The notes beneath the pieces are model-generated. The model was not told the DNA's origin and ran no database searches. It saw only the letters and a list, made by a program, of their open reading frames with translations. From assembly GCA_964452165.1 (NCBI GenBank), contig CAYVKP010000001.1, positions 204,110-268,109 on the forward strand: 64,000 nt of DNA. Direction: 5' to 3'. Shown piece after piece: positions 1-64,000 of the stretch (the first letter of the stretch is position 1; each line of letters begins with the position of its first letter). The translations under genes were made by a program, and so were the position numbers. The stretch is from an uncultured Gammaproteobacteria bacterium (GTDB lineage Bacteria > Patescibacteriota > Microgenomatia > Levybacterales > GWA1-39-11).

Positions 1-1
1 T

Positions 2-1282
2 CAAGATGCAGGAAATGGTGAAGATGATTGTATTTCACCAAAGTCTCGGGGCGGTGACCCAATGGATCAGGCAGGACACGGAACCCATGTAGCCGGAACA
101 ATAGGGGCCATGACTAATAATGGAATAGGAATAGCAGGGATTAATTGGAACGTTACCATTGTAGCTATAAAAACTCAAAACGCTCAAGGTAAAGGCGCAA
201 TAACTGATAATTTTGAGGCCATAAGGTGGGCCGTTGATCAAGCGCATGTAAACATCATCAATTTGAGCTTGGCTTCATCAGTTCCTTGTGCGGATAATCG
301 GGTTGCCGGATATCAAGAAGCATTGGATTATGCCAGATCAAAAGGTGTTCTGGTTATTGTTGCGGCAGGAAACGAGACAGAAGATGCGAGTCTTGAGAGC
401 CCCGCATCTTGTAACGGTGTGCTTGTTGTTGGAAATTCAGATCAAAATGATCATAGGGTTTCTGATTCCAACTGGGGTGGTCGTGTTGCAATCTCTGCGC
501 CGGGGAAAAACATTCTGTCAACCGTCCCAAGCAATAGCACGTGTCTGCCAAACAGTTGTTACGCTCAACTTGATGGAACAAGTATGTCAACGCCTCATGT
601 CGCTGGAGTCGCGGCACTTCTTCTTGCGGCAAATCCCGGACTTTCAGTTGATAAGGTGAGGGAATGTCTCGTCCAAAATGCCGACCCTATAAATCAGGAG
701 GCAGGGAGAAATATCGGTCCACGGCTTAATGCCTTCAAGACACTTAACGCTTGCTCCGGTCATCCAATAACTCCAACTCCCACCACAACGGCGGCAGCTA
801 CTCCAATACCAAACCAAAACTCTCAGAACATTCAACCCCCAACGGAAGGAAGGGTAGCAGGTGAAGTATTTATAGACAGTAATGGTAATCATAAATTGGA
901 CAGTGGAGAAAAGCCGTATGTTGGAGCAAATTTGACACTTGAAGGTCCTCGGAAATTATCTACCAATTCAGATTCTTCGGGAAATTATATCTTTAACGTA
1001 AACCAAGCCGGTAACTATAAAGTTAACATTTCAATCGCCGGTAAATTAATCGGTTCGTCTTCTACATTCAGCGTATACCCGGGTGCAATTGCGCATGTTT
1101 CATTTCCCCTACCGGCATCATATGCTCAAGCTCAAAATCAAAACGGGCAAGGACAAGGGGCAGCTCCAACCAAAAAGCCGACACCAAAAGTCCAAACATA
1201 CAGTTGTCACGAGAAGACCTCAGTAGGCGGAGCAGGAAGCTCTATACAAATAGGAAACCTTGAGTGCACCCCGAATAATTAG
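2..1282 (+). CDS. Subtilisin-like serine protease (S8), 5'-partial; C-terminal Pro/Thr linker plus SdrD-B/prealbumin-like domain
   Basis: His box GHGTHVAGT and Ser box GTSMSTPHVAG. The reading frame is open back to base 2, so the Asp box lies upstream of the window. C-terminal segment SNGNHKLDSGEKPYVGANLTLEG...SDSSGNYIFNV resembles SdrD-B-type domains. Confidence 0.85.
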   Translation, partial: QDAGNGEDDCISPKSRGGDPMDQAGHGTHVAGTIGAMTNNGIGIAGINWNVTIVAIKTQNAQGKGAITDNFEAIRWAVDQAHVNIINLSLASSVPCADNRVAGYQEALDYARSKGVLVIVAAGNETEDASLESPASCNGVLVVGNSDQNDHRVSDSNWGGRVAISAPGKNILSTVPSNSTCLPNSCYAQLDGTSMSTPHVAGVAALLLAANPGLSVDKVRECLVQNADPINQEAGRNIGPRLNAFKTLNACSGHPITPTPTTTAAATPIPNQNSQNIQPPTEGRVAGEVFIDSNGNHKLDSGEKPYVGANLTLEGPRKLSTNSDSSGNYIFNVNQAGNYKVNISIAGKLIGSSSTFSVYPGAIAHVSFPLPASYAQAQNQNGQGQGAAPTKKPTPKVQTYSCHEKTSVGGAGSSIQIGNLECTPNN

Positions 1283-1373
1283 TTACTCTCAAGTTTGTTG
1301 GGCTACAGGTAGTAAATCCGAATAGAATTATAGTAGATGCTTAGTTTGGTTAGTAGGTTAAAGCTGACGTGTT

Positions 1374-3047
1374 TTAAAGAGAGCAGACTGGTACACCGTT
1401 GGAGCAGGTGTAGTTGCTCATACTTCCTCCACATTGCGCAGCGCTGACTCCCCAGCACTTCCCTCCGCAAGATACCTCATTGGCAGCGCAGGAAGACCCT
1501 CCATTATTTGTAGGCTGAGTCGGTTGTACAACAGGTGGATTATCTTCCGCAGGAGGATTATAAGGATTGGTGGGATTACTAGGACTACTGGACCCACCAC
1601 CACAAGCTGGAGCTGTAAAGTGTTTTACGTTGCCTAGACCTCCCCCATACCACACGTCGTTATATAGAGCGGTCACTCTCCATGTGTGATCTATTCCCGT
1701 TTGGAAGCCGGGCCAAATAACATAAGTATCTCCACCGTCTCTTGGACCAAAGCTTACAAAGCTATCCACATCAAGGAAAGGACCATCTTTTGCGAACTTT
1801 GCGTTTACCCACTGGACCTCAGCACGTTGTCCGGTTGTAGATTGTCCCGGAGTCCAACTGAATCTCATTGTCCTTGTCCCATCAGATGCACAATCAAGAG
1901 GCGTTGCGTAGCCTGTGAACGGTCCATTAAACTGTCCTCCTTGATTAGAATTGCCAGGCTGGTTATTATTGGGAGTATTAGTTTCCGGCCCAACAGGATT
2001 ACCCAATAATTGGGTTGCATTAGGAGCAATCTGAGGGCTTGTTAAATTTGCACTCTTAAAACCTGAACAATTACCCAAGCTTGGATCAGAAATGCCCAAA
2101 TCCTGCGATGTCTTAGCTTGCTTATAAAAAACACACCGATCGACTTTTTTACTCATAGTCCAGGCCGTACATAGATCATCGTTTTTACATGCTTGTTCAC
2201 ATGCAGAAGGATTATGTGCTTCCTCTGGGTCATAATAACCATCTCCCCCAAAATATCTATCCGTATAATACTTGTTCCATGGGCACCAGTCATTGTTGTT
2301 CGGCGCCGCTGGGATGGGGGTATCAGCGGGAGGTTGAGCCGTCTGACCAAGAGGATTACCGTTTGATTGTCCCGGGATACCGGTGTAGTTGTTGGGACAA
2401 GTGATGGCATCACCGGCGTCACAAACACTACCGCTACCAATATTTTCGCATTTTAGAACACCACAAGTACCACCAAGGTATTTGTGTTCATCACCCTGAA
2501 TACATTTACCATTGTGGCTAGAAACAACTACGCTCCCATTTAAACAGTCACCCTTAGGCGGAATTTTTGGTGTAGGAGCTGGAGCTTTGGTCGGAGTAGG
2601 AGATGGACCACAAGCGTTAACATCAACAACCGTACATGCGACGTCACTACCCAAGTCCTCACAGTGAGCATATGTAGCACTATGTCCGTCCGTACCTTGA
2701 CCTGTGCAGGTATAAGATATACTGACGTTACCCTTATTATCCTTTTTAGCAATCCGCAAATTGTGATTATTCCCACCGTCACAAAAATATGTGTACTTGT
2801 CATCGCTTTTTACTTGCCTTTTTAATATTTTTGTTTTTTGATCCGATCGACACTCACTTTCCGCTATTCGGCTTGTGAAGAAGAGGCCGGAGTGGGCGCC
2901 GTTGATGAGAGTATTTGTTACTGGGATTGAGAGAATTGCTGCAATTACAAAAAAGAACAAGCCTTGTTTTGAAATCAAAACTTTTTTTAAGAATGCGGTT
3001 TCCTTTGAAACTAAGCGGGAAATGTCTCCCTTAGAAGATAAACTCAT
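1374..3047 (-). CDS. Cys-rich secreted/membrane-anchored protein (PAN/apple-like and FN3-like segments), hypothetical
   Basis: N-terminal hydrophobic anchor LFFFVIAAILSIPV. Segment ACEQACKNDDLCTAWT...RCVFY is PAN-like. Pro/Thr linkers and many Cys are present. Confidence 0.45.
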   Translation of the reverse strand: MSLSSKGDISRLVSKETAFLKKVLISKQGLFFFVIAAILSIPVTNTLINGAHSGLFFTSRIAESECRSDQKTKILKRQVKSDDKYTYFCDGGNNHNLRIAKKDNKGNVSISYTCTGQGTDGHSATYAHCEDLGSDVACTVVDVNACGPSPTPTKAPAPTPKIPPKGDCLNGSVVVSSHNGKCIQGDEHKYLGGTCGVLKCENIGSGSVCDAGDAITCPNNYTGIPGQSNGNPLGQTAQPPADTPIPAAPNNNDWCPWNKYYTDRYFGGDGYYDPEEAHNPSACEQACKNDDLCTAWTMSKKVDRCVFYKQAKTSQDLGISDPSLGNCSGFKSANLTSPQIAPNATQLLGNPVGPETNTPNNNQPGNSNQGGQFNGPFTGYATPLDCASDGTRTMRFSWTPGQSTTGQRAEVQWVNAKFAKDGPFLDVDSFVSFGPRDGGDTYVIWPGFQTGIDHTWRVTALYNDVWYGGGLGNVKHFTAPACGGGSSSPSNPTNPYNPPAEDNPPVVQPTQPTNNGGSSCAANEVSCGGKCWGVSAAQCGGSMSNYTCSNGVPVCSL

Positions 3048-3144
3048 TATATTGAGAATAGCCTAAAGCCAGCCTAAAAGTCAAGTTAAATTAGCTCAAA
3101 ATTCTGGCAAATAGAGCCTAAATCTGCTAAAATGAGAGATATCT

Positions 3145-4035
3145 ATGGCTGAAAAAGATTTTTACCAAATTTTGGGAGTCGCCAAGACTGCGACACCGGA
3201 GGAGATGAAAAAAGCGTACAGAAAGCTTGCTCTTCAATACCACCCCGACCGCAACAAAACAAAAGAGGCGGAAGATAAATTTAAAGAGATCAACCGTGCT
3301 TATGAAGTTCTGTCCGATCCTAATAAGCGCCAACAGTATGATCAGTTTGGATCGGGAGCTTTTGAGGGTGGAGCAGGTCCTGGCGGGCCGTTTGGTGGGC
3401 AAACAGGGCGCCAAGGACCGTTTACTTACACTTATTCAACAGGGGGAGACCCCTTCGGAGCTCAGGGTGGGCAGGGATTTGATTTTAATTTTGGAGGATT
3501 TTCAGACCCCTTCGAAATATTTGAGCAATTCTTTGGCGGAGGGTCACCATTTGGAGGCCGCCGCAAACCTACATATTCTTTGACCATAGACTTTATGGAA
3601 GCGGTTAAAGGTACGGAAAAGAAGGTTACGATTGGGGGAACAGCAAAAACTATAAAAATCCCGGCCGGAATAGACGGCAACTCAAGAATCAGATTTGATG
3701 AGTTTGATATCCTTGTTGGAGTTCGTCCTCATCAAAAATTTGTTCGTGAAGGTCAGGATATTATTACAGAAGAGGAGATTTCAATGGTTCAGGCAGCCCT
3801 TGGTGACATAATTGATGTTGATACGGTTGATGGATCAGTGAAGCTAAAAATCCCTGAAGGAACTCAACCAAACGCATTAATTAGAATTAAAGGGCATGGA
3901 ATAGTCAGGGTTAATACTAAAAATAAAGGCGACCACTACGTGCGTATTAAAATTGAAATCCCCAAGAAATTGAAAGGTAAACAAAAGGCACTCCTTGAGG
4001 AGTTTGAAAAAGAAGGTAGCAAAGGCTGGTTCTAA
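3145..4035 (+). CDS. DnaJ-like J-domain co-chaperone, type II (no zinc-finger domain)
   Basis: J domain DFYQILGV...[14 protein letters not shown] with the HPD motif, a G/F-rich region and a DnaJ C-terminal domain. No CxxCxGxG repeats. Confidence 0.8.
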
Positions 4036-4042
4036 ATTTTTG

Positions 4043-4160
4043 TACTTTTCTACCGAAAAAAGTACCAAAAGCTCTCTTGTGCACAAGTCAAGCTAATTTT
4101 ATCGTTCGTTCATCGGGGGAAAACCTCCCCCTCCGACAGTTCGTCGGGTCTCCCCCTGAT
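4043..4160. repeat. Cluster of four consecutive hairpins (terminator-like GTACTTTT..AAAAGTAC; CTTGTGCACAAG; GGGGGAAAACCTCCCCC; CCGACAGTTCGTCGG) ending in GGGTCTCCCCC
   Basis: Palindromes read directly downstream of the dnaJ-like stop. The GC-rich part resembles the repeat family at 13113 and 44324 (cggtctccc box). Confidence 0.3.
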
Positions 4161-4266
4161 TCACTCACTCTAAAATTTTAACGCTTTTGGTCGTGCATGC
4201 AAGAAAATTAGGAAGGCTGTTAGGGCACTTGATACTAGATACAAAATACTAGATACTAATTGTATT

Positions 4267-4593
4267 GTGGGGATTCTGCTCTATCCTTTATTTTTGGTGG
4301 TGTTTTGGTACCGAGACTTTTTCTTAGGATCGGTCAGAAAATCAGCAGAAATTTTTGTTTATACCGCCAACCTTCTATCCATACCGCTCCTTTTCAAAAC
4401 TTTTTTCAAACCCCTCAAGAATGAATATAGAGAAGGACTAGTTCTTTTCTCGGTAATCATGGGAATGGTAGTCAAATCGGTACTTCTTCTTATATCTTTT
4501 GGAATTCTATTGCTAGTTCTATTAGTGGTAGCAGTTTTCGATTGTGTGATTTTGATACTCCCGCTCTTGATTATTAAATTCATTTTCCTATGA
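4267..4593 (+). CDS. Small multi-TM membrane protein, hypothetical
   Basis: Hydrophobic throughout, about 3 TM helices. The stop overlaps the downstream clpC-like start. Confidence 0.35.
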   Translation: MGILLYPLFLVVFWYRDFFLGSVRKSAEIFVYTANLLSIPLLFKTFFKPLKNEYREGLVLFSVIMGMVVKSVLLLISFGILLLVLLVVAVFDCVILILPLLIIKFIFL

Positions 4594-6956
4594 AAGATAG
4601 ATATTTTGAAATATACAAATTAACCAACTCGATCGCCGGAATATTTGTTCGCTTTTTCTTGTTCGTATTAGTATTCATTTACGCATATATGAGATTCAGC
4701 AGTGGTAGCGATTTGAAACCTGTTATAGCAATTTTTGCCGCGGTTTTAATAAATGAGCTTTTTCTTGAGCATATTAAAAAAATCGAGCCGGAAGCAAAAG
4801 TCAATAAACGTGAGGATAAATTTGAAGACTCATTAGTTTTTTCTGCAAAAAAAGCCCTGTTTGAATCAAAGAATAGTTATGAATTTGTAAAAAAGATCAA
4901 AAATTCCCAAAGAGTTAAATTTTTCAGAAACAAATTAGGACTTTTAGAACTGGCTGACACAAAAATTACAAAAGAAGAACTTTTGAAACAGGCTTTTGAA
5001 GCAGTTGTTTGGGTTGAAGGTTTGTATATTACAGATGTTGATTTATTTGCGGCTTACGTTTTGCTTTCTGAAGATACCACCAATTTCTTGCAAAAAAATA
5101 ATCTAAATAATGACGATGTGATCAATATTTTGTATTGGACGAGGAGAGAATTTTTCCCCGATAATTTTATTCACGACAGAATTGTTTTGACCAGTCCCGG
5201 AGTTTTTGACAGTCTCGTCTATGGGTGGAATTATGAGCTTAAGAAATATTCACTTGACTTGAGTTTGGAAGTTTTGTCTAGGAGATTTCCTCCAAGAATA
5301 AATTCCGCAGAAAAAGAATTTCACGAGCTTGAAGTTGCGCTATCTCGACACAAATCGTCAAGTGCAATAATAGTTGGAGAACCCGGCACAGGCAAGTCTA
5401 CTCTTGTAGAGTATTTAGCTTACTCTTCATTTTTTGGAAAGACCAGCCAAGAGCTTTCCCACAGAAAAGTATTTGAGTTATTGGTTGATAAAATCATTTC
5501 AGGAATTTCTACACCCGGCGATCTTGAAGGAAGGCTTTCTGAGATGCTTGCTGAAATTATTCACTCCGGAAATTCCATCATCTTTATACAAAACATTGAA
5601 AATATTTTTGGTGGGGGAGGGTTCAACCTTGATATCTCGGGAGTTTTGGATGAATATTTAAAAAGCGATAAGATAAAAATTGTTGGTACTACAACTCCCG
5701 GCGGATTTGCTGATTTTATTGCACCTAAAGTAAACACAGCAAATCTATTTGAAAAAATTGAAGTACCCGAAACAAATCCGGGAAAAACTCTACTATTATT
5801 GACAACAAAAGCTCAAGAAGTTGAGTCAAAATACAAAATTAAAATAAATTATTCGGCTCTCAAGCAAGTAGTAATTTTATCAGAGCTTTATTTTCCCGAC
5901 AGATTTTTGCCGGGTCGCGCTATAGATCTACTTGAAGATGTTGCTTCAAAAGCCCAGATTGAGAAGAACAAAGAGATTGATGCAAAAGCAGTCATTGAAT
6001 TTGTCCAGAGTAAAACTAAAGTCGTTTTGGAAGAGCCGGATACAAACGAGAAAGATTTACTCATACATCTTGAAGAGAAATTGCATCAAAGAGTGATAGG
6101 ACAAGATGAGGCAATAGTTTCTGTTGCCGGCGCAATGAGAAGACTTAGGAGTGGTTTTAAAGATGAAAACCGCCCAATATCGGTATTTCTTTTCTTAGGT
6201 CCCACGGGAGTAGGAAAAACGGAAACGGCAAAAGCTCTGGCTGCAGAATATTTTCATGATGAAAAATCAATGATACGTTTTGACATGAGCGAACTTCAGA
6301 CTCAGGGGCAACTTGCGCGAATATTGGGATCTGCTCCCGGTCAAGAGCATATGCCAAATAGTCTCGTTGAACAAGTTGAGAATAATCCTTTCTCACTTGT
6401 TCTTCTTGATGAATTTGAGAAAGCGGATCCAAAAGTCCTCAATATTTTTCTCCAGGTTTTTGATGAAGGGAGACTTACCGACAATAGTGGTAAGACTGTT
6501 TCTTTTAAAAATACAATAATAATTGCAACTTCAAATGCGGGTTCTGAAATGCTTCGTGAAAAGGAAAAAGCAAACCAACCGGTAACAAAAGAAGATATCG
6601 TGGATTATGTTTTGACTACAAACAAATTTACTCCGGAGCTTGTAAATCGCTTTGACGATGTTGTCTTGTTTAAATTCTTAGACAATGATGAAGTCAAAAA
6701 AATTTCAAATCTACTTCTTACTCAAATTGTTAAAAAACTTTCGGACAATCAAATAAATATTACTTTTGACGACAAAGTTTTATCCAAAATTGCAACTGAA
6801 GCTTACAATTCGGAATTTGGAGCAAGAAATGTGAGACGATACATAGATGATAATATTGAAGATTTTCTTTCAAAAGCAATACTTGAAGGGGAAATCCAAA
6901 AAGGGGCGAACGTAACTCTCTCTGTTGATGAAAAGGGTTCATTCGTTATAACATAG
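4590..6956 (+). CDS. ClpA/ClpC-like double AAA+ ATPase (Hsp100 family) with N-terminal transmembrane segments
   Basis: Two Walker A motifs, VGEPGTGKST and LGPTGVGKTETAKALA. Also VIGQDEAIVSV and sensor motifs. Spacing between NBDs is about 275 aa (ClpA/C-like, no ClpB M domain). N-terminal about 150 aa hold two hydrophobic helices. I found no IGF/IGL ClpP-loop. Confidence 0.8.
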   Translation: MKDRYFEIYKLTNSIAGIFVRFFLFVLVFIYAYMRFSSGSDLKPVIAIFAAVLINELFLEHIKKIEPEAKVNKREDKFEDSLVFSAKKALFESKNSYEFVKKIKNSQRVKFFRNKLGLLELADTKITKEELLKQAFEAVVWVEGLYITDVDLFAAYVLLSEDTTNFLQKNNLNNDDVINILYWTRREFFPDNFIHDRIVLTSPGVFDSLVYGWNYELKKYSLDLSLEVLSRRFPPRINSAEKEFHELEVALSRHKSSSAIIVGEPGTGKSTLVEYLAYSSFFGKTSQELSHRKVFELLVDKIISGISTPGDLEGRLSEMLAEIIHSGNSIIFIQNIENIFGGGGFNLDISGVLDEYLKSDKIKIVGTTTPGGFADFIAPKVNTANLFEKIEVPETNPGKTLLLLTTKAQEVESKYKIKINYSALKQVVILSELYFPDRFLPGRAIDLLEDVASKAQIEKNKEIDAKAVIEFVQSKTKVVLEEPDTNEKDLLIHLEEKLHQRVIGQDEAIVSVAGAMRRLRSGFKDENRPISVFLFLGPTGVGKTETAKALAAEYFHDEKSMIRFDMSELQTQGQLARILGSAPGQEHMPNSLVEQVENNPFSLVLLDEFEKADPKVLNIFLQVFDEGRLTDNSGKTVSFKNTIIIATSNAGSEMLREKEKANQPVTKEDIVDYVLTTNKFTPELVNRFDDVVLFKFLDNDEVKKISNLLLTQIVKKLSDNQINITFDDKVLSKIATEAYNSEFGARNVRRYIDDNIEDFLSKAILEGEIQKGANVTLSVDEKGSFVIT

Positions 6957-7008
6957 AATATGAAAGTTTCGCGTTCGCTTATGCTCAGTGCTCTATAATA
7001 AAAACAAT

Positions 7009-8010
7009 ATGAAGGTCGCGTGTTTTGAGCTCCAAGATTTTGAAAAAGATTTTTTAAAAGATAAATTCGAGCACACTTTGGATATAAGTTTTAATTCGGA
7101 GACTTTAAATCCTAGCAATGTTGCTGCAATACAAAACACTGAGGCTCTCGTAGTTTTTATTTATTCTGCTATTACCAAAGAAATTTTGGACCAACTTCCC
7201 AATTTAAAATTTATCGCGACGATGTCTACTGGCTTTGATCATATAGACATTGAGGAATGTAAAAAAAGAAGTATTGTAGTATCTACTGTCCCTACATATG
7301 GAGAAAATACTGTGGCCGAACACGCATTTTCATTGATTTTTGCAATTTCAAGAAGATTGGTGGAGTCATTCGCAAAAGTTAAAAGCGGTAACTTTTCTCC
7401 GGTTGGTTTGACGGGGTTCGATCTTTTCGGTAAGACCTTGGGAGTTGTGGGCGTGGGAAGTATTGGAACACACGTAATAAGAATCGCAAAAGGTATCGGA
7501 ATGGAGGTTTTGGCATACAAGCGTACACCGGATCCAAAGCTTGCCCAAGATTTAGGATTTAGATTCGTTGAGATGGATGAACTTCTGGCAAATTCAGATG
7601 TTATAACATTGCACCTTCCTTATACACCTCAGACTCACCATTTTATAAATCAGGAATCTTTTTCGAAGATGAAAGACGGTGTTGTAATTATCAATACCGC
7701 AAGGGGAGCAATAATGGATACAGCGGCTCTTGTTCAAGCATTGCAAAGTAAAAAAGTCGGCGCTGCGGGCCTTGACGTTTTGGAGGAAGAACCGATACTG
7801 GCTGAAGAACACGAGCTTTTACATAAAGATTTTCCTATAGAAGATCTGAAAACAGTTCTTGAAAACCACATGCTTCTCAATAACCCTAACGTGGTTATAA
7901 CTCCACACAACGCTTTCAATAGTCGCGAGGCATTAATGAGAATTCTTTCGACAACTGCCGAGAATATAATGGGATTTTTGTCAGGAGCTCCTAAAAACTT
8001 GGCTTTCTAA
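7009..8010 (+). CDS. D-isomer-specific 2-hydroxyacid dehydrogenase (D-lactate dehydrogenase-like)
   Basis: NAD-binding GKTLGVVGVGSIGTHV and the catalytic-domain pattern of the D-2-hydroxyacid dehydrogenase family. ATG at 7009 is preferred over the upstream GTG at 6988. Confidence 0.8.
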   Translation: MKVACFELQDFEKDFLKDKFEHTLDISFNSETLNPSNVAAIQNTEALVVFIYSAITKEILDQLPNLKFIATMSTGFDHIDIEECKKRSIVVSTVPTYGENTVAEHAFSLIFAISRRLVESFAKVKSGNFSPVGLTGFDLFGKTLGVVGVGSIGTHVIRIAKGIGMEVLAYKRTPDPKLAQDLGFRFVEMDELLANSDVITLHLPYTPQTHHFINQESFSKMKDGVVIINTARGAIMDTAALVQALQSKKVGAAGLDVLEEEPILAEEHELLHKDFPIEDLKTVLENHMLLNNPNVVITPHNAFNSREALMRILSTTAENIMGFLSGAPKNLAF

Positions 8011-8021
8011 TCGGACTGTAA

Positions 8022-8408
8022 TTAAAGCTGCTGTAGATTTTTATTGATGCTATTTAAATCTTGTTGAGGATCACCAAGATCAAGATTGTTGATGTCACCT
8101 GTATCTGTTGTGGCCGGAGTTGGGGCGAGAGTAGGAGTTACAACTCTTTGAGGAGCGGGCGTAATTGCGGGGGCCATAGCAGTTTGTGAGTTACTCTTAA
8201 TAGCTAAAATATAAATTGCTCCTACTACTATTGCCATGATAACCACGACTACGAGAAGAAGTATAGTTTTATTAAATCCTTTAGGCTGTGGTGTGTTCGA
8301 ACTATTAGTGGGTGTAGTATTTTGGTTTGGGACAGGACTCGCGGGAATATTGGCCGTTGGCGGTACGGGTGTCCCAATGTTTTGTTTGTTTTCTAAGTTT
8401 TGATCCAT
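8022..8408 (-). CDS. Pro/Thr-rich single-TM membrane protein, hypothetical
   Basis: TM LLLVVVVIMAIVVGAIYILAI. Internal ATG at 8408 lies 1 nt after the upstream gene's stop (translational coupling). Confidence 0.4.
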   Translation of the reverse strand: MDQNLENKQNIGTPVPPTANIPASPVPNQNTTPTNSSNTPQPKGFNKTILLLVVVVIMAIVVGAIYILAIKSNSQTAMAPAITPAPQRVVTPTLAPTPATTDTGDINNLDLGDPQQDLNSINKNLQQL

Positions 8409-8409
8409 A

Positions 8410-9045
8410 TTATTCTTGAATGATAGCAGAACCGGTTGCTGTCGTAGGACTCCCCATAAGTTTTGCAGCCTGTGCAATTGCAGCGGCAACTGACGCTTTT
8501 GCGTCAGATACCTGTTTGTGGACCGTCATGATATCCAATCTAAATCCTGAAACCATCTGACCGATAACATTCTTAAGAGTTATGTCATCTGTTATTGTTG
8601 CAGAGTATTGCTTCTGAGATTGAGCCGCAACGGATGTTTTTGCGTTATCGATTGCCGTCTGGGCTGCAGTAATGGCAGCATCGAGCGCTGATGTATCTTT
8701 TCCTTCAGTTTTTAAGGCAGTAGATTTGATTTTGAGCTTATCAAGAATTATAGACATTTTTGCTAGTGCTTGGCTCATCTTGTCTGTTAATTTGCTATTA
8801 CTTGCCAAAATATCGTTGTCAATTTTTTCGACTATCATTTTTTTTCTTTCGTCTCTTATTAAAGAAATTTGACTTTTAAACTCTTGAATTTTAGCTCGCA
8901 AAACGTCTTTGTCTTGTTGAACAGCAGTTCTTAAGGGTTTTAGCGGGTGAGTCATTGCGCTAGGTGATGTTCCTTCAGTTTGAGCGAATGCACTAGTTGT
9001 AAATATTAAAAATAAACCTGCAGAAAATACGACTTTTTTTAGCAT
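8410..9045 (-). CDS. Secreted coiled-coil protein, hypothetical
   Basis: Signal peptide MLKKVVFSAGLFLIFTTSAFAQ followed by Ala/Lys/Asp-rich helical sequence. Confidence 0.45.
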   Translation of the reverse strand: MLKKVVFSAGLFLIFTTSAFAQTEGTSPSAMTHPLKPLRTAVQQDKDVLRAKIQEFKSQISLIRDERKKMIVEKIDNDILASNSKLTDKMSQALAKMSIILDKLKIKSTALKTEGKDTSALDAAITAAQTAIDNAKTSVAAQSQKQYSATITDDITLKNVIGQMVSGFRLDIMTVHKQVSDAKASVAAAIAQAAKLMGSPTTATGSAIIQE

Positions 9046-9097
9046 AAGTAAATCTTATTTGATTTTGTAAGTAATTGTCAACTCTCGTGGAGCCAGG

Positions 9098-9847
9098 CTA
9101 GGCTTGAATGTCCTTGATACTATCAAGATACAAACAATAATCGCAATTAGCTGTCGTTGGGGGTAAATCTCCGTCAAGACATTTCTTGATGTCCCCAAGA
9201 GTTTTTTCTATCCAGGAATCGTCTCCTTTATATGGAATTAAATCCAGGTGAAACTCGAGTCTTGCATCGAAAGCTTCCCTGTCAGTCTTTCCATTGCAAT
9301 AAACAAAGTATCCCGTATCTGAAACTGCGAATCCATTTTTTCTAAATAGCCATTGGTAAATTTCTATCTGACGTTTGTATCCTGCTTGCCAAGGGGCATC
9401 AATATTCAAATCTCCATCTTTTGCAGTCGATTTATAGTCAACAATTATTAATTTCCCTTCTTTATCCTTCCAAATATCGTCAATTCCTCCAAAAATGAGA
9501 AAGTTAGTTGGTTTGTGGAGAAATCTTATTCCGGAGAAAGGATTTCGCCATTCATCAATCAATTCATGCGCCAGGGGAATTGCATCAACTCCATAGTGTT
9601 TTAAAAGAGGGTGTGTCGATTTTCCTGCTCTATGAATATCAAACTCTTTTTTTAGCAGCCTATCAACGGCGGAGTTAAGCGTGAAGGGGAAGCCTGGAGG
9701 ACGGTCCACTCCAAGACGTCTATCAATATAAAAGCATCTGGGACATGAGACAAAATTTTCTATTCTACTCCTACTTAACTTGAAAGGTAAAGAAGAGCCG
9801 GGAGCATAAAGTGCAGAATTTCTTTTACCGGAGTAGTAGTCAGACAT
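9098..9847 (-). CDS. PD-(D/E)XK nuclease of the Cas4/RecB family with putative Fe-S cluster Cys
   Basis: Motif II GGIDDIW, motif III IVDYK, QhxxY-like QIEIYQWL, N-terminal CPRC and C-terminal C-X11-C-X2-C (CLDG...CDYC). Confidence 0.6.
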   Translation of the reverse strand: MSDYYSGKRNSALYAPGSSLPFKLSRSRIENFVSCPRCFYIDRRLGVDRPPGFPFTLNSAVDRLLKKEFDIHRAGKSTHPLLKHYGVDAIPLAHELIDEWRNPFSGIRFLHKPTNFLIFGGIDDIWKDKEGKLIIVDYKSTAKDGDLNIDAPWQAGYKRQIEIYQWLFRKNGFAVSDTGYFVYCNGKTDREAFDARLEFHLDLIPYKGDDSWIEKTLGDIKKCLDGDLPPTTANCDYCLYLDSIKDIQA

Positions 9848-9885
9848 AGGAGACTATTATAACAGTTTCAAAGTATAATTAGCTT

Positions 9886-10212
9886 GTGATTAAAAATATT
9901 TCTCAGGGTATCTTAATTTCTAAAAATGCTCATCTTGCCCAAAATCTATTGGACAAAACCTTGGGAATGTTACTAGTGAGAAATACTGGCGGTTTGGTTT
10001 TTAATACTCGATTTGGGATACACACATTTTTTATGAAAGGCAAGATAGATTTATTGGTTTTAAATAAAGAGCGCAGGGTAGTTAGGCTTATATATGGTTT
10101 ACCTCCGAACAAGTTTTTTATCTGGAATCCCAAATATCCCTATGTTTTAGAATTACCTTCGGGTAGCATCAAGAAAACAAAAATGAAATTAGGGGACAAA
10201 CTAGATTTTTAA
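9886..10212 (+). CDS. DUF192-family protein
   Basis: Pattern LGMLLVRN..GLVF..RFGIHTFFMKGKIDLLVLNKERRVV is typical of DUF192 (COG1430). GTG start just downstream of a TATAAT. Confidence 0.45.
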   Translation: MIKNISQGILISKNAHLAQNLLDKTLGMLLVRNTGGLVFNTRFGIHTFFMKGKIDLLVLNKERRVVRLIYGLPPNKFFIWNPKYPYVLELPSGSIKKTKMKLGDKLDF

Positions 10213-10452
10213 ATTTTTGATTTTGATGGGTTCGCCTGTCATGTAGCAAATAAAGAGAAGAATAATTGTTGCGCCAACAAGAAATGGAACAAATCCTATT
10301 ATGGTATCGCTAACTGAATGGGAGGATTTATCGATTTTTATAAATGAATAAGCAAGGACTGCAAAATATAGCAAAAATACCACAAAGCCTTGAATACTTG
10401 TTGGGTACCAACCGAATCCGTATTTTGATCTAAACCAAAACTTTTTCTCCAT
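10201..10452 (-). CDS. Small 2-TM membrane protein, hypothetical
   Basis: Two hydrophobic helices. Confidence 0.35.
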   Translation of the reverse strand: MEKKFWFRSKYGFGWYPTSIQGFVVFLLYFAVLAYSFIKIDKSSHSVSDTIIGFVPFLVGATIILLFICYMTGEPIKIKNLKI

Positions 10453-10470
10453 ATATAAATCCTAACATAT

Positions 10471-11796
10471 CTATGATACTAATTTGTAACCTCTGGTTTT
10501 TACTGTGACTATTTCATATTTGGAATTTTGTGTTTTTAGCTTTATTCGAAGTCTTGCGACAAGTCTATCAATTGCCCAATCAGAAACCCCGAGTGATTCC
10601 GTTTCGGGCCAAACAGATTGTATAATGTGTTCTCTTTCGCAAACATTATTTTTTTCAGCAATCAAAAGATTTAAGAGCAAGTGTTCTTTTCTTGTTAGAT
10701 CGACTTTATTATTTTGCAATCTGCGTGAATGAATTTTTTCCTGCATGAAAGATGCGAACAGTGGGCTGAAGACACCTTCCTTCTCACTTATGAGTCCCGT
10801 TTTAGATAAATAATCGGCGTTTTGCTTTTCTTCTTTTAGTATTTTTTCGCCACTTTGCATTTTCATAAGAACTTCTTGCTCGGCTGGATCCAGGCTTTCC
10901 CAAAGTTCTTCGGACTGAAGAGAGATTCTCTCGTCCTCAAGTAAAAAAGAGAATAATTCGTTGGGTTTTGGAATATTATTTCTTCTCTCTATTAAAAGAA
11001 TTAGTGCAAAGAAAAGATACTGTGCGTATCCGTCAACGGCTCTGAGAAGTTCTTTTTTCTGACCCTCGGAAAGTTTCAATTTATATTTTTTATTCATTGC
11101 TGAAAAGATTATCTCCGAGTCCTGGGGACTTGCGGGTTTAACATAAAGACTATGTGCGAAAGCGAAAACCTGAGATTTTGTAAAAACCTTAGGTGAGAGA
11201 CTGTCGAGCCCCCGAACGGAAGTGAAAACATAAGACAAGTTGTGATCGGTTGCGGCTACTAATCCTTGGAGATTATTGAAAAATTCCATAGTGACCGCAT
11301 CTTTCATTCTGTCGTATCGCAGGAAAAAAATTGTTGGGGAAAATCCTGCGTCAATTAAGATGATAAGACTTTTCCTTATACTATCAATTGTTAAGAAGAG
11401 ATCTTGAGACTGAATACTGTCTAGAAAAAGTGTTTCGATTTGTTTCCTAATTTTTGGAGAAATGCTGTTTTCATCAACGGCATCTAAAATTCTTTTCTGC
11501 GTTAACACCCAAAAAGGAAAGACCTCGCGTTCTACCAAGTCGTTTAGATCGACAGGAATAAACAAATGTTTTTTCCCATCATTTATATAAATTTCAGCAG
11601 TATTCTTGTGGTATAGAAAAAAGCGTAAGAAATTACTAATTCCAACTCTTTTCATTCCAATGAGAACGACTGAATGGCGGTTCTTAATTTGTTCTCCGAG
11701 AAGCTTGGCATCTTTTTCTCGAAATGTGACGGGGTAGGAAGTCTCGATAATAGATTTCATTGCGCTCAATTTTAGCATAAGCGTTTTATTTTGCAA
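10471..11796 (-). CDS. Regulator with N-terminal degenerate P-loop NTPase-like domain and C-terminal OmpR/PhoB-type winged-helix DNA-binding domain
   Basis: C-terminus LTRKEHLLLNLL...VWPET...DRLVARLRIKL..VTVKTRGYKL matches trans_reg_C. N-terminus VVLIGMKRVGISNFL is Walker-A-like with Lys replaced, followed by hhhhD LFIPVDLND. Confidence 0.55.
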   Translation of the reverse strand: MQNKTLMLKLSAMKSIIETSYPVTFREKDAKLLGEQIKNRHSVVLIGMKRVGISNFLRFFLYHKNTAEIYINDGKKHLFIPVDLNDLVEREVFPFWVLTQKRILDAVDENSISPKIRKQIETLFLDSIQSQDLFLTIDSIRKSLIILIDAGFSPTIFFLRYDRMKDAVTMEFFNNLQGLVAATDHNLSYVFTSVRGLDSLSPKVFTKSQVFAFAHSLYVKPASPQDSEIIFSAMNKKYKLKLSEGQKKELLRAVDGYAQYLFFALILLIERRNNIPKPNELFSFLLEDERISLQSEELWESLDPAEQEVLMKMQSGEKILKEEKQNADYLSKTGLISEKEGVFSPLFASFMQEKIHSRRLQNNKVDLTRKEHLLLNLLIAEKNNVCEREHIIQSVWPETESLGVSDWAIDRLVARLRIKLKTQNSKYEIVTVKTRGYKLVS

Positions 11797-11853
11797 AAAA
11801 TGTCAGGATCCTGACAGGAATATATCCTTTTTCAGTCAAGCGAGTCCTCATGA

Positions 11854-12372
11854 GTGTTTTGTAGAATAATTTTTATGGCGCAAGGAGAAAGAGGTTTGTT
11901 TTTGGGAGAAGATCCAGTAGAGGGACAGTCTTTTCAGAGAAAAGTAAGGCTTAGCAGCCATTTAGAAAGGGACTCTGAGATACACGGACAACAGGGTGTA
12001 TACAGGGGTCTTGATGGATCAATTGAAACACACCAGTTAAAGGTTGAAGAAACTCCAGACCAAAAACCTAAGGGATATGGGGGTTACAGCCGTGAAGTTC
12101 GCGACCAAATGAGAAGGGGCTCATACGAGTTGCAGCAAGTGGTCGGTGGTGGTGGAAAGCCTTCTTATATTGAAGTTAAGTTAGATCCCAGTGTTGACCG
12201 AAATCCTATACAGGGAAGTGAACTTGCTCAGGCGGAAACCGTAACGGAAGCAGGACAGGCCGATACACAAGTCGCACAAAGTTCGGCATCGGTCAGGTTA
12301 GTTCGGCCATCAGGACGGCAATTACCAACTCAGGGTCCTATAATGAGAGTTGCTCCAGCACCGGGAAGATAA
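11854..12372 (+). CDS. Low-complexity hypothetical ORF (possibly not protein-coding)
   Basis: 172-aa ORF rich in G/Q/R/E with no hydrophobic core. Local GC is higher than the flanks. No recognisable domain. Confidence 0.2.
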   Translation: MFCRIIFMAQGERGLFLGEDPVEGQSFQRKVRLSSHLERDSEIHGQQGVYRGLDGSIETHQLKVEETPDQKPKGYGGYSREVRDQMRRGSYELQQVVGGGGKPSYIEVKLDPSVDRNPIQGSELAQAETVTEAGQADTQVAQSSASVRLVRPSGRQLPTQGPIMRVAPAPGR

Positions 12373-12379
12373 TTTCCAG

Positions 12380-13048
12380 TTATTGAAATTTAAAGAGGTA
12401 TTGAACTTTTGCTTTCTTCTGAAGATCGCTCAAAAAGGCTTGAATTTTATCATTTAATTTTTGTTGTTCAAGTTGAGTTTTAACTTGTGATTTAAGATCC
12501 TCAGGTTTTGTATCTTGTGGCATACTATCTTTATTTTGAGCAATGTAATCATTAATTTCTTTGTCGGTAACCTTTACTGATCCAACCATTTTCTTAAGCA
12601 TCAATTGAATTTTTATTTGATCCATTAAGTCTGCTCTTGTTAAGTTTTGTTGTGCCAGCAAGTCATCAAGAGTTGCTCCCTGGCTCTTAACACTCTTTTC
12701 AATATCTGCAATTTGTGAATTGACTTCACCTGTTGAGACCGTAATTTTTCTCTTATGTGCTTCTTGCATGACCAGCTCTTTTGTGACTAGCGAATCAAGA
12801 ACTGTTTTTCCGTCTTTTTTCTCAAGCTCGTTTACGAGTTGAAAGCGAGTAATTGGTTGACCGTTAACGTTTGCAACAACAAATTGATTTCTCAAGAGAA
12901 CAAGCGCGGTACTTACCACTGCAATAAAAATTATTGGCGCAACTCTTTTCATTTGAAAGCTTGGCTCACTTTTTGCGCTTCTTGAAACGACGGGTTTACG
13001 CGAGGATTTAGTTTGGGTTCTTTTGGCGGGCTTTTTAATTGCCATCAA
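12380..13048 (-). CDS. SurA N-domain-like periplasmic chaperone (no PPIase domain), membrane-anchored
   Basis: Basic N-terminus plus TM, then a helical SurA_N-like region (NGQPITRFQLVNELEKK...). Confidence 0.45.
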   Translation of the reverse strand: MMAIKKPAKRTQTKSSRKPVVSRSAKSEPSFQMKRVAPIIFIAVVSTALVLLRNQFVVANVNGQPITRFQLVNELEKKDGKTVLDSLVTKELVMQEAHKRKITVSTGEVNSQIADIEKSVKSQGATLDDLLAQQNLTRADLMDQIKIQLMLKKMVGSVKVTDKEINDYIAQNKDSMPQDTKPEDLKSQVKTQLEQQKLNDKIQAFLSDLQKKAKVQYLFKFQ

Positions 13049-13099
13049 ACGATTATAGCAAATAAATTAAAAAAAGATAGCACTTTTTGTACGATAAAT

Positions 13100-13432
13100 T
13101 TACAGTATTGATCCACCGCTGTCTTCTCCCGCCTTGCGGGATCGCAGCCGGTCTCCCTCGTCCTTCGGACTCAGTCCGACCCACCTTGAAAGCGTTGGGA
13201 TTAACGTTTTTGCTAACTCCTCTGCTTCTGCTTGATCCATTTGTTGATCATCAATCATTCTGGCAGAGGATCTTCCTATCATCTCGGAAAGTTGTAGGTT
13301 GGGTTCACGGAACTGCCCCTGTTCAAAACAAAACTTGCAGTAAGTATCGCTTGCTGTTCCGTCGGCATTGGTTCCGTAAAATCCAACCCCCAGTGGCATT
13401 CCGCATGATTGGCATCTATTTTTTCCCTCCAT
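13100..13432 (-). CDS. Zinc-ribbon protein; C-terminal about 27 codons encoded by the GC-rich repeat element
   Basis: CQSCGMP...CKFCF C4 ribbon. ATG lies 3 nt after the upstream gene's stop. The C-terminal tail is encoded by the repeat at 13113-13183. Confidence 0.5.
   Translation of the reverse strand: MEGKNRCQSCGMPLGVGFYGTNADGTASDTYCKFCFEQGQFREPNLQLSEMIGRSSARMIDDQQMDQAEAEELAKTLIPTLSRWVGLSPKDEGDRLRSRKAGEDSGGSIL
13113..13183. repeat. GC-rich repeat element, copy A (conserved boxes CCACCGCTGTCTTC / CGCAGCCGGTCTCCCT / GTCCGACCC with two hairpins)
   Basis: Shares three sequence boxes with 44324-44392. Hairpins TCCCGC-CTT-GCGGGA (13127-13141) and GTCC-TTC-GGAC (13160-13170). Confidence 0.55.
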
Positions 13433-13434
13433 AA

Positions 13435-14019
13435 TTATTCTCCGGAGTCCGTCTTAATAAGATTTTTTGGGTGTACTATTGGTTGGGGTAAGCTGTTTTT
13501 CATTTGTTCCACGAGAGATTTATTTGCTCTTCCCATCTGGTCAAGAATTGCCCTTTCAATATAGCCGGTATCAATTCTTTCAAGCATTTTTTCAAGTTGA
13601 GGATCCGGCTTTTTGATTCCCATCTCTTTTTTAATCTCAGCAAGTACTCCAAGTATTTTTGTTATCTCCTCTTCAGCAATTAAGTTAACACCGAGATGAA
13701 CTTCATCACGAATAGTTGAAATATAAGAAGAGCGATTCTGCGATACTAGGACAAAAATTGATAAGAAAATTGCTTCAAGTGAAACAACCATTGTTAAAAA
13801 ACCGAATGGGTAAGGATCAAAGGGTTTAATTTCTGCGATTTGTCCAGTATTGAGAACTACCCAACCGGCAAAAAAGATTACATGAAAAAGAAGAAAGGGT
13901 GTTGAACCGCAAATAGTAGTTAATTCGTCGGAAATTTGCGTAAGAAAAGAACGTGATCGCAAAGATTTTGCCTCAAATGATTTGAAAAACTGCCTCCGCT
14001 GCGTACTCTTTGATGCCAT
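13435..14019 (-). CDS. DUF1003-family membrane protein
   Basis: FDPYPFGFL...LSIFVLVSQNR...EEEI..IL matches the DUF1003 signature, with two TM helices. Confidence 0.6.
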   Translation of the reverse strand: MASKSTQRRQFFKSFEAKSLRSRSFLTQISDELTTICGSTPFLLFHVIFFAGWVVLNTGQIAEIKPFDPYPFGFLTMVVSLEAIFLSIFVLVSQNRSSYISTIRDEVHLGVNLIAEEEITKILGVLAEIKKEMGIKKPDPQLEKMLERIDTGYIERAILDQMGRANKSLVEQMKNSLPQPIVHPKNLIKTDSGE

Positions 14020-14050
14020 AATTTAGGTTAACAACTTTGTTTAGTGTTGT

Positions 14051-14452
14051 CTAGGGGTTGGGATGCTTGTCTTTTTCAGCCGGTTTGAAATCTAGAGCTA
14101 GAGAGTTTATGCAATAGCGTAGTCCTGTGGGTTTTGGTCCATCGTTGAAAACGTGGCCCAGATGAGAACCGCATTTTTTACAAAGGACTTCAGTGCGGCT
14201 CATTCCCAAGGTGTCGTCATCTTCAAGCGTTACATTATCTTTTGCAACGGTGTTCCAAAAGCTTGGCCAGCCTGTTCCGGAGTCAAATTTAGTGTCTGAG
14301 TCAAAAAGTTTGCTCCCGCAGACCACGCAAACATACATTCCAACATCGTGATTATCCGAGTATTTTCCTGAAAATGGAGGTTCTGTGCCCTTCAAAAAAC
14401 AAATATTATACTGTTCCGGAGTTAATTTTTTCTTAGCTTCATCAGGGTTCAT
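14051..14452 (-). CDS. msrB: Peptide-methionine (R)-S-oxide reductase MsrB
   Basis: CxxC...CxxC zinc site, GTGWPSF, RYCINS active-site region. Confidence 0.9.
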
Positions 14453-14703
14453 AATTCAAATTCATTATACACCCTAAATTACCCCGAGTGGATTTTCACT
14501 CAATTCTTACACGTATCTTCTTTTCCTCATAAATTAGGAGCCTAGTATAGTTTTATGACGGTAAAAAAGAAAAGGAAACGCCCATATTATGGAAAAAAGG
14601 GTGGAGTGGCAGAGTATAAGGATGAAATGAAATTTGACATTTTTTCGACGCTTAAGGCTCTTAAAGGGTACTATAATGGTAAATCGTCCGAGAGTGGAAA
14701 AAG

Positions 14704-15804
14704 CTAGACGTCACTGTCATTCTCCGCCTCGCTTCCGGCGTTAAGACTTAATGTTTTAATGTCAGGTAGTGATGGCCCCATAATTCCCTGAAGCTCTCCC
14801 CATAAATTAGCAATATTATTCTCAGCCTTTGTAATTTGCATTTGACGTTTTTTCCAAATGCGGTTCAGTGAGTTTTGTTCTGTTATTAAATCGTTTCTCA
14901 TTTCAATAATCCCTTCCGCGTACGCCTCGAATCGGTGACGGAAAGAGTCGCTTTGTAAATATTGATATAGCATTTCAAGCTTCTCGTCTTTATTCGCTGC
15001 CGCGGATTTTGCTTGGGCTACCATCATGAGATTTCTCCTCAGAATTTGTGCGAGCGGAATGGAGTAGGGATATGAAGTAACTAAAACTCCATCAATTACC
15101 TTAAAATTTTCAATTTCTTTCGGTAGAGTTTCAGATACCAGTACGGACATGCTTGTACCTGCTTTTCTGGCGTCTTCCCGTAATTTTGGAAGCCATGAGG
15201 GGCTCCAGGCAGCGCGTTTTGTCTCCCATAGAATAGTTCCCGCAGTTTTTCCAAAAGAGTTTCTCACGTGTTGAATAATGTCACCACCGCGGACTCCCTT
15301 TCCCACGGGTTCAATTATGTCTGTAGGGAAAGTTTGCTTGAGCTTCTCTTCAAGGTCAAGTTCGAGTGCCTCTCCTTGTAATTGTTGACTTCCGGTAAGC
15401 GTTGCCTTTCTATTTAATTCTTCGATTTTTCGTCTTAGGCTTTCTTTTTCTTCTTCTTGCTCTTTAAGTTTAACTTTAAATTCTTCGTCCTTGTCTCGGA
15501 CAATTTTTTCTTCAATTTTCTTCCTCTCAGCGTCAATTTTTCTTTGGGTCTCAAGTTCAAGATTTTTTTCTTTTTCCTCAAGTTCTCTTTTTTCGCGCCG
15601 GAGTTCTAGCTCTTTTTGAACAAATTCATCGTTTTTCTTTTTCTGTTCGTCTAGTTGTTTTTTAAGATCGGAGAGCTCTAAGTTCTGTTTTTCTGAGACT
15701 TCTTTTACAACGTCCTGTTTTACCTTTTCTTCAATGTCATGCTTGAGAGCTTCTGAGATTTCAAAATCTTTTCCACAATGAATGCAGCGAATAGTGGAGT
15801 TCAT
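14704..15804 (-). CDS. Coiled-coil protein with N-terminal zinc ribbon, DUF2130-like
   Basis: N-terminal CIHCGK...; long E/K-rich coiled coil; conserved C-terminal globular region (GGDIIQHV...WETKRA...). Confidence 0.4.
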   Translation of the reverse strand: MNSTIRCIHCGKDFEISEALKHDIEEKVKQDVVKEVSEKQNLELSDLKKQLDEQKKKNDEFVQKELELRREKRELEEKEKNLELETQRKIDAERKKIEEKIVRDKDEEFKVKLKEQEEEKESLRRKIEELNRKATLTGSQQLQGEALELDLEEKLKQTFPTDIIEPVGKGVRGGDIIQHVRNSFGKTAGTILWETKRAAWSPSWLPKLREDARKAGTSMSVLVSETLPKEIENFKVIDGVLVTSYPYSIPLAQILRRNLMMVAQAKSAAANKDEKLEMLYQYLQSDSFRHRFEAYAEGIIEMRNDLITEQNSLNRIWKKRQMQITKAENNIANLWGELQGIMGPSLPDIKTLSLNAGSEAENDSDV

Positions 15805-15846
15805 AAGTACGGACTATTATAGTACAAAATATTCGTCAGAAAAGAC

Positions 15847-16950
15847 TTAAATTATTTGTTCCCAGGGGAAGTTGTTGCGGCCAAAGTGGCCATACGCTGA
15901 AGTTTCAAGATAGATCGGACGTCTGAGATTTAATCCTTCAATTATTCCTTCAACAGAGCAATCCAAAGTTTTCTTCATAAAATCACGAATCACTTTGTCG
16001 CTCTTTTTTTCGCTGCCAAAAGTCTCGGCCTCTTGCATAACCGGTTTTTTGGCGCCAATAAAGTAGGCAAGTCTTACTTCGGCCCGTTCGGCAAGACCCG
16101 CGGCTACTATATTTTTTGCTAAAAATCTGGCTGCATACGCACCGCTTCTATCAACTTTTGTAGGATCTTTTCCTGAAAACGCACCACCGCCAACTCTTGC
16201 ATAGCCACCATATGTGTCAACGATTATTTTTCGTCCAGTGACTCCCGTGTCTGCTGCGGGACCTGAGAAATGCCATACTCCGGTTCCATTAAGTACCACA
16301 TCGCTTGGACTCACCTTAAAACCGAAACTATCAAGAACCGGCCTGACGATTTCACGAATAATGTCTTTTTTAACATCTTTAATATCTACGTTTTCGTTAT
16401 GCGGCGCGGCAATTACTACATTTACTACTCGGACAGGCTTGCCGTTTTTATATTCAACTCCAACTTGGCTTTTGCCATCAGGACGAAGATAGGGTAGAGT
16501 CTCGCTTTCCCTCGCAGTATCAATTGCACGTGCCAAGCTATGAGCGATTGCAATAGGCACGGGCATAAGAGTATCTGTTTCTTTGCAGGCGTATCCAAAC
16601 ATCATTCCTTGATCGCCTGCCCCTTTTTTTTTGACGCCAACCGCAATTTCAGGAGATTGTTGGTGAATCAAAATGTTCACTGGAGATTTATGCGTAAATT
16701 CAAGTTTGGGTATGTCGTATCCGAGTCTTTTTATTTGTTCTCGGGCAATTTTCTCGAAAGGAATTTTTGTGTGAGCAGTTACTTCGCCCGCCAAAGTCAC
16801 GTGGTTTTTTGTTACTAAAGTTTCCACCGCAACTTTACCGTATTTATCTTTAGCAAGAACCGAGTCTACAACAGCGTCGGAAATTGCATCGCAAACTTTA
16901 TCCGGGTGTCCAGCGCAAACTGATTCAGAAGTAAAAACGTAATTCGTCAT
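15847..16950 (-). CDS. metK: S-adenosylmethionine synthetase
   Basis: GAGDQGMMFGYA, GGGAFSGKDPTKVDRSGAYAAR and the overall MAT fold pattern. Confidence 0.95.
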   Translation of the reverse strand: MTNYVFTSESVCAGHPDKVCDAISDAVVDSVLAKDKYGKVAVETLVTKNHVTLAGEVTAHTKIPFEKIAREQIKRLGYDIPKLEFTHKSPVNILIHQQSPEIAVGVKKKGAGDQGMMFGYACKETDTLMPVPIAIAHSLARAIDTARESETLPYLRPDGKSQVGVEYKNGKPVRVVNVVIAAPHNENVDIKDVKKDIIREIVRPVLDSFGFKVSPSDVVLNGTGVWHFSGPAADTGVTGRKIIVDTYGGYARVGGGAFSGKDPTKVDRSGAYAARFLAKNIVAAGLAERAEVRLAYFIGAKKPVMQEAETFGSEKKSDKVIRDFMKKTLDCSVEGIIEGLNLRRPIYLETSAYGHFGRNNFPWEQII

Positions 16951-16954
16951 AAGC

Positions 16955-17075
16955 TTTTGTCCCGCTTCGCCAAGGCTTCGAAGGACCGCATTTGTTCGAG
17001 TAACATGGCACCGGAAAACTTACGGTTGCCGTCCACACCTACTTGGCGGGATCTCTTAATGCTTGAACTATTAAA
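16955..17075 (-). promoter_or_regulatory. metK 5' leader with SAM-riboswitch-like core elements (candidate)
   Basis: On the minus strand the leader reads ..AUUAAGAGAUCCCGCC..ACGGCAACCGUAAG..CCGGUGCCAUG... It contains AAGAGA, GGCAACC and GGUGCC boxes reminiscent of the SAM-I/IV family, but the full consensus is not matched. Confidence 0.3.
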
Positions 17076-17115
17076 ACATACAAAAAAGACGATTACAATA
17101 GGATAATCGCAAGTC

Positions 17116-17346
17116 TTACCTGCTCTTTTCCATCATCATCTTCTGAGTGTTAAGTTGTGTTTGCAAATCTGAAATTTTGTTTTCGCGTTCCATAACCATA
17201 TCATAAGTTCTTCGCAATTGAGTTTTATATTTGAAGCGCGCGACGAAAAATCCGGCAGCAAAACCCACAACGAGCAAAATTATTATCATGAGAGTTTTAT
17301 TGTCTGTTGTACTTTTACTTGATGTTGTTTTTGATCTTTTTGCCAT
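17116..17346 (-). CDS. Small TM plus coiled-coil protein (FtsB/DivIC-like architecture), hypothetical
   Basis: Basic N-terminus, one TM, C-terminal coiled coil. Confidence 0.35.
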   Translation of the reverse strand: MAKRSKTTSSKSTTDNKTLMIIILLVVGFAAGFFVARFKYKTQLRRTYDMVMERENKISDLQTQLNTQKMMMEKSR

Positions 17347-17455
17347 AAAAAATCACCTCTTCTCCATAAAAATAGTATCTGAGGGATCAGATACTAAGGT
17401 AGCCCAAAACATATTCAGTATGAAGCAAATTATCAATTTGTGTCAAGAGGTACTT

Positions 17456-18217
17456 TTATTTTGTTTCAAAATACAAAGTGACGGTTGATGTGACGGTTTG
17501 ACTTCCGGGTTCAATATCCGGCGTTTTGAGTGCCGAATCCAAAGCTCCTCGCGCAGCGTAAGGCATAATTTGAGGAGTTTGGGGACCCGATTCAACAATG
17601 TTGGTTATTCTTCCAAGTCTTATGCCAAGTTGTCCTGCCAACTTTTTAGCTTGGTCCTTAGCGTTATCAATTGCTTTTTGGCGAGCTTCTTCTCTGTATT
17701 TTTCAGGACTTTCAACTGTAAATCCGGAATTTGTAACCTGATTTGCTCCAGCTTGAGTTGCCGTTGCCAAGACCTGTGATAAAAGTTCTTGTCTGCGTAC
17801 TGTAATATTTACAGTTGCATTCCCGGTGTAGCCTGCGATGCTGTTTGTTCCACCCGGAGCATAGTTATAAGAAGGACTTACGGAGTAATTTGTTGTTTTG
17901 ATGTCTTTTTTCTCAACGCCAAGCCTTGTTAAGGCGTTTACTATATTGTTATTAACGTTTGTTACTTTTTGACTTGCATCATCTGCGGTTTTTGAGTCCG
18001 CAACCACAATGGAAGCCTGTACGTTTGCAGTATCCGGAACCGCATCTATTTTCCCCTCTCCAATAACCGAAAACTCACCCGACACATTTCTTGTAGTTAT
18101 AGATATAGGTAAATTAATATTGAAGAAATTTAAAAACCAGAGGACAAATATTGTCACAATCCCAAGCATTATTACAGGAAAATGGCGAGGTTCGTTTGGC
18201 ATACTTTCATTAAACAT
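17456..18217 (-). CDS. SIMPL/DUF541-domain periplasmic protein
   Basis: Pattern GEGKIDAVPDTANVQASIVV...VRRQE...ESPEKYREEARQKAIDNAKDQAKKLAGQLG is typical of SIMPL (26-kDa periplasmic immunogenic protein family). Confidence 0.7.
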   Translation of the reverse strand: MFNESMPNEPRHFPVIMLGIVTIFVLWFLNFFNINLPISITTRNVSGEFSVIGEGKIDAVPDTANVQASIVVADSKTADDASQKVTNVNNNIVNALTRLGVEKKDIKTTNYSVSPSYNYAPGGTNSIAGYTGNATVNITVRRQELLSQVLATATQAGANQVTNSGFTVESPEKYREEARQKAIDNAKDQAKKLAGQLGIRLGRITNIVESGPQTPQIMPYAARGALDSALKTPDIEPGSQTVTSTVTLYFETK

Positions 18218-18549
18218 AATTGGGGAAGTTTATGCAAATTTTTGTTTCTATGGAGAATTTGTTGCGGAGCCCTTTATTTATATAGGATAGAAAATAACAT
18301 AAAATCAGCATTTTTCTTGCAATTTTATTATCAAATCTTGTAGTAATTCAGCATTTATTTTTTGTACCATTAAAACAGTCTATTGTTAAAGACATTTTAG
18401 GGTGTATAATCTTATAAGATTTTCCTGCCCGTAAATTAAATTTATGGACGAGGAAGAGTTCTGTTTCGATTAGTACTTGACAAGTCAATACTTATAGGAT
18501 ACAATCCGTTTTATTGACGACAACTGCCCTAAATGGTAGTTGTTTTTTT

Positions 18550-19383
18550 ATGAAGAATTTATTCAAAAATAATTTAATTCACGCTTTCATCGCTTTGGCA
18601 ATTGTTGGCGTCTTTGTTTTTGCGTCAAAATCCTTTGCACAATCCGCACCAAAAGTCATGATCTGCCACGGCACCGACTCGGTTACCAATCCTTATCAAA
18701 CTCCAAACGTTGACATTTCATCTGCAACAGCTGAAGGTCACGCTAGTCACACAGGACCAGTAGCAACAGATGCGGTAGTAGCGCAAGCATTAAAAGATGC
18801 GCACATTCAATGGGGAGATATTATTCCCCCGTTCCCTTTGAGTGGTGTAGTAGGTGGACTCAACTGGACACCGGATGGTATAGCAATTTGGAATAATGGT
18901 TGTAAGTATGTGACGCCTCCCGCTACTCACAAAGCATGTTCTGGCGGTGCATGTACGGTTGTTGCCGGTATAGGAACTGATAGTTGTACTACAAATGCTA
19001 ATTGTCTGCCTAATCCTACTCACAAAGAATGTCAGAGAAATGCTTGCGTAGTCGTAAACGGTGCAGCAACTGATTCATGCAGCGTGGATGCTGATTGTGC
19101 CGCACCAACACCAACTCCAACACCAACTCCTACAAATACACCTAACAACCCAGGCAATCCCGGTGGACCTGGAGACGGAAAATCTGATGGACGTTCAAGT
19201 TGCCCAGAATGTACTCAGGCTCCAAAACAAGGACAGGTACTTGGTGCATCAACATTTGCAGGAACCGGTACTTTTGATTCAACTCTTGCAACAGCAGAAC
19301 AAGCCGCGGGAATCCTCCTCTCAGCAGGCGCAGTAGCGTATGCCCAAATCAAAACTAAAAAAAAGAGCAAAGCAAGCAAATAA
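18550..19383 (+). CDS. Secreted Cys-repeat protein with C-terminal sorting signal (QVLGAST...TG, hydrophobic segment, Lys-rich tail)
   Basis: Signal peptide MKNLF..AIVGVFVFASKSFAQS. Two HK[AE]C..AC.VV.G..TDSC...C repeats. C-terminus QVLGASTFAGTGTF..AAGILLSAGAVAYAQIKTKKKSKASK. Confidence 0.55.
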   Translation: MKNLFKNNLIHAFIALAIVGVFVFASKSFAQSAPKVMICHGTDSVTNPYQTPNVDISSATAEGHASHTGPVATDAVVAQALKDAHIQWGDIIPPFPLSGVVGGLNWTPDGIAIWNNGCKYVTPPATHKACSGGACTVVAGIGTDSCTTNANCLPNPTHKECQRNACVVVNGAATDSCSVDADCAAPTPTPTPTPTNTPNNPGNPGGPGDGKSDGRSSCPECTQAPKQGQVLGASTFAGTGTFDSTLATAEQAAGILLSAGAVAYAQIKTKKKSKASK

Positions 19384-19912
19384 GCACCCCTTTGTAGAAA
19401 AATTAATCGCTCTTGGAATCCTACTTTTTCTACTAGGTACCATCACGCACCTGCAAATTTTCACAAACGCCCTGATTAGCCAAAGGGAACAGCCTAAAAA
19501 GGTTTACGTGGCACAGGATCCGTCATCTATTTCAATTCCGTCGGTAAGAATTAACGTGAAGGTTGATGAAGGGGGTATAGCTTCGGGTAATTGGATTCTA
19601 TCTTCCGATAAAGCTCTATACTTACCCACAAGTGGAAAAATTGGGGAAGGCTACAATACCATAATCTACGCACACGACACCAATAATCTTTTTGGGCCTC
19701 TTCTTTGGGTAAAAAAGGGCGATTTAATTCTTCTTACTGACAGAAAAGGAAAGGAATTTAAGTATAAAATTTTCTCAACAGAAGAGGTTGACCCCAAAGA
19801 TCTGAGCAAGCTATATTCCACAGAGAAAAACATAGTCACGCTATTTACATGCGACGGGTGGTTTGATGAGAAAAGACTATTAGTAAAAGCAAAGCTACTT
19901 CAGAAAAGCTAA
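19340..19912 (+). CDS. Sortase-family transpeptidase
   Basis: N-terminal TM, conserved His (IIYAHDTNNLFGPL), TLxTC active-site Cys (VTLFTCDGW) and Arg (KRLLVKAKL). Overlaps the 3' end of its putative substrate gene. Confidence 0.75.
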   Translation: MPKSKLKKRAKQANKHPFVEKLIALGILLFLLGTITHLQIFTNALISQREQPKKVYVAQDPSSISIPSVRINVKVDEGGIASGNWILSSDKALYLPTSGKIGEGYNTIIYAHDTNNLFGPLLWVKKGDLILLTDRKGKEFKYKIFSTEEVDPKDLSKLYSTEKNIVTLFTCDGWFDEKRLLVKAKLLQKS

Positions 19913-19985
19913 CCCACAAAGATTCACCTATAGTATTGACATTGGGCTTTCAAATTGCTATAATCCCTAATCTTATATTAATTAG

Positions 19986-21662
19986 ATGAGCGAATACCCA
20001 CCTTATAGAAAAGTCGTTGTTGAGAAAGAACCAATTCTTGGTAAAAGAGACAGGATCCTATATACGTTTCTTTTTATAACAACCTTGATATCAATTCTCT
20101 GGTATTTTTTATGGTGGATTAATCTTGCACATATTCCCCACAATTTTCTGCATGGGTTTCATGTATTTGACCTTTTGCTTTTCGGATTACTCATATACGT
20201 TGTGTTCATTGGATATCTTTCAAGTTTCGTTACGTGGTTCTCCTTTCTCTTTGCCTCAAAGCCCAAAAAATCTTTTGCTCCAACCCAAAGTTTAAGAGTT
20301 GCTTTCTTAACGTGTTACGTTCCTGGCAAAGAACCAATAAAAATGCTTGCGAAAACTCTCGAGGCCATTAAAGCTGTGCGTTACCCTCACGATACATGGG
20401 TGCTTGATGAGGGTGATTCGGAGGAAGTAAAAAAATTATGCCGCAAACTTGGCGTAAATCATTTCACAAGGAAAGGAAGTAGAAGATTTAATATTGGAGT
20501 CTTTAGGAAAAAGACAAAAGCGGGAAATCATAATGCTTGGAGACATCATCACGAAGACAAGTACGATATAGTTGCTCAGGTTGATATGGACCACATTCCT
20601 AGACCGAATTTTCTTGAGAAAACGTTAGGATATTTTCGTGATCCAAGTGTTGCAATGGTTGGAACACCTGAAGTTTATAAAAAAACTAAAAACTGGGTAA
20701 TGAGCGGCTCTTCAGAGCAATCTGCAATTTTCCATTTCGCTATGCAAACCGGATATTATGGATGCGATATGCCACTTTTAATCGGTACAAGCCACCTCTA
20801 TAGAGTCTCTGCACTAAGGGAAATTGGAGGATATGTGCCAACAATTGTTGAAGATCATCTTACAGGAATGAAATTGTATTCGCACGGATATAAAGGAGTC
20901 TTTGTTCCTAAAATTTTAGCTCAAGGATACGGACCACTTAACTGGGTTGATTATTTTAATCAACAGTTTAGGTGGAGTTATGGATTATTTGAAATTCTTT
21001 TCTTTTACACTCCAAAACTTTTCCTGAAGCTTAAATGGAAGCAGAAAATAAATTACCTTATTGCGCAAACTTATTATTTCACAGGACCTGCTGTGGTTTT
21101 TGGAGCAATAATTACAGCATTATATCTTTGGACAGGAATAAGTCCTGTTAATATGCGTGTTGTTGATTGGATTTACCATGCTTTACCACCCTACATGGCA
21201 AGTCAAATAATTTTCAACTTCATAAGGCTTCATAGCATAAGGCCGGGCCGCATTCCTCTTTTTGGAATCAAGGGAAAAATACTAAATTTTGGCGCGAACA
21301 TTGTATATTCCCTCGCATTCATTGCTCTTATTTTGAGAAAAAAGTTTACTTACGCAGTTACAACAAAGGATGCAGCAAGACAACCGTCTGCAGTACCTCT
21401 ATCAACTTTTAGTTTACATTTCGCGATTTTGGTCGCATGCGCGGCAGGTCTTGTTGCAAGCATATATTTACACCACGCCGCCTCGTTGCAGAGAATATGG
21501 GGTACATTTACTGTTTTATCTATGGCCGGAGTTATTATTTCAAATTATTCCTTAAAAATCCGAGCATATATTAGAAAAGTGAAAAAGACATTATTCGCTA
21601 ACCAATTAGGAGCAAAACTTGCATATTCATACTTGCAAAACGCATTTAGAGAACTCCTATAA
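19986..21662 (+). CDS. Processive family-2 glycosyltransferase (cellulose/chitin-synthase-like), multi-TM
   Basis: D,D motifs (VLDEGDSEE; QVDMDHIP), TED-like VEDH, and QQFRWSYG (QxxRW). Multiple TM helices on both sides of the catalytic domain. Confidence 0.75.
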   Translation: MSEYPPYRKVVVEKEPILGKRDRILYTFLFITTLISILWYFLWWINLAHIPHNFLHGFHVFDLLLFGLLIYVVFIGYLSSFVTWFSFLFASKPKKSFAPTQSLRVAFLTCYVPGKEPIKMLAKTLEAIKAVRYPHDTWVLDEGDSEEVKKLCRKLGVNHFTRKGSRRFNIGVFRKKTKAGNHNAWRHHHEDKYDIVAQVDMDHIPRPNFLEKTLGYFRDPSVAMVGTPEVYKKTKNWVMSGSSEQSAIFHFAMQTGYYGCDMPLLIGTSHLYRVSALREIGGYVPTIVEDHLTGMKLYSHGYKGVFVPKILAQGYGPLNWVDYFNQQFRWSYGLFEILFFYTPKLFLKLKWKQKINYLIAQTYYFTGPAVVFGAIITALYLWTGISPVNMRVVDWIYHALPPYMASQIIFNFIRLHSIRPGRIPLFGIKGKILNFGANIVYSLAFIALILRKKFTYAVTTKDAARQPSAVPLSTFSLHFAILVACAAGLVASIYLHHAASLQRIWGTFTVLSMAGVIISNYSLKIRAYIRKVKKTLFANQLGAKLAYSYLQNAFRELL

Positions 21663-21775
21663 AAGTTTAAAACTCTCTACCGCTGTGGTGTCATTTTATT
21701 TAAAAAATGACTGATTGTAATCACCCAGTTAAAGTGATATTATCCCCCTAAGTACTTAGGTACGAATTCATTATT

Positions 21776-24700
21776 ATGCATAAGCTTAGGCGGGCTGCTC
21801 AAAAATTCCTAGTCTTTATAGCTTTTTTTGCCATGCTGGTTCAGTCTTTGAACCCGTTCTTGTACGTCTTACCTCAAGTAGCATATGCGCAAGAAGCAAC
21901 CGTTACACCAACCGATACTCCAAGTGATACACCAACGGTCACGCCAGACCAGAACCAGACAGTAACTCCGACCCCAACTCCAGCAGACTCAGTTACACCA
22001 ACTGACACCCCAACTCCAGCAGAAACCGTTACGCCAACTCCTGTTGGGGGAGATACTTCGACAGTTACACCAGACCAGACTCAACCCAACAACAATAGCC
22101 CGCCAAGTGGCCAGAGTGTTTCGGGTCAAAATAGTTCAAACAGCTCAAATAGCAACTCTCCAACTTCATCTATAACTCCCACGATAACGGTTGCTCCAAC
22201 TGTAACTCCAGCTCCTGATAAGGGGGAGGGCGGAAAAATAGGCGTAGCGGTTCTTAAAGATGTATCAGCCCCAAGCATTGATTTACAAGCAACAAATACG
22301 GATAGTTCCGCGACTTTGACAACAGACAAATCCGACTATGCACCAACAGATACAGCCTTAATTACCGGGTCTAATTTTTCTCCCAACAAGACTTATTCAT
22401 TAACTGTTAGTTCAAATGATGCTCCTGCAACCAGCACGACTGCTAACGTTACTACAAATGATAGCGGGTCATTCGTTTACGCCTATCAATTAGACGGAAA
22501 GTACAGACCAAACTATAAGGTCGAGGTTAAAGACGCTTCTGGAACAGTAGTTGCCTCAACAACATTTACAGATAGTGCAAGTGTAACAACCACAGTTAGT
22601 GGTGTTGCCTGTGTAGGTGACCAACCGGGGCAAAACGGTTTAGTATGTACTGCAAACGATATTAATCTTGCCTCTGTCTCACCCACCGTTACAATAAATG
22701 GGCATGGATGTAGATTCCCCGGAGATACAGTTAACTTTACGGCAAACTATCAAATTCAATCCAATGCAAACAATAGATACAACGCAGGAGTTTGGTTTGC
22801 AACAAATGGGCAGGCAAGTGCCTTGCATGGAACGTGTTCAGCAACTTCACTTCCAAGCACACCCAACCCTCCCTTTTTTGATGGTGGGACTTCATGTGGA
22901 GGTATTAATAAACCTGACATTGGAACAATTACTATCACTCAGACAGCAGTATGTAATCCCGACAGTAGTGGATTTCTCACGATTCCATACTGTACAACAT
23001 GGCAACAAAACTCAAATAACGCATGTACCACACCTACTGATACTGTACCCGGAACAGGCTCAAAATGTAATTGTCCAGCAGGTGGAATTGAAATCCCAAT
23101 AACTGTTCCTCCAGCAATAGAAGTTATAAAGTCTCTTTCACCATCAAATGACTCGGGACTATTTAATTTATTAGTTAATGCTATTACTAAAAAAACAGAC
23201 GCCACAAATGGTGGAACAACAGGAAAAGTTGGAGTAACAACCGGACAAAATACTTTTGGAGAAGCAAACGGAACAGGTACAAACTTAAGTAATTATGCTT
23301 CTGTTGCTTCATGTGTTTTAAGAGGAACTTCAACAACAGTAGCAATAACCGGAACTGGCCCAACTTGGACAATCACCAATGTAACTAACGGACAGGATAT
23401 AGTCTGTACGATTACCAATACTGCAAACAACGGAACAATCGAGCTTAAAAAAGTATGGTCCGGAACGGGAGGACAAACAACACTCACAATCGGATCAGCA
23501 ATCGGAGGCAATAACGTTGCCAACACACAGACAGGAGCAATCGGATCAGCACCTTTAACAACGGGTCCAAAAACGGTAAATAGCGGTAGTTATTATTTAA
23601 ATGAAACCGGAGGATTAACAAACTACACACCGTCTGCTCTTACTTGTTTCAATGATGCGAATAACGATGGAACAAATAATAACGGGGAGTCATCTGTTAG
23701 TGTCGGCGCAAGTAATGCGGTAGCAGTAAGCGCGAATCAACACGTCATTTGTTCTTTCACAAACACACGTGATCAGGGGACAATCGAGCTTAAAAAAGTA
23801 TGGTCCGGAACGGGAGGACAAACAACATTAAATATTGGAACATCAGCTGGAGGGACACAAACCGCAAGTGTTCAGACAGGAGCAAGCGGAGCAGCACCGC
23901 TCACAACCGGGACACAAACCGTTGATACCAATACTTACTATATTTCAGAAAATGGCGGATTAACGGATTACTCATCAGTTCTTGCTTGTACGGATAATGG
24001 AAGTACAGTAACACCGGGTGCAAATAACTCACTCAATGTTGCAAAGAATCATGCGGTTATTTGTACATTTACTAACACAAGAAATACCGGAACAATCAAA
24101 GTAATAAAAGACGTAGTGGCACCTAATGGGTCCCCAATTACCGATACTTCAACAAACTTTGCATTTTCGGTCGACGGCGGTTCTACGTTTGATTTAACTG
24201 ACGGAGGAAACCATTCAACAACTGTCATAACAGGAGCAAATCATACGGTTGTTGAAACGCCTAACGCAAATTACGACTTCGCAGGTTGTACAAGTGATTC
24301 CCAGACTCAGGGATCGGCCGTTGCTAACGGAATTGTTGTAACAGTTACAACTGGTACAACTTCAACTGTTACCTGTACTAACAAACAAAAGCATGCAAAG
24401 ATTACGGTCGTTAAAGTTGTCAAAGACGCAAGCGGAAAAGTAGTAAGTGATAGTAAAACATTTACAGTTCAATTAAATGGAGCAAGTGACGACTCTACGC
24501 TTTCCGATACTCATGATGTAGTCTACAATCCAAATCCTGGAACTTATACGGTAAGCGAAGCAAATGACGCAAATTACGATAATTTAGGATGTAAATTGAA
24601 TGCCGATCTTACTGCGACCAACTTTAGCTTGGCATCGAATCAATCTGTGACCGTTACATGTACCAATAAACAAAAACCTGGTTCAATTCTGGGAGTAAAA

Positions 24701-26581
24701 ACGGATGAAAACAACAATCTTCTACCAAATTGGACAATACAACTTGCTTCGTGTCTTGCAGGATTTACAAATTGTGTCGATGTTCTAGGAGCGGCAATCC
24801 CAACCGACAACAACGGAGCATATTTGTTCAGCAATTTAGTTACAGGATTTTACCAGGTGTACGAAATTATGCAGGCGGGTTGGACAAACGTTACCGCTCT
24901 TTTTCACAATGTTGAAATTCAGCCGGGAACAGTAAGTTCAAACAATAACTTCCAGAATAAAGGAAATCTGAGAATTACGGCTTGTAAATACGAGGATGCT
25001 GATGCTAATAATCAGACAACAGAAGATAGAACGCCGGTCAATAATTGGAGTTTTACACTCAGCGGTGAGCAACTCGGAGAAAATGTTACTCAGTCAGCAG
25101 GAGAAGAAAGCAATTGTACAACCTTTACGGATCTTAAACCCGGAGCCTATCAGGTTGATGAAAAATTGGCCAGTCACACGGACTGGTCTGTAGTAGACAA
25201 GAATGGAGATGTTCAGGACGTCACCCTTACAAATGAATCCACAACGGTTAATTTCTACAACTACCGAAAAGCTCATATTATTGTCAAGAAAGACGTAGTG
25301 AATCCTGATGGGGGCGTAGTTACTGATACAAGTACAAATTTTGACTTCAGAATTCACCAAGGCGGAGACATAGTTGAATCTTTCTCTTTGGTTGATGGCG
25401 CAACGAGTTCTACTTACGATGTTAATCCAGGCACTTACGATGTTAACGAAGTTCTAAACCATAGTAATTACTCGTTTGGTTCCTGTACTGCGGTTTATGA
25501 CGGTGAATCAATCGGCCGTCCTGTTACAGAAGAAGACGAATCAGGTGAGCAGGTAAGTCTTGATTCAAATGACACAGTGACGGTTACATGTATTAACAAG
25601 CAGAAAACGGGCAGGGTCCATGGATACAAATGGAACGATGAAAACGGGGACGGAAAACTAACTTGTACTGAAGGTGGCGAATTCCCAACATGTGAATCAA
25701 AACTATCTGATTGGACCATCTTTGTTGATTCAAATAACAATAAAACCCTCGATGAAGGAGAGCAATCGACTACAACCGACTCAAGTGGGAATTACTCTTT
25801 TACCCTTAATCCTGGGACCTACAATATTTGCGAAGTAGTAAAAACAGGTTGGGAGCAAACTTATCCGGGCTCAGGGGAAACTGCCTGTCACACCGTTACG
25901 ATAAGTTCAAATCAAAACTCTGAGCAAAGTCTTAACTTCGGAAATAAAAATGTGATTCCGGCATTCACAATTGCTAAAACCAATGACACAGAAGGAGCGA
26001 GCAAAGCACCGGGAGACGTAGTTAACTACACCCTGACATTAACGCTCGACGATACAAAGGGTCCCGGAGACAACATAACTGTTACCGACCTTCTTCCAAA
26101 GGGCTTTGTTTACAATGGAGGCTCATACCAAGCATTTCTCAATGGGAACCCAATATCAGTTGAAGAACCAACCTACCATTCACCGGGAACATGGACTCTT
26201 CCAAGCGCACAGCCGGGTGATGTATTTACATTAAAATACAAAGCAACTGTTGATAGCGGACAGCAATCAGGTACATATTATGACAATGCATGGGGACAAG
26301 GTACGCCTGTAGGAGATCCTTCAAGTACGATTCTTGCGCTCGCGGGTACAGATGGAAATATTGGTGATCCAAATTTTGTAGGAACACAAGTAAGCGTTTC
26401 AAAAGAAGATTCCCAATCGCCGTCTATTGCTAAAACCCAGGGCCAAGTTTTAGGTGCATCAACCGAGGCTCTGCCTTCAACAGGTGCAAACACATTTCAA
26501 ACAGCTCTGGGAATCATCGTACTTATTATAGGATTGAACTTATTACTTGTAGGCTTTATAATTCGCAAACGCTATGTTTAA
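21776..26581 (+). CDS. Giant (1601 aa) cell-surface adhesin-like protein with DUF11/Cna-B/SdrD-B-type repeats and C-terminal sortase signal
   Basis: Signal peptide. Pro/Thr-rich linker. Tandem repeats around GTIELKKVWSGTGGQTTL. SdrD-B-like segment KWNDENGDGKL...SDWTIFVDSNNNKTLDEGE. DUF11-like GDVVNYTLTLTL..GTYYDNAWG. C-terminus QVLGASTEALPSTGANTF, then a TM, then RKRYV. Confidence 0.8.
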   Translation: MHKLRRAAQKFLVFIAFFAMLVQSLNPFLYVLPQVAYAQEATVTPTDTPSDTPTVTPDQNQTVTPTPTPADSVTPTDTPTPAETVTPTPVGGDTSTVTPDQTQPNNNSPPSGQSVSGQNSSNSSNSNSPTSSITPTITVAPTVTPAPDKGEGGKIGVAVLKDVSAPSIDLQATNTDSSATLTTDKSDYAPTDTALITGSNFSPNKTYSLTVSSNDAPATSTTANVTTNDSGSFVYAYQLDGKYRPNYKVEVKDASGTVVASTTFTDSASVTTTVSGVACVGDQPGQNGLVCTANDINLASVSPTVTINGHGCRFPGDTVNFTANYQIQSNANNRYNAGVWFATNGQASALHGTCSATSLPSTPNPPFFDGGTSCGGINKPDIGTITITQTAVCNPDSSGFLTIPYCTTWQQNSNNACTTPTDTVPGTGSKCNCPAGGIEIPITVPPAIEVIKSLSPSNDSGLFNLLVNAITKKTDATNGGTTGKVGVTTGQNTFGEANGTGTNLSNYASVASCVLRGTSTTVAITGTGPTWTITNVTNGQDIVCTITNTANNGTIELKKVWSGTGGQTTLTIGSAIGGNNVANTQTGAIGSAPLTTGPKTVNSGSYYLNETGGLTNYTPSALTCFNDANNDGTNNNGESSVSVGASNAVAVSANQHVICSFTNTRDQGTIELKKVWSGTGGQTTLNIGTSAGGTQTASVQTGASGAAPLTTGTQTVDTNTYYISENGGLTDYSSVLACTDNGSTVTPGANNSLNVAKNHAVICTFTNTRNTGTIKVIKDVVAPNGSPITDTSTNFAFSVDGGSTFDLTDGGNHSTTVITGANHTVVETPNANYDFAGCTSDSQTQGSAVANGIVVTVTTGTTSTVTCTNKQKHAKITVVKVVKDASGKVVSDSKTFTVQLNGASDDSTLSDTHDVVYNPNPGTYTVSEANDANYDNLGCKLNADLTATNFSLASNQSVTVTCTNKQKPGSILGVKTDENNNLLPNWTIQLASCLAGFTNCVDVLGAAIPTDNNGAYLFSNLVTGFYQVYEIMQAGWTNVTALFHNVEIQPGTVSSNNNFQNKGNLRITACKYEDADANNQTTEDRTPVNNWSFTLSGEQLGENVTQSAGEESNCTTFTDLKPGAYQVDEKLASHTDWSVVDKNGDVQDVTLTNESTTVNFYNYRKAHIIVKKDVVNPDGGVVTDTSTNFDFRIHQGGDIVESFSLVDGATSSTYDVNPGTYDVNEVLNHSNYSFGSCTAVYDGESIGRPVTEEDESGEQVSLDSNDTVTVTCINKQKTGRVHGYKWNDENGDGKLTCTEGGEFPTCESKLSDWTIFVDSNNNKTLDEGEQSTTTDSSGNYSFTLNPGTYNICEVVKTGWEQTYPGSGETACHTVTISSNQNSEQSLNFGNKNVIPAFTIAKTNDTEGASKAPGDVVNYTLTLTLDDTKGPGDNITVTDLLPKGFVYNGGSYQAFLNGNPISVEEPTYHSPGTWTLPSAQPGDVFTLKYKATVDSGQQSGTYYDNAWGQGTPVGDPSSTILALAGTDGNIGDPNFVGTQVSVSKEDSQSPSIAKTQGQVLGASTEALPSTGANTFQTALGIIVLIIGLNLLLVGFIIRKRYV
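23431..24120 (+). repeat. Intragenic tandem domain repeats (about 345-bp period) within the adhesin gene
   Basis: Near-identical DNA acaatcgagcttaaaaaagtatggtccggaacgggaggacaaacaaca at about 23440 and about 23785. A third, diverged unit lies near 24080. Confidence 0.5.
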
Positions 26582-27596
26582 GATATTATTTAGATCATTT
26601 ATAGGTTTTGCCGCCGTGCTTATCTTAGCAAGCCTTGTCTCGCCTTTGGCGGATCAGGTTTTTGCTAACTCAGCAGTATCAATAAGACTTGAGCAGCCAA
26701 AGACTCCCACCAACCAAAATTCCCTTAATATTACATTTGTAACACTCGATACACAGAGTGAGGCAATTACCGTCAAATGCTTCAAAAAAGGCCCAACTGA
26801 TGGCGCTTTTAGCCAGTTTGGGGCAGACATAAATCTTGCGGCGGGCGGAAATACCGGAACCTGCGATGCCAATTCGTCCGTAATAAACACTCCGGGTTCA
26901 TATCAATTTTATGCAACAGCAACGGCAGCCTCAGGCAATGGCACAAGTTCAACAGTAAATGTTGATTACAACAATTCCGGGCCAGGTACTCCCACAAATT
27001 TCAGCAAGGACAGAATTACCTCTTGCTCGTACAAAATTAAATTTAGAACGGCAGATGATAGCGGAAAAACAATCAAAGTAAGAATATACCGTGCCGACGC
27101 AACTGCTTCGGATCCATCTTCAACGTCTGAAGTAGGAGCTGTTAATATTGGCTCGAGTACCGATGGAGAATTCACAAATACGATTCCTGACTGTAGTAAA
27201 TCATACTACTATGCGGTAAGGGCTTTTGATTCTGCAGGAAATGCGTCGGGGGTCGTAGGAGATTCTATAAATATAGGAAGTACTACTACGACCACAACCA
27301 CAACAACGGGCACAACGGGTGCAAGCCCAACCGCAGGCACTGGTGCAATTCCAGTTGGTGCAGGACAGGGATCGGTTCCGGGCGAGCAAACAAATCAAAA
27401 TGAAAATGGTACAAAACAAGAAGTACTTGGTGCATCAACACCAAGTGGCAAGACAGGAGAAATGGAAAAGAAGAACAATGCAACTGTGGGTAGCGCCTTT
27501 TCCTCAAAAAAACTTTTTGCAGGAGCAATCGCCATAATAGTAGTGATCGCAGGAGTTGCCTATATCCTCTACAGAAGAGGCAAGAAAACCATATAA
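26574..27596 (+). CDS. FN3/Ig-like surface protein with Thr-rich stalk and C-terminal sorting signal (EVLGAST...KTG, TM, RRGKK)
   Basis: Signal peptide, beta-rich domains, a run of Thr, and C-terminus EVLGASTPSGKTGEME...AGAIAIIVVIAGVAYILYRRGKKTI. Overlaps the adhesin gene's end by 8 nt. Confidence 0.6.
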   Translation: MFKILFRSFIGFAAVLILASLVSPLADQVFANSAVSIRLEQPKTPTNQNSLNITFVTLDTQSEAITVKCFKKGPTDGAFSQFGADINLAAGGNTGTCDANSSVINTPGSYQFYATATAASGNGTSSTVNVDYNNSGPGTPTNFSKDRITSCSYKIKFRTADDSGKTIKVRIYRADATASDPSSTSEVGAVNIGSSTDGEFTNTIPDCSKSYYYAVRAFDSAGNASGVVGDSINIGSTTTTTTTTTGTTGASPTAGTGAIPVGAGQGSVPGEQTNQNENGTKQEVLGASTPSGKTGEMEKKNNATVGSAFSSKKLFAGAIAIIVVIAGVAYILYRRGKKTI

Positions 27597-28217
27597 TTGT
27601 CTTTAGTGAAAAGACTTTCTTCTCTTTTAATTTACGCAGGCGGCGCACTTGTAATTCTATCTCTTATATTTCTAATCGTAGTTTTTGCCCCAATTATAAA
27701 ACTTGAACTTTCGTATTTTTTCCAAGGTCCTGGAAAAGAAAAAGTTGTTTTAGAAAATAAAACAAGAGCAGAAAATGTGCTTGTTCCTGTTGATCCCGAA
27801 TTCGGAATCGTGATTCCCAAAATTCGAGCAAATGCAAAAATAATACCAAATGTAAATCCGTATTCTGAGCCGGAGTACCAGAGAGCTTTAGCACGCGGTG
27901 TCGCTCAGGCACGCGGTACCGGTGTGCCGGGAGAGGGTAAAAACATTTTCCTTTTTTCTCACTCATCTGTCGACTTTCTTGAAGCTTCACGTTACAACTC
28001 TATTTTTTATTTGCTCAATAAGATGGAAAAAGGAGATGAGATAGACCTTTTTTATAAGGGGCGCGAATATAAGTATAAAGTAACTGACAAAAAAATAGTT
28101 GATCCTAAAAATGTTGCATACTTAAGTCCAAACTCTAACCAGGAAAAATTGACCTTGATGACTTGCTGGCCTCCCGGCACAAATCTACAAAGACTCATTA
28201 TAACAGCCCGGCAATAA
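27597..28217 (+). CDS. Sortase-family transpeptidase
   Basis: TM anchor, His (IFLFSHSS), Cys (KLTLMTCWPPGT) and Arg (RLIITAR). Lies immediately after two putative substrates. Confidence 0.75.
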   Translation: MSLVKRLSSLLIYAGGALVILSLIFLIVVFAPIIKLELSYFFQGPGKEKVVLENKTRAENVLVPVDPEFGIVIPKIRANAKIIPNVNPYSEPEYQRALARGVAQARGTGVPGEGKNIFLFSHSSVDFLEASRYNSIFYLLNKMEKGDEIDLFYKGREYKYKVTDKKIVDPKNVAYLSPNSNQEKLTLMTCWPPGTNLQRLIITARQ

Positions 28218-28290
28218 GGCCTCTTTTGATACAGAAACGCCATATTTACAAGATACCTTTAAAGTGTTAAATTTTAATATCTTTAGGCAG

Positions 28291-29745
28291 ATGAAAACTT
28301 TAAAGCCCTTAATAGGCTTGTTATTATTCTTCTTTTTTTCATTTTTTCTCGTTGTTAATTTAGTTTTTGTTCCTGTTGCTTATGCTGCAAAAACTACTCC
28401 GACGTCAACAACTGTCACCTGGAAAGGAAACGGAACAACAGGTGGTTTTTGTTCTTCATTTGAAAATGACCCTGATTTAAATCCCGCGTCAGGAAAACAA
28501 GGCTGGTTGTTTATATTAACCTCACCTTATACGAGTGGTCCATATAATCTAACCTATTCTTTTAGTGATGGAACGAATAATATTAATACTCCTCCGGTTG
28601 TTCAAAAAATTGTAGGGTCGGTTCATATTATTGTTTACACAGCCATCGACGCGAAATTATTGAGTGCATCAGTTACAAACGGCACTTCAAACAGTATTCT
28701 GACTGTTTCTCATTGTGAAAAAGCGATTCGACCCCTGCAAGTTTCAAAAACAGCAAATACAACTTTCACCCGAACGTGGACATGGGGTATCGATAAGTCT
28801 GCAGATCAATCAGATCTTGGTGCATTGCAGCCAAACGATGTTAAAACCGTTAACTACATTGCTACGGTAAGCGCGGGTTCGCAAGATAGCGATTGGGTTG
28901 TAAACGGAACAATAACTGTAACAAACCCTGCGGGTAATCCAAACGCGACAATAGCAAGCGTAACAGACGTTCTGAGTAGTTTTGGTAGCGTGTCGGGTGT
29001 AAATTGCGGAGTAATCTTCCCGTATATTCTTAGCGCTGGGAGTGTTCTTAATTGTACTTACACTCAAGTACTAGGTGGGGCAGTGAATCAAACAAATACA
29101 GCAACGGTTGTGACGACCGGATTAGTGCCGGGAGGTTCGTCAAGTGCTGTGCCCGTAGCATTTGATAGCCCTACAACCGAAACCGACGAGTGCGTAACCG
29201 TAAACGATACAAATTCAAAGGGTCCTCAGGGAGTAGTAGTTTGTTCGGCGGATTCCCCTAAGACTTTTAACTACAGTACTACATTTAGCAAAGATGGTGC
29301 ATCAGACGTGAAACTTGTTTGTGGAAGCAATACTTACAACAACACTGCGTCTTTTGTAACAAATGACACTTCAACGGCTGGAAGTGACAGTTGGACGGTT
29401 ACTGCAAATGTACAATGCAATACTTTTTGGTGCTCGCCAGGATACTGGGGTAGCGCGGCCAAATTTGATATTTACAGCTACATAAATGCACACAAAGTTG
29501 TAACTCCTCCTGCGAGTATTGCCGGAGCGGATTTATACAGCTCTATTACCGGTATTGTTCCAGCAGCTCTGAAGGCCGGTAGTCCTTCGAATCCAAGCCT
29601 TGGGGATGTACTCGGGAGTCCTTCTACTTACGGTGGACCGGCGAATAACTCAATTTCTGATTACTTCGCTTACCTTCTCGGCTGGGGTGGAACCCAGGCA
29701 ACAGGTGATAACTGCCCAATAAACACATTCGGAAATCCCAACTAA
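28291..29745 (+). CDS. Secreted beta-rich protein, hypothetical (no sorting signal)
   Basis: Signal peptide MKTLKPLIGLLLFFFFSFFLVVNLVFVPVAYAA. Thr/Asn/Ser-rich beta domains and several Cys pairs. Confidence 0.45.
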   Translation: MKTLKPLIGLLLFFFFSFFLVVNLVFVPVAYAAKTTPTSTTVTWKGNGTTGGFCSSFENDPDLNPASGKQGWLFILTSPYTSGPYNLTYSFSDGTNNINTPPVVQKIVGSVHIIVYTAIDAKLLSASVTNGTSNSILTVSHCEKAIRPLQVSKTANTTFTRTWTWGIDKSADQSDLGALQPNDVKTVNYIATVSAGSQDSDWVVNGTITVTNPAGNPNATIASVTDVLSSFGSVSGVNCGVIFPYILSAGSVLNCTYTQVLGGAVNQTNTATVVTTGLVPGGSSSAVPVAFDSPTTETDECVTVNDTNSKGPQGVVVCSADSPKTFNYSTTFSKDGASDVKLVCGSNTYNNTASFVTNDTSTAGSDSWTVTANVQCNTFWCSPGYWGSAAKFDIYSYINAHKVVTPPASIAGADLYSSITGIVPAALKAGSPSNPSLGDVLGSPSTYGGPANNSISDYFAYLLGWGGTQATGDNCPINTFGNPN

Positions 29746-29819
29746 GGGATTCATTGGGCCTCTTTCAGATCTTATTTTCCGTGAATTTTGTTAATTAAAG
29801 TGGGGGGAGGTGAATAAAT

Positions 29820-30101
29820 ATGAATAAAATTAAAAAAATAGCATTTGCAGGAGCAGCTTCTGCAATCATGCTTTCGAGTTTTGTAAGTGTAGCATTTGCG
29901 GTAACTCCAGGAGCTGCAGTAAAAAATCCAAATGCTAATTCAAACGCGTGTTGGGGTATGGATCGTTCTTTCTATGCGAGCCAAGGCTTTTTCCCTGAGA
30001 ATATGGACATTAAGCAGTCTTTTCCAGGTGATGTCGGTGAAGAACGTGCAGCTTGGGTTGCAACGTATTGTAGTTCACACGGGCCAGTCGTAGTAGAGTA
30101 G
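29820..30101 (+). CDS. Small secreted protein, hypothetical
   Basis: Strong RBS GGGGGGAGGTG. Signal peptide ends AFAVTP. Confidence 0.4.
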   Translation: MNKIKKIAFAGAASAIMLSSFVSVAFAVTPGAAVKNPNANSNACWGMDRSFYASQGFFPENMDIKQSFPGDVGEERAAWVATYCSSHGPVVVE

Positions 30102-30199
30102 AAAATAGAAGATTTGTTTTAAACAGCCCAAAGGGGTAATTCCCTGCGGGTTGTTTTGGTTGACAAATTTACAAAGGAGCTATATGATTCTATCTGTTA

Positions 30200-30961
30200 A
30201 TGAAAAAGTTTCTTGGAGTGATACTCGGATTTTTCCTCGTCCTCACAATTGTTTTTGCAGTCTCAGCGCAAAGTTCAAACGCAAATATTCCTGATCGCGA
30301 CGGTGATTTTCCGGATCCTGACCACCCCGGAATTCGCGTTCGCGTATTTGTGCACAATCCAAAAGATGCACGAGGATCATCAGACCTTACGCCCGCTACT
30401 TGTTCCCCAGATAATGACTCTGCAACCGTAGATGGTGTTACAGGGTGGAAACTTCCTTCAACAAATTGGAATTACAGAGTAAATAGCGCAAGTGCTCCAT
30501 CTGGAGTCGGAGGAAATGCCGTTACGATTACAAATAATGCTTTCGCAGCTTGGACAGGCGCTTTATCTCCCGCTTCAAGCAAGCCGACATTTTCATACGC
30601 AGGACCAACGTCTGTCAATAAAAACGTTTACGACGGACAGAACATAGTTGCTTGGGGACACACATCAGGTAGCGCTCTGGCCGTAACTTACACAAGATAC
30701 AATCAATCAACCGGGGTTGTTGTTGACGTTGACACAATTTTTAATAGCAAGTTTGCGTGGACATGGAATACATGCTCGGCAAGTGCTTATGATGCCCAGG
30801 ATATCTTGACGCACGAACTAGGACACTGGATGGGACTGGACGACAACTACGCGGCAAGTTTTGCGGATAACACAATGTATGGTTACGGGGCAAAAGCCGA
30901 GAACAAAAAGGACACTCCTGCAACAGGCGATAAAAACGCCCTCCTCACAATTTATCATTAA
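30200..30961 (+). CDS. Secreted metzincin-like zinc metallopeptidase with HEXXHXXGXXD motif (snapalysin/M7-like)
   Basis: Signal peptide. HELGHWMGLDD zinc-binding motif with Asp as the third ligand. Downstream Met-turn-like NTMYGY. Confidence 0.6.
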   Translation: MKKFLGVILGFFLVLTIVFAVSAQSSNANIPDRDGDFPDPDHPGIRVRVFVHNPKDARGSSDLTPATCSPDNDSATVDGVTGWKLPSTNWNYRVNSASAPSGVGGNAVTITNNAFAAWTGALSPASSKPTFSYAGPTSVNKNVYDGQNIVAWGHTSGSALAVTYTRYNQSTGVVVDVDTIFNSKFAWTWNTCSASAYDAQDILTHELGHWMGLDDNYAASFADNTMYGYGAKAENKKDTPATGDKNALLTIYH

Positions 30962-31168
30962 TTGTACTGGTAGAATTTTGCTTCATAACGAAAAAAAGCC
31001 CGAAAGAAATAGTTGTTGATGAATGCGTTATGAAAACGCGGAGAACAGCGCACGCTGCTCAAATTCACCAACCGTTCAATCAGTCGGGCTCTTTTTCTTG
31101 CCTTCACTTCGGGCGGCTACAACTTTTTAGGCTGCGCTTTGCTCGAAGTTATTCGATTGTTTGTGAGA

Positions 31169-31447
31169 TCAGTAGATGTTATCTCGACAGATCTCGTCTT
31201 TGCCGGCTAGGATTAGCGCGCCTACTTCCTCTTGGCGGTCTGATCCCTTGTGTTCAATCTCGGTCAACCTAACGTAGATGCTGGCCGAAGTCACTCGAGG
31301 GTCGTCTTCAATGACGGCTATTGCTAGTAGCGCGTTCTTGTCCATGCCGGTCGAAATGGTTACGATATCTCCTCGCCGGAGAATGTGGAGACAATCTCCA
31401 ACTCGTTCCAGTGAAGGAAAGGGTGCTGTCACCCAGGGAGATGCCAT
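31169..31447 (-). CDS. Island ORF 7 (92 aa), hypothetical
   Basis: Last ORF of the minus-strand series; GC-rich codon usage. Confidence 0.35.
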   Translation of the reverse strand: MASPWVTAPFPSLERVGDCLHILRRGDIVTISTGMDKNALLAIAVIEDDPRVTSASIYVRLTEIEHKGSDRQEEVGALILAGKDEICRDNIY

Positions 31448-31486
31448 AGCTTGCTCCTTCCGAAGCTTGTGGCGCGCTGGCCGTTA

Positions 31487-31831
31487 CTAGAGATACAGTT
31501 CAACCGCTCTCTGATGAGAGTGGTCGGGAACGAACGTACCTGCGACGCGGGGGGGTGCCGGCGCAAAATAGTCGATCTGGTACATGTTGGAACATGACAG
31601 GTAGGTGATGCCGCAAAGCACACCTGATTTGTCAGCTCTTCTAAGCCAGAGTGTTTGATCAGGCCAGACTTCGGCTGTGATGACGAAGTCAGCAAGTTCA
31701 CTACCACTATCAAGCATGGCACCATCGTTGGTGACAAAACCGAGGATCTCGTCTTCGGGGACCTGGAAGTGTTCACAGATCGCCTCAATGAGCTCAAGGG
31801 TCATGTCTACGTCGTTCGTTGTCCTGTACAT
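31487..31831 (-). CDS. Island ORF 6 (114 aa), hypothetical
   Basis: Consistent spacing within the operon; acidic protein. Confidence 0.35.
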   Translation of the reverse strand: MYRTTNDVDMTLELIEAICEHFQVPEDEILGFVTNDGAMLDSGSELADFVITAEVWPDQTLWLRRADKSGVLCGITYLSCSNMYQIDYFAPAPPRVAGTFVPDHSHQRAVELYL

Positions 31832-31958
31832 TGGCTTTCCTTCTCATGGGGATAATCATCCAGCTTAGCCACTGCTGAATGATGGCGGGGCTTGATTAGG
31901 CGACGGGGTACCCAATCAGGTCATTCGTAACTCCTTTCTGATGTTCGTCGTCACGAAC

Positions 31959-32156
31959 TTATCGGGAAACGTCCCAGTCTGGGTTGTTTCCACCAGCAAT
32001 ACGCCCATGTTTATGGGAAATCTTGCAGGCTGAGCAGAGCGTTATTGTCTCTCCGTAGATCTCTGAGCACTCCTTACACACGTTAGTTGTCTTGTTCCCG
32101 CAGAATGTGCAGAAGTACACACGCGGAATCAATCCGAAGAGTGGCATCAGGTTCAC
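31959..32156 (-). CDS. Island ORF 5, small zinc-ribbon protein (three CxxC pairs)
   Basis: CTFCGN..CKEC..CSAC. Confidence 0.4.
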   Translation of the reverse strand: MNLMPLFGLIPRVYFCTFCGNKTTNVCKECSEIYGETITLCSACKISHKHGRIAGGNNPDWDVSR

Positions 32157-32183
32157 TTCCTGTCTGGTGAAGGCGCGCCTTCG

Positions 32184-32729
32184 TTACTCAGTGGCTGTGT
32201 TGCCCTGGTAGACGTTGTAGTGCTCGGTGGCCTTGATAAACTTATCACCGGCAGACGGACCTTGCGGGCACCTGTGCACAATGATGAGCTGGCCGCTCTT
32301 GTGACAATCCCGTGCATCCCGGCGAGTCAAACTTGTACTCCAGGTGCAGTGGATTGCGTCACAGTCACACTCCTTCTCGACCTCCTGCGAGAGGAAATCG
32401 TTAATCAGCGCTGTGCTGATGAAGCCTCCACCGTCGTCCTCGATGAGTCGCCAGAATTCTCTGCAAGCATCATCGTGGTCGAAACAGTAACCGAAGTAGA
32501 AGAGTACTTCAACATTCGCGTCGGCTGGACTAGTTTCGTATTTGATTTCGGCCTCATCGAGCATTGCTCGAATTCCTTCAGCCGAAACTTGGTTCGCCGT
32601 AAGTCTGAGGCAGTTGTAAGTGCCCATGGGTATTTCCGAAGCATCGTGACAGAGGAAGCATTTCATTTCCCCGTCCCATATGTACTCCGGATACACCAGT
32701 AGTTCGCCCTCTGCGAATCTTCGTGCCAT
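32184..32729 (-). CDS. Island ORF 4, Cys/His-rich protein, hypothetical
   Basis: CFLCH, CFDHDDAC, ECDCDAIHC, DCH, HRC clusters suggest metal binding. Confidence 0.4.
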   Translation of the reverse strand: MARRFAEGELLVYPEYIWDGEMKCFLCHDASEIPMGTYNCLRLTANQVSAEGIRAMLDEAEIKYETSPADANVEVLFYFGYCFDHDDACREFWRLIEDDGGGFISTALINDFLSQEVEKECDCDAIHCTWSTSLTRRDARDCHKSGQLIIVHRCPQGPSAGDKFIKATEHYNVYQGNTATE

Positions 32730-32777
32730 CGTGGCTACTCCTCCCTATGAAGGCGCGCTGGCCCCCGTTACCTGCCG

Positions 32778-33320
32778 TTACTTGACGCTGAAGAACGCCC
32801 AGAGGATGTCTCCGAAGCGATGCGCGCATCTAACGTTAATGCACTCACCAGGTGACATCTTCGCGGCGATGTCTGCGTCCGTCGAGATCTGGTAGAAGAG
32901 CTTGTACTCGCCGGGTTTGACGGGTACCTTGAGTGGAATCGTAATGTTGCCCTTTCCACCTGGCTTAAGCGCCGGGACAGACACAGAGGCGTCCGAGATC
33001 TGCTTGAGATCTGGTTTACTTCCGTCAGTCGCGGCCGATTCGCCATAGACGCGGACGAGCTTGTAGTCGCCGGTCCAGGTTGTTGTGCCGCAATTGGTCA
33101 CTTCCCAGACTTTGTCTTGGGTTGATCCCGCTGCCAGCGTCTGCCACTTGTCGGGAGTGTCCTCGATGGTGACATCCCTGACGAACTTCATGCAGTCCTC
33201 GAGCTTGGCGGTCGCAGAGGATGTTGGTTTGTCTTTGGGACTGTACCATGCAGCCCACGCAACAACAACTCCCAAGATACATAGAAGCAGGAGAGTTACG
33301 ACAGTCTGCTGCCTGATCAT
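32778..33320 (-). CDS. Island ORF 3, membrane-anchored Ig/CARDB-like beta-sandwich protein
   Basis: N-terminal signal anchor VVTLLLLCILGVVVAWAAW. Segment VWEVTNCGTTTW...SVPALKPGGKGNITIPLKVPVKPGEYKLFYQI resembles CARDB/NBR1-like folds. Confidence 0.4.
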   Translation of the reverse strand: MIRQQTVVTLLLLCILGVVVAWAAWYSPKDKPTSSATAKLEDCMKFVRDVTIEDTPDKWQTLAAGSTQDKVWEVTNCGTTTWTGDYKLVRVYGESAATDGSKPDLKQISDASVSVPALKPGGKGNITIPLKVPVKPGEYKLFYQISTDADIAAKMSPGECINVRCAHRFGDILWAFFSVK

Positions 33321-33362
33321 CTTGTTGCTCCTTTCGAGCAGACTCGTGAGACCCGCGTCTCG

Positions 33363-33947
33363 TTACCCTCCGAATAGCACGGTGGCGGAGAAGAGGTCTC
33401 CACGCTGGAGAACTCTTCTGGATATTGCCTGTACATCTTCGCCGTTGAGGCGGCAGTTGCCCAGGCCGAACTCAAGTCCGAGTTCCTTAGTAAGATGCTT
33501 GACCAGTTCGTTGACGGTTTTGCCTGCGTAGGGCACCATCAAGGGGTCAAACGGTTGATCGCCGATGTCAAGTGTGACCACGATGTCGTTGGGGCCGGTA
33601 GACCGCAATATGGTCACTTCTTTTCTCAAATCGGCGACGGCTTGCTCGCGCTCTTCAGGCGAAAGGTTGTTCGCGGGTTTGCGCTCAACGCTCATATTGA
33701 AGTACGGCAGCACTTCACCGAGCTCCTCATTACCAGGGACGTCCTCGCCTCGCGAGGTGAAAGTCATGGTTCCAGCCAGACGCACAGAGTAGGCACCACC
33801 GCGGACAATCATGTCCTCGGTTACTTCTAGGGTGTCTCCGGCTTCTGGAATCTTGTCAACCCGCAGGACGGCGCTGTATATGTTGGCGCCTATTGCGATG
33901 TAGACAGGTTTCTTTTCAGGTTGATGACGTTTTCCGAACAGTTTCAC
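33363..33947 (-). CDS. Island ORF 2, protein with C-terminal ThiS/MoaD-like ubiquitin-fold domain ending in Gly-Gly (possible tandem beta-grasp)
   Basis: C-terminus ...CRLNGEDVQAISRRVLQRGDLFSATVLFGG followed directly by a stop. The pattern N-x-E-x-V...L..GD.....GG matches ThiS/MoaD. An N-terminal segment also ends ...GDTLEV..MIVRGG. Confidence 0.45.
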   Translation of the reverse strand: MKLFGKRHQPEKKPVYIAIGANIYSAVLRVDKIPEAGDTLEVTEDMIVRGGAYSVRLAGTMTFTSRGEDVPGNEELGEVLPYFNMSVERKPANNLSPEEREQAVADLRKEVTILRSTGPNDIVVTLDIGDQPFDPLMVPYAGKTVNELVKHLTKELGLEFGLGNCRLNGEDVQAISRRVLQRGDLFSATVLFGG

Positions 33948-33959
33948 TTCCGACCTCCG

Positions 33960-34289
33960 TTACTTGTTGAGAGTTGCGACCCACTTGATAGTGACGCCGC
34001 GGTTGGTGTCGGGGAATACGGTTACCCGGTTTTCCTCGATAAGAATTCGCCAACCGAATTTGTACTGCCATGCGCCGGCCAAGTCGTGGACCGTGAATGC
34101 AGTATTGTCCTTGCCTCCCATCACAACGTATGGGGGAAAGAGTCGTCTGTGTTCATCGCGAAGATTGCTCACGTCGTCGTGGAACGACTCAAACGTGAAC
34201 TCTCCAAGCCCGAACACTTGTTGGAAGCGGTTAGCATACCTCGGAGCGTTCTCCGGGGTGAGAACTATACCTTGTGCTTGGGTTGTCAT
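33960..34289 (-). CDS. Island ORF 1 (109 aa), hypothetical
   Basis: First gene of the operon, preceded by a strong SD. No recognisable motif. Confidence 0.35.
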   Translation of the reverse strand: MTTQAQGIVLTPENAPRYANRFQQVFGLGEFTFESFHDDVSNLRDEHRRLFPPYVVMGGKDNTAFTVHDLAGAWQYKFGWRILIEENRVTVFPDTNRGVTIKWVATLNK

Positions 34290-34339
34290 GTCTCCTCCTC
34301 CATCTTTCTTTCCAGCTTATGCTGATGAATTTAGTTTCG

Positions 34340-34440
34340 TATCACATAAGTGACACACCGGATACAACAATTGACAGTTAACAATTAACAAAATTGACAA
34401 CAGACAAAAATTATATGCAGAGCGTCACCTACGTGACAAA
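34340..34440 (-). promoter_or_regulatory. Candidate island promoter (TTGTCA-18-TATAAT on minus strand) with two GTCAC-N4-GTGAC-type palindromes
   Basis: Minus strand reads cTTTGTCAcgtaggtgacgctctgcaTATAAT. The perfect palindrome GTCACGTAGGTGAC sits in the spacer. A second near-palindrome GTGTCACTTATGTGATAC lies downstream. Confidence 0.3.
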
Positions 34441-34623
34441 GTTTTTACAAACAATCGAATTGTCAAAGTGCAAGAAAAATTAAAAATTGCAACCAAGACA
34501 AAAAACAGGCATGCAAATCGCCCGAAATTGTTCCTGAATGTAAGGCGATTATAACACAGATGAGGCTATTCGACTATATTATAGGCTTAGCAATTTAGTA
34601 TTCGGATATACGTGTCGTTTGGG

Positions 34624-34652
34624 TTGACGCAAGCCTCAACTTCTGTTAAAAT
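34624..34652 (+). promoter_or_regulatory. Candidate sigma70-type nusA promoter (TTGACG-17-TAAAAT)
   Basis: gggTTGACGcaagcctcaacttctgtTAAAAT read directly. Confidence 0.4.
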
Positions 34653-34677
34653 GATTTCGGTTTAGGTAGAGAAATTC

Positions 34678-34704
34678 GGGTGGTATACAAACCACCTTTT
34701 TTTA
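34678..34704 (+). terminator. Intrinsic-terminator-like hairpin (GGGTGGT-ATACAA-ACCACC plus T7) in the nusA leader: candidate attenuator
   Basis: Perfect 7-bp GC-rich stem followed by TTTTTTT, about 35 nt upstream of the nusA ATG and downstream of the candidate promoter. Confidence 0.45.
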
Positions 34705-34741
34705 TACGTGATACTTAATACCAGATACAAAATACAAATTT

Positions 34742-36001
34742 ATGGCAGCAGTAGTTCAAAGATCAGAATTTGCGTTAGCATTAAATCAAATAGCCTCCGA
34801 GCGAGGAGTTGACCCCCAAGTGGTACTTGATACCATGAAAGGCGCAATAGTTGCCGCCTACCGTAAAGATAATCCAATAACTGATGAAGAGGCAGAAGCC
34901 TACAGCGCCGAACTTAATGAAAACACGGGTGAAACAAAAATCTTAAAAGATGGAAAAGACGTTACTCCTCCGGGATTTGGAAGAATCGCAGCACAAACCG
35001 CCAAACAAGTTCTCTTGCAGAAAATCCGCGAGAAAGAAAAAGATGCAGTAATCGCAGAGTACACAAAAAGAATCGGCACCGTTGTAAACGGCATGATTCT
35101 AAGATTTATCGGTCCAAATATCATTGTCGATATAGGAAAAGCGGAGGCTGTAATTGAACCAGCGGACAAAATTCAAAATGAGCAATACTTCCTCAATAAA
35201 AAAATGCCAGTTTATATTCGTGGTATTGATGAAGAGAAGCGAGACATAATGGTTTCTCGCTCGAGTAATGGTTTGATCGAAGGCCTACTCAAGCGTGAAG
35301 TTCCGGAGGTAAATTCAGGATCCGTAACAATCAAAAAAGTAGTCCGAGAGCCGGGAAACCGCGCAAAAATCGCAGTTTATTCAGAACAATCCGGAATTGA
35401 TCCGGTCGGCTCTTGCGTAGGACAAAAGGGAGTCAGAATTCAAGCCGTAATTGATGCGATTGATGGTCTTGAGAAGATCGACGTGATTCAGTGGAGTCCG
35501 GATCCGGTTAAATTCATCACAAACGCGCTTTCTCCCGCAAAAAACCTTGTTGTTGAGATAGATGAGAAAAACAAAATGGCAAAAGTCCGCGCACCTCGTG
35601 AGGAATTACCTTTGATAATCGGGCGAGAAGGACAAAACGTTCGTTTGGCCTCAAAATTGACAGAATATAATATTGAAGTTGAAGGCGATGAGTCAATGTC
35701 TATGCCGGAAGAAGCAAAAAAACCTGAAGTTGCAACCGCTCCAAAAGAAGAAGTAAAAGCTGAAGAAAAACCAACTGAAGAGACAGGGACAAATGAGAAA
35801 AAAGAAGAGGTCGCAGCAGCAGAAAATCCCGCACCCGCAGCCTCAGCTCCAGCAGATCGGCCCTCGGAATCAACCGAGAAAAAAGATGCAGAAGCCGAGA
35901 AGACTGACGAGACGGTTCCAACAGAAACTTCCCAAACAGATACCAATCAGCCTGGGGCTGCGCAAGACGCAACACCGGCCGAAGAAATAAAATCTGAGTA
36001 A
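34742..36001 (+). CDS. nusA: Transcription termination/antitermination factor NusA (with acidic C-terminal tail)
   Basis: NusA N-terminal domain, S1 and two KH motifs (IGREGQNVRLASKLT). E/K/T-rich tail. Confidence 0.95.
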   Translation: MAAVVQRSEFALALNQIASERGVDPQVVLDTMKGAIVAAYRKDNPITDEEAEAYSAELNENTGETKILKDGKDVTPPGFGRIAAQTAKQVLLQKIREKEKDAVIAEYTKRIGTVVNGMILRFIGPNIIVDIGKAEAVIEPADKIQNEQYFLNKKMPVYIRGIDEEKRDIMVSRSSNGLIEGLLKREVPEVNSGSVTIKKVVREPGNRAKIAVYSEQSGIDPVGSCVGQKGVRIQAVIDAIDGLEKIDVIQWSPDPVKFITNALSPAKNLVVEIDEKNKMAKVRAPREELPLIIGREGQNVRLASKLTEYNIEVEGDESMSMPEEAKKPEVATAPKEEVKAEEKPTEETGTNEKKEEVAAAENPAPAASAPADRPSESTEKKDAEAEKTDETVPTETSQTDTNQPGAAQDATPAEEIKSE

Positions 36002-36029
36002 TTATGGGAAGTCTGAATTTTTATAAAAA

Positions 36030-37493
36030 ATGGATAAAGACTCGCAAAAACAAAATTTTCCGCCGGTTGTTTCGGTCTTAGGTCACGTTGACCACGGAAA
36101 AACCTCACTCCTCGATAAAATTCGTGAAACCTCAGTTGCTACCCGGGAGAAGGGCGGAATTACACAAAAAATAGGTGCCTCAGAAATTGAAATTGACCAC
36201 GAGGGACAAAAACGAAAAATTACTTTTATTGATACACCCGGGCATGAGGCGTTTGCCAATATGCGCTCTCAGGGAGTAAATGCTGCAGATATAGTTCTTC
36301 TAATAGTTGCTGCAGATGATGGTGTAATGCCGCAAACTCGAGAATCAATTCAAAAAATAATCGACGCCAAAATTCCTTATATCGTAGTATTTACAAAAAT
36401 AGATATTGATGGGGTAAGTATTGAACGCGCAAAGCAGAGCGTTGCCAAAGAGGGAATTTTACTCGAAGGTCTTGGAGGAGAAGTTCCATATGTGGGGGTT
36501 TCGAGCAAAACAGGGGAGAAGGTCAAGGATCTACTTGATTTAATAGTTTTAGTTTATGATCTCTCTGGCGTAAAAAAGGACTCAAGCGCACCCTTCATGG
36601 GAGTTGTAATTGACGCCAAGCGCGATTCACGCCGTGGAATTGTTGCAACGCTTGTAATAAAGTCTGGGAAGATTGAAGTTGGGAATAAATTATATACACA
36701 TGGAAAAGAGGCCGGTAAAGTAAGGGCGATGCTTGATACAACGGGCAAGAATGTAAAAATGGCCACAATTGGTGCTGCAGTAGAGCTTCTGGGGTTAGCT
36801 GAAGTTTTGCCCGCGGGTAGTGTTCTTTTCGACCGAGAAACAGAACCGGTAGTGGTACCGGATAACAAGCCGGTACCTACCGAACCTCAAGATTTGATGG
36901 CGTTTTTGAGTGCTGTTCAGCCTGACTTTATTCCTATAATTCTAAAGACTCAGTCAAGTGCTGAGCTTGAAGCTATTAAAAATTCGTTACCTGAATCGGT
37001 AAAGATTATTTTTGAGGGTCTCGGGGAAGTTGGAGTTGCAGATATACTTATGGCAAAAGACTTTCATGCGTTGGTTCTGGCGTTCAACGTAGACGCTACA
37101 AAAGAGGCAAAGACGCTGGCCGAATCAGAAAAAGTATTTTTTAAGTCCTACGAAATCATATATCAAATGCTTGATGAGATTGAGCTGCTTCTTGGAGCCG
37201 TGGCTGAGCCTGCGGAAAAGGTGATCGGGCAAGGCAAGATACAGGCATCATTTCTAGGTACGACAGGCACAATAATCGGCTTGAAGGTCACCGAGGGTAG
37301 ACTGGCCGTAGGCGATAAAATCAAAATCATGCGTAGTGAGCGTGAGATGGGCACGGCTGAAATCACCTCAATCAGGCACGGTAAGGAAGACGTGAAGCTC
37401 GTTTCGAAGAATACGGAATGTGGAATAATGATTAAGCCTGACGTTGACTTTGCCCCTCAAGATGATATAATAGCCTATAGCAAAAAACAATAG
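36030..37493 (+). CDS. infB: Translation initiation factor IF-2 (short form, lacks N-terminal extension)
   Basis: G-domain VLGHVDHGKTSLLD, DTPGHEAF, beta-barrel and C-terminal domains. Only 487 aa. Confidence 0.9.
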   Translation: MDKDSQKQNFPPVVSVLGHVDHGKTSLLDKIRETSVATREKGGITQKIGASEIEIDHEGQKRKITFIDTPGHEAFANMRSQGVNAADIVLLIVAADDGVMPQTRESIQKIIDAKIPYIVVFTKIDIDGVSIERAKQSVAKEGILLEGLGGEVPYVGVSSKTGEKVKDLLDLIVLVYDLSGVKKDSSAPFMGVVIDAKRDSRRGIVATLVIKSGKIEVGNKLYTHGKEAGKVRAMLDTTGKNVKMATIGAAVELLGLAEVLPAGSVLFDRETEPVVVPDNKPVPTEPQDLMAFLSAVQPDFIPIILKTQSSAELEAIKNSLPESVKIIFEGLGEVGVADILMAKDFHALVLAFNVDATKEAKTLAESEKVFFKSYEIIYQMLDEIELLLGAVAEPAEKVIGQGKIQASFLGTTGTIIGLKVTEGRLAVGDKIKIMRSEREMGTAEITSIRHGKEDVKLVSKNTECGIMIKPDVDFAPQDDIIAYSKKQ

Positions 37494-37501
37494 GTTGTTT
37501 T

Positions 37502-38626
37502 ATGACTAGTTCTCTCATCAAAAATCAACACAATCAGGTTCGTGAGCTTATCGATTCAGCAGCCTCAATAGGCGTTATAATCGGTGATGCCCAGAACGTG
37601 GATAGCGTGGCCGCGGCACTCTCAATTTACTTAATTCTTGAGACATACGGTAAAAACGTTCAAATAATCTCCAAAAAGCAGCCCACAGTTGAGGTTTCAA
37701 ACCTGGTTGGAATAGACCGAGTTGCTGATGGATTTAGTGGTGTCGCAAAAACACTCACAATCTCAGTTCCATATCGCGAGGGAGAAATTGAAAAAGTCTC
37801 CTATAATATTGAAGGAGACAGGCTTAATGTTAATCTTTTTGCAGAGGAGAACGGAATAACATTCAGCGAACGTGACGTAGAGTACATTAGAAAAGGTTCT
37901 TCTCCGGACCTTATTATTACAGTTGGGGTAACAAATGACGAGGACATAAAGGGTTTTGTTGATGTTTCAAATGTTAAGATCATTAATATTGACAGAAATC
38001 CTTTAAATACAGCCACAGGAGACGTTTCTCTCATAGATCCATCGTTCTCGTCTCTGTCAGAGGTTGTTACGAGTATCGCCATGGATATGAATTTCCCAGC
38101 AGATGTTGATGCCTACCAGAATTTAATGGACGGAATTGTATCCTCAACTAATAATTTTACGGCTCCTGCAACATCCGGTTTTGCATTTGAGGCAGCGGGA
38201 TTCTTGCTCCAAAATGGCGCAAAAAGAAAACAGATAGAAGTTACGCAACCAAGACGCGATACTTTTCCAAAAGAAGATTTATTTTTAAACACCAACCCAA
38301 GGCCTCAGAATCAACCTAAGGCAAGCAGACCGGTCCAGAATTTCCCAAGACCCCAAGGTCAAAACCAGAATAAGCCTTTCCCAAGACCTCAGGCGGGTCC
38401 TGTGCAAACCGCTCCATTAGCAACTCCTGCTCCAATGAGCGCAAGCAACAATCAAAACCCTAACGTTCAAACTCCTTCAAAACCCTTCTCGGCACCAAAA
38501 GAGATGGCAAGTGAGACTCAAGATATGCCAGATGAGGCACAATTTACAGAGGGCGGAATGGGATCTGAAATTCCTGACGATTGGTTTCTTCCAAAAGTCT
38601 TCAAGGGAAGCAAAAAAGGCAACTAA
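37502..38626 (+). CDS. DHH-fold (NrnA-like) protein with degenerate catalytic motifs and Pro/Gln-rich C-terminal tail
   Basis: IGVIIGDAQNVDSVAAALSIYL...GKNVQII follows the DHH motif-I spacing but lacks the His/DHH residues. Low-complexity PQNQPK repeats at the C-terminus. Sits where rbfA/nrnA sit in nusA-infB operons. Confidence 0.4.
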   Translation: MTSSLIKNQHNQVRELIDSAASIGVIIGDAQNVDSVAAALSIYLILETYGKNVQIISKKQPTVEVSNLVGIDRVADGFSGVAKTLTISVPYREGEIEKVSYNIEGDRLNVNLFAEENGITFSERDVEYIRKGSSPDLIITVGVTNDEDIKGFVDVSNVKIINIDRNPLNTATGDVSLIDPSFSSLSEVVTSIAMDMNFPADVDAYQNLMDGIVSSTNNFTAPATSGFAFEAAGFLLQNGAKRKQIEVTQPRRDTFPKEDLFLNTNPRPQNQPKASRPVQNFPRPQGQNQNKPFPRPQAGPVQTAPLATPAPMSASNNQNPNVQTPSKPFSAPKEMASETQDMPDEAQFTEGGMGSEIPDDWFLPKVFKGSKKGN

Positions 38627-38645
38627 ACCTCTCTTAAGTTAAGTA

Positions 38646-38675
38646 ATTGAAAATTGAGTTCGAATCTGCTAAAAT
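38646..38675 (+). promoter_or_regulatory. Candidate rpsO promoter (TTGAAA-17-TAAAAT with TGCTAAAAT extended -10)
   Basis: ttgaaaattgagttcgaatctgcTAAAAT. The same AATCTGCTAAAAT box occurs upstream of the dnaJ-like gene (3121-3133). Confidence 0.35.
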
Positions 38676-38711
38676 ACACAAGATAATAAATAGAAAGAAG
38701 ATAAAAAATAT

Positions 38712-38981
38712 ATGGCGTTAAGTTCAGATGATAAGAAAAAAATAATTTCAGAATTTGCTACAGTTAAAGGCGACACGGGAAGTCCCGAGGTACAAATTGC
38801 CCTTCTAACCAACAAAATTCAAAAACTTACAGATCATCTCAAAATACACCAAAAAGATTCACACAGTAGACGCGGGCTTTTAAATATGTTATCAAAGAGA
38901 AGAAGGTTATTTAATTTTTTAGCTAGAATGGACAAATCTCGGGGAGATGAAATAGGAAAGAAAGTAGGAATGACCGCATAA
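38712..38981 (+). CDS. rpsO: 30S ribosomal protein S15
   Basis: DTGSPEVQIALLT..I..L..H...H.KD.HSRRGLL.M...RR.L matches the S15 signature. Confidence 0.9.
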   Translation: MALSSDDKKKIISEFATVKGDTGSPEVQIALLTNKIQKLTDHLKIHQKDSHSRRGLLNMLSKRRRLFNFLARMDKSRGDEIGKKVGMTA

Positions 38982-39040
38982 TAAATTTACGCTGTTCTTC
39001 GTATAACAATCACACCAATAAAAACCCCCGAAATATATAA

Positions 39041-41431
39041 ATGAAACAATCAAAAAAAGAAATTCAGGTTAACGGATCAACCATTGAGCTCTCAACGGGG
39101 CTTCTTGCAGGACAAGCAACTTCTGCCGTGGTAGCACGTGTAGGTGACACAATGATCATTGCAACCGTTGTTATGGGGCGAAACGATACTACTCTTGGCT
39201 ATTTCCCACTGTCGGTTGAATATGTAGAAAGACTTTACGCGGGCGGAAAAATAAAGGGAAGCCGTTGGGTGAAACGCGAGGGCAGGCCCTCTGATGACGC
39301 AATCCTTACAGCTCGTATGATAGACCGCTCCATAAGACCTCTTTTTCCAAAAGAGCTTAAAAAAGATATTCAGGTTGTTGTCACCGTTTTGTCTGTAGAC
39401 TTAGAGCATAAGCCTGATATTCTCGCCGCCGTAGCTGTCTCGGCAGCATTATCTATCTCAAAAATTCCATGGAATGGACCTATTGGAACTACTCGTGTAG
39501 GTTTGATGAAAAAAGAAGAAGAGGAAGAACTTGTTATAAATCCTTCAGCAACAGAAGAAGCCTTTATGGATCTTGATTTAGTTGTTTCAAGTAGACAAGG
39601 CCGTTCGGTCATGATTGAAGCAGGAGCAAAGCAAGTACCGGAGAAAAAAGTAGACGCTGGAATAAAACTTGCAAAAGAGGCAAATGCAAAAATTGAGACA
39701 GCAATAAACGAGTGGGTAAAAGAAATTGGAGAAAAGAAGATAGCGCTCGCAAAAGATGAGAAAAAAGAAGAAGTAATCATGCTTGTCGAGAAATCGTATA
39801 AAGATAAGATGGTTGAATTAATTGAAAAGGGAGTTGATAGGGAAGTTGGGGCAGAATTACAAGCAATAATTGATGCAATTTATGAACTTGAGAAGGAGAA
39901 TATTGACGACAAGGGCAAAATTGCCGGTGCAGTTGATTACGTTTTCAAGAAAACGGTTCGTGAGCAAATAATGACTCAGAAGAAAAGACCCGACGGTAGA
40001 GCGATTGATGAAATTCGCCCAATCTCGGCCCAAGTTGGTTTCTTACCCAGAACTCATGGCTCGGCCATATTTACAAGAGGAGAGACTCAAGGACTGTCGG
40101 TTGCGACGCTTGGTCCGTCCTCCATGGAGCAGATTATAGAGGGCCCTGAGGGTGAGGAAAAGAAAAGATACATGCATCATTATTCTTTCCCACCTTATTC
40201 TGTTGGTGAAACGGGTAGGATGATGTCTCCAAATAGGCGTGAGGTAGGACACGGCGCCTTAGCCGAAAAAGCACTAGAACCGGTGATTCCCGATATTTCG
40301 GTTTTCCCATATGCAATTCGCGTTGTTTCTGAAATTATGTCTTCAAATGGTTCTACGTCTCAAGCAGCTGTTTGTGGTTCAACCTTAGCTTTGCTTGATG
40401 CGGGAGTTCCGCTTACCGCACATGTTGCGGGAATTGCAATAGGACTTATGACTCAAGGTGATAAATTCATAACCCTCACCGACATAATCGGACTCGAAGA
40501 TTTCTCCGGAGACATGGACTTTAAGGTTGCCGGAACAAAAGATGGAATTACTGCAATTCAGTTGGACGTGAAGATAGATGGGTTAACCAATGAGATTGAG
40601 ACAGAGACACTTGAAAAAGCTAGAGTAGCAAGGTTGGCGGTTCTTGAAAAGATGGTGGAAGTTATTCCGGCAGCACGTACCGACGTTTCAAAATATGCAC
40701 CGAAAATTAAGACTGTCAAAATTGATCCTGAGAAAATTGGGGAAGTTATTGGATCGGGAGGAAAGACAATCCGCAACATTTCCGCAACAACAGGTGCAAC
40801 CGTTGATGTTGCTGAAGATGGAACAGTTTCAATCTCGGCAGTTGATGAGGCAGCTGTTGAAAAAGCAGCTGAATGGGTCGATCTTATAACCCGAGAACTT
40901 CAAAAGGGTGAAGTTTTTGAGGGAACAGTCAAGAGAATTGTCAATTTTGGAGCATTTGTTGAGATAGTTCCCGGTAAAGAAGGGCTAGTCCACGTCTCTG
41001 AAATGTCCACAGAGTACGTTAAGGATCCGGCAGACGTTGTTGAGATAGGACAGAAAGTGAAAGTTAACGTACGTGAGGTTGACGAACACGGAAGAATTAA
41101 TCTTTCAATGATTTTTGGTGAAAGACCTGAACGACCGGGAGGATCTGAAGGTGGAGATCGCGGTGACCGCGGACCCACTCGAGGCTCAGGGCAGGGACGA
41201 GAGGATCGTCCACGTGGAGGCCGAGATTTTGGTCCAAGACGTGAGGGAGGATCACGAGGTCCAAGGTCCTTCGGTGGCGCCCAAGGAGGCCGAGATTTTG
41301 GTCCAAGGAGTGAAGGGCAAGATAGGGGTCCGAGAAGAAGTTTTGGTGGACCAAGACGTGGTGGACCAAGAAGCAGACCGGCTCCATTTGACTCAATGCG
41401 CCCAGGTGGCGATGACCGCAACAGAAGATAG
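39041..41431 (+). CDS. pnp: Polynucleotide phosphorylase with C-terminal Arg/Gly-rich (RGG-like) tail
   Basis: Two RNase PH domains, KH and S1 domains, then about 110 aa of GDRGDRGP/RGGRDFGPR repeats. Confidence 0.95.
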   Translation: MKQSKKEIQVNGSTIELSTGLLAGQATSAVVARVGDTMIIATVVMGRNDTTLGYFPLSVEYVERLYAGGKIKGSRWVKREGRPSDDAILTARMIDRSIRPLFPKELKKDIQVVVTVLSVDLEHKPDILAAVAVSAALSISKIPWNGPIGTTRVGLMKKEEEEELVINPSATEEAFMDLDLVVSSRQGRSVMIEAGAKQVPEKKVDAGIKLAKEANAKIETAINEWVKEIGEKKIALAKDEKKEEVIMLVEKSYKDKMVELIEKGVDREVGAELQAIIDAIYELEKENIDDKGKIAGAVDYVFKKTVREQIMTQKKRPDGRAIDEIRPISAQVGFLPRTHGSAIFTRGETQGLSVATLGPSSMEQIIEGPEGEEKKRYMHHYSFPPYSVGETGRMMSPNRREVGHGALAEKALEPVIPDISVFPYAIRVVSEIMSSNGSTSQAAVCGSTLALLDAGVPLTAHVAGIAIGLMTQGDKFITLTDIIGLEDFSGDMDFKVAGTKDGITAIQLDVKIDGLTNEIETETLEKARVARLAVLEKMVEVIPAARTDVSKYAPKIKTVKIDPEKIGEVIGSGGKTIRNISATTGATVDVAEDGTVSISAVDEAAVEKAAEWVDLITRELQKGEVFEGTVKRIVNFGAFVEIVPGKEGLVHVSEMSTEYVKDPADVVEIGQKVKVNVREVDEHGRINLSMIFGERPERPGGSEGGDRGDRGPTRGSGQGREDRPRGGRDFGPRREGGSRGPRSFGGAQGGRDFGPRSEGQDRGPRRSFGGPRRGGPRSRPAPFDSMRPGGDDRNRR

Positions 41432-41500
41432 CTTACCCTCTAATTTGTGCGTTTAAATTCAAGGCTTTTGGCGTAATCACAATAATGTTATACTTTTCCT

Positions 41501-42661
41501 ATGGATAATTCTGCCCAGAAAGCGGACGGTTCTGCCGTTGCGCAAACACAAAACACCGCACAACAGGTTCCAGTTCCGGCCAGTCCCGCGCCCGCAAACG
41601 AGAAGTTTAACGTAGAAGACCAATTGGCAAAGCTAGATGCATCAATTGCACAAGCATCATTACCCGTTGATCTCCATCAAAAAGTGGTCGCAATGGCAAA
41701 TCGTCTCAAGATTATTAAAGGAGACGGAAGCTTTTTCTTAGAGTATGATTCTATTAGTCGTTATATTGAGTGGATTACGAATTTACCGTGGAATAAAAGT
41801 TCAGATGATATTTTAGATTTGAATCATGCCAAGCAAGTCCTGGATCACAATCACTACGGGCTTAATGACGTTAAGGAGAAAATCATGGAGTATTTGTCAA
41901 TTATGATTTTGAAAAAGAAAAAAGAAATGGGAGCAGAATCCTTTGCACGTGCACCAATAATCTCACTTGTCGGACTTGTCGGTGTAGGAAAAACTACAAT
42001 TGCTTACTCAATTGCCGAAGCACTGGGACGAAAAATTGAGCGCATCCCTTTTGGAGGAATGGGATCGGCGGGGCAACTTAGAGGTAAAACTCGACTTTTC
42101 CCTGATGCCGAACCGGGACTCGTCATGAAAGCATTGAGACGAGCCGGCACTAATAATCCGGTAATCTTGCTCGATGAGATTGACCGCGTATCGGCTGAGG
42201 CAAGAGCTGATATTATGGGAGTTTTGGTAGAACTTTTGGATCCGACCCAGAATAAGGCTTTTTCAGATCATTTTATCGATTACCCCTTCAATTTACAGAA
42301 TGTTTTATTCATTGCAACGAGTAACAACACTAAAGATATCTCAACTGCGGTACTTGACCGTCTTGAGATAATTCAAATGCCCTCATATACTGATGAAGAG
42401 AAGATAACTATTGCAAAAAACTATATGTTTCCAAAGGTTTTGAAAGAATCGGGAATGAGCGCGGCAGAGGTTGTAATTGATGATCCGGTTTGGGCCGAAA
42501 TTGTTAGGCCACTGGGATATGATTCCGGAATACGTTCGCTTGAAAGAATTGTTCAGGGAGTCGTGCGAAAAGTTGTTTTCCATCAGCTCCTGGGGCAAAT
42601 TCCTGCCGGACCGTTTCGAATTACGGCACAAAATGTAAAGGAGTACGTGCCGGCTTGGTAA
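41501..42661 (+). CDS. Lon-like AAA+ ATPase module lacking the S16 protease domain and LON N-domain
   Basis: HYGLNDVKEKIMEYL, Walker A GLVGVGKTT, LLDEIDRVS, DPTQNKAFSDHFIDYPFNLQNVLFIATSN and SGIRSLER all match the Lon ATPase region. The ORF ends after the AAA+ alpha subdomain at 386 aa. Confidence 0.7.
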   Translation: MDNSAQKADGSAVAQTQNTAQQVPVPASPAPANEKFNVEDQLAKLDASIAQASLPVDLHQKVVAMANRLKIIKGDGSFFLEYDSISRYIEWITNLPWNKSSDDILDLNHAKQVLDHNHYGLNDVKEKIMEYLSIMILKKKKEMGAESFARAPIISLVGLVGVGKTTIAYSIAEALGRKIERIPFGGMGSAGQLRGKTRLFPDAEPGLVMKALRRAGTNNPVILLDEIDRVSAEARADIMGVLVELLDPTQNKAFSDHFIDYPFNLQNVLFIATSNNTKDISTAVLDRLEIIQMPSYTDEEKITIAKNYMFPKVLKESGMSAAEVVIDDPVWAEIVRPLGYDSGIRSLERIVQGVVRKVVFHQLLGQIPAGPFRITAQNVKEYVPAW

Positions 42662-42668
42662 TTTAAGT

Positions 42669-44324
42669 ATGGATACAGTTTCATATATTTCACTTGGCGG
42701 AGTTGGAGGCGTTACAAAAAACATGCATATGTATGTCTTTGGACGCGAGATTCTTCTGGTGGATTGCGGCATAGGTTTTGTAGATGACTCAATGCCGGGA
42801 GTTGATCTTTCTATTCCCAACATTTCATATCTAAAACAACAAATTGCAGCGGGAAAAAGAATTGTTGGAATGATGCTCTCACACGGTCACGAAGATCATA
42901 TTGGAGCGCTGCCCTTTATATTGCCTCAGTTACCACAATTTCCGGTTTACGGAACCACCTTAACCGCAGCTTTAGCAAATGAAAAACTTGCAGAATTCGG
43001 TGGTAAAACTCGTGTTCAGACAATTAGATTTAACGATATGCTTCGTCTTGGTGCGTTTAATGTATCGGTTGCCAGAATGACGCATTCAATAATGGATACT
43101 TCAAATATTTTCATTAAGACTCCAATAGGTAATTTTTATCATGGTAGCGATTTTAAGTTTGATTTCACACCGGTGGATGGGAAACCATCAGAAATTAGGA
43201 AAATAGCAAAATGGGGAGAAGAAGGAATCTTGTGTACGATGTCAGATTGTCTTGGCGCAGAACGCACGGGACATTCAAAGTCAGAATTGAATATTACAGA
43301 AAGTTTTGATGATGAATTCAGGCGTTCTCGTGGGAAAATTTTTGTTACCACTTATTCTTCAAATCTTTCGCGTATGAATCAGGCAATTGAGGTAGCAAAA
43401 AAATACAACAGACGCGTTTGTTTTATCGGTAGATCATTTCTTAAGGTTCGTGATGTTGGAAGAAAGCTTAAATATATGGATTTGCCTCCAAAAATGGAGA
43501 TCAAGCCGCAGGAGGTAAGAAGAATGAATCCGGCAAACGTTTTAATACTTCTTGCGGGTAGTCAGGGTCAGGAAGAATCGGGCTTATCAAGGATTGCACA
43601 AGACCAAGATCGTGACATCAGGATTGCGCGTGGAGATACGGTCATATTCTCAGCAGATCCAATTCCCGGAAACGAGATCAATATCACTTCTCTAATCGAT
43701 ACAATTTCAAAAAAAGATGTCAGAGTTGTTTATTCGCAGCTAACCGACGAATTTCATGTTTCAGGACACGGTTCTCAAAACGACCTAAAGCTTCTGATTT
43801 CTTTAACCAACCCCAGATTCTTGTTGCCGATTGGTGGTAATTACAAACACATGGTGGCTTACGAGAAGATGGCGGCTGAGATGGGTTACACAAATGACAA
43901 GGTAATTTTTGCAGATGAGGCAAGGGAGATAATTTTTTCCCAAAGTGGATTCCGAGTGGGTAAATCTCTTTCACCCTCAAATGTATATGTGGACCAAGTA
44001 TCAAAGGGACAAATTGACAGTTATATAATTATGGATCGTAAGAAAATAGCCGAGGAGGGAGTGATTATAATAATTTCTGAAATAAATTCTGCGACTGGGC
44101 AGATAACAGCGCCAGTAGATGTCATTGCGCATGGCGTAAATTTTGATAACAAAGATGAATTTGTTCGTAACATGGGAATTGAGCTGGATAAGGTTTTTTC
44201 GCGAAGAAAAGAAAAAGTAACTAATTGGGGATTTTACAGAAAGACCATTCAACAAAGAGCCGAACAAATGCTGTATGACGAGGGTAGAGAGCCGCTTATA
44301 GTACCCGTAGTGTTGGAAGTTTAA
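42669..44324 (+). CDS. rnj: Ribonuclease J (metallo-beta-lactamase/beta-CASP)
   Basis: MLSHGHEDHIGALP motif, beta-CASP and C-terminal domain. Confidence 0.9.
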   Translation: MDTVSYISLGGVGGVTKNMHMYVFGREILLVDCGIGFVDDSMPGVDLSIPNISYLKQQIAAGKRIVGMMLSHGHEDHIGALPFILPQLPQFPVYGTTLTAALANEKLAEFGGKTRVQTIRFNDMLRLGAFNVSVARMTHSIMDTSNIFIKTPIGNFYHGSDFKFDFTPVDGKPSEIRKIAKWGEEGILCTMSDCLGAERTGHSKSELNITESFDDEFRRSRGKIFVTTYSSNLSRMNQAIEVAKKYNRRVCFIGRSFLKVRDVGRKLKYMDLPPKMEIKPQEVRRMNPANVLILLAGSQGQEESGLSRIAQDQDRDIRIARGDTVIFSADPIPGNEINITSLIDTISKKDVRVVYSQLTDEFHVSGHGSQNDLKLLISLTNPRFLLPIGGNYKHMVAYEKMAAEMGYTNDKVIFADEAREIIFSQSGFRVGKSLSPSNVYVDQVSKGQIDSYIIMDRKKIAEEGVIIIISEINSATGQITAPVDVIAHGVNFDNKDEFVRNMGIELDKVFSRRKEKVTNWGFYRKTIQQRAEQMLYDEGREPLIVPVVLEV

Positions 44325-44412
44325 TTCCGCCACCGCTGTCTTCGGACTTCGTCCTCGCAGCCGGTCTCCCTTCGCTTCGCGATCGGTCCGACCCCGTAGT
44401 GTTGGAAGTTTA
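44324..44412. repeat. GC-rich repeat element copy B (about 69 nt) flanked by a 20-bp direct duplication (cccgtagtgttggaagttta at 44304-44323 and 44393-44412)
   Basis: Boxes CCACCGCTGTCTTC / CGCAGCCGGTCTCCCT / GGTCCGACC are shared with 13113-13183. Hairpins GGAC-TTC-GTCC and TCGC-TTC-GCGA. The duplication supplies stop codons for both convergent genes. Confidence 0.55.
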
Positions 44413-45201
44413 GCTGCTTCTGTCTTTCTTCAGCTTGTTTACCCAAGTTTTATAGCTTGCTTCAATTTTTCTTACTACAGTTTTTGGCTCTTGTTTAATC
44501 AGCTCACTTACTTCAAGTGGAGGAGCAAATGTGACCTTAATAGGAGTTAATAACTTAGCCGCATGAGGAATAAAGCGAAGATAGTCGAAATTTGACGTAC
44601 CTTCAATATATGCTCTTACAACATAAACTTTCTTTTTAGTTTTTATGCCATGGAGTAAATATCCAACACCCGAATACCATTTTTTGTTTTCATCTTTGCT
44701 AGGATTTGGAAAAATAACGACAGATCCTCCTTCGGACACTTTTCTGGCTGCATTATTTATACTTTCGATATTCTTTTTATGCTCTTGCGCCGGACTATAC
44801 GTTGGGACCGGGTGAAATTTTTTAAGAAACTTTTCTCTCAGTTTTTCACCCTTTTGAATATCTACGTGGTGCTCGACATAAACGGGAATCAGATATTTAT
44901 CCGCATTTGGAGCCAAATTCATAAATCTTGAACTAATAATGAGAGATGAGCTTTCCCTTGGGGGGAGAGCCGCAAAAAGCGCGATTATATCTACCTCGTG
45001 AGGGTGATTTGCAACAACTACCACAGACTCATCCTTTAATACATGATTAACTTTGTCAGTCCTTCCTTTGACAATAAGTTTGCTTTTGGAGCGGGTAACC
45101 GTATTCATCATGGCCTGTTGTAGACCGAATTTTTTGACGTCACGGTTAATGGTGCGCACAAAAGGCTTGATAACGGGGAATCTTGTAATTTGCGACTGCA
45201 T
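44410..45201 (-). CDS. Lysophospholipid (1-acylglycerol-3-phosphate) acyltransferase family protein (PlsC-like)
   Basis: HX4D motif VVVANHPHEVD; motif-III-like VIFPNPSKDE. Confidence 0.5.
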   Translation of the reverse strand: MQSQITRFPVIKPFVRTINRDVKKFGLQQAMMNTVTRSKSKLIVKGRTDKVNHVLKDESVVVVANHPHEVDIIALFAALPPRESSSLIISSRFMNLAPNADKYLIPVYVEHHVDIQKGEKLREKFLKKFHPVPTYSPAQEHKKNIESINNAARKVSEGGSVVIFPNPSKDENKKWYSGVGYLLHGIKTKKKVYVVRAYIEGTSNFDYLRFIPHAAKLLTPIKVTFAPPLEVSELIKQEPKTVVRKIEASYKTWVNKLKKDRSS

Positions 45202-45278
45202 ATAAATAAATCCTTAAAAAGACATTATATAAAAATTAACCAATTCGAGCAATATTTGGAAGGCTAAAGACAAATCTC

Positions 45279-47414
45279 TTGAGCTTACAAATGTTGTATA
45301 ATCTTACTATGGCAAAGCGCAGAAAATATCGCAAGAGAGGTAGTTTAAAGCTCAAAAATGGGACGATATACATGCTTTTTGCCGTAGGCGCGATTGTTGC
45401 AGGTCTTGCAATGTTTGCTTCATATACTCGCGGTAACGAACTTCTTATAAAAATTAATCTATATCTCACTTCATATTTCGGTTGGTTATCAATTTTAATT
45501 CCGCCGCTTGTTATTCTATTCGGATTGATGGTTGCACGCGTTAAGGCCCCCTTTACGCGTCCCAACGTATTCTTAGGATACTTGCTTTTGATTCTTGCTC
45601 TGTTCGGTCTGTTTCAATCCGGTGTTGTTGGAGAACAGCTTTTTTCAGTTGCTGATTCGGTTTTTGGCAGTATCCTTTCAATGTTGGTCTTTGTCGCCGC
45701 AGCTTTGGTTGGGCTTATTGTATTCTTAAATCTTTCCATATCACAGGTTTTTGATGGTGTTGGATCTATTATCAAAGCCTTGATGTCAGGTGTGGCTAAA
45801 ATGGCCCCCCTTTTTAAGAGCAAAAAACAGTTCGGAGTCTCCGATATGAAACAGATAACTATAAAGGGTATGCGCGATGAACCAATTAAAGAAGAGCCTG
45901 CCAAGTCCGCTATTCCTCCAAAATCCCCGGACAAAAAAGACGGAACCATGAATGATAAGCTAGTTCTTAATAAGCCGCTTGAAATGGGAGTTTGGGAATA
46001 TCCACCTCTGTCACTTTTATCTGTTCATGCAGGTCGTCGTGATACGGGAGACGTCAAAAAAATTGCAAAAACCATTGAGGATACCCTTCAAAGTTTTGGT
46101 ATCAAATCGCGGGTATCTGAGATCAATGTTGGGCCCTCAGTTACCCAGTACGCCCTTGAGATTGCGCTCGGTACAAAATTATCAAAAATTACCGGCCTAT
46201 CAAATGATTTGGCATTAGCAACAGAAGCGCCTACCGGACAGATAAGAATTGAGGCTCCAATTCCGGGCCGAAATTTGGTTGGAATAGAGATTCCTAACAG
46301 GTCTTTGGAAATAGTATCTCTAAAAACAATGCTTGAATCTCCGCAGATGCAAAAGGCAAAAACCAAACTTGCTGTTCCGCTTGGACTCGACGTCTCAGGG
46401 ACTCCGGTAGTGGCAGACTTGGCTCGAATGCCCCACGTTTTAATAGCCGGAACTACAGGATCCGGAAAGTCTGTTATGGTCAATTCCATAGTCGCATCAA
46501 TTTTGTTCCGTGCATCTCCTACAGAGGTTCGTTTTATAATGATCGATCCTAAACGAGTTGAACTGACAGGGTATAACGATATTCCTCATCTTATGTCTCC
46601 GGTGGTGGTTGAGGCGCAACAAGCGGTCTCGGCTTTAAAGTGGGCGATGAAAGAGATGGATCGCCGTTATGTACAGTTTCAAGACTCTGGCGTCAAGAAT
46701 ATCGATTCATACAATGAACTCGCAGGATTTCAGGCACTACCTTACATCGTAATTTTAATCGATGAGCTTGCAGATCTTATGTCACTTGCCGCAGTTGAAG
46801 TTGAGGATTCAATTGCAAGACTCGCTCAAATGGCACGTGCCACTGGAATTCATTTGGTCTTGGCAACCCAAAGACCTTCAGTAGACGTTTTGACAGGTCT
46901 TATAAAAGCAAATATTCCTTGCCGAATTTCATTTAACGTTTCATCAATGGTTGATAGCAAAGTTATTATCGACCAGCCCGGATCAGAAAAATTATTGGGA
47001 CGCGGAGACATGTTGTATGTTCCGCCAGATCAAGCAAAGCCAACGAGAATCCAGGGAACATTCGTATCAGACCAGGATGTTAAAAGAGTCGTTAACTTTA
47101 TAAAATCTCGTGGAGTTCCGGTTCAATATACTACCGAGGTTGTTGAGCAACAAGTCCATCTTGGTCGCGGCGGAACTTCAGCAGGAGAAGGAGGAAGTGG
47201 ACGTGATGAACTTTTTGAACAAGCAGTTCGCATAGTTTGTGCCCATGATAGAGCCTCGTCTTCGTTACTCCAGCGCCGTCTTTCAGTAGGTTTTAATCGC
47301 GCGGCAAGACTTTTAGAGCAGCTTGAAGAAGCAGGAGTTGTAGGTCCGGCAGATGGCAGTAAGCCACGTGATGTTTTGATTCGTGATCCTGACCAATTCT
47401 TAAGCCAGTTGTAG
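45279..47414 (+). CDS. ftsK: DNA translocase FtsK/SpoIIIE
   Basis: N-terminal TM helices, Walker A AGTTGSGKSV, DELADLM, ATQRPSVDV and a C-terminal gamma winged helix. Confidence 0.9.
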   Translation: MSLQMLYNLTMAKRRKYRKRGSLKLKNGTIYMLFAVGAIVAGLAMFASYTRGNELLIKINLYLTSYFGWLSILIPPLVILFGLMVARVKAPFTRPNVFLGYLLLILALFGLFQSGVVGEQLFSVADSVFGSILSMLVFVAAALVGLIVFLNLSISQVFDGVGSIIKALMSGVAKMAPLFKSKKQFGVSDMKQITIKGMRDEPIKEEPAKSAIPPKSPDKKDGTMNDKLVLNKPLEMGVWEYPPLSLLSVHAGRRDTGDVKKIAKTIEDTLQSFGIKSRVSEINVGPSVTQYALEIALGTKLSKITGLSNDLALATEAPTGQIRIEAPIPGRNLVGIEIPNRSLEIVSLKTMLESPQMQKAKTKLAVPLGLDVSGTPVVADLARMPHVLIAGTTGSGKSVMVNSIVASILFRASPTEVRFIMIDPKRVELTGYNDIPHLMSPVVVEAQQAVSALKWAMKEMDRRYVQFQDSGVKNIDSYNELAGFQALPYIVILIDELADLMSLAAVEVEDSIARLAQMARATGIHLVLATQRPSVDVLTGLIKANIPCRISFNVSSMVDSKVIIDQPGSEKLLGRGDMLYVPPDQAKPTRIQGTFVSDQDVKRVVNFIKSRGVPVQYTTEVVEQQVHLGRGGTSAGEGGSGRDELFEQAVRIVCAHDRASSSLLQRRLSVGFNRAARLLEQLEEAGVVGPADGSKPRDVLIRDPDQFLSQL

Positions 47415-47428
47415 GCTGCCCCCAAATT

Positions 47429-48055
47429 ATGAAAAAACTCAGCGATATATTGCTTGAAACTCGAGAAGAAAAGGGGATAAGTCTTGATAAGGTGGAGCAA
47501 GATACAAAAATTAAGAAAGAGTTTCTTGAGGCAATTGAAAAAGGTGATTACATAAAGCTTCCTTCAGAAAGTCACGCGATGGGTTTTGTAAAAAATTATG
47601 CAAGATATCTCGGGTTACCTCTTGCATCAACGGTTCCGCTTTTCCGCCGCGAATACAGTGCGCGGCACGCTCAGCATATTGTTCCAAATTTTCGTAAAAC
47701 CCAACACAAATTTAATAGACAGTTTTTGTCCGCCAAGGTTTTTCTGGCAGCAGCAGTTTTCTTAATCGTCGGCATATATATTTTTCTTCAATACAGTTCT
47801 TTGATTTTCCCGCCTCGCCTGAATATCACTTCTCCACACCCAAATGAAGAGATTTCCGGGAACGTAGTTAATGTTCTTGGGCAGACTGATCCATATGCAA
47901 CAGTGACAGTAGATGGTGAGGACGTTTACGTTAATTTGCAGGGAACTTTCAGAAAGTCGATTTATATGTTTTCGGGAGATAGCAAAGTTGATGTTGTTGC
48001 CAAAAACCGCTTCGGCAAAACAAGCGAAAAAGTTGTGAATGTTAAAATAAAGTAA
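47429..48055 (+). CDS. RodZ-like protein (N-terminal HTH, TM, C-terminal DUF4115-like domain)
   Basis: HTH LSDILLETREEKGISLDKVEQDTKIKKEFLEAIE, one TM, C-terminal beta domain. Confidence 0.5.
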   Translation: MKKLSDILLETREEKGISLDKVEQDTKIKKEFLEAIEKGDYIKLPSESHAMGFVKNYARYLGLPLASTVPLFRREYSARHAQHIVPNFRKTQHKFNRQFLSAKVFLAAAVFLIVGIYIFLQYSSLIFPPRLNITSPHPNEEISGNVVNVLGQTDPYATVTVDGEDVYVNLQGTFRKSIYMFSGDSKVDVVAKNRFGKTSEKVVNVKIK

Positions 48056-48059
48056 TATT

Positions 48060-49403
48060 ATGCCGGATAACAATCAAATGATTGAATTGGATCCAAGAAG
48101 AAACGCACCAGACCAAAGATATATTTCTGCCCCTCCCGAAGCTAAACCTACCGGCGTTGTTGGAAGTGAATTGGAAAAAGAGAAATTAAAAATAGTTATT
48201 GTAGGTGGAGGCATTACCGGATATAACCTTGCAGATAGACTTGCCAGTGATGGTTTGCACCCTACAATAGTAAGTAGAACCTCCTCGGTTACTGATTTGG
48301 GGCCACGATATGCCACTCCAATCGTTAATAAAAGAACAGCTGACAGATTGGGAATTCCAATTGATCCGGAAGAAGTAGCGGAAGCCTTTAGGACTGCAAA
48401 AACTGGTCTTAGTTTGATGAGTAGCTTCTTAAACATGGGTAGTAAAATGTATTTTAGGAGAAATCCTTATGTTGCTTTGGATTTACAAAAAGCATCAGCA
48501 GACCTACATAGCGAGGTCGCCAAAAATCCAAAAGTTGACATGGTTAACGGCGTATTTTCTAACGTTGAGGTTCAGGGTAATAGAGTCACAGGAGTTAAGG
48601 TGAAAACAGACCATGGAGAAGAAATGCTTACAGCAGATTTGGTTATTGACGCGACAGGTAGAAATGCCGCGGTTGCGAAAATGGTGAAGCAGGTAGTGCC
48701 GGATGCAATAAGTGAATCGCAATTGGAGGGGCATAGGGTTCAAGTTAGTGGAGGGTATGTGGCCATTGATACTAATGGTCTTCATAATGCCTTTCCTAAC
48801 GTAGAGAAAACAATGTATGCAGGAGCTCTACCGAGCAATGCCACCTGCGTTTTGACACCAACTATCTTACAGGCAGGTAGCCGAGCAACCCATCTATTAC
48901 TCGTGGAAGGAGACCCTACGATAATTGGGAATGCAGATGAACAAGCTCGGAAAACCGCAGAAAATCCAAATGATATGAATTCTGTTCGTTTAGAAACTCT
49001 TCGTCTGCTCTCGAAAGGGTCTCAATGGGAAAAGCTTGTTAACAATATCACTTATATGGATAGACCGATTTTATTCACGCACAGAGAGGATTTAGTAAGA
49101 AAAGTTGATCACGTTCAAGGACTTGTTTTGGCCGGAGATGCGGCCGGGTACACTAATCCCTTTTTCGGACGTGGTCTAACGCACGTTGCGAATGATGTAG
49201 ACAGACTCTCTGAAGTATTAAAAAATGTCGACAATGTAAATAGACTAAACGAAATGGCAGCAGAATATAATAACTCACAAGCAAAAGCTGCAGATCGCAA
49301 GCTAAGCCAAATGAGGAGAAACTACAGAGTAATGCATGGTTGGAAGATGGCTAGAAGAGCAACTAGAATAGTAGGTAGAGCCATATCAGAACTCGCTCAA
49401 TAG
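48060..49403 (+). CDS. FAD-dependent oxidoreductase (geranylgeranyl-reductase-like flavoprotein)
   Basis: Rossmann IVIVGGGITGYNLADRL and C-terminal GDAAGYTNPFFGRG flavin motif. Confidence 0.5.
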   Translation: MPDNNQMIELDPRRNAPDQRYISAPPEAKPTGVVGSELEKEKLKIVIVGGGITGYNLADRLASDGLHPTIVSRTSSVTDLGPRYATPIVNKRTADRLGIPIDPEEVAEAFRTAKTGLSLMSSFLNMGSKMYFRRNPYVALDLQKASADLHSEVAKNPKVDMVNGVFSNVEVQGNRVTGVKVKTDHGEEMLTADLVIDATGRNAAVAKMVKQVVPDAISESQLEGHRVQVSGGYVAIDTNGLHNAFPNVEKTMYAGALPSNATCVLTPTILQAGSRATHLLLVEGDPTIIGNADEQARKTAENPNDMNSVRLETLRLLSKGSQWEKLVNNITYMDRPILFTHREDLVRKVDHVQGLVLAGDAAGYTNPFFGRGLTHVANDVDRLSEVLKNVDNVNRLNEMAAEYNNSQAKAADRKLSQMRRNYRVMHGWKMARRATRIVGRAISELAQ

Positions 49404-49504
49404 TGTTTTCGAGATAGAAATAATCCTCTCCGATCTGAATCTGTAGGCAGTTTTATATAGTTCTTCTAATTGCTTTTAATCTAGTTTCGTGATAATTTAT
49501 TACC

Positions 49505-49774
49505 ATGATCGATCCTGTCCAGGTAGTTTTACTTGTCGTCATAATTTTACTAACACTGTTGCTTCTTGTACTTGGAGTCCAGGTCTTCTTTATCTTAAAA
49601 GAGCTTCGCAAAACTGTCTCAAGCGCGACGAATATCCTTCGTAACACTGAAAATATTACGGAGTCGGTTTCCGAACCCATGTCGCTTATCTCAGGACTTC
49701 TTTTCTCTTCAAAGTCGCTCTCAACAATTTCAAAGATCTTAAACCGCATTAAAGACCATGACGGAGACGAATAA
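49505..49774 (+). CDS. DUF948-like small membrane protein
   Basis: Single N-terminal TM plus helical tail. Paired with a YtxH-like gene downstream. Confidence 0.4.
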   Translation: MIDPVQVVLLVVIILLTLLLLVLGVQVFFILKELRKTVSSATNILRNTENITESVSEPMSLISGLLFSSKSLSTISKILNRIKDHDGDE

Positions 49775-50171
49775 ACATGGAAAGGGTGGTAGCTCCGCAT
49801 TCTTCTGGGGACTAATAATTGGTGCCCTTTTGGCAACTCTGCTCACGACAAAAAAGGGTAGACAAATTCTCCACGACATAATTGAGTTGGGACTAGAGCT
49901 AATAGAAGAATTTATAGCTGATAAGAAAGAGAAAGTAATAAAACAGGTAGAAAAAATTGAGGAAGTTGTAGTAGAGGACAAGGTAGACGAGCAAGTTTCA
50001 GAAGAAGAACTGGCAAAAGAAGACTTAGAGTCTGAAGTTGCAGCGGAGGAAACCACACCCGCAGAGCCGGTTCAGGTCAAAGAAAATGAGGAAGTTGCGG
50101 AAGAGAAAAAGACGAATGGAAATGGCCACCAGAAAAAAAGATTATTCAGGGGAATAAGAAGAACAAAATAA
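49758..50171 (+). CDS. YtxH-like protein with Glu/Lys-rich tail
   Basis: GKGGSSAFFWGLIIGALLATLLTTKKGRQ matches the YtxH N-terminal motif. Confidence 0.45.
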   Translation: MTETNKHGKGGSSAFFWGLIIGALLATLLTTKKGRQILHDIIELGLELIEEFIADKKEKVIKQVEKIEEVVVEDKVDEQVSEEELAKEDLESEVAAEETTPAEPVQVKENEEVAEEKKTNGNGHQKKRLFRGIRRTK

Positions 50172-50247
50172 ACCAAGAACATCAAATGTTTGGTAAACCT
50201 CTCAAAATAGCCTTGGAGCCTTGCTTTTGGTATAATACCCAGAATCT

Positions 50248-51198
50248 ATGAAAAAGGTTGTTGTAATAGGTGGTGGAACAGGTGTTTTCACGGTTCTATC
50301 CGGACTTAAGGAGTATGAGTATGAGCTTGCCGCAATCGTCTCAATGGCAGACGATGGTGGATCAACAGGCGTGCTGCGTGAGGAGTTTGGGGTCCTTCCT
50401 CCGGGAGACGTCCGCCGTGCCCTCGTTGCCCTCTCAAATTCAGACAATAAAGTAGTTGCTGAACTTTTCAACTATCGTTTTGAGGAAAATTCTTCCTTAA
50501 AAGGCCACAGCCTAGGCAATCTTTTGTTAACGGCACTTGCCAGTATTAAAGGAAGCTGGCAAGAAGGACTGAAGGAGGCGGTGGCAATTCTTGACGTTGA
50601 GGGTGAAGTTATTCCTGTCACGCTTCAGAAAACCAAACTCCACGCAGAGCTTGAGGACGGTGAAATTATTGAAGGCGAGACAAATATTGATATTCCTAAA
50701 CACGACCCAACTCTCAAAATAAAGAGGGTTTTTCTTGATCCCCAGGTCAGCGCAAATGACGATGCGGTTCGTGCAATAAAAGAGGCTGATTTTGTAATTA
50801 TTGGTCCCGGAGATTTATACACGTCACTCGTCCCAAATCTTATAGTTGATGGAATTGTTCCTGCACTGAAGGAAACACAAGGTAAAATTATCTTTATCAC
50901 CAACATTATGACCAAATACGGCGAAACCAATAATTTTGCGGCATCAGACTTTGTAAAAGTAATGGAATCATATTTGAGTCAAGGAGTTTTAGATTACGTT
51001 GTTGTTAACGTTGAACAAATGGCTGGTCGAGTCCTCCAGCGGTATCAGGAGGAGCACGTAGATTACGTAGACTATGATAGTCAAAACTTTAACAGTCACT
51101 TTGAGACAATCACGGGAAAGTTTTTGAGAAAAGGACAGTTTTTAAGACACGATCAGGAAAAACTTGCAAAAGTTCTATCAAAAATAATGGGTAGGTAA
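50248..51198 (+). CDS. YvcK/CofD-family protein (gluconeogenesis factor / 2-phospho-L-lactate transferase family)
   Basis: VIGGGTG..., SMADDGGSTGVLR, PPGDVRRAL. Confidence 0.75.
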   Translation: MKKVVVIGGGTGVFTVLSGLKEYEYELAAIVSMADDGGSTGVLREEFGVLPPGDVRRALVALSNSDNKVVAELFNYRFEENSSLKGHSLGNLLLTALASIKGSWQEGLKEAVAILDVEGEVIPVTLQKTKLHAELEDGEIIEGETNIDIPKHDPTLKIKRVFLDPQVSANDDAVRAIKEADFVIIGPGDLYTSLVPNLIVDGIVPALKETQGKIIFITNIMTKYGETNNFAASDFVKVMESYLSQGVLDYVVVNVEQMAGRVLQRYQEEHVDYVDYDSQNFNSHFETITGKFLRKGQFLRHDQEKLAKVLSKIMGR

Positions 51199-51209
51199 CT
51201 TTCGTCTCC

Positions 51210-51827
51210 ATGGACAAAAAGGGAAAAGCCGCAAAAATCGTTCGAATTTTAAAAGAACTATTTCCTGACCCCAAAACTCCACTAAATCACACAAGCCCCT
51301 GGGAATTATATGTTGCGGTCGCACTGTCCGCTCAACAAACGGATGTTGGCGTAAATAAAGTAACTGAAAATTTGTTTAAAAAATATAAAAAACTCGACAA
51401 TTATCGAAAAGTCGGACTAGATGAATTCGAACAGGACATAAGATCGATTAACTTTTATAAAGGCAAAGCAAAAGCTATTAAAAAAGCCGCTGATATCGTC
51501 GGCGAAAAATATAAAGGGAAAATGCCCGAGACTATGGACGAATTGATTGCGCTTCCATTTATCGGACGGAAAACTGCGAACGTAATTTTGCAGGAAGCAT
51601 TCGGAAAAAGTGAAGGCGTTGTTGTTGATACTCACGTTCGCCGCCTCACTAACTTGTTCGGCTTGACCAAAAACCAAGATCCTGTAAAGATCGAACGCGA
51701 TTTAATGGAAATTGTTCCGCAAGAAGATTGGCGAGAATTCGGCCTCGGATTAATATATTATGGTAGAACTTACTGTACGGCCCGCTGCCGCCACACCGAT
51801 TGTCCCCTGAGAGAATTTATCGTTTAG
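51210..51827 (+). CDS. nth: Endonuclease III
   Basis: HhH-GPD LPFIGRKTANVIL, catalytic D in VVDTHVRR, C-terminal 4Fe-4S CTARCRHTDCPL. Confidence 0.85.
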   Translation: MDKKGKAAKIVRILKELFPDPKTPLNHTSPWELYVAVALSAQQTDVGVNKVTENLFKKYKKLDNYRKVGLDEFEQDIRSINFYKGKAKAIKKAADIVGEKYKGKMPETMDELIALPFIGRKTANVILQEAFGKSEGVVVDTHVRRLTNLFGLTKNQDPVKIERDLMEIVPQEDWREFGLGLIYYGRTYCTARCRHTDCPLREFIV

Positions 51828-54800
51828 CTCTTGTTCGGATGATGGTTCGAGTCACTTCTTTTACCGGGTTGAACCACATGTAGTAAACAACCGGGATAAA
51901 GAAAAGCATTATAAATATTGAGAATGAAAGTCCAGCAACAATTGCTCCTCCGAGACCGCGCCATAACGGGTTAGAAATAGTAATTGGTACAAGCCCAACT
52001 ATTGTTGTAAAAGATCCTAAGAATATTGGTTCAAGCCTTGCCGCTGCAGCATCAGAAATTGCACTTGAGAAAGGGAGGCCGGCTTTTCGATTTAAATTTA
52101 TACGGTCTACCAAGACCATTGCTTGAGTTACAACAATTCCAAAAAGTGATAAGACTCCAATGAGCGCCGGGAAAGAAAGTGGAGTTCCGGTGAGGGCAAA
52201 AATAACAAAAACTCCAGATATTGCGATTGGAATAATAAGCATGACGAGAAGCGCTTGACGATAAGAAGTAAACTGAATTACCATTGTTCCAAAAATCAGA
52301 ATTCCGGCGAGTAACATAGCTTGGAAAATGGATTGAACGGATTTATTATTCTCTTCATTTACTCCGCCCGTTTGCCAAGAATATCCTTCAGGTAAATTTA
52401 GCGAGTCGGCAAACTTTTCAAGTTTTTTGTTTGTTCCGGTTACAGAATATCCCTTAGTGATTCCTGCAGTAACGCTAATCGTTCTTTTGTTATTATGACG
52501 AGTGATTTGCGTAGGATTGGTTTTGAGTTGGAAATTTCCAAGCGCCGCAATGGGAATCTGCTCACCTGTCATATTGTTAATGTTGAGGGTTCCAAGTTCT
52601 TGAGGGGTGGGATTGCCATCTTTTTCTCTAAGAATTATATCCTCGGAATTATTTGAATTATTAAACTTGACACTATCAACGGTTGTACCCGTTGAATAAG
52701 TTCTAAGAGCAAATCCGGTGCTGTCAATATTGAGACCGTTTTCAGAAAGTTTGATAACATCCGGAATAAAAGTAAGTTTGCTGACTCCGGGCTTGATCGA
52801 TTTATTTATATTTACAACCCCCGGTTGAGACTTGAGATAATCACCGATTTTATCGGCGTACAAATCCAATTTTTGTAAGTCGTCTCCCAAAACCTGGATT
52901 TGAAGATCAGCTCCGGCCGGCGGTCCCCCATTCTCCTCAACCACAGATACTAAGCCTTTGGTTGTCTGATTTTTATACTTATCACGAAGTCTTTCCGCAA
53001 TATCTAGAGAAGAAATTTTCTGGTCGTTGGGGTCTGGCAAATTCAACGTAACCTGCAAAACATTGCTTCCGGATTGTCCGCCTTGACCGCTTTGGCCATT
53101 TATTGACCCGACTTCTGCTGTTACATAATTTACGCCATTCGTATTTCTTAAATCATTTGCTAAGTTGTAAGCTTCTTTATTGGTTACCTCAAGCTTTGTG
53201 CCAGCAGGTAATTCCTCCGTAATAAAAAGCAAATTAGATTTGGATTTTGGGAAAAATTCGTTTACAACAAAACCCGCCGGGACAAGAAAATAGGCAAAAA
53301 CTGTGAACAAGACAATAGCAATTATGGTCTTTCTTCTCGCCGATTTTGACGCTAGAATTCTTGAAATTACATTTTTATATTTTGCTCCAACTTCTTCAAG
53401 ATCAATAAGTCCACGACTTAAAAATCTTGAAAAAAATTCTCCGTAAACTTTTCTATTCCTTGTTGAAATTCTGGACTTTGTGGCTTCAAATATTTTATTT
53501 CTTATTCTGAAAGTAACAAATATAAAAGCCAGATAAAAAATAATAATGATTGGAGCAAGCGGATTTTTAGATAAAAGTGGATAAACAAGAAATATTAATA
53601 AAACTACTCCCAGCGTTTGCAGTAAGAGCTTAACTCTGTTTGGAATCCGGAGTTTGAGTGTCGCCATCATTAGAGGTAGAGTAATCAAAACCGCTATGGC
53701 AGTTGAGGAATAAAGAGTTGCAGCAACAACTATTGGAATAGTTTTGATAAATTCACCAATTATTCCGGTTGATAAAAGTAATGGAATAAATGCCCAAACA
53801 GTTGTAATTGTGGTGCTCCATATGGGAATTATGAAGTCTCGCCATACAAGAAGCCCTGCCTCTTGCGGAGTAAACTTTCGGGTTTTGTAATAAGAGGTTA
53901 TTCCGGTGATGATAACGATTGAGTCATCAACCAAAAGTCCCAGAGACAAAAGCAAAGAAAAAAGAGAAAGAAAATTTATTGATAGTCCAAGGTAGTACAT
54001 GATGGTAAATGCTGATAAAAAAGTAAGCGGTATTGTAAGGCTTACGATTAACGCTTGTCTGATTCCAAGGAAAATAAGGAAAGTTATAAAAACGAGAATG
54101 ATAGTGTCCTTAAAGTTTGATGTTAAATCATTGAATTGTTTGTTTACTTCGTTTGCAGTGTCTTGGACTGTTATTAATTTAAAATCTCCGTTGTAAGGCT
54201 TAACCACTTTGTTAACTATGTCTTTTGCAGTATCAGAAGCTTCGGTGATGTTTGCGGACCGTGTTTTAAACACTGAAAAAGTTACAACCCTTTGCGGCGG
54301 AAAGTTTTTGTCTGCATAGTATGCTTGATTTTGATTTGGAACAGCTTTTTCCGAGATGTTTGCAATATCCCCAAGCTTGACAATCTGACCAGCAAGATTT
54401 ACTGGAATTAGTCTGAGGTTTGTAACGTCTGTAGTGAAAGCATCAACTCCTATTGGGAACGAAAATCTTCCGGTATCCACGTCTCCGCCGGGATAAGACT
54501 TTAAGGAGGCTCTTATACTTGCTGAAACCTGCTGGGGATTTATATTGTATTGTTCAAGAGTTTCGGGCTTGAGCAATATTTGAAATTCTTGTTTATCAAT
54601 TCCCGATATACCAACATGATCAATCTTTGAACTTTCTTTAAGTTTTGCTTCAATTGTATCTGCAAATCGAGATAATGTTGCAGGATCAGACGTTGTTTTT
54701 AGTGCAAAAATCCAAACAGGTTGGTTTTCAAAATCAAAAGTTTGAACGATTGGTGTTTTTGCATCAGTAGGTAGATTTGTAACCGTATCAAGGGCGGATT

Positions 54801-55179
54801 TTACATCTTGTTTTGCTTTTTCAGGATCTGTCCCTGAAGTGAATTGTAATGTAATATTTGACACCGATTCCCCGGAAACGGAATCCATATCTGTTTTGCC
54901 TGCAACACTATTTAGTTTATCTTCTATGGGAATTGTTACTAAAGATTCTACGTCCTTGGGGCCGGCACCCGGAAGAACGGTTGTTACTGAAACAATTGGA
55001 ATTTTAATCTCTGGGTTAAGTCTTTTGGGGAGTCTTAAAAAACTTGAGATTCCTGCAACCAAAATAAATATTACCAATAGAATAACCAGGCGAATATTGC
55101 TTAAATATTTTGCCTTGAAAGATGATAAGAGTTTGCGATCAAATTTTAGATTTGAAAGATAAGAATTTTTACTTGGCAT
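51817..55179 (-). CDS. RND-family efflux transporter permease (AcrB-like)
   Basis: 1120 aa, 12 predicted TM helices in a 1+5/1+5 arrangement with two large periplasmic loops. N-terminal region aligns with AcrB-type transporters. Confidence 0.75.
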   Translation of the reverse strand: MPSKNSYLSNLKFDRKLLSSFKAKYLSNIRLVILLVIFILVAGISSFLRLPKRLNPEIKIPIVSVTTVLPGAGPKDVESLVTIPIEDKLNSVAGKTDMDSVSGESVSNITLQFTSGTDPEKAKQDVKSALDTVTNLPTDAKTPIVQTFDFENQPVWIFALKTTSDPATLSRFADTIEAKLKESSKIDHVGISGIDKQEFQILLKPETLEQYNINPQQVSASIRASLKSYPGGDVDTGRFSFPIGVDAFTTDVTNLRLIPVNLAGQIVKLGDIANISEKAVPNQNQAYYADKNFPPQRVVTFSVFKTRSANITEASDTAKDIVNKVVKPYNGDFKLITVQDTANEVNKQFNDLTSNFKDTIILVFITFLIFLGIRQALIVSLTIPLTFLSAFTIMYYLGLSINFLSLFSLLLSLGLLVDDSIVIITGITSYYKTRKFTPQEAGLLVWRDFIIPIWSTTITTVWAFIPLLLSTGIIGEFIKTIPIVVAATLYSSTAIAVLITLPLMMATLKLRIPNRVKLLLQTLGVVLLIFLVYPLLSKNPLAPIIIIFYLAFIFVTFRIRNKIFEATKSRISTRNRKVYGEFFSRFLSRGLIDLEEVGAKYKNVISRILASKSARRKTIIAIVLFTVFAYFLVPAGFVVNEFFPKSKSNLLFITEELPAGTKLEVTNKEAYNLANDLRNTNGVNYVTAEVGSINGQSGQGGQSGSNVLQVTLNLPDPNDQKISSLDIAERLRDKYKNQTTKGLVSVVEENGGPPAGADLQIQVLGDDLQKLDLYADKIGDYLKSQPGVVNINKSIKPGVSKLTFIPDVIKLSENGLNIDSTGFALRTYSTGTTVDSVKFNNSNNSEDIILREKDGNPTPQELGTLNINNMTGEQIPIAALGNFQLKTNPTQITRHNNKRTISVTAGITKGYSVTGTNKKLEKFADSLNLPEGYSWQTGGVNEENNKSVQSIFQAMLLAGILIFGTMVIQFTSYRQALLVMLIIPIAISGVFVIFALTGTPLSFPALIGVLSLFGIVVTQAMVLVDRINLNRKAGLPFSSAISDAAAARLEPIFLGSFTTIVGLVPITISNPLWRGLGGAIVAGLSFSIFIMLFFIPVVYYMWFNPVKEVTRTIIRTRAKR

Positions 55180-55200
55180 AAGAGTTTGGTCAAGGTTGTG

Positions 55201-56676
55201 TTATCTGCTACTAACCGGGTCACCAGAGATTACGTTTCTTGAGACAATTACATTGTCTCCGCTGCTAAGTCCGCTTTGAACCTCAATATAATCACCAAAG
55301 ACAGAACCAAGTTTAACTTGTTTGCTTTTTGCGGTTCCTCCATCATCTACAAAAATATAAGAGCTATTTTGTGACTGATAAACCGAATCAATCGGAATAA
55401 ATGGTGCAACACTTGATGTATCTGCGTATCCAACTGGAATATCGATTTTTATGTAGCCCTTGTCTGTAAGTTCATTTTGAAATTCTCCAGAAAGCGTATA
55501 GAAAATTGCATACAAAGACCCGTCAGTTGCCTCGTTTGAAATATAAGATGGCGTGATTTGTTGGGTTTGTCCATCAGGTAGATAAATGGTACTGTCCTCA
55601 ATATTTGAAGCGTTTTTTGCAATGTAATATGGAACTTTTGCGACAATTTTTAAATCTTGCTCTCCATGAAGAAGTAAGAGTGGTGTTCCAGGATTAACGC
55701 TCTGTCCAACTGTTACATAAACTCTTTCAACAACACCCGCAAAAGGAGCCGAAGGAAACATGGTAGCTTCATTGACCTGGGCGATTGCCAAAGACAGCCT
55801 GCTTGCTTCAAGTGACAGATCAAGCGCTTTTTGTTGAAGGTCGAGCTGTCTATTTGTAAGATCGAATCCAAGAGTCACCAATTGAGCAGCAGGACCTGAC
55901 GTGTCGGTCGCAAGTCTTGCCTGTCTTTGTCCCGCATTAAGCTGATTAATGGCTTGTTCAAGACCACTTACCTGACTTCTCAGGGCGATATTATTTGGAT
56001 CACTCTGTAACTGTTGGTTTAATAAACCCAAAGTAACATTGTCAAAATCTATAAGACCCTGAGTATCGCTTATCGACTGGTTTGTAATATCTCGCATTCT
56101 GTCTGAGTTTGTTTTATTTTGGTTTGCGATATCCCTCTGTTTTTGAATAATGTCTTTTTGCGTACCATATGTATCTTTTGCATTTTTATACTGGGTTGAT
56201 GCAAGTTGTCTTTGAAGACTCGCTGTATTTCCACCACTATAGTTAGTTGCTATTGATACAAGGTTTGTGCCGCTTGAAACTTCTTGTCCTTCAGTGACGT
56301 TTATCCCGGATATTACTCCTGGGGTAAGCGCAACAATTTTTACAACACCTGATTTTTCAACCTGAGCATCAACATGGACCTGAGGTGCCCTACCGATTCT
56401 GTAGATTTCGACTCTTTTGATTGGTATTTTTACAGCAGTTTCAGCTTTGGGACGGCGCAAGAAACTTCCCATGATTATTAAAAGAAGAATTAAACCAATC
56501 AGAGAAAAGAAAACCGTGAATGGCTTCCTCTCAATTAGGTCTCCTGCATGTCTTGTTATGATTTTAATTCTGCCCTTTGGGTTAATCACTCTGATTCGCT
56601 CGGAAAAACCCGAAATGTTATCCGAAACACGGTCACGAATCACATAAAGCCTACTGGGTTTTTTATTTTTTGCCAT
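55201..56676 (-). CDS. HlyD-family periplasmic adaptor (membrane fusion protein) for the RND pump
   Basis: N-terminal TM, biotinyl/lipoyl-like hairpins (VVKIVALTPGVISGINVTEGQEV), a long coiled coil and a C-terminal beta domain. Lies immediately upstream of the RND gene on the same strand. Confidence 0.55.
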   Translation of the reverse strand: MAKNKKPSRLYVIRDRVSDNISGFSERIRVINPKGRIKIITRHAGDLIERKPFTVFFSLIGLILLLIIMGSFLRRPKAETAVKIPIKRVEIYRIGRAPQVHVDAQVEKSGVVKIVALTPGVISGINVTEGQEVSSGTNLVSIATNYSGGNTASLQRQLASTQYKNAKDTYGTQKDIIQKQRDIANQNKTNSDRMRDITNQSISDTQGLIDFDNVTLGLLNQQLQSDPNNIALRSQVSGLEQAINQLNAGQRQARLATDTSGPAAQLVTLGFDLTNRQLDLQQKALDLSLEASRLSLAIAQVNEATMFPSAPFAGVVERVYVTVGQSVNPGTPLLLLHGEQDLKIVAKVPYYIAKNASNIEDSTIYLPDGQTQQITPSYISNEATDGSLYAIFYTLSGEFQNELTDKGYIKIDIPVGYADTSSVAPFIPIDSVYQSQNSSYIFVDDGGTAKSKQVKLGSVFGDYIEVQSGLSSGDNVIVSRNVISGDPVSSR

Positions 56677-56858
56677 TAAAATGCTTGGGTAGTTTTTGAG
56701 GTTACACTCGGTGACAGACGAGTAGGCAGGTAAGCTAAACTAACTATGGGATTTTAACTGAATAACTGTTTAATGTCAACCTTCCCGAGGCTCAACTCAT
56801 GCTATAATAATCTAGCATGACAGCCCTTCGCATAAGCTCAGGGTAAACAGATTTTGAA

Positions 56859-58658
56859 ATGAAGGCAAACGAAATAATAGAAAAGTATATAAATTTTTTT
56901 AAAGCCCAAGGCCACATTCAGATACAAAATTCCTCACTCGTCCCGGAAAACGATCCTACAACTTTATTTACGTCCTCCGGAATGCAGCCTCTTGTGCCAT
57001 ATTTACTTGGAGAGTCTCATCCTCAAGGAAAACGTCTGGTGAATGTTCAAAATTGTTTTAGAGCACAAGATATTGATGAAATTGGTGATAACCGTCACAC
57101 AACATTTTTTAGAATGTTAGGTAACTGGTCTTTGGGTGATTATTTTAGAGAAGAACAGCTTCCGTGGTTTTTTGAATTTTTAACCGAACAGTTAAATATA
57201 GATCCCGCAAGATTATATGTTTCTATCTTCAAGGGATACAAAGATATAGGAAAAGACACCGCATCTGAAAACATTTGGAGAGAGCTGTTTGCTTCCAAAA
57301 ACGTAAACCCCGAAGGTAGAATTTTTGAATATGGCGTTGATGAAAATTGGTGGTCAAGAGCGGGTGAACCTGATAACATGCCAGTTGGAGAACCGGGAGG
57401 AACAGACAGTGAAGTTTTCTTTGATTTCTATCCTGACCAGAAGTTTGAAAAAGACCTGAAGATTTACTCCCACGACGGAAGGCTTCTTGAAATAGGAAAT
57501 TCTGTTTTTATGCAATACAAAAAAACAGCATCTGGTTTTGAGGAGTTACCACAAAAAAATGTTGATTTTGGTGGAGGAGTCGAGCGTTTGGTCGCAGCAA
57601 CTGAAGACGAGCAGGATATTTTCAAAACCTCTACCTTCAAAAAAATAGTTGATACCATTGAAGAAACCATTTCGGGTACAAACTACGAAGATCACAAGAC
57701 TGAAATGAGAATTGTAACAGATCATTTTATTTCCTCAATTTTTATTGCTGCCTCAGGAATTCGTCCTTCAAATAAGGATCAAGGATATGTTTTGAGAAGA
57801 TTTATAAGGCGGGGACTCGACAATCTTTATGATCTTAGGGAGGGAGCGGGAATAGATCCTATACTTGATTCAATTTTTCTTGAATATCAAAAAACTGACC
57901 CTTGGATTACCGACCACTTCGCGGAAGTAAAAAGTGTGATTCTTGAAGAGGAAGGTAAATATAGCCAAACCAGGAAAAAAGCCAGAGCTTTTATTGAAAA
58001 AAAGTATCAGAGTAAACAGGTTGGGGGAGAAATTCTTGGAGTGACAGAAATTTCGTCAGACGATGCATTTGCGCTTTACACAACTCACGGTTTATCACCG
58101 ACCCAAATAAAAAGTCTCGGTTACGTTTTTAATGACCAGGAGTTTGCTAACAAAATGGAAGAGCATCAAAAGTTGTCACGTTCAGGAGCGCAGCAAAAAT
58201 TTGCAGGAGGGCTTGCAGATAATGAAGAGCTTACAGTTAAGGGTCACACTGCAACGCATCTTATGCATCAGGCGCTTCGTGATGTTTTGGGAGATCAAGT
58301 TCATCAAACGGGTTCCAATATAACAACTGAAAGAGTCCGTTTTGACTTTAATTACGATAAGAAACTCACAGATGAAGAGACTAAGAAAGTTGAAGAAATA
58401 GTTCGCCAAAAAATTTCGGAAAATCTTCCTGTCCGTTTTGAAATCATGCCACTTGCTAGAGCAAAAGAAATCGGTGCTATCGGCTTGTTTGACGAAAAGT
58501 ACCAAAAAGACGTAAAAGTTTATTTTGTAGGCGATTATTCTAAGGAATTTTGCGGAGGTCCCCACGTCAATTTTACAGGGGAGATTAAAAGTTTTAAAAT
58601 AATAAAGGAAGAAAGCCTTGGAAAAACCAACAGGCGAATTTATGCTGTAGTCGAATAG
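56859..58658 (+). CDS. alaS: Alanine--tRNA ligase, short form (catalytic plus editing domains, no C-Ala domain)
   Basis: FTSSGMQP, RHTTFFRMLGNWSLGDYF, editing HTATHLMHQALR and FCGGPHV. 599 aa. Confidence 0.85.
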   Translation: MKANEIIEKYINFFKAQGHIQIQNSSLVPENDPTTLFTSSGMQPLVPYLLGESHPQGKRLVNVQNCFRAQDIDEIGDNRHTTFFRMLGNWSLGDYFREEQLPWFFEFLTEQLNIDPARLYVSIFKGYKDIGKDTASENIWRELFASKNVNPEGRIFEYGVDENWWSRAGEPDNMPVGEPGGTDSEVFFDFYPDQKFEKDLKIYSHDGRLLEIGNSVFMQYKKTASGFEELPQKNVDFGGGVERLVAATEDEQDIFKTSTFKKIVDTIEETISGTNYEDHKTEMRIVTDHFISSIFIAASGIRPSNKDQGYVLRRFIRRGLDNLYDLREGAGIDPILDSIFLEYQKTDPWITDHFAEVKSVILEEEGKYSQTRKKARAFIEKKYQSKQVGGEILGVTEISSDDAFALYTTHGLSPTQIKSLGYVFNDQEFANKMEEHQKLSRSGAQQKFAGGLADNEELTVKGHTATHLMHQALRDVLGDQVHQTGSNITTERVRFDFNYDKKLTDEETKKVEEIVRQKISENLPVRFEIMPLARAKEIGAIGLFDEKYQKDVKVYFVGDYSKEFCGGPHVNFTGEIKSFKIIKEESLGKTNRRIYAVVE

Positions 58659-58677
58659 CTTCGGCCAGACCAAAATC

Positions 58678-60921
58678 ATGCAACTGCCTTTTTTGAAAAA
58701 AACTACACCCGAGAAAAACTTTTTTCTTGCATTACTCGTCAAGCCCTATAAGGTTGGAGCAATTTTATTCGAAGAAATAAATGATAAGTTATTTATTCTT
58801 GCAACTAATGAAGTAAAAGTTGGGGAGCAGGTAGATAATTTATCCCCGGAGGATCTTCTTGAAGCGGCTGACAAGGCAATAAGCGCGGTTGAAGGAAGTC
58901 TTCCTGAGGGAGGGAGTGTTGAGAAGACAATTTTTTCCGTTCCTTACACGTGGATAGTAGACGGAAAGATAGACAAGGTTCCTCTTGAGCGCCTTAAGAA
59001 GATTTGTGAAGCCCTGGGACTTGTGCCTATGGGTTATCTAACGACTATCGATGCAATTGTATCTTTCCTTGCGCAACAAGAGGGCGCACCGGTTTCGGCA
59101 ATTTTCGTTGAAGTGGCAAAGAAAAGTGTTTTTGTATATCTGGTGCGTGCAGGACGAATCCTTGAGCAACATAGTACGGAAGTTGAAGATAAGCTTTTAG
59201 AGACAGTAAACGCTCTTCTAAAAAAGATAAGCTCGGTTGATGTTCTTCCTTCAAAAATAATCTTACTTGATTATGAAGGTGCAGTAAGCGCCCAGCAAGA
59301 TTTTTTATCACATACATGGCCTAAGGAAATTCCATTTTTACATTTGCCCCAAGTTATGGTTCTCGAGAAGGGGTTTGAAAATGAAGCGACTATAAACGGG
59401 GTTGCAACACAAATGGATTTAGAGGTTTTATCCGATATCAAAACCATTGAGGAGACGCCGTCAGAACCAGCACTTGGGAAAGCGGAAGCGGCAGACTTTG
59501 GTTTTATGAAAGAAAAAGACGTTGCAATAGAAAAGCCCCCTGAGAAAGTTGAAGGTTTGGATAAATCTGATAATTTGGAAATCCCAAGTAAAAAATCCGC
59601 AAAAAAGGGAGAACCAGACGTGAATTACTTTAAAGAAGAAAATAGTTCAGAAGAAGGTCGAGAAGAAATATCCGAAACACCATCTCGCAGTTCTTCCGGG
59701 CTTGCGGTTCTGTCCTCTTTGCCGCAGCTATCTGCTCTAGTTAGAAATATAAGAATTCCAGAGCTTAAGGTTCTGAGTAACTTTTCCGCAAGTCCAGCAA
59801 AATTAAAATTAGTAGGAATCATTGGAGCAGTTTTTGTAGTTATAATTCTCGTTGCACTTGCTTACTATAACGTAATCCTTAGCGCTCAAGTCAACGTGTT
59901 TTTAGATAAACGTGCAATAGATAAAACCGCAGATGTGGGATTTGCGCAAAATCCCACGACTGATAAAACGATAAAAATCTCTACACTTACCGAGGAGGTC
60001 AAAGGCGACGATACAAAAAATTCAACCGGAACCAAAGAAACCGGAGACAAGGCAACCGGAACTATCACCATATATAACAAGACCGAAGACGATAAGAATT
60101 TTCCCAAAGGTACAATTCTAGTAGGGCCAAACAATCTGGAGTTTGATCTTCAAGATAGCGTGAGTATTGCATCTACAAGCTCTTTTGCAACAGCATTATC
60201 TAGTGGAAAAGGTAAAGTTAATGCTTCAAAATTTGGAAAAGAATATAATTTACCTTCTTCGACAAACTTTACTGTTAAAGGATTCTCATCCTCTCAATTT
60301 ATTGCCAAAAACGACAGTGCATTAACGGGTGGTACTAAAAAAGAAACGACAGTTGTTTCAGATAAAGACCTTCAAGATTTACTAGTATCGGTTACAGATA
60401 AGTTAAGTCACAATGCAATAGACCAAGCAAAGCAGAAATTGGCAAGCGACTCAGATCTTTTGCCAAGTCCCTTATCATCTGACGTGACTGATAAGAACTA
60501 CACAAGAAAGGCGGGAGACGAGACAGGAAGTGTCGGAATCAGCGCGACAATAAAATATACACTTGCCAGTTACAGTAAATCTGATTTACAAAAAGTTGTT
60601 GATTCTCTTTCCGCAGGTCAAATTCCGGATACTTACAGTCTTGAATCAAATTCTTCAAAGATAGAAATCTCAGACGTAAATGTAACGCGCGATCAGACAG
60701 CGAGCGCTAAGCTTCACGTCAATGCAATCTACACACCCAAAATCGATAATAAAAAATTAGCTGCCGGAATTTCAGGAAAAAGTGAAAATGCTGCCATCAA
60801 AAAAATTAAATCAATAACCGGAGTAACAGATGTAGTAATTAATTTTAAAAGAACGATTCCTATATTTCCAAAACTTTTACCATTAAACTTTCACAACATA
60901 AATATTGAAGTCAAAAATTAA
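58678..60921 (+). CDS. Large membrane protein with cytoplasmic N-domain, central TM and Ser/Thr/Lys-rich extracytoplasmic domain, hypothetical
   Basis: TM LVGIIGAVFVVIILVALAYY near residue 385. No sorting signal at the C-terminus. Confidence 0.4.
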   Translation: MQLPFLKKTTPEKNFFLALLVKPYKVGAILFEEINDKLFILATNEVKVGEQVDNLSPEDLLEAADKAISAVEGSLPEGGSVEKTIFSVPYTWIVDGKIDKVPLERLKKICEALGLVPMGYLTTIDAIVSFLAQQEGAPVSAIFVEVAKKSVFVYLVRAGRILEQHSTEVEDKLLETVNALLKKISSVDVLPSKIILLDYEGAVSAQQDFLSHTWPKEIPFLHLPQVMVLEKGFENEATINGVATQMDLEVLSDIKTIEETPSEPALGKAEAADFGFMKEKDVAIEKPPEKVEGLDKSDNLEIPSKKSAKKGEPDVNYFKEENSSEEGREEISETPSRSSSGLAVLSSLPQLSALVRNIRIPELKVLSNFSASPAKLKLVGIIGAVFVVIILVALAYYNVILSAQVNVFLDKRAIDKTADVGFAQNPTTDKTIKISTLTEEVKGDDTKNSTGTKETGDKATGTITIYNKTEDDKNFPKGTILVGPNNLEFDLQDSVSIASTSSFATALSSGKGKVNASKFGKEYNLPSSTNFTVKGFSSSQFIAKNDSALTGGTKKETTVVSDKDLQDLLVSVTDKLSHNAIDQAKQKLASDSDLLPSPLSSDVTDKNYTRKAGDETGSVGISATIKYTLASYSKSDLQKVVDSLSAGQIPDTYSLESNSSKIEISDVNVTRDQTASAKLHVNAIYTPKIDNKKLAAGISGKSENAAIKKIKSITGVTDVVINFKRTIPIFPKLLPLNFHNINIEVKN

Positions 60922-60924
60922 AGT

Positions 60925-61647
60925 ATGAAATATTACGTGAAAACCAACGGCCCAAGGAGAAAGAGGAACCCAAAAAAAACCTTCGGATTATTGTTTATCC
61001 TGGCCGGCATTGGTATATTTCTATATTTTTTCTTTCCCGTTCTTTCTTACCAAATATTTTTAGCCAACGCCTATGAAGGTGCGGGTATTGAAGTTCCGAT
61101 ACCAAAATATCTCGTTGTAAGTAAAACCGCAGACATTGGAAGTTTGGTTTCAGCGGGCTTTGCATCCCTCACTACCAATTTTAACGATGCAAGAAATTGG
61201 TATCCGGGTATGTCTAATACCGCTCAAAAAAGTAGCATTGATTCCTATACCTTGTCGATTCCCAAACTGAAAATAGAAAGCGCTGAAGTATCAACCAAGG
61301 ATTACAATTTAGACCGTCATCTCGTCCAATATTTTGGTACAGCAATTCCGGGACAAAAAGGGACGGCAGTAATTTTTGGTCATTCAACGATTCCGGCCTG
61401 GTTTGACCCAAAAAATTACAAAGCGATTTTTGCAACCTTGCATACAATAAAAGTGGGCGACGAATTTTCAGCAACCGTTGCAGGGATAACTTATAAGTAC
61501 AAGATATTTTCAATAATTATCACAAATCCTGCTGATACTAATATTTTGAGTCAAAGTTATGACAATTCTTATATTACAATTGTTACATGTACTCCTCCCG
61601 GAACTATTTGGAAAAGACTTATTGTCCGTGCCGCTCTTGAGTCATAA
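60925..61647 (+). CDS. Sortase-family transpeptidase
   Basis: TM anchor, His (AVIFGHSTIP), Cys (ITIVTCTPPGT) and Arg (KRLIVRAAL). Confidence 0.7.
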   Translation: MKYYVKTNGPRRKRNPKKTFGLLFILAGIGIFLYFFFPVLSYQIFLANAYEGAGIEVPIPKYLVVSKTADIGSLVSAGFASLTTNFNDARNWYPGMSNTAQKSSIDSYTLSIPKLKIESAEVSTKDYNLDRHLVQYFGTAIPGQKGTAVIFGHSTIPAWFDPKNYKAIFATLHTIKVGDEFSATVAGITYKYKIFSIIITNPADTNILSQSYDNSYITIVTCTPPGTIWKRLIVRAALES

Positions 61648-61912
61648 TATGCAAGAAGAAACTATCCAACAAATTCCCGCAGACCAAGAGTTCGGAATAA
61701 CCGAACAGGAGGAAAAAAATTATAAACTCCAGGGAATATTAGCGAGAATTAAATATTACTTCCAAAGTGCTGAACCCTTTATTGTCAAAATGTTAAATTC
61801 CATAATCTACACAACAATTAAATTTCTCAAAACAGTAGTTACTATGATTATAAGAATGGCACTTGGGAAAGACGTTTAAAGGGGACTAGTCATTTATGAT
61901 TGGGAAAAGTTT

Positions 61913-63190
61913 ATGGACGAAAAAAATCTAGCACTTGAAGGTATAAGGAGAAAGCTTGTTGGGAAGAGACTTTCCTATAAGGAAATATATGCCATTATGG
62001 ACGAAATCGCCCAGGACAAACTCGGAGATGTTCTGACTACTTATTTTGTTGCCTCGGGATATTCGGAAGGATTTTCAAACGATGAGCTCTATTCTTTGAC
62101 CCGTGCAATGGTTGAGACGGGAGAGCATTTGAGCTTTCATGGAATAGTTGCAGATAAGCATTCGATAGGAGGAGTCCCAGGAACTCGTGTAACTTTAATT
62201 TTAGTGCCAATTATTGCCGCGGCCGGATTTAAAATTCCAAAAAGTTCTTCCCGTGCAATTACAACTCCTGCGGGTACGGCCGACTGCATGGAGGTCTTGG
62301 CAGGCGTTACTTTTGGTAAAGAAGACATTTATAAAATAGTTGATAAGACAAATGCGTGTATTGTTTGGGGTGGAAGCTTTAAGATTGCGCCGGCAGATGA
62401 TGAGATAATAAAAATTGAAGAACCGCTTGTTTTTGAGTCGTACGACAAGATTGTCGTTTCTGTAATGGCAAAAAAAGTTGCTTTTGGCTCGACCCACGTA
62501 ATAATTGATTTGCCGTATGGAAGGACAGCTAAAATTCATAGAGAAGAAGAAGCAGAGGTTCTCAAAAAGAAGTTTGAATATTTGGGCCATAAGTTTGGTA
62601 TAAAAGTTCACGCTTTTCCACACAAAATTGAAGAACCCGCGGGACGCGGAATAGGACCCTTGCTTGAATCGCGCGATAGCCTATCGGTTTTGGAACAAGC
62701 AGAAAATCGTCCAATGGCGCTTGAAGAATTAGCGATTAATGCTTCATCACAACTTTTGAAAATGTGTCTTGAGGATGCAAATCAAGAGATTAAAGAAGGC
62801 TTTGAAAAAAAATACAAAGATACAACAGAATGGGCCCAGGATCTACTGCGGAGCGGAAAAGCGCTCGAGGTTTTTAGGGAAATTGTGAAAGCACAAAAGG
62901 GAAATCCGGATATATCCTCTGCTCATCTGCAGCCCGGCAGATACTCCAAGCAAATAAAATCCACAAAAACAGGAAAAATAAAAAGAGTTTCAAGTAAAAA
63001 CATAACTACAATTGCAAAAATTTTAGGAGCGCCGGAAGACAAGAAAGCCGGAATTTTTCTTAACAAAAGAATTGGAGACCCAGCTGAGAAAGAGGAAGAA
63101 TTAATGATGCTGTATGCTGATAGTGAATACAGGCTGAAGGAAGCTCATGATTCACTTGATCTCTTCCCCATCTACGAGATGGAAAAATAA
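61913..63190 (+). CDS. Thymidine/AMP phosphorylase family protein (glycosyltransferase family 3, DeoA-like)
   Basis: ADKHSIGGVPGTRVTLILVPIIAAAG...TTPAGTADCMEVL matches the pyrimidine-nucleoside phosphorylase core. Confidence 0.8.
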   Translation: MDEKNLALEGIRRKLVGKRLSYKEIYAIMDEIAQDKLGDVLTTYFVASGYSEGFSNDELYSLTRAMVETGEHLSFHGIVADKHSIGGVPGTRVTLILVPIIAAAGFKIPKSSSRAITTPAGTADCMEVLAGVTFGKEDIYKIVDKTNACIVWGGSFKIAPADDEIIKIEEPLVFESYDKIVVSVMAKKVAFGSTHVIIDLPYGRTAKIHREEEAEVLKKKFEYLGHKFGIKVHAFPHKIEEPAGRGIGPLLESRDSLSVLEQAENRPMALEELAINASSQLLKMCLEDANQEIKEGFEKKYKDTTEWAQDLLRSGKALEVFREIVKAQKGNPDISSAHLQPGRYSKQIKSTKTGKIKRVSSKNITTIAKILGAPEDKKAGIFLNKRIGDPAEKEEELMMLYADSEYRLKEAHDSLDLFPIYEMEK

Positions 63191-63212
63191 TGTGGTAAAA
63201 TAGCATTTATTA

Positions 63213-64000
63213 ATGAAGAGATTTTTTATTGCGATACTTCTCCTTTTGGTTATTGCAGCAGGTGCATTTCTGTATTGGAAATCTGCAGTTGGTCCGGCAA
63301 ACGCAAATAATCACTCCAATAAAATATTCGTGATAGATCGTGGAGAAACAGTTCGCGAGATAGGTAACTCACTCAAGAAAGAGGGCTTAATTCGTGACGC
63401 TGTGGCCTTCTTTATTTATGTTAAATTAAATGCTCAGGATAAAAATGTTCAAGCAGGAGACTACAGACTTTCTCCCTCTATGAGTTTGGCAAAAATCGTT
63501 GACGCTTTAAACCATGGAACGCTTGACCGATGGGTCACAGTCCCAGAAGGTTTGCGAGCAGAGGAGATTGCCGATATTTTCAAAAAGACCCTTCCTACAT
63601 ATAAAGACTCTTGGCGAACAGAACTTGATGCAAACGAAGGTTATCTTTTCCCGGATACTTATCTTGTTCCAAAAGACGCGGATGTGGCTATGATTATTTC
63701 AATGATGCGAAACAACTTTGATAAGAGGGTTACGGAAGCGGGTATTAATGTTTCGGCTCTAGACCTGAAGCACGCAGTAATTATCGCCTCAATTATTGAG
63801 AAGGAAGCAAAATTTGCTGACGATTTTCCAATTGTTTCATCGGTTATTCACAATCGCCTAGATGACGGTATGCGTCTTCAGGTAGATCCTTCAGTTGCTT
63901 ACGTTCTTGGTTACCAGTCAGACACCAAAAAATGGTGGAAACAAGAATTGACATATGACGACCTAAAAATAAATTCTCCATATAACACTTATTTGAATGT
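63213..64000 (+). CDS. mltG: Endolytic murein transglycosylase MltG (YceG-like), 3'-partial
   Basis: N-terminal TM. YceG-like pattern (GDYRLSPSMSL..I...L..G, FPDTYL, LIIASIIEKEA). The ORF continues past the window end. Confidence 0.65.
   Translation, partial: MKRFFIAILLLLVIAAGAFLYWKSAVGPANANNHSNKIFVIDRGETVREIGNSLKKEGLIRDAVAFFIYVKLNAQDKNVQAGDYRLSPSMSLAKIVDALNHGTLDRWVTVPEGLRAEEIADIFKKTLPTYKDSWRTELDANEGYLFPDTYLVPKDADVAMIISMMRNNFDKRVTEAGINVSALDLKHAVIIASIIEKEAKFADDFPIVSSVIHNRLDDGMRLQVDPSVAYVLGYQSDTKKWWKQELTYDDLKINSPYNTYLN

Follow-up and report, generated by a model that had tools for sequence, protein, structure and literature searches.

A Short, Structured, GC-Rich Element Inserted with a 20-bp Target-Site Duplication at a Convergent Gene Junction of a Levybacteria (CPR) Genome

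RESULTS

Copy B is an insertion at the rnj-acyltransferase junction

The junction between the RNase J gene (rnj) and a convergent acyltransferase gene carries a recent insertion, copy B, that is flanked by a 20-bp target-site duplication and belongs to an undescribed family of elements in Patescibacteria (CPR)-like genomes. We favor, with moderate confidence, the interpretation that copy B arose through the recent insertion of a GC-rich, structured, noncoding mobile element of approximately 60 to 70 nt that was mobilized in trans and copied, and that the 20-bp repeats are the duplication produced by that event. All positions given here are those of the 64,000-nucleotide stretch of DNA that was analyzed (the window), the minus strand of which is referred to as the R strand. 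The features concerned are as follows.

42669 to 44324, plus strand: RNase J gene, rnj (open reading frame and translation; Pfam RNase_J_b_CASP and RNase_J_C)
44304 to 44323, plus strand: left copy of the 20-bp target-site duplication, CCCGTAGTGTTGGAAGTTTA (exact match)
44324 to 44329, minus strand: 6-nt filler between conserved element and duplication, ATTCCG on the plus and CGGAAT on the minus strand (seven-copy alignment)
44330 to 44392, minus strand: conserved 63-nt element, copy B (covariance model R1, 82.1 bits, E value of 1e-13; fold; covariation)
44393 to 44412, plus strand: right copy of the 20-bp duplication (exact match; holds the acyltransferase stop)
44410 to 45201, minus strand: convergent acyltransferase gene (open reading frame; weak PF01553 match)
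13113 to 13180, minus strand: copy A of the same element, 68 nt (covariance model, 72.1 bits)

The sequence CCCGTAGTGTTGGAAGTTTA was found exactly twice, at 44304 to 44323 and 44393 to 44412, and no third site was present in the window even when three mismatches were allowed. Two matches to this 20-mer were obtained in 0 of 100 dinucleotide shuffles, and a flank-shuffling test of the 20-bp repeat also gave 0 of 100. The 69 nt between the repeat copies (44324 to 44392) are 65% GC, versus approximately 40% for the window. A preliminary description of this DNA had reported this arrangement of an exact repeat around a 69-nt GC-rich insert, and it was confirmed. Two of its details were revised. It had assigned the complete TAA stop codon of rnj to the left copy, which does lie at the end of that gene and consists of its last six codons plus the TA of the stop, but the final A (44324) comes from the insert. 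It had also taken the entire 69 nt to be the element; the insert is indeed GC rich, but the conserved element is 63 nt long, and ATTCCG is an extra filler that is not common to the other copies in the seven-copy alignment, in which conservation ends at …CAGCGGTGG. We infer that this filler originated in the flank of the donor copy. On the minus strand, copy B begins with GTCGGAC CGA, hairpin 2 (UCGC-GAA-GCGA, 44372 to 44382), and AGGGAGACCGGCTGCGA, and it continues with hairpin 1 (GGAC-GAA-GUCC, 44344 to 44354) and GAAGACAGCGGTGG.

Both neighboring genes kept their ends. The RNase_J_b_CASP and RNase_J_C matches extend to the last residue of the rnj product, residue 551, and the homologues of this protein are Levybacteria/Patescibacteria RNase J proteins of the same size (548 to 554 amino acids). 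The convergent gene has a weak match to the PF01553 acyltransferase family (23.8 bits versus a cutoff of 23). Its stop codon is the complement of 44410 to 44412 and therefore lies within the right repeat copy, as had been described, and the element is located 17 nt 3′ of this stop in the sense orientation. The 20-bp target ends in GGG on the minus strand. Because the base following the right copy is G (44413), the stop codon of rnj at the uninterrupted ancestral site would be TAG, and it would overlap the acyltransferase stop by 2 nt. Since 20 bp of target are present on both sides of the insert, rnj retains its last six codons and a stop codon, and the acyltransferase gene retains its stop codon.

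In the preliminary description, the duplication was taken to be the footprint of an insertion, and a comparison of the junction in sister genomes was suggested. In relative L003 (86% identity for RNase J and 67% for the acyltransferase orthologue), the two stop codons abut (…GTTTAA/CTA…), the insert is absent, and the target is present as a single copy. In relative L018 (82% identity for RNase J), the rnj stop overlaps a different convergent gene (TTAA), and the insert is again absent. The acyltransferase gene is missing between rnj and ftsK in L001/L019 and L004, and no copy of the element was found within the syntenic 18 kb of the close relative L019. Because the L003 orthologues abut without insert or duplication, the copy B event was an insertion with a target-site duplication. 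These results demonstrate that rnj and the acyltransferase gene originally met stop to stop with no spacer and that copy B entered this site with a 20-bp duplication; the insertion is recent. Neither a duplication lacking the insert nor a conserved overlap signal, the two situations that had been named as incompatible with the footprint reading, was seen in L003 or L018, and the empty sites in these genomes upheld that reading.

Seven copies share one sharp boundary and one variable boundary

Exact-pattern scans and covariance model R1 identified seven copies of the element, two in the window (A and B) and five in other Patescibacteria-like contigs (L005, L007, L009, L010, and L011). Pattern matches in L006, L008, L016, and L017 were rejected as chance matches in GC-rich coding DNA, and a search of a 5.8-billion protein set with translated element peptides recovered no copy at E values up to 10. 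The element is 63 to 70 nt long and low in copy number (2 per 64 kb). The copies occupy a Zn-ribbon gene (twice), rplO, a gene for a small membrane protein, the rnj/acyltransferase junction, and two tRNA clusters. Every copy lies in the sense orientation just 3′ of a gene or in its last codons, or else within a tRNA cluster, and four overlap the 3′ ends of open reading frames. Orientation relative to the host gene was informative in five cases and was sense in all of them; this number falls to four if copies A and L011, which share a site and so may represent one event, are counted together.

Copy A directly follows a conserved Trp codon (TGG, the complement of 13181 to 13183) at the 3′ end of a Zn_ribbon_2 gene (13100 to 13432, minus strand) that reads through the element and thereby gains 26 residues. 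The Zn_ribbon_2 Pfam domain stops at W84, and homologues are 85 to 92 amino acids long, ending in …RW plus 2 to 7 amino acids. The orthologous site is empty in L014/L015, the 20-kb Zn-ribbon regions of which contained no copy of the element, and no flanking duplication was found at copy A.

The 5′ boundary of the element on the R strand (GTCGGA) was sharp and was preceded by a native GG in all seven copies, as TGG in five and GGG in two; at copy A, this GG belongs to the Trp codon, which is conserved in all Zn-ribbon homologues. The 3′ side was variable. Filler, which is 6 nt in B and 22 and approximately 60 nt in L005 and L007, separates the element from a duplication, and the downstream copy of each duplication ends in GG. 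The duplications are 20 nt in B and decayed ones of approximately 21 and 23 nt in L005 and L007, where they restore a tRNA 5′ end. A scripted search matched 13 of 14 positions in L005 (0 of 100 shuffles), extended by eye to 17 of 21, and 9 of 9 in L007, including the tRNA leader ATTTT (1 of 100 shuffles), extended by eye to 18 of 23; these tRNA-side duplications (78 to 81% identical) could partly reflect general similarity of tRNA 5′ ends. The CCCGTAGTGTTGGAAGTTTA 20-mer is not carried by the other copies. The search for more copies with flanking duplications that had originally been proposed yielded copies in unrelated contexts, with duplications in L005 and L007 and none in A, L009, L010, and L011; the long duplication is therefore lacking from four of the seven copies and is not constant for the family.

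Template switching during replication or repair, with no dedicated enzyme, offers another route to copy B; the preliminary description had named it beside mobilization in trans. A nascent strand ending in GGG would have left the junction, paired through microhomology with CCC bordering another copy of the element, copied this element together with 6 nt of flank, and returned 20 nt upstream of its exit, which would generate the duplication; hairpins that stall polymerases were perhaps the trigger. The order of 20 nt, element, 6 nt of unrelated filler, and 20 nt agrees with such a path, as do the 3 to 4 nt of junction microhomology (GGG-GT in the element versus GGG-TA in the target), the filler and duplication lengths that vary in L005 and L007, the four copies without a duplication, and the lack of a transposase or reverse transcriptase gene in the window. 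However, microhomology alone leaves unexplained why copies in such dissimilar hosts as rplO, tRNA, and Zn-ribbon genes begin at the identical base of GTCGGA (seven of seven), and template switching does not account for the arrival of the element in new genomes or for an invariant core beside decaying flanks. We consider this route unlikely, while giving it appreciable weight.

The element has a conserved core and a strand-specific fold

The element consists of three nearly invariant blocks, between which lie two hairpins that are variable in sequence yet remain paired; in copies A and B, which are from the same genome, the hairpin sequences are completely different. The conserved, nonpalindromic core amounts to approximately 40 nt, and on the R strand the 5′ and 3′ ends are 10 to 11 nt and 14 nt, respectively, from the hairpins. 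In the inner helix, four of four pairs covary, both basal pairs are flipped in one copy, and seven cells are G·U. Cells were paired in 98.9% of cases, versus 30 to 68% with slid partners. None of 500 shuffles matched the observed covariation score, pairing percentage, or double-change count, and one matched the pair-type count. The fold was specific to the R strand (G·U pairs and lower energy), which formed an identical two-domain structure in six of the seven copies, with L011 folding differently, and which was more stable than its complement in all seven, by 2.8 to 7.7 kcal/mol in six and by 1.5 kcal/mol in L011.

No terminal inverted repeat of at least 8 nt (6-nt seed) was detected in 44296 to 44420 or 13095 to 13200, and GTCGGAC… at one end is not complementary to …CAGCGGTGG at the other, in agreement with the earlier statement that the element lacks such repeats. 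Its supposed lack of coding capacity was also borne out, since differences in hairpin length shift the frame and no open reading frame is conserved across copies. A protein- or peptide-encoding repeat was rejected because frames are not conserved.

Absence of inverted termini, subterminal hairpins, a strand-specific fold, a short constant flank, absence of duplication, and uniform orientation are hallmarks of IS200/IS605 and IS91. The element might accordingly be a minimal LE+RE derivative (PATE/REP-like) that inserts 3′ of KGG in one orientation by HUH-type single-strand DNA transposition, using an enzyme encoded elsewhere (IS200/IS605 TnpA, RAYT-like, or IS91/Helitron-like rolling circle), with occasional read-through of the far end carrying donor flank along. 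Such a process would suit an element with no terminal inverted repeats, two subterminal hairpins with G·T-compatible pairs and a strand-specific fold, a constant KGG at one end, a uniform orientation relative to genes, and no duplication at four of seven copies. Conversely, HUH mechanisms make no target duplications, and copy B has a perfect one of 20 bp and L005 and L007 have ones of approximately 21 to 23 nt. The wholly different hairpins of A and B would be odd if one enzyme reads hairpins, inspection found no complementarity of the IS608 kind between guide and cleavage site, and no Y1/HUH transposase was matched by Pfam in the 55 open reading frames of the window. In addition, GC skew in the window is positive on the plus strand, which makes the folding strand the leading-strand template, opposite to the preference of IS608 and ISDra2. 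This mode of transposition is, in our judgment, improbable.

The core is 100% conserved beside duplications that have decayed by approximately 20%, as well as across distant hosts. A core that is nearly invariant even beside decayed duplications suggests selection, and the selected feature could be a recognition site for the mobilizing enzyme or a 3′-end structure in the mRNA of the upstream gene. Core invariance across distant hosts could also speak against a mobile element, as the mark of an RNA that benefits its hosts and is disseminated in some other way. Such an RNA module might stabilize 3′ ends, direct processing, or bind protein through tandem G·A internal loops. Selection would maintain it at the ends of genes, and its acquisition would have left the duplication at copy B as an incidental by-product. 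The sense orientation after genes, the covarying fold specific to the R strand, and the conservation of the core are what would be expected of it, but close relatives lack the element at both window sites, it disrupts or extends open reading frames (26 additional residues in the Zn-ribbon protein, and also rplO and the small membrane protein gene), and it lacks a U-tract and does not qualify as an intrinsic terminator. Moreover, this explanation concerns function, and a mechanism of movement would still be required. We give it only a slim chance.

Searches for an enzyme and for known RNA or mobile classes

No transposase (including Y1/HUH and RAYT), reverse transcriptase, integrase, or Cas gene was found among the 55 open reading frames of the window, which fits mobilization in trans. 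The window contained no tRNA or tmRNA. Rfam 15, the families of which include hammerhead, HDV-like, twister, pistol, and hatchet ribozymes, group II intron domains, and tRNA, gave no match over the whole window at gathering thresholds, none around copy B at E values up to 10, and only chance-level matches around A and L010 (10 to 17 bits versus cutoffs of 39 to 80). When HDV-like, hammerhead, and hairpin ribozymes were threaded by hand, a P1-like pairing (GUCGG/CCGGC) was present, and there was no P2 partner, no conserved L3, and no CUGAUGA/GAAA core; membership in these ribozyme classes was rejected. An intrinsic (Rho-independent) terminator was rejected, with no terminator-like site on either strand around A or B and no U-tract.

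Other candidates were also rejected. BLAST against phage and plasmid collections and IMG/VR pattern scans yielded only chance matches, providing no sign of a phage or plasmid origin. The differences between A and B are not adenine specific and the host genes are housekeeping genes, unlike the variable and template repeats of a DGR. A guide-RNA reading of the 20-mer (TnpB or bridge-RNA-like) was not supported, as the 20-mer is absent from the other copies and the element is far below known scaffold size. An integrase att core repeat was likewise set aside, as the 20-mer is host rnj coding sequence that is single copy in relatives, and no integrase is encoded in the window.

DISCUSSION

Proposed mechanism of mobilization

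The most likely interpretation of these data is that the element is nonautonomous, is mobilized in trans, and is copied via a single-stranded intermediate; the enzymology is inferred. The element would be copied rather than cut out, and its intermediate would have a defined end. Nicking of the target would leave a strand ending in …GG-3′, which would be joined to this end or would prime synthesis on it, so that the R strand would be laid down from GTCGGA. Copying would continue past the opposite end and take in donor flank, from a few bases to tens of bases, which would become the filler. The second target strand would be broken at a variable offset, from 0 to approximately 23 nt, and repair would turn this offset into a duplication of equal length. 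Survival would be limited to insertions after which host genes still work, which would place copies at the very ends of genes and would also favor long, gene-rebuilding duplications at essential targets such as the rnj tail and tRNA genes.

Several aspects of this scheme carry their own constraints. The four of seven copies without a duplication exclude a fixed staggered cut, and the variable offset is an assumption. The template may be RNA (target-primed reverse transcription, SINE-like) or DNA (HUH/rolling circle), and we lean weakly toward target-primed copying. Sense orientation is not predicted by a target-primed mechanism, so selection or a replication-strand bias would be needed. In addition, the folding R strand is opposite to the RNA strand ending in …CCA-3′ (primed by …TGG-3′), so that the RNA-template version must assume that the fold acts in cDNA or mRNA and not in the template.

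To our knowledge, no SINE-like or retrozyme-type element is known in bacteria. Copying in trans could nonetheless take the specific form of a bacterial retroposon of this type, in which RNA cotranscribed with the upstream gene would have its 5′ end released at GG/GUCGGA, possibly by a new self-cleaving ribozyme made up of the core and two stems, and would be reverse transcribed by a reverse transcriptase encoded elsewhere in the CPR genome, giving duplications of up to approximately 23 bp. The element resembles SINE-like retroposons inserted by target-primed reverse transcription, and eukaryotic nonautonomous retroelements that bear ribozymes (retrozymes; R2 and L1Tc 5′ ribozymes), in its variable duplications, up to approximately 20 bp in those systems, in its one precise and one variable end, and in its conserved core with variable stems (PMC5680766, PMC3185411). 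Their dependence on cotranscription with a host gene would fit the sense orientation of the element. In contrast to them, the element has no reverse transcriptase among the window open reading frames, no A-rich or other recognizable 3′ tail, and no match to a known ribozyme family. This version of events is a doubtful one.

Comparison with known small mobile elements

Prokaryotic MITEs, including Correia/NEMIS, ERIC, Chunjie, and QMITEs, have been reviewed (PMC10969869). Like them, the element is small, noncoding, multicopy, and without a transposase of its own, and MITEs are likewise mobilized in trans, flanked by target direct repeats, frequent at the 3′ ends of genes, and in some cases joined in frame to open reading frames of the host (PMC10969869). 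However, MITEs are defined by terminal inverted repeats, which the element lacks, and they have a fixed short duplication, whereas that of the element is either 0 or approximately 20 to 23 nt. Rickettsia palindromic elements are also short structured repeats that occur in protein and RNA genes and are tolerated in frame (PMC10969869). They differ in being approximately 100 to 150 bp long, encoding a conserved peptide, and being confined to Rickettsia, with no long duplications reported; the element has no conserved reading frame.

REP/REPIN sequences (RAYT) and IS200/IS605-derived PATEs resemble the element as GC-rich hairpins at gene ends with no inverted termini, with a strand-specific structure, an orientation bias, and a short constant flanking sequence. 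The PATE arrangement of subterminal hairpins on one strand was found in the element, and KGG in seven of seven copies fits the fixed tetra- or pentanucleotide of PATEs, but the duplications of B, L005, and L007 contradict the lack of duplication that accompanies it. REPs are single palindromes of 20 to 40 nt, present in hundreds of copies without duplication, and REP/REPIN sequences have a conserved 5′ tetranucleotide and are extragenic. The element is instead a two-hairpin unit of 63 to 70 nt with a conserved unpaired core, low copy number, a 20-bp duplication, and no Y1 gene nearby, and, unlike those of REPs and PATEs, its hairpin sequences are not conserved. The GC clusters of yeast mitochondrial genomes are short mobile inserts, rich in GC and able to form hairpins within an AT-richer genome, and short repeats flank them. 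The element shares these GC-rich, hairpin-forming properties in an AT-richer genome, but yeast GC clusters are palindromic and target AT-rich spacers, whereas the element has a nonpalindromic core and targets …GG at gene ends, and the two are unrelated in host and sequence.

Significance

Small nonautonomous repeats are common in bacteria, and this element fits none of the defined classes. CPR genomes are very small and leave little room between genes, which abut or overlap, and the element entered a zero-length junction while sparing both genes. Copy B thus shows how mobile DNA is accommodated in such compact genomes. An RNA intermediate would make the element the first SINE-like retroposon in bacteria, and a catalytic core would make it a new ribozyme class. 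Covariance model R1 provides a handle for a census of Patescibacteria and for a search for the enzyme by co-occurrence.

Duplication at the rnj junction

Element copies are read on the R strand, the minus strand of the window. The features concerned are as follows.

13113-13180, minus strand: element copy A
42669-44324, plus strand: RNase J gene (rnj), with Pfam matches up to its last residue
44304-44323: left copy of the 20-mer
44324-44329: six extra bases
44330-44392, minus strand: element copy B
44393-44412: right copy of the 20-mer
44410-45201, minus strand: acyltransferase gene (weak hit)

The 20-mer CCCGTAGTGTTGGAAGTTTA occurs at two places, and no further match was found in the 64 kb with up to 3 mismatches allowed. 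Two copies were reached in 0 of 100 dinucleotide shuffles, and the 69 bases between them are 65% GC, compared to approximately 40% for the window. The duplication around a GC-rich insert reported in the preliminary description was thus real. That description also placed the acyltransferase stop within the right copy, where the open reading frame (ORF) indeed ends, and the whole rnj stop within the left copy, which in fact comprises the last six rnj codons and the TA, the final A (44324) being supplied by the insert. Since the right copy with the following G would give TAG for rnj, the two stops overlapped by 2 nt at the uninterrupted site.

By its RNase J homologues, the window belongs to Candidatus Levybacteria (Patescibacteria/CPR), and an identical RNase J is encoded on an NCBI contig of 650 kb. 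In one relative, contig L003 (RNase J 86% identity, orthologous acyltransferase 67% identity), the two genes abut, with …GAAGTTTAA directly followed by CTA…, and there is a single target copy and no insert. The rnj stop of L018 (RNase J 82% identity) overlaps a different convergent gene (TTAA), and the acyltransferase gene is entirely missing from L001/L019 and L004. The single target copy in relatives lacking the insert ties the duplication to the insert and shows that an insertion took place, which supports the original reading of the duplication as its footprint; the duplication is not a conserved junction signal. Separately, the gene between rnj and ftsK differs among these relatives, being the acyltransferase gene (window, L003), a 66-aa ORF (L018), or absent (L001/L019, L004); this junction is a hot spot of gene gain and loss.

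The site orthologous to that of copy A is empty in contigs L014/L015, and the same TGG is occupied in L011 by a divergent element copy (host protein 71% identity), reflecting a preferred site or else an old insertion that has since disappeared.

A structured element family

Beyond copy A, further copies were found outside the window: those on contigs L005, L007, L009, and L010 by scanning public genomes and metagenomes for exact patterns, and a fifth, more divergent one on L011, met while the empty site corresponding to copy A was being sought. A covariance model scored the seven copies at 52 to 82 bits and everything else in the approximately 200 kb searched at below 10 bits. The R-strand consensus is 5'-GTCGGAC(T)GAG-[hairpin 2]-(C)GA(G/A)GGAGACCGGCTGCGA-[hairpin 1]-GAAGACAGCGGTGG-3'. 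Its three blocks are near-invariant, and the hairpins vary in sequence and length with pairing retained (hairpin 1 stems GGAC/GUCC, UCCCGC/GCGGGA, GGGC/GCCC, and CGAAC/GUUCG; hairpin 2 stems UCGC/GCGA, GUCC/GGAC, and GGUCGC/GCGACC). Most loops are GAA, and the L005 and L007 hairpins are reduced to two-pair stubs.

The R strand adopted the same two-domain fold in six of the seven copies, L011 folding differently, and was more stable than its complement in all seven, by 2.8 to 7.7 kcal/mol in six and by 1.5 in L011. In the model alignment, which had been fitted to the same structure being scored, the inner helix of domain I covaried at all four pairs, both basal ones being flipped in one copy, and its 7 G·U cells would become A·C mismatches if the other strand folded. 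Paired cells made up 98.9% overall, compared to 30 to 68% with slid partners; in 500 shuffles, the covariation score, percentage of pairing, and double-change count of the real alignment were never reached, and its number of pair types was reached once. The outer two helices are invariant and so are uninformative on covariation. These results demonstrate that the insert belongs to a structured family.

No Rfam family matched the element, and neither a tRNA nor a terminator was found at it. It also lacks terminal inverted repeats and, with no reading frame conserved among copies, coding capacity, as initially noted. The phage, plasmid, and IMG/VR collections searched contained no copies, and the 55 window ORFs included no transposase, reverse transcriptase, integrase, or Cas domain.

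Target sites and flanking duplications

Upstream gene and flanking duplication of each copy (45 nt upstream compared to 130 nt downstream; 100 shuffles at the scripted score)
A: Zn_ribbon_2; no match above chance
B: acyltransferase; 20/20; filler 6 nt; 0/100 shuffles
L005: tRNA cluster; scripted 13/14, extended by eye 17/21; filler about 60 nt; 0/100 shuffles
L007: tRNA cluster; scripted 9/9 including tRNA leader, by eye 18/23; filler 22 nt; 1/100 shuffles
L009: rplO; no match above chance
L010: small membrane-protein gene; no match above chance
L011: Zn_ribbon_2; no match above chance

Relative to the gene directly upstream, the R strand is sense in every informative case, and four of the host ORFs (those of A, L009, L010, and L011) continue into the element. 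Copy A replaces the natural end of the Zn_ribbon_2 ORF (13100-13432, minus strand) and adds 26 residues (VGLSPKDEGDRLRSRKAGEDSGGSIL); homologues are 85 to 92 aa long and end in …RW plus 2 to 7 aa, and an identical 110-aa product is recorded from a Logan assembly (P0121). The ribosomal protein L15 ORF of L009 (1023-1514, minus strand) also runs into its element, and GGGGTCGGATTGAG, the coding sequence of the last seemingly native residues (GGRIE), equals the first 13 bases of the element at 12 of 13 positions, either by chance or through extended homology at the junction.

GG precedes the element in all seven copies (TGG in five, GGG in two) and is native wherever checkable, as a conserved Trp codon in the Zn-ribbon gene, as the D-loop GG in the tRNAs, and, for B, L005, and L007, as seen in the downstream copy of the duplication. 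This makes the 5' (R) boundary sharp; unrelated filler follows on the 3' (R) side. Pure template switching could have produced the layout at B but does not fit this invariant boundary.

Both L005 and L007 have flanking duplications, whose upstream copy is an 18-nt tRNA 5' fragment and whose downstream copy runs on into an intact tRNA (Cys and Met, respectively), so that the duplication rebuilt the interrupted gene, as at rnj. The approximately 60-nt L005 filler (1600-1659), between element and tRNA-Cys, is GC-rich and hairpin-forming (CGGGA…UCCCG, CCCGAU…AUCGGG), has GATCGCGAAG in common with copy B hairpin 2, and may be a second small element. At L005 1660-1800, tRNA-Cys is followed after about 35 nt by a second copy of a tRNA 3' part (CTATGCACGGGTTCGATTCCC…), whose acceptor strand differs; it resembles the att-type scar left by an integrative element and lies within the short region that also holds the element and the tRNA 5' fragment. 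L005 and L007 are both assigned to uncultured Gammaproteobacteria bins, perhaps wrongly, since they are 37 to 43% GC, with gene content like that of other element-bearing contigs.

Other features of the window

Positions 31000-34400 are 48 to 54% GC, compared to about 40% elsewhere, and contain only short minus-strand ORFs, with an N_BRCA1_IG Ig-like domain (32778-33320) as sole Pfam hit. Without an Rfam match the region is not rRNA, and it possibly represents foreign DNA or clustered small secreted proteins. In the PNPase gene (39041-41431, plus strand), the last PNPase Pfam domain ends at residue 690 of 796. Past it, a GC-rich stretch (41124-41294, about 65% GC) carries a 32-nt direct repeat of 69-nt period (41216-41316; GGAGGCCGAGATTTTGGTCCAAG…, 91% identical), which points to a repetitive C-terminal tail. 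At 18514-29745, sortases (19340-19912 and 27597-28217; a further one at 60925-61647) cluster around a 1601-aa surface protein (21776-26581) that is rich in repeats and has Thr/Pro-rich tandem repeats at 21890-22072.

Movement of the element

One end is sharp at a native GG and the other ragged with carried-over flank, duplications range from 0 to approximately 23 nt, inverted termini are absent, and structure is strand specific. Because of this combination, we infer that the element is copied and pasted via a single-stranded intermediate with one defined end. It would be attached to, or copied from, a nicked target that has GG at its end, with the break in the second strand at a variable offset. 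Target-primed reverse transcription would account for the end asymmetry and variable duplications, but no reverse transcriptase was found among the window ORFs. An HUH or rolling-circle process would agree with the hairpins, target rule, and orientation, but not with the duplications. Survivorship would explain why the element sits at gene ends and why duplications are long in essential targets.

The core has stayed invariant next to duplications with approximately 20% decay, which argues that it is under selection, perhaps as a recognition site for an enzyme or as a functional structure at the 3' end of the upstream mRNA. The element is new among small non-autonomous bacterial mobile elements. 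Its interest lies in its falling outside all of the defined classes and in its usefulness as a probe for a mobilization system in CPR bacteria.
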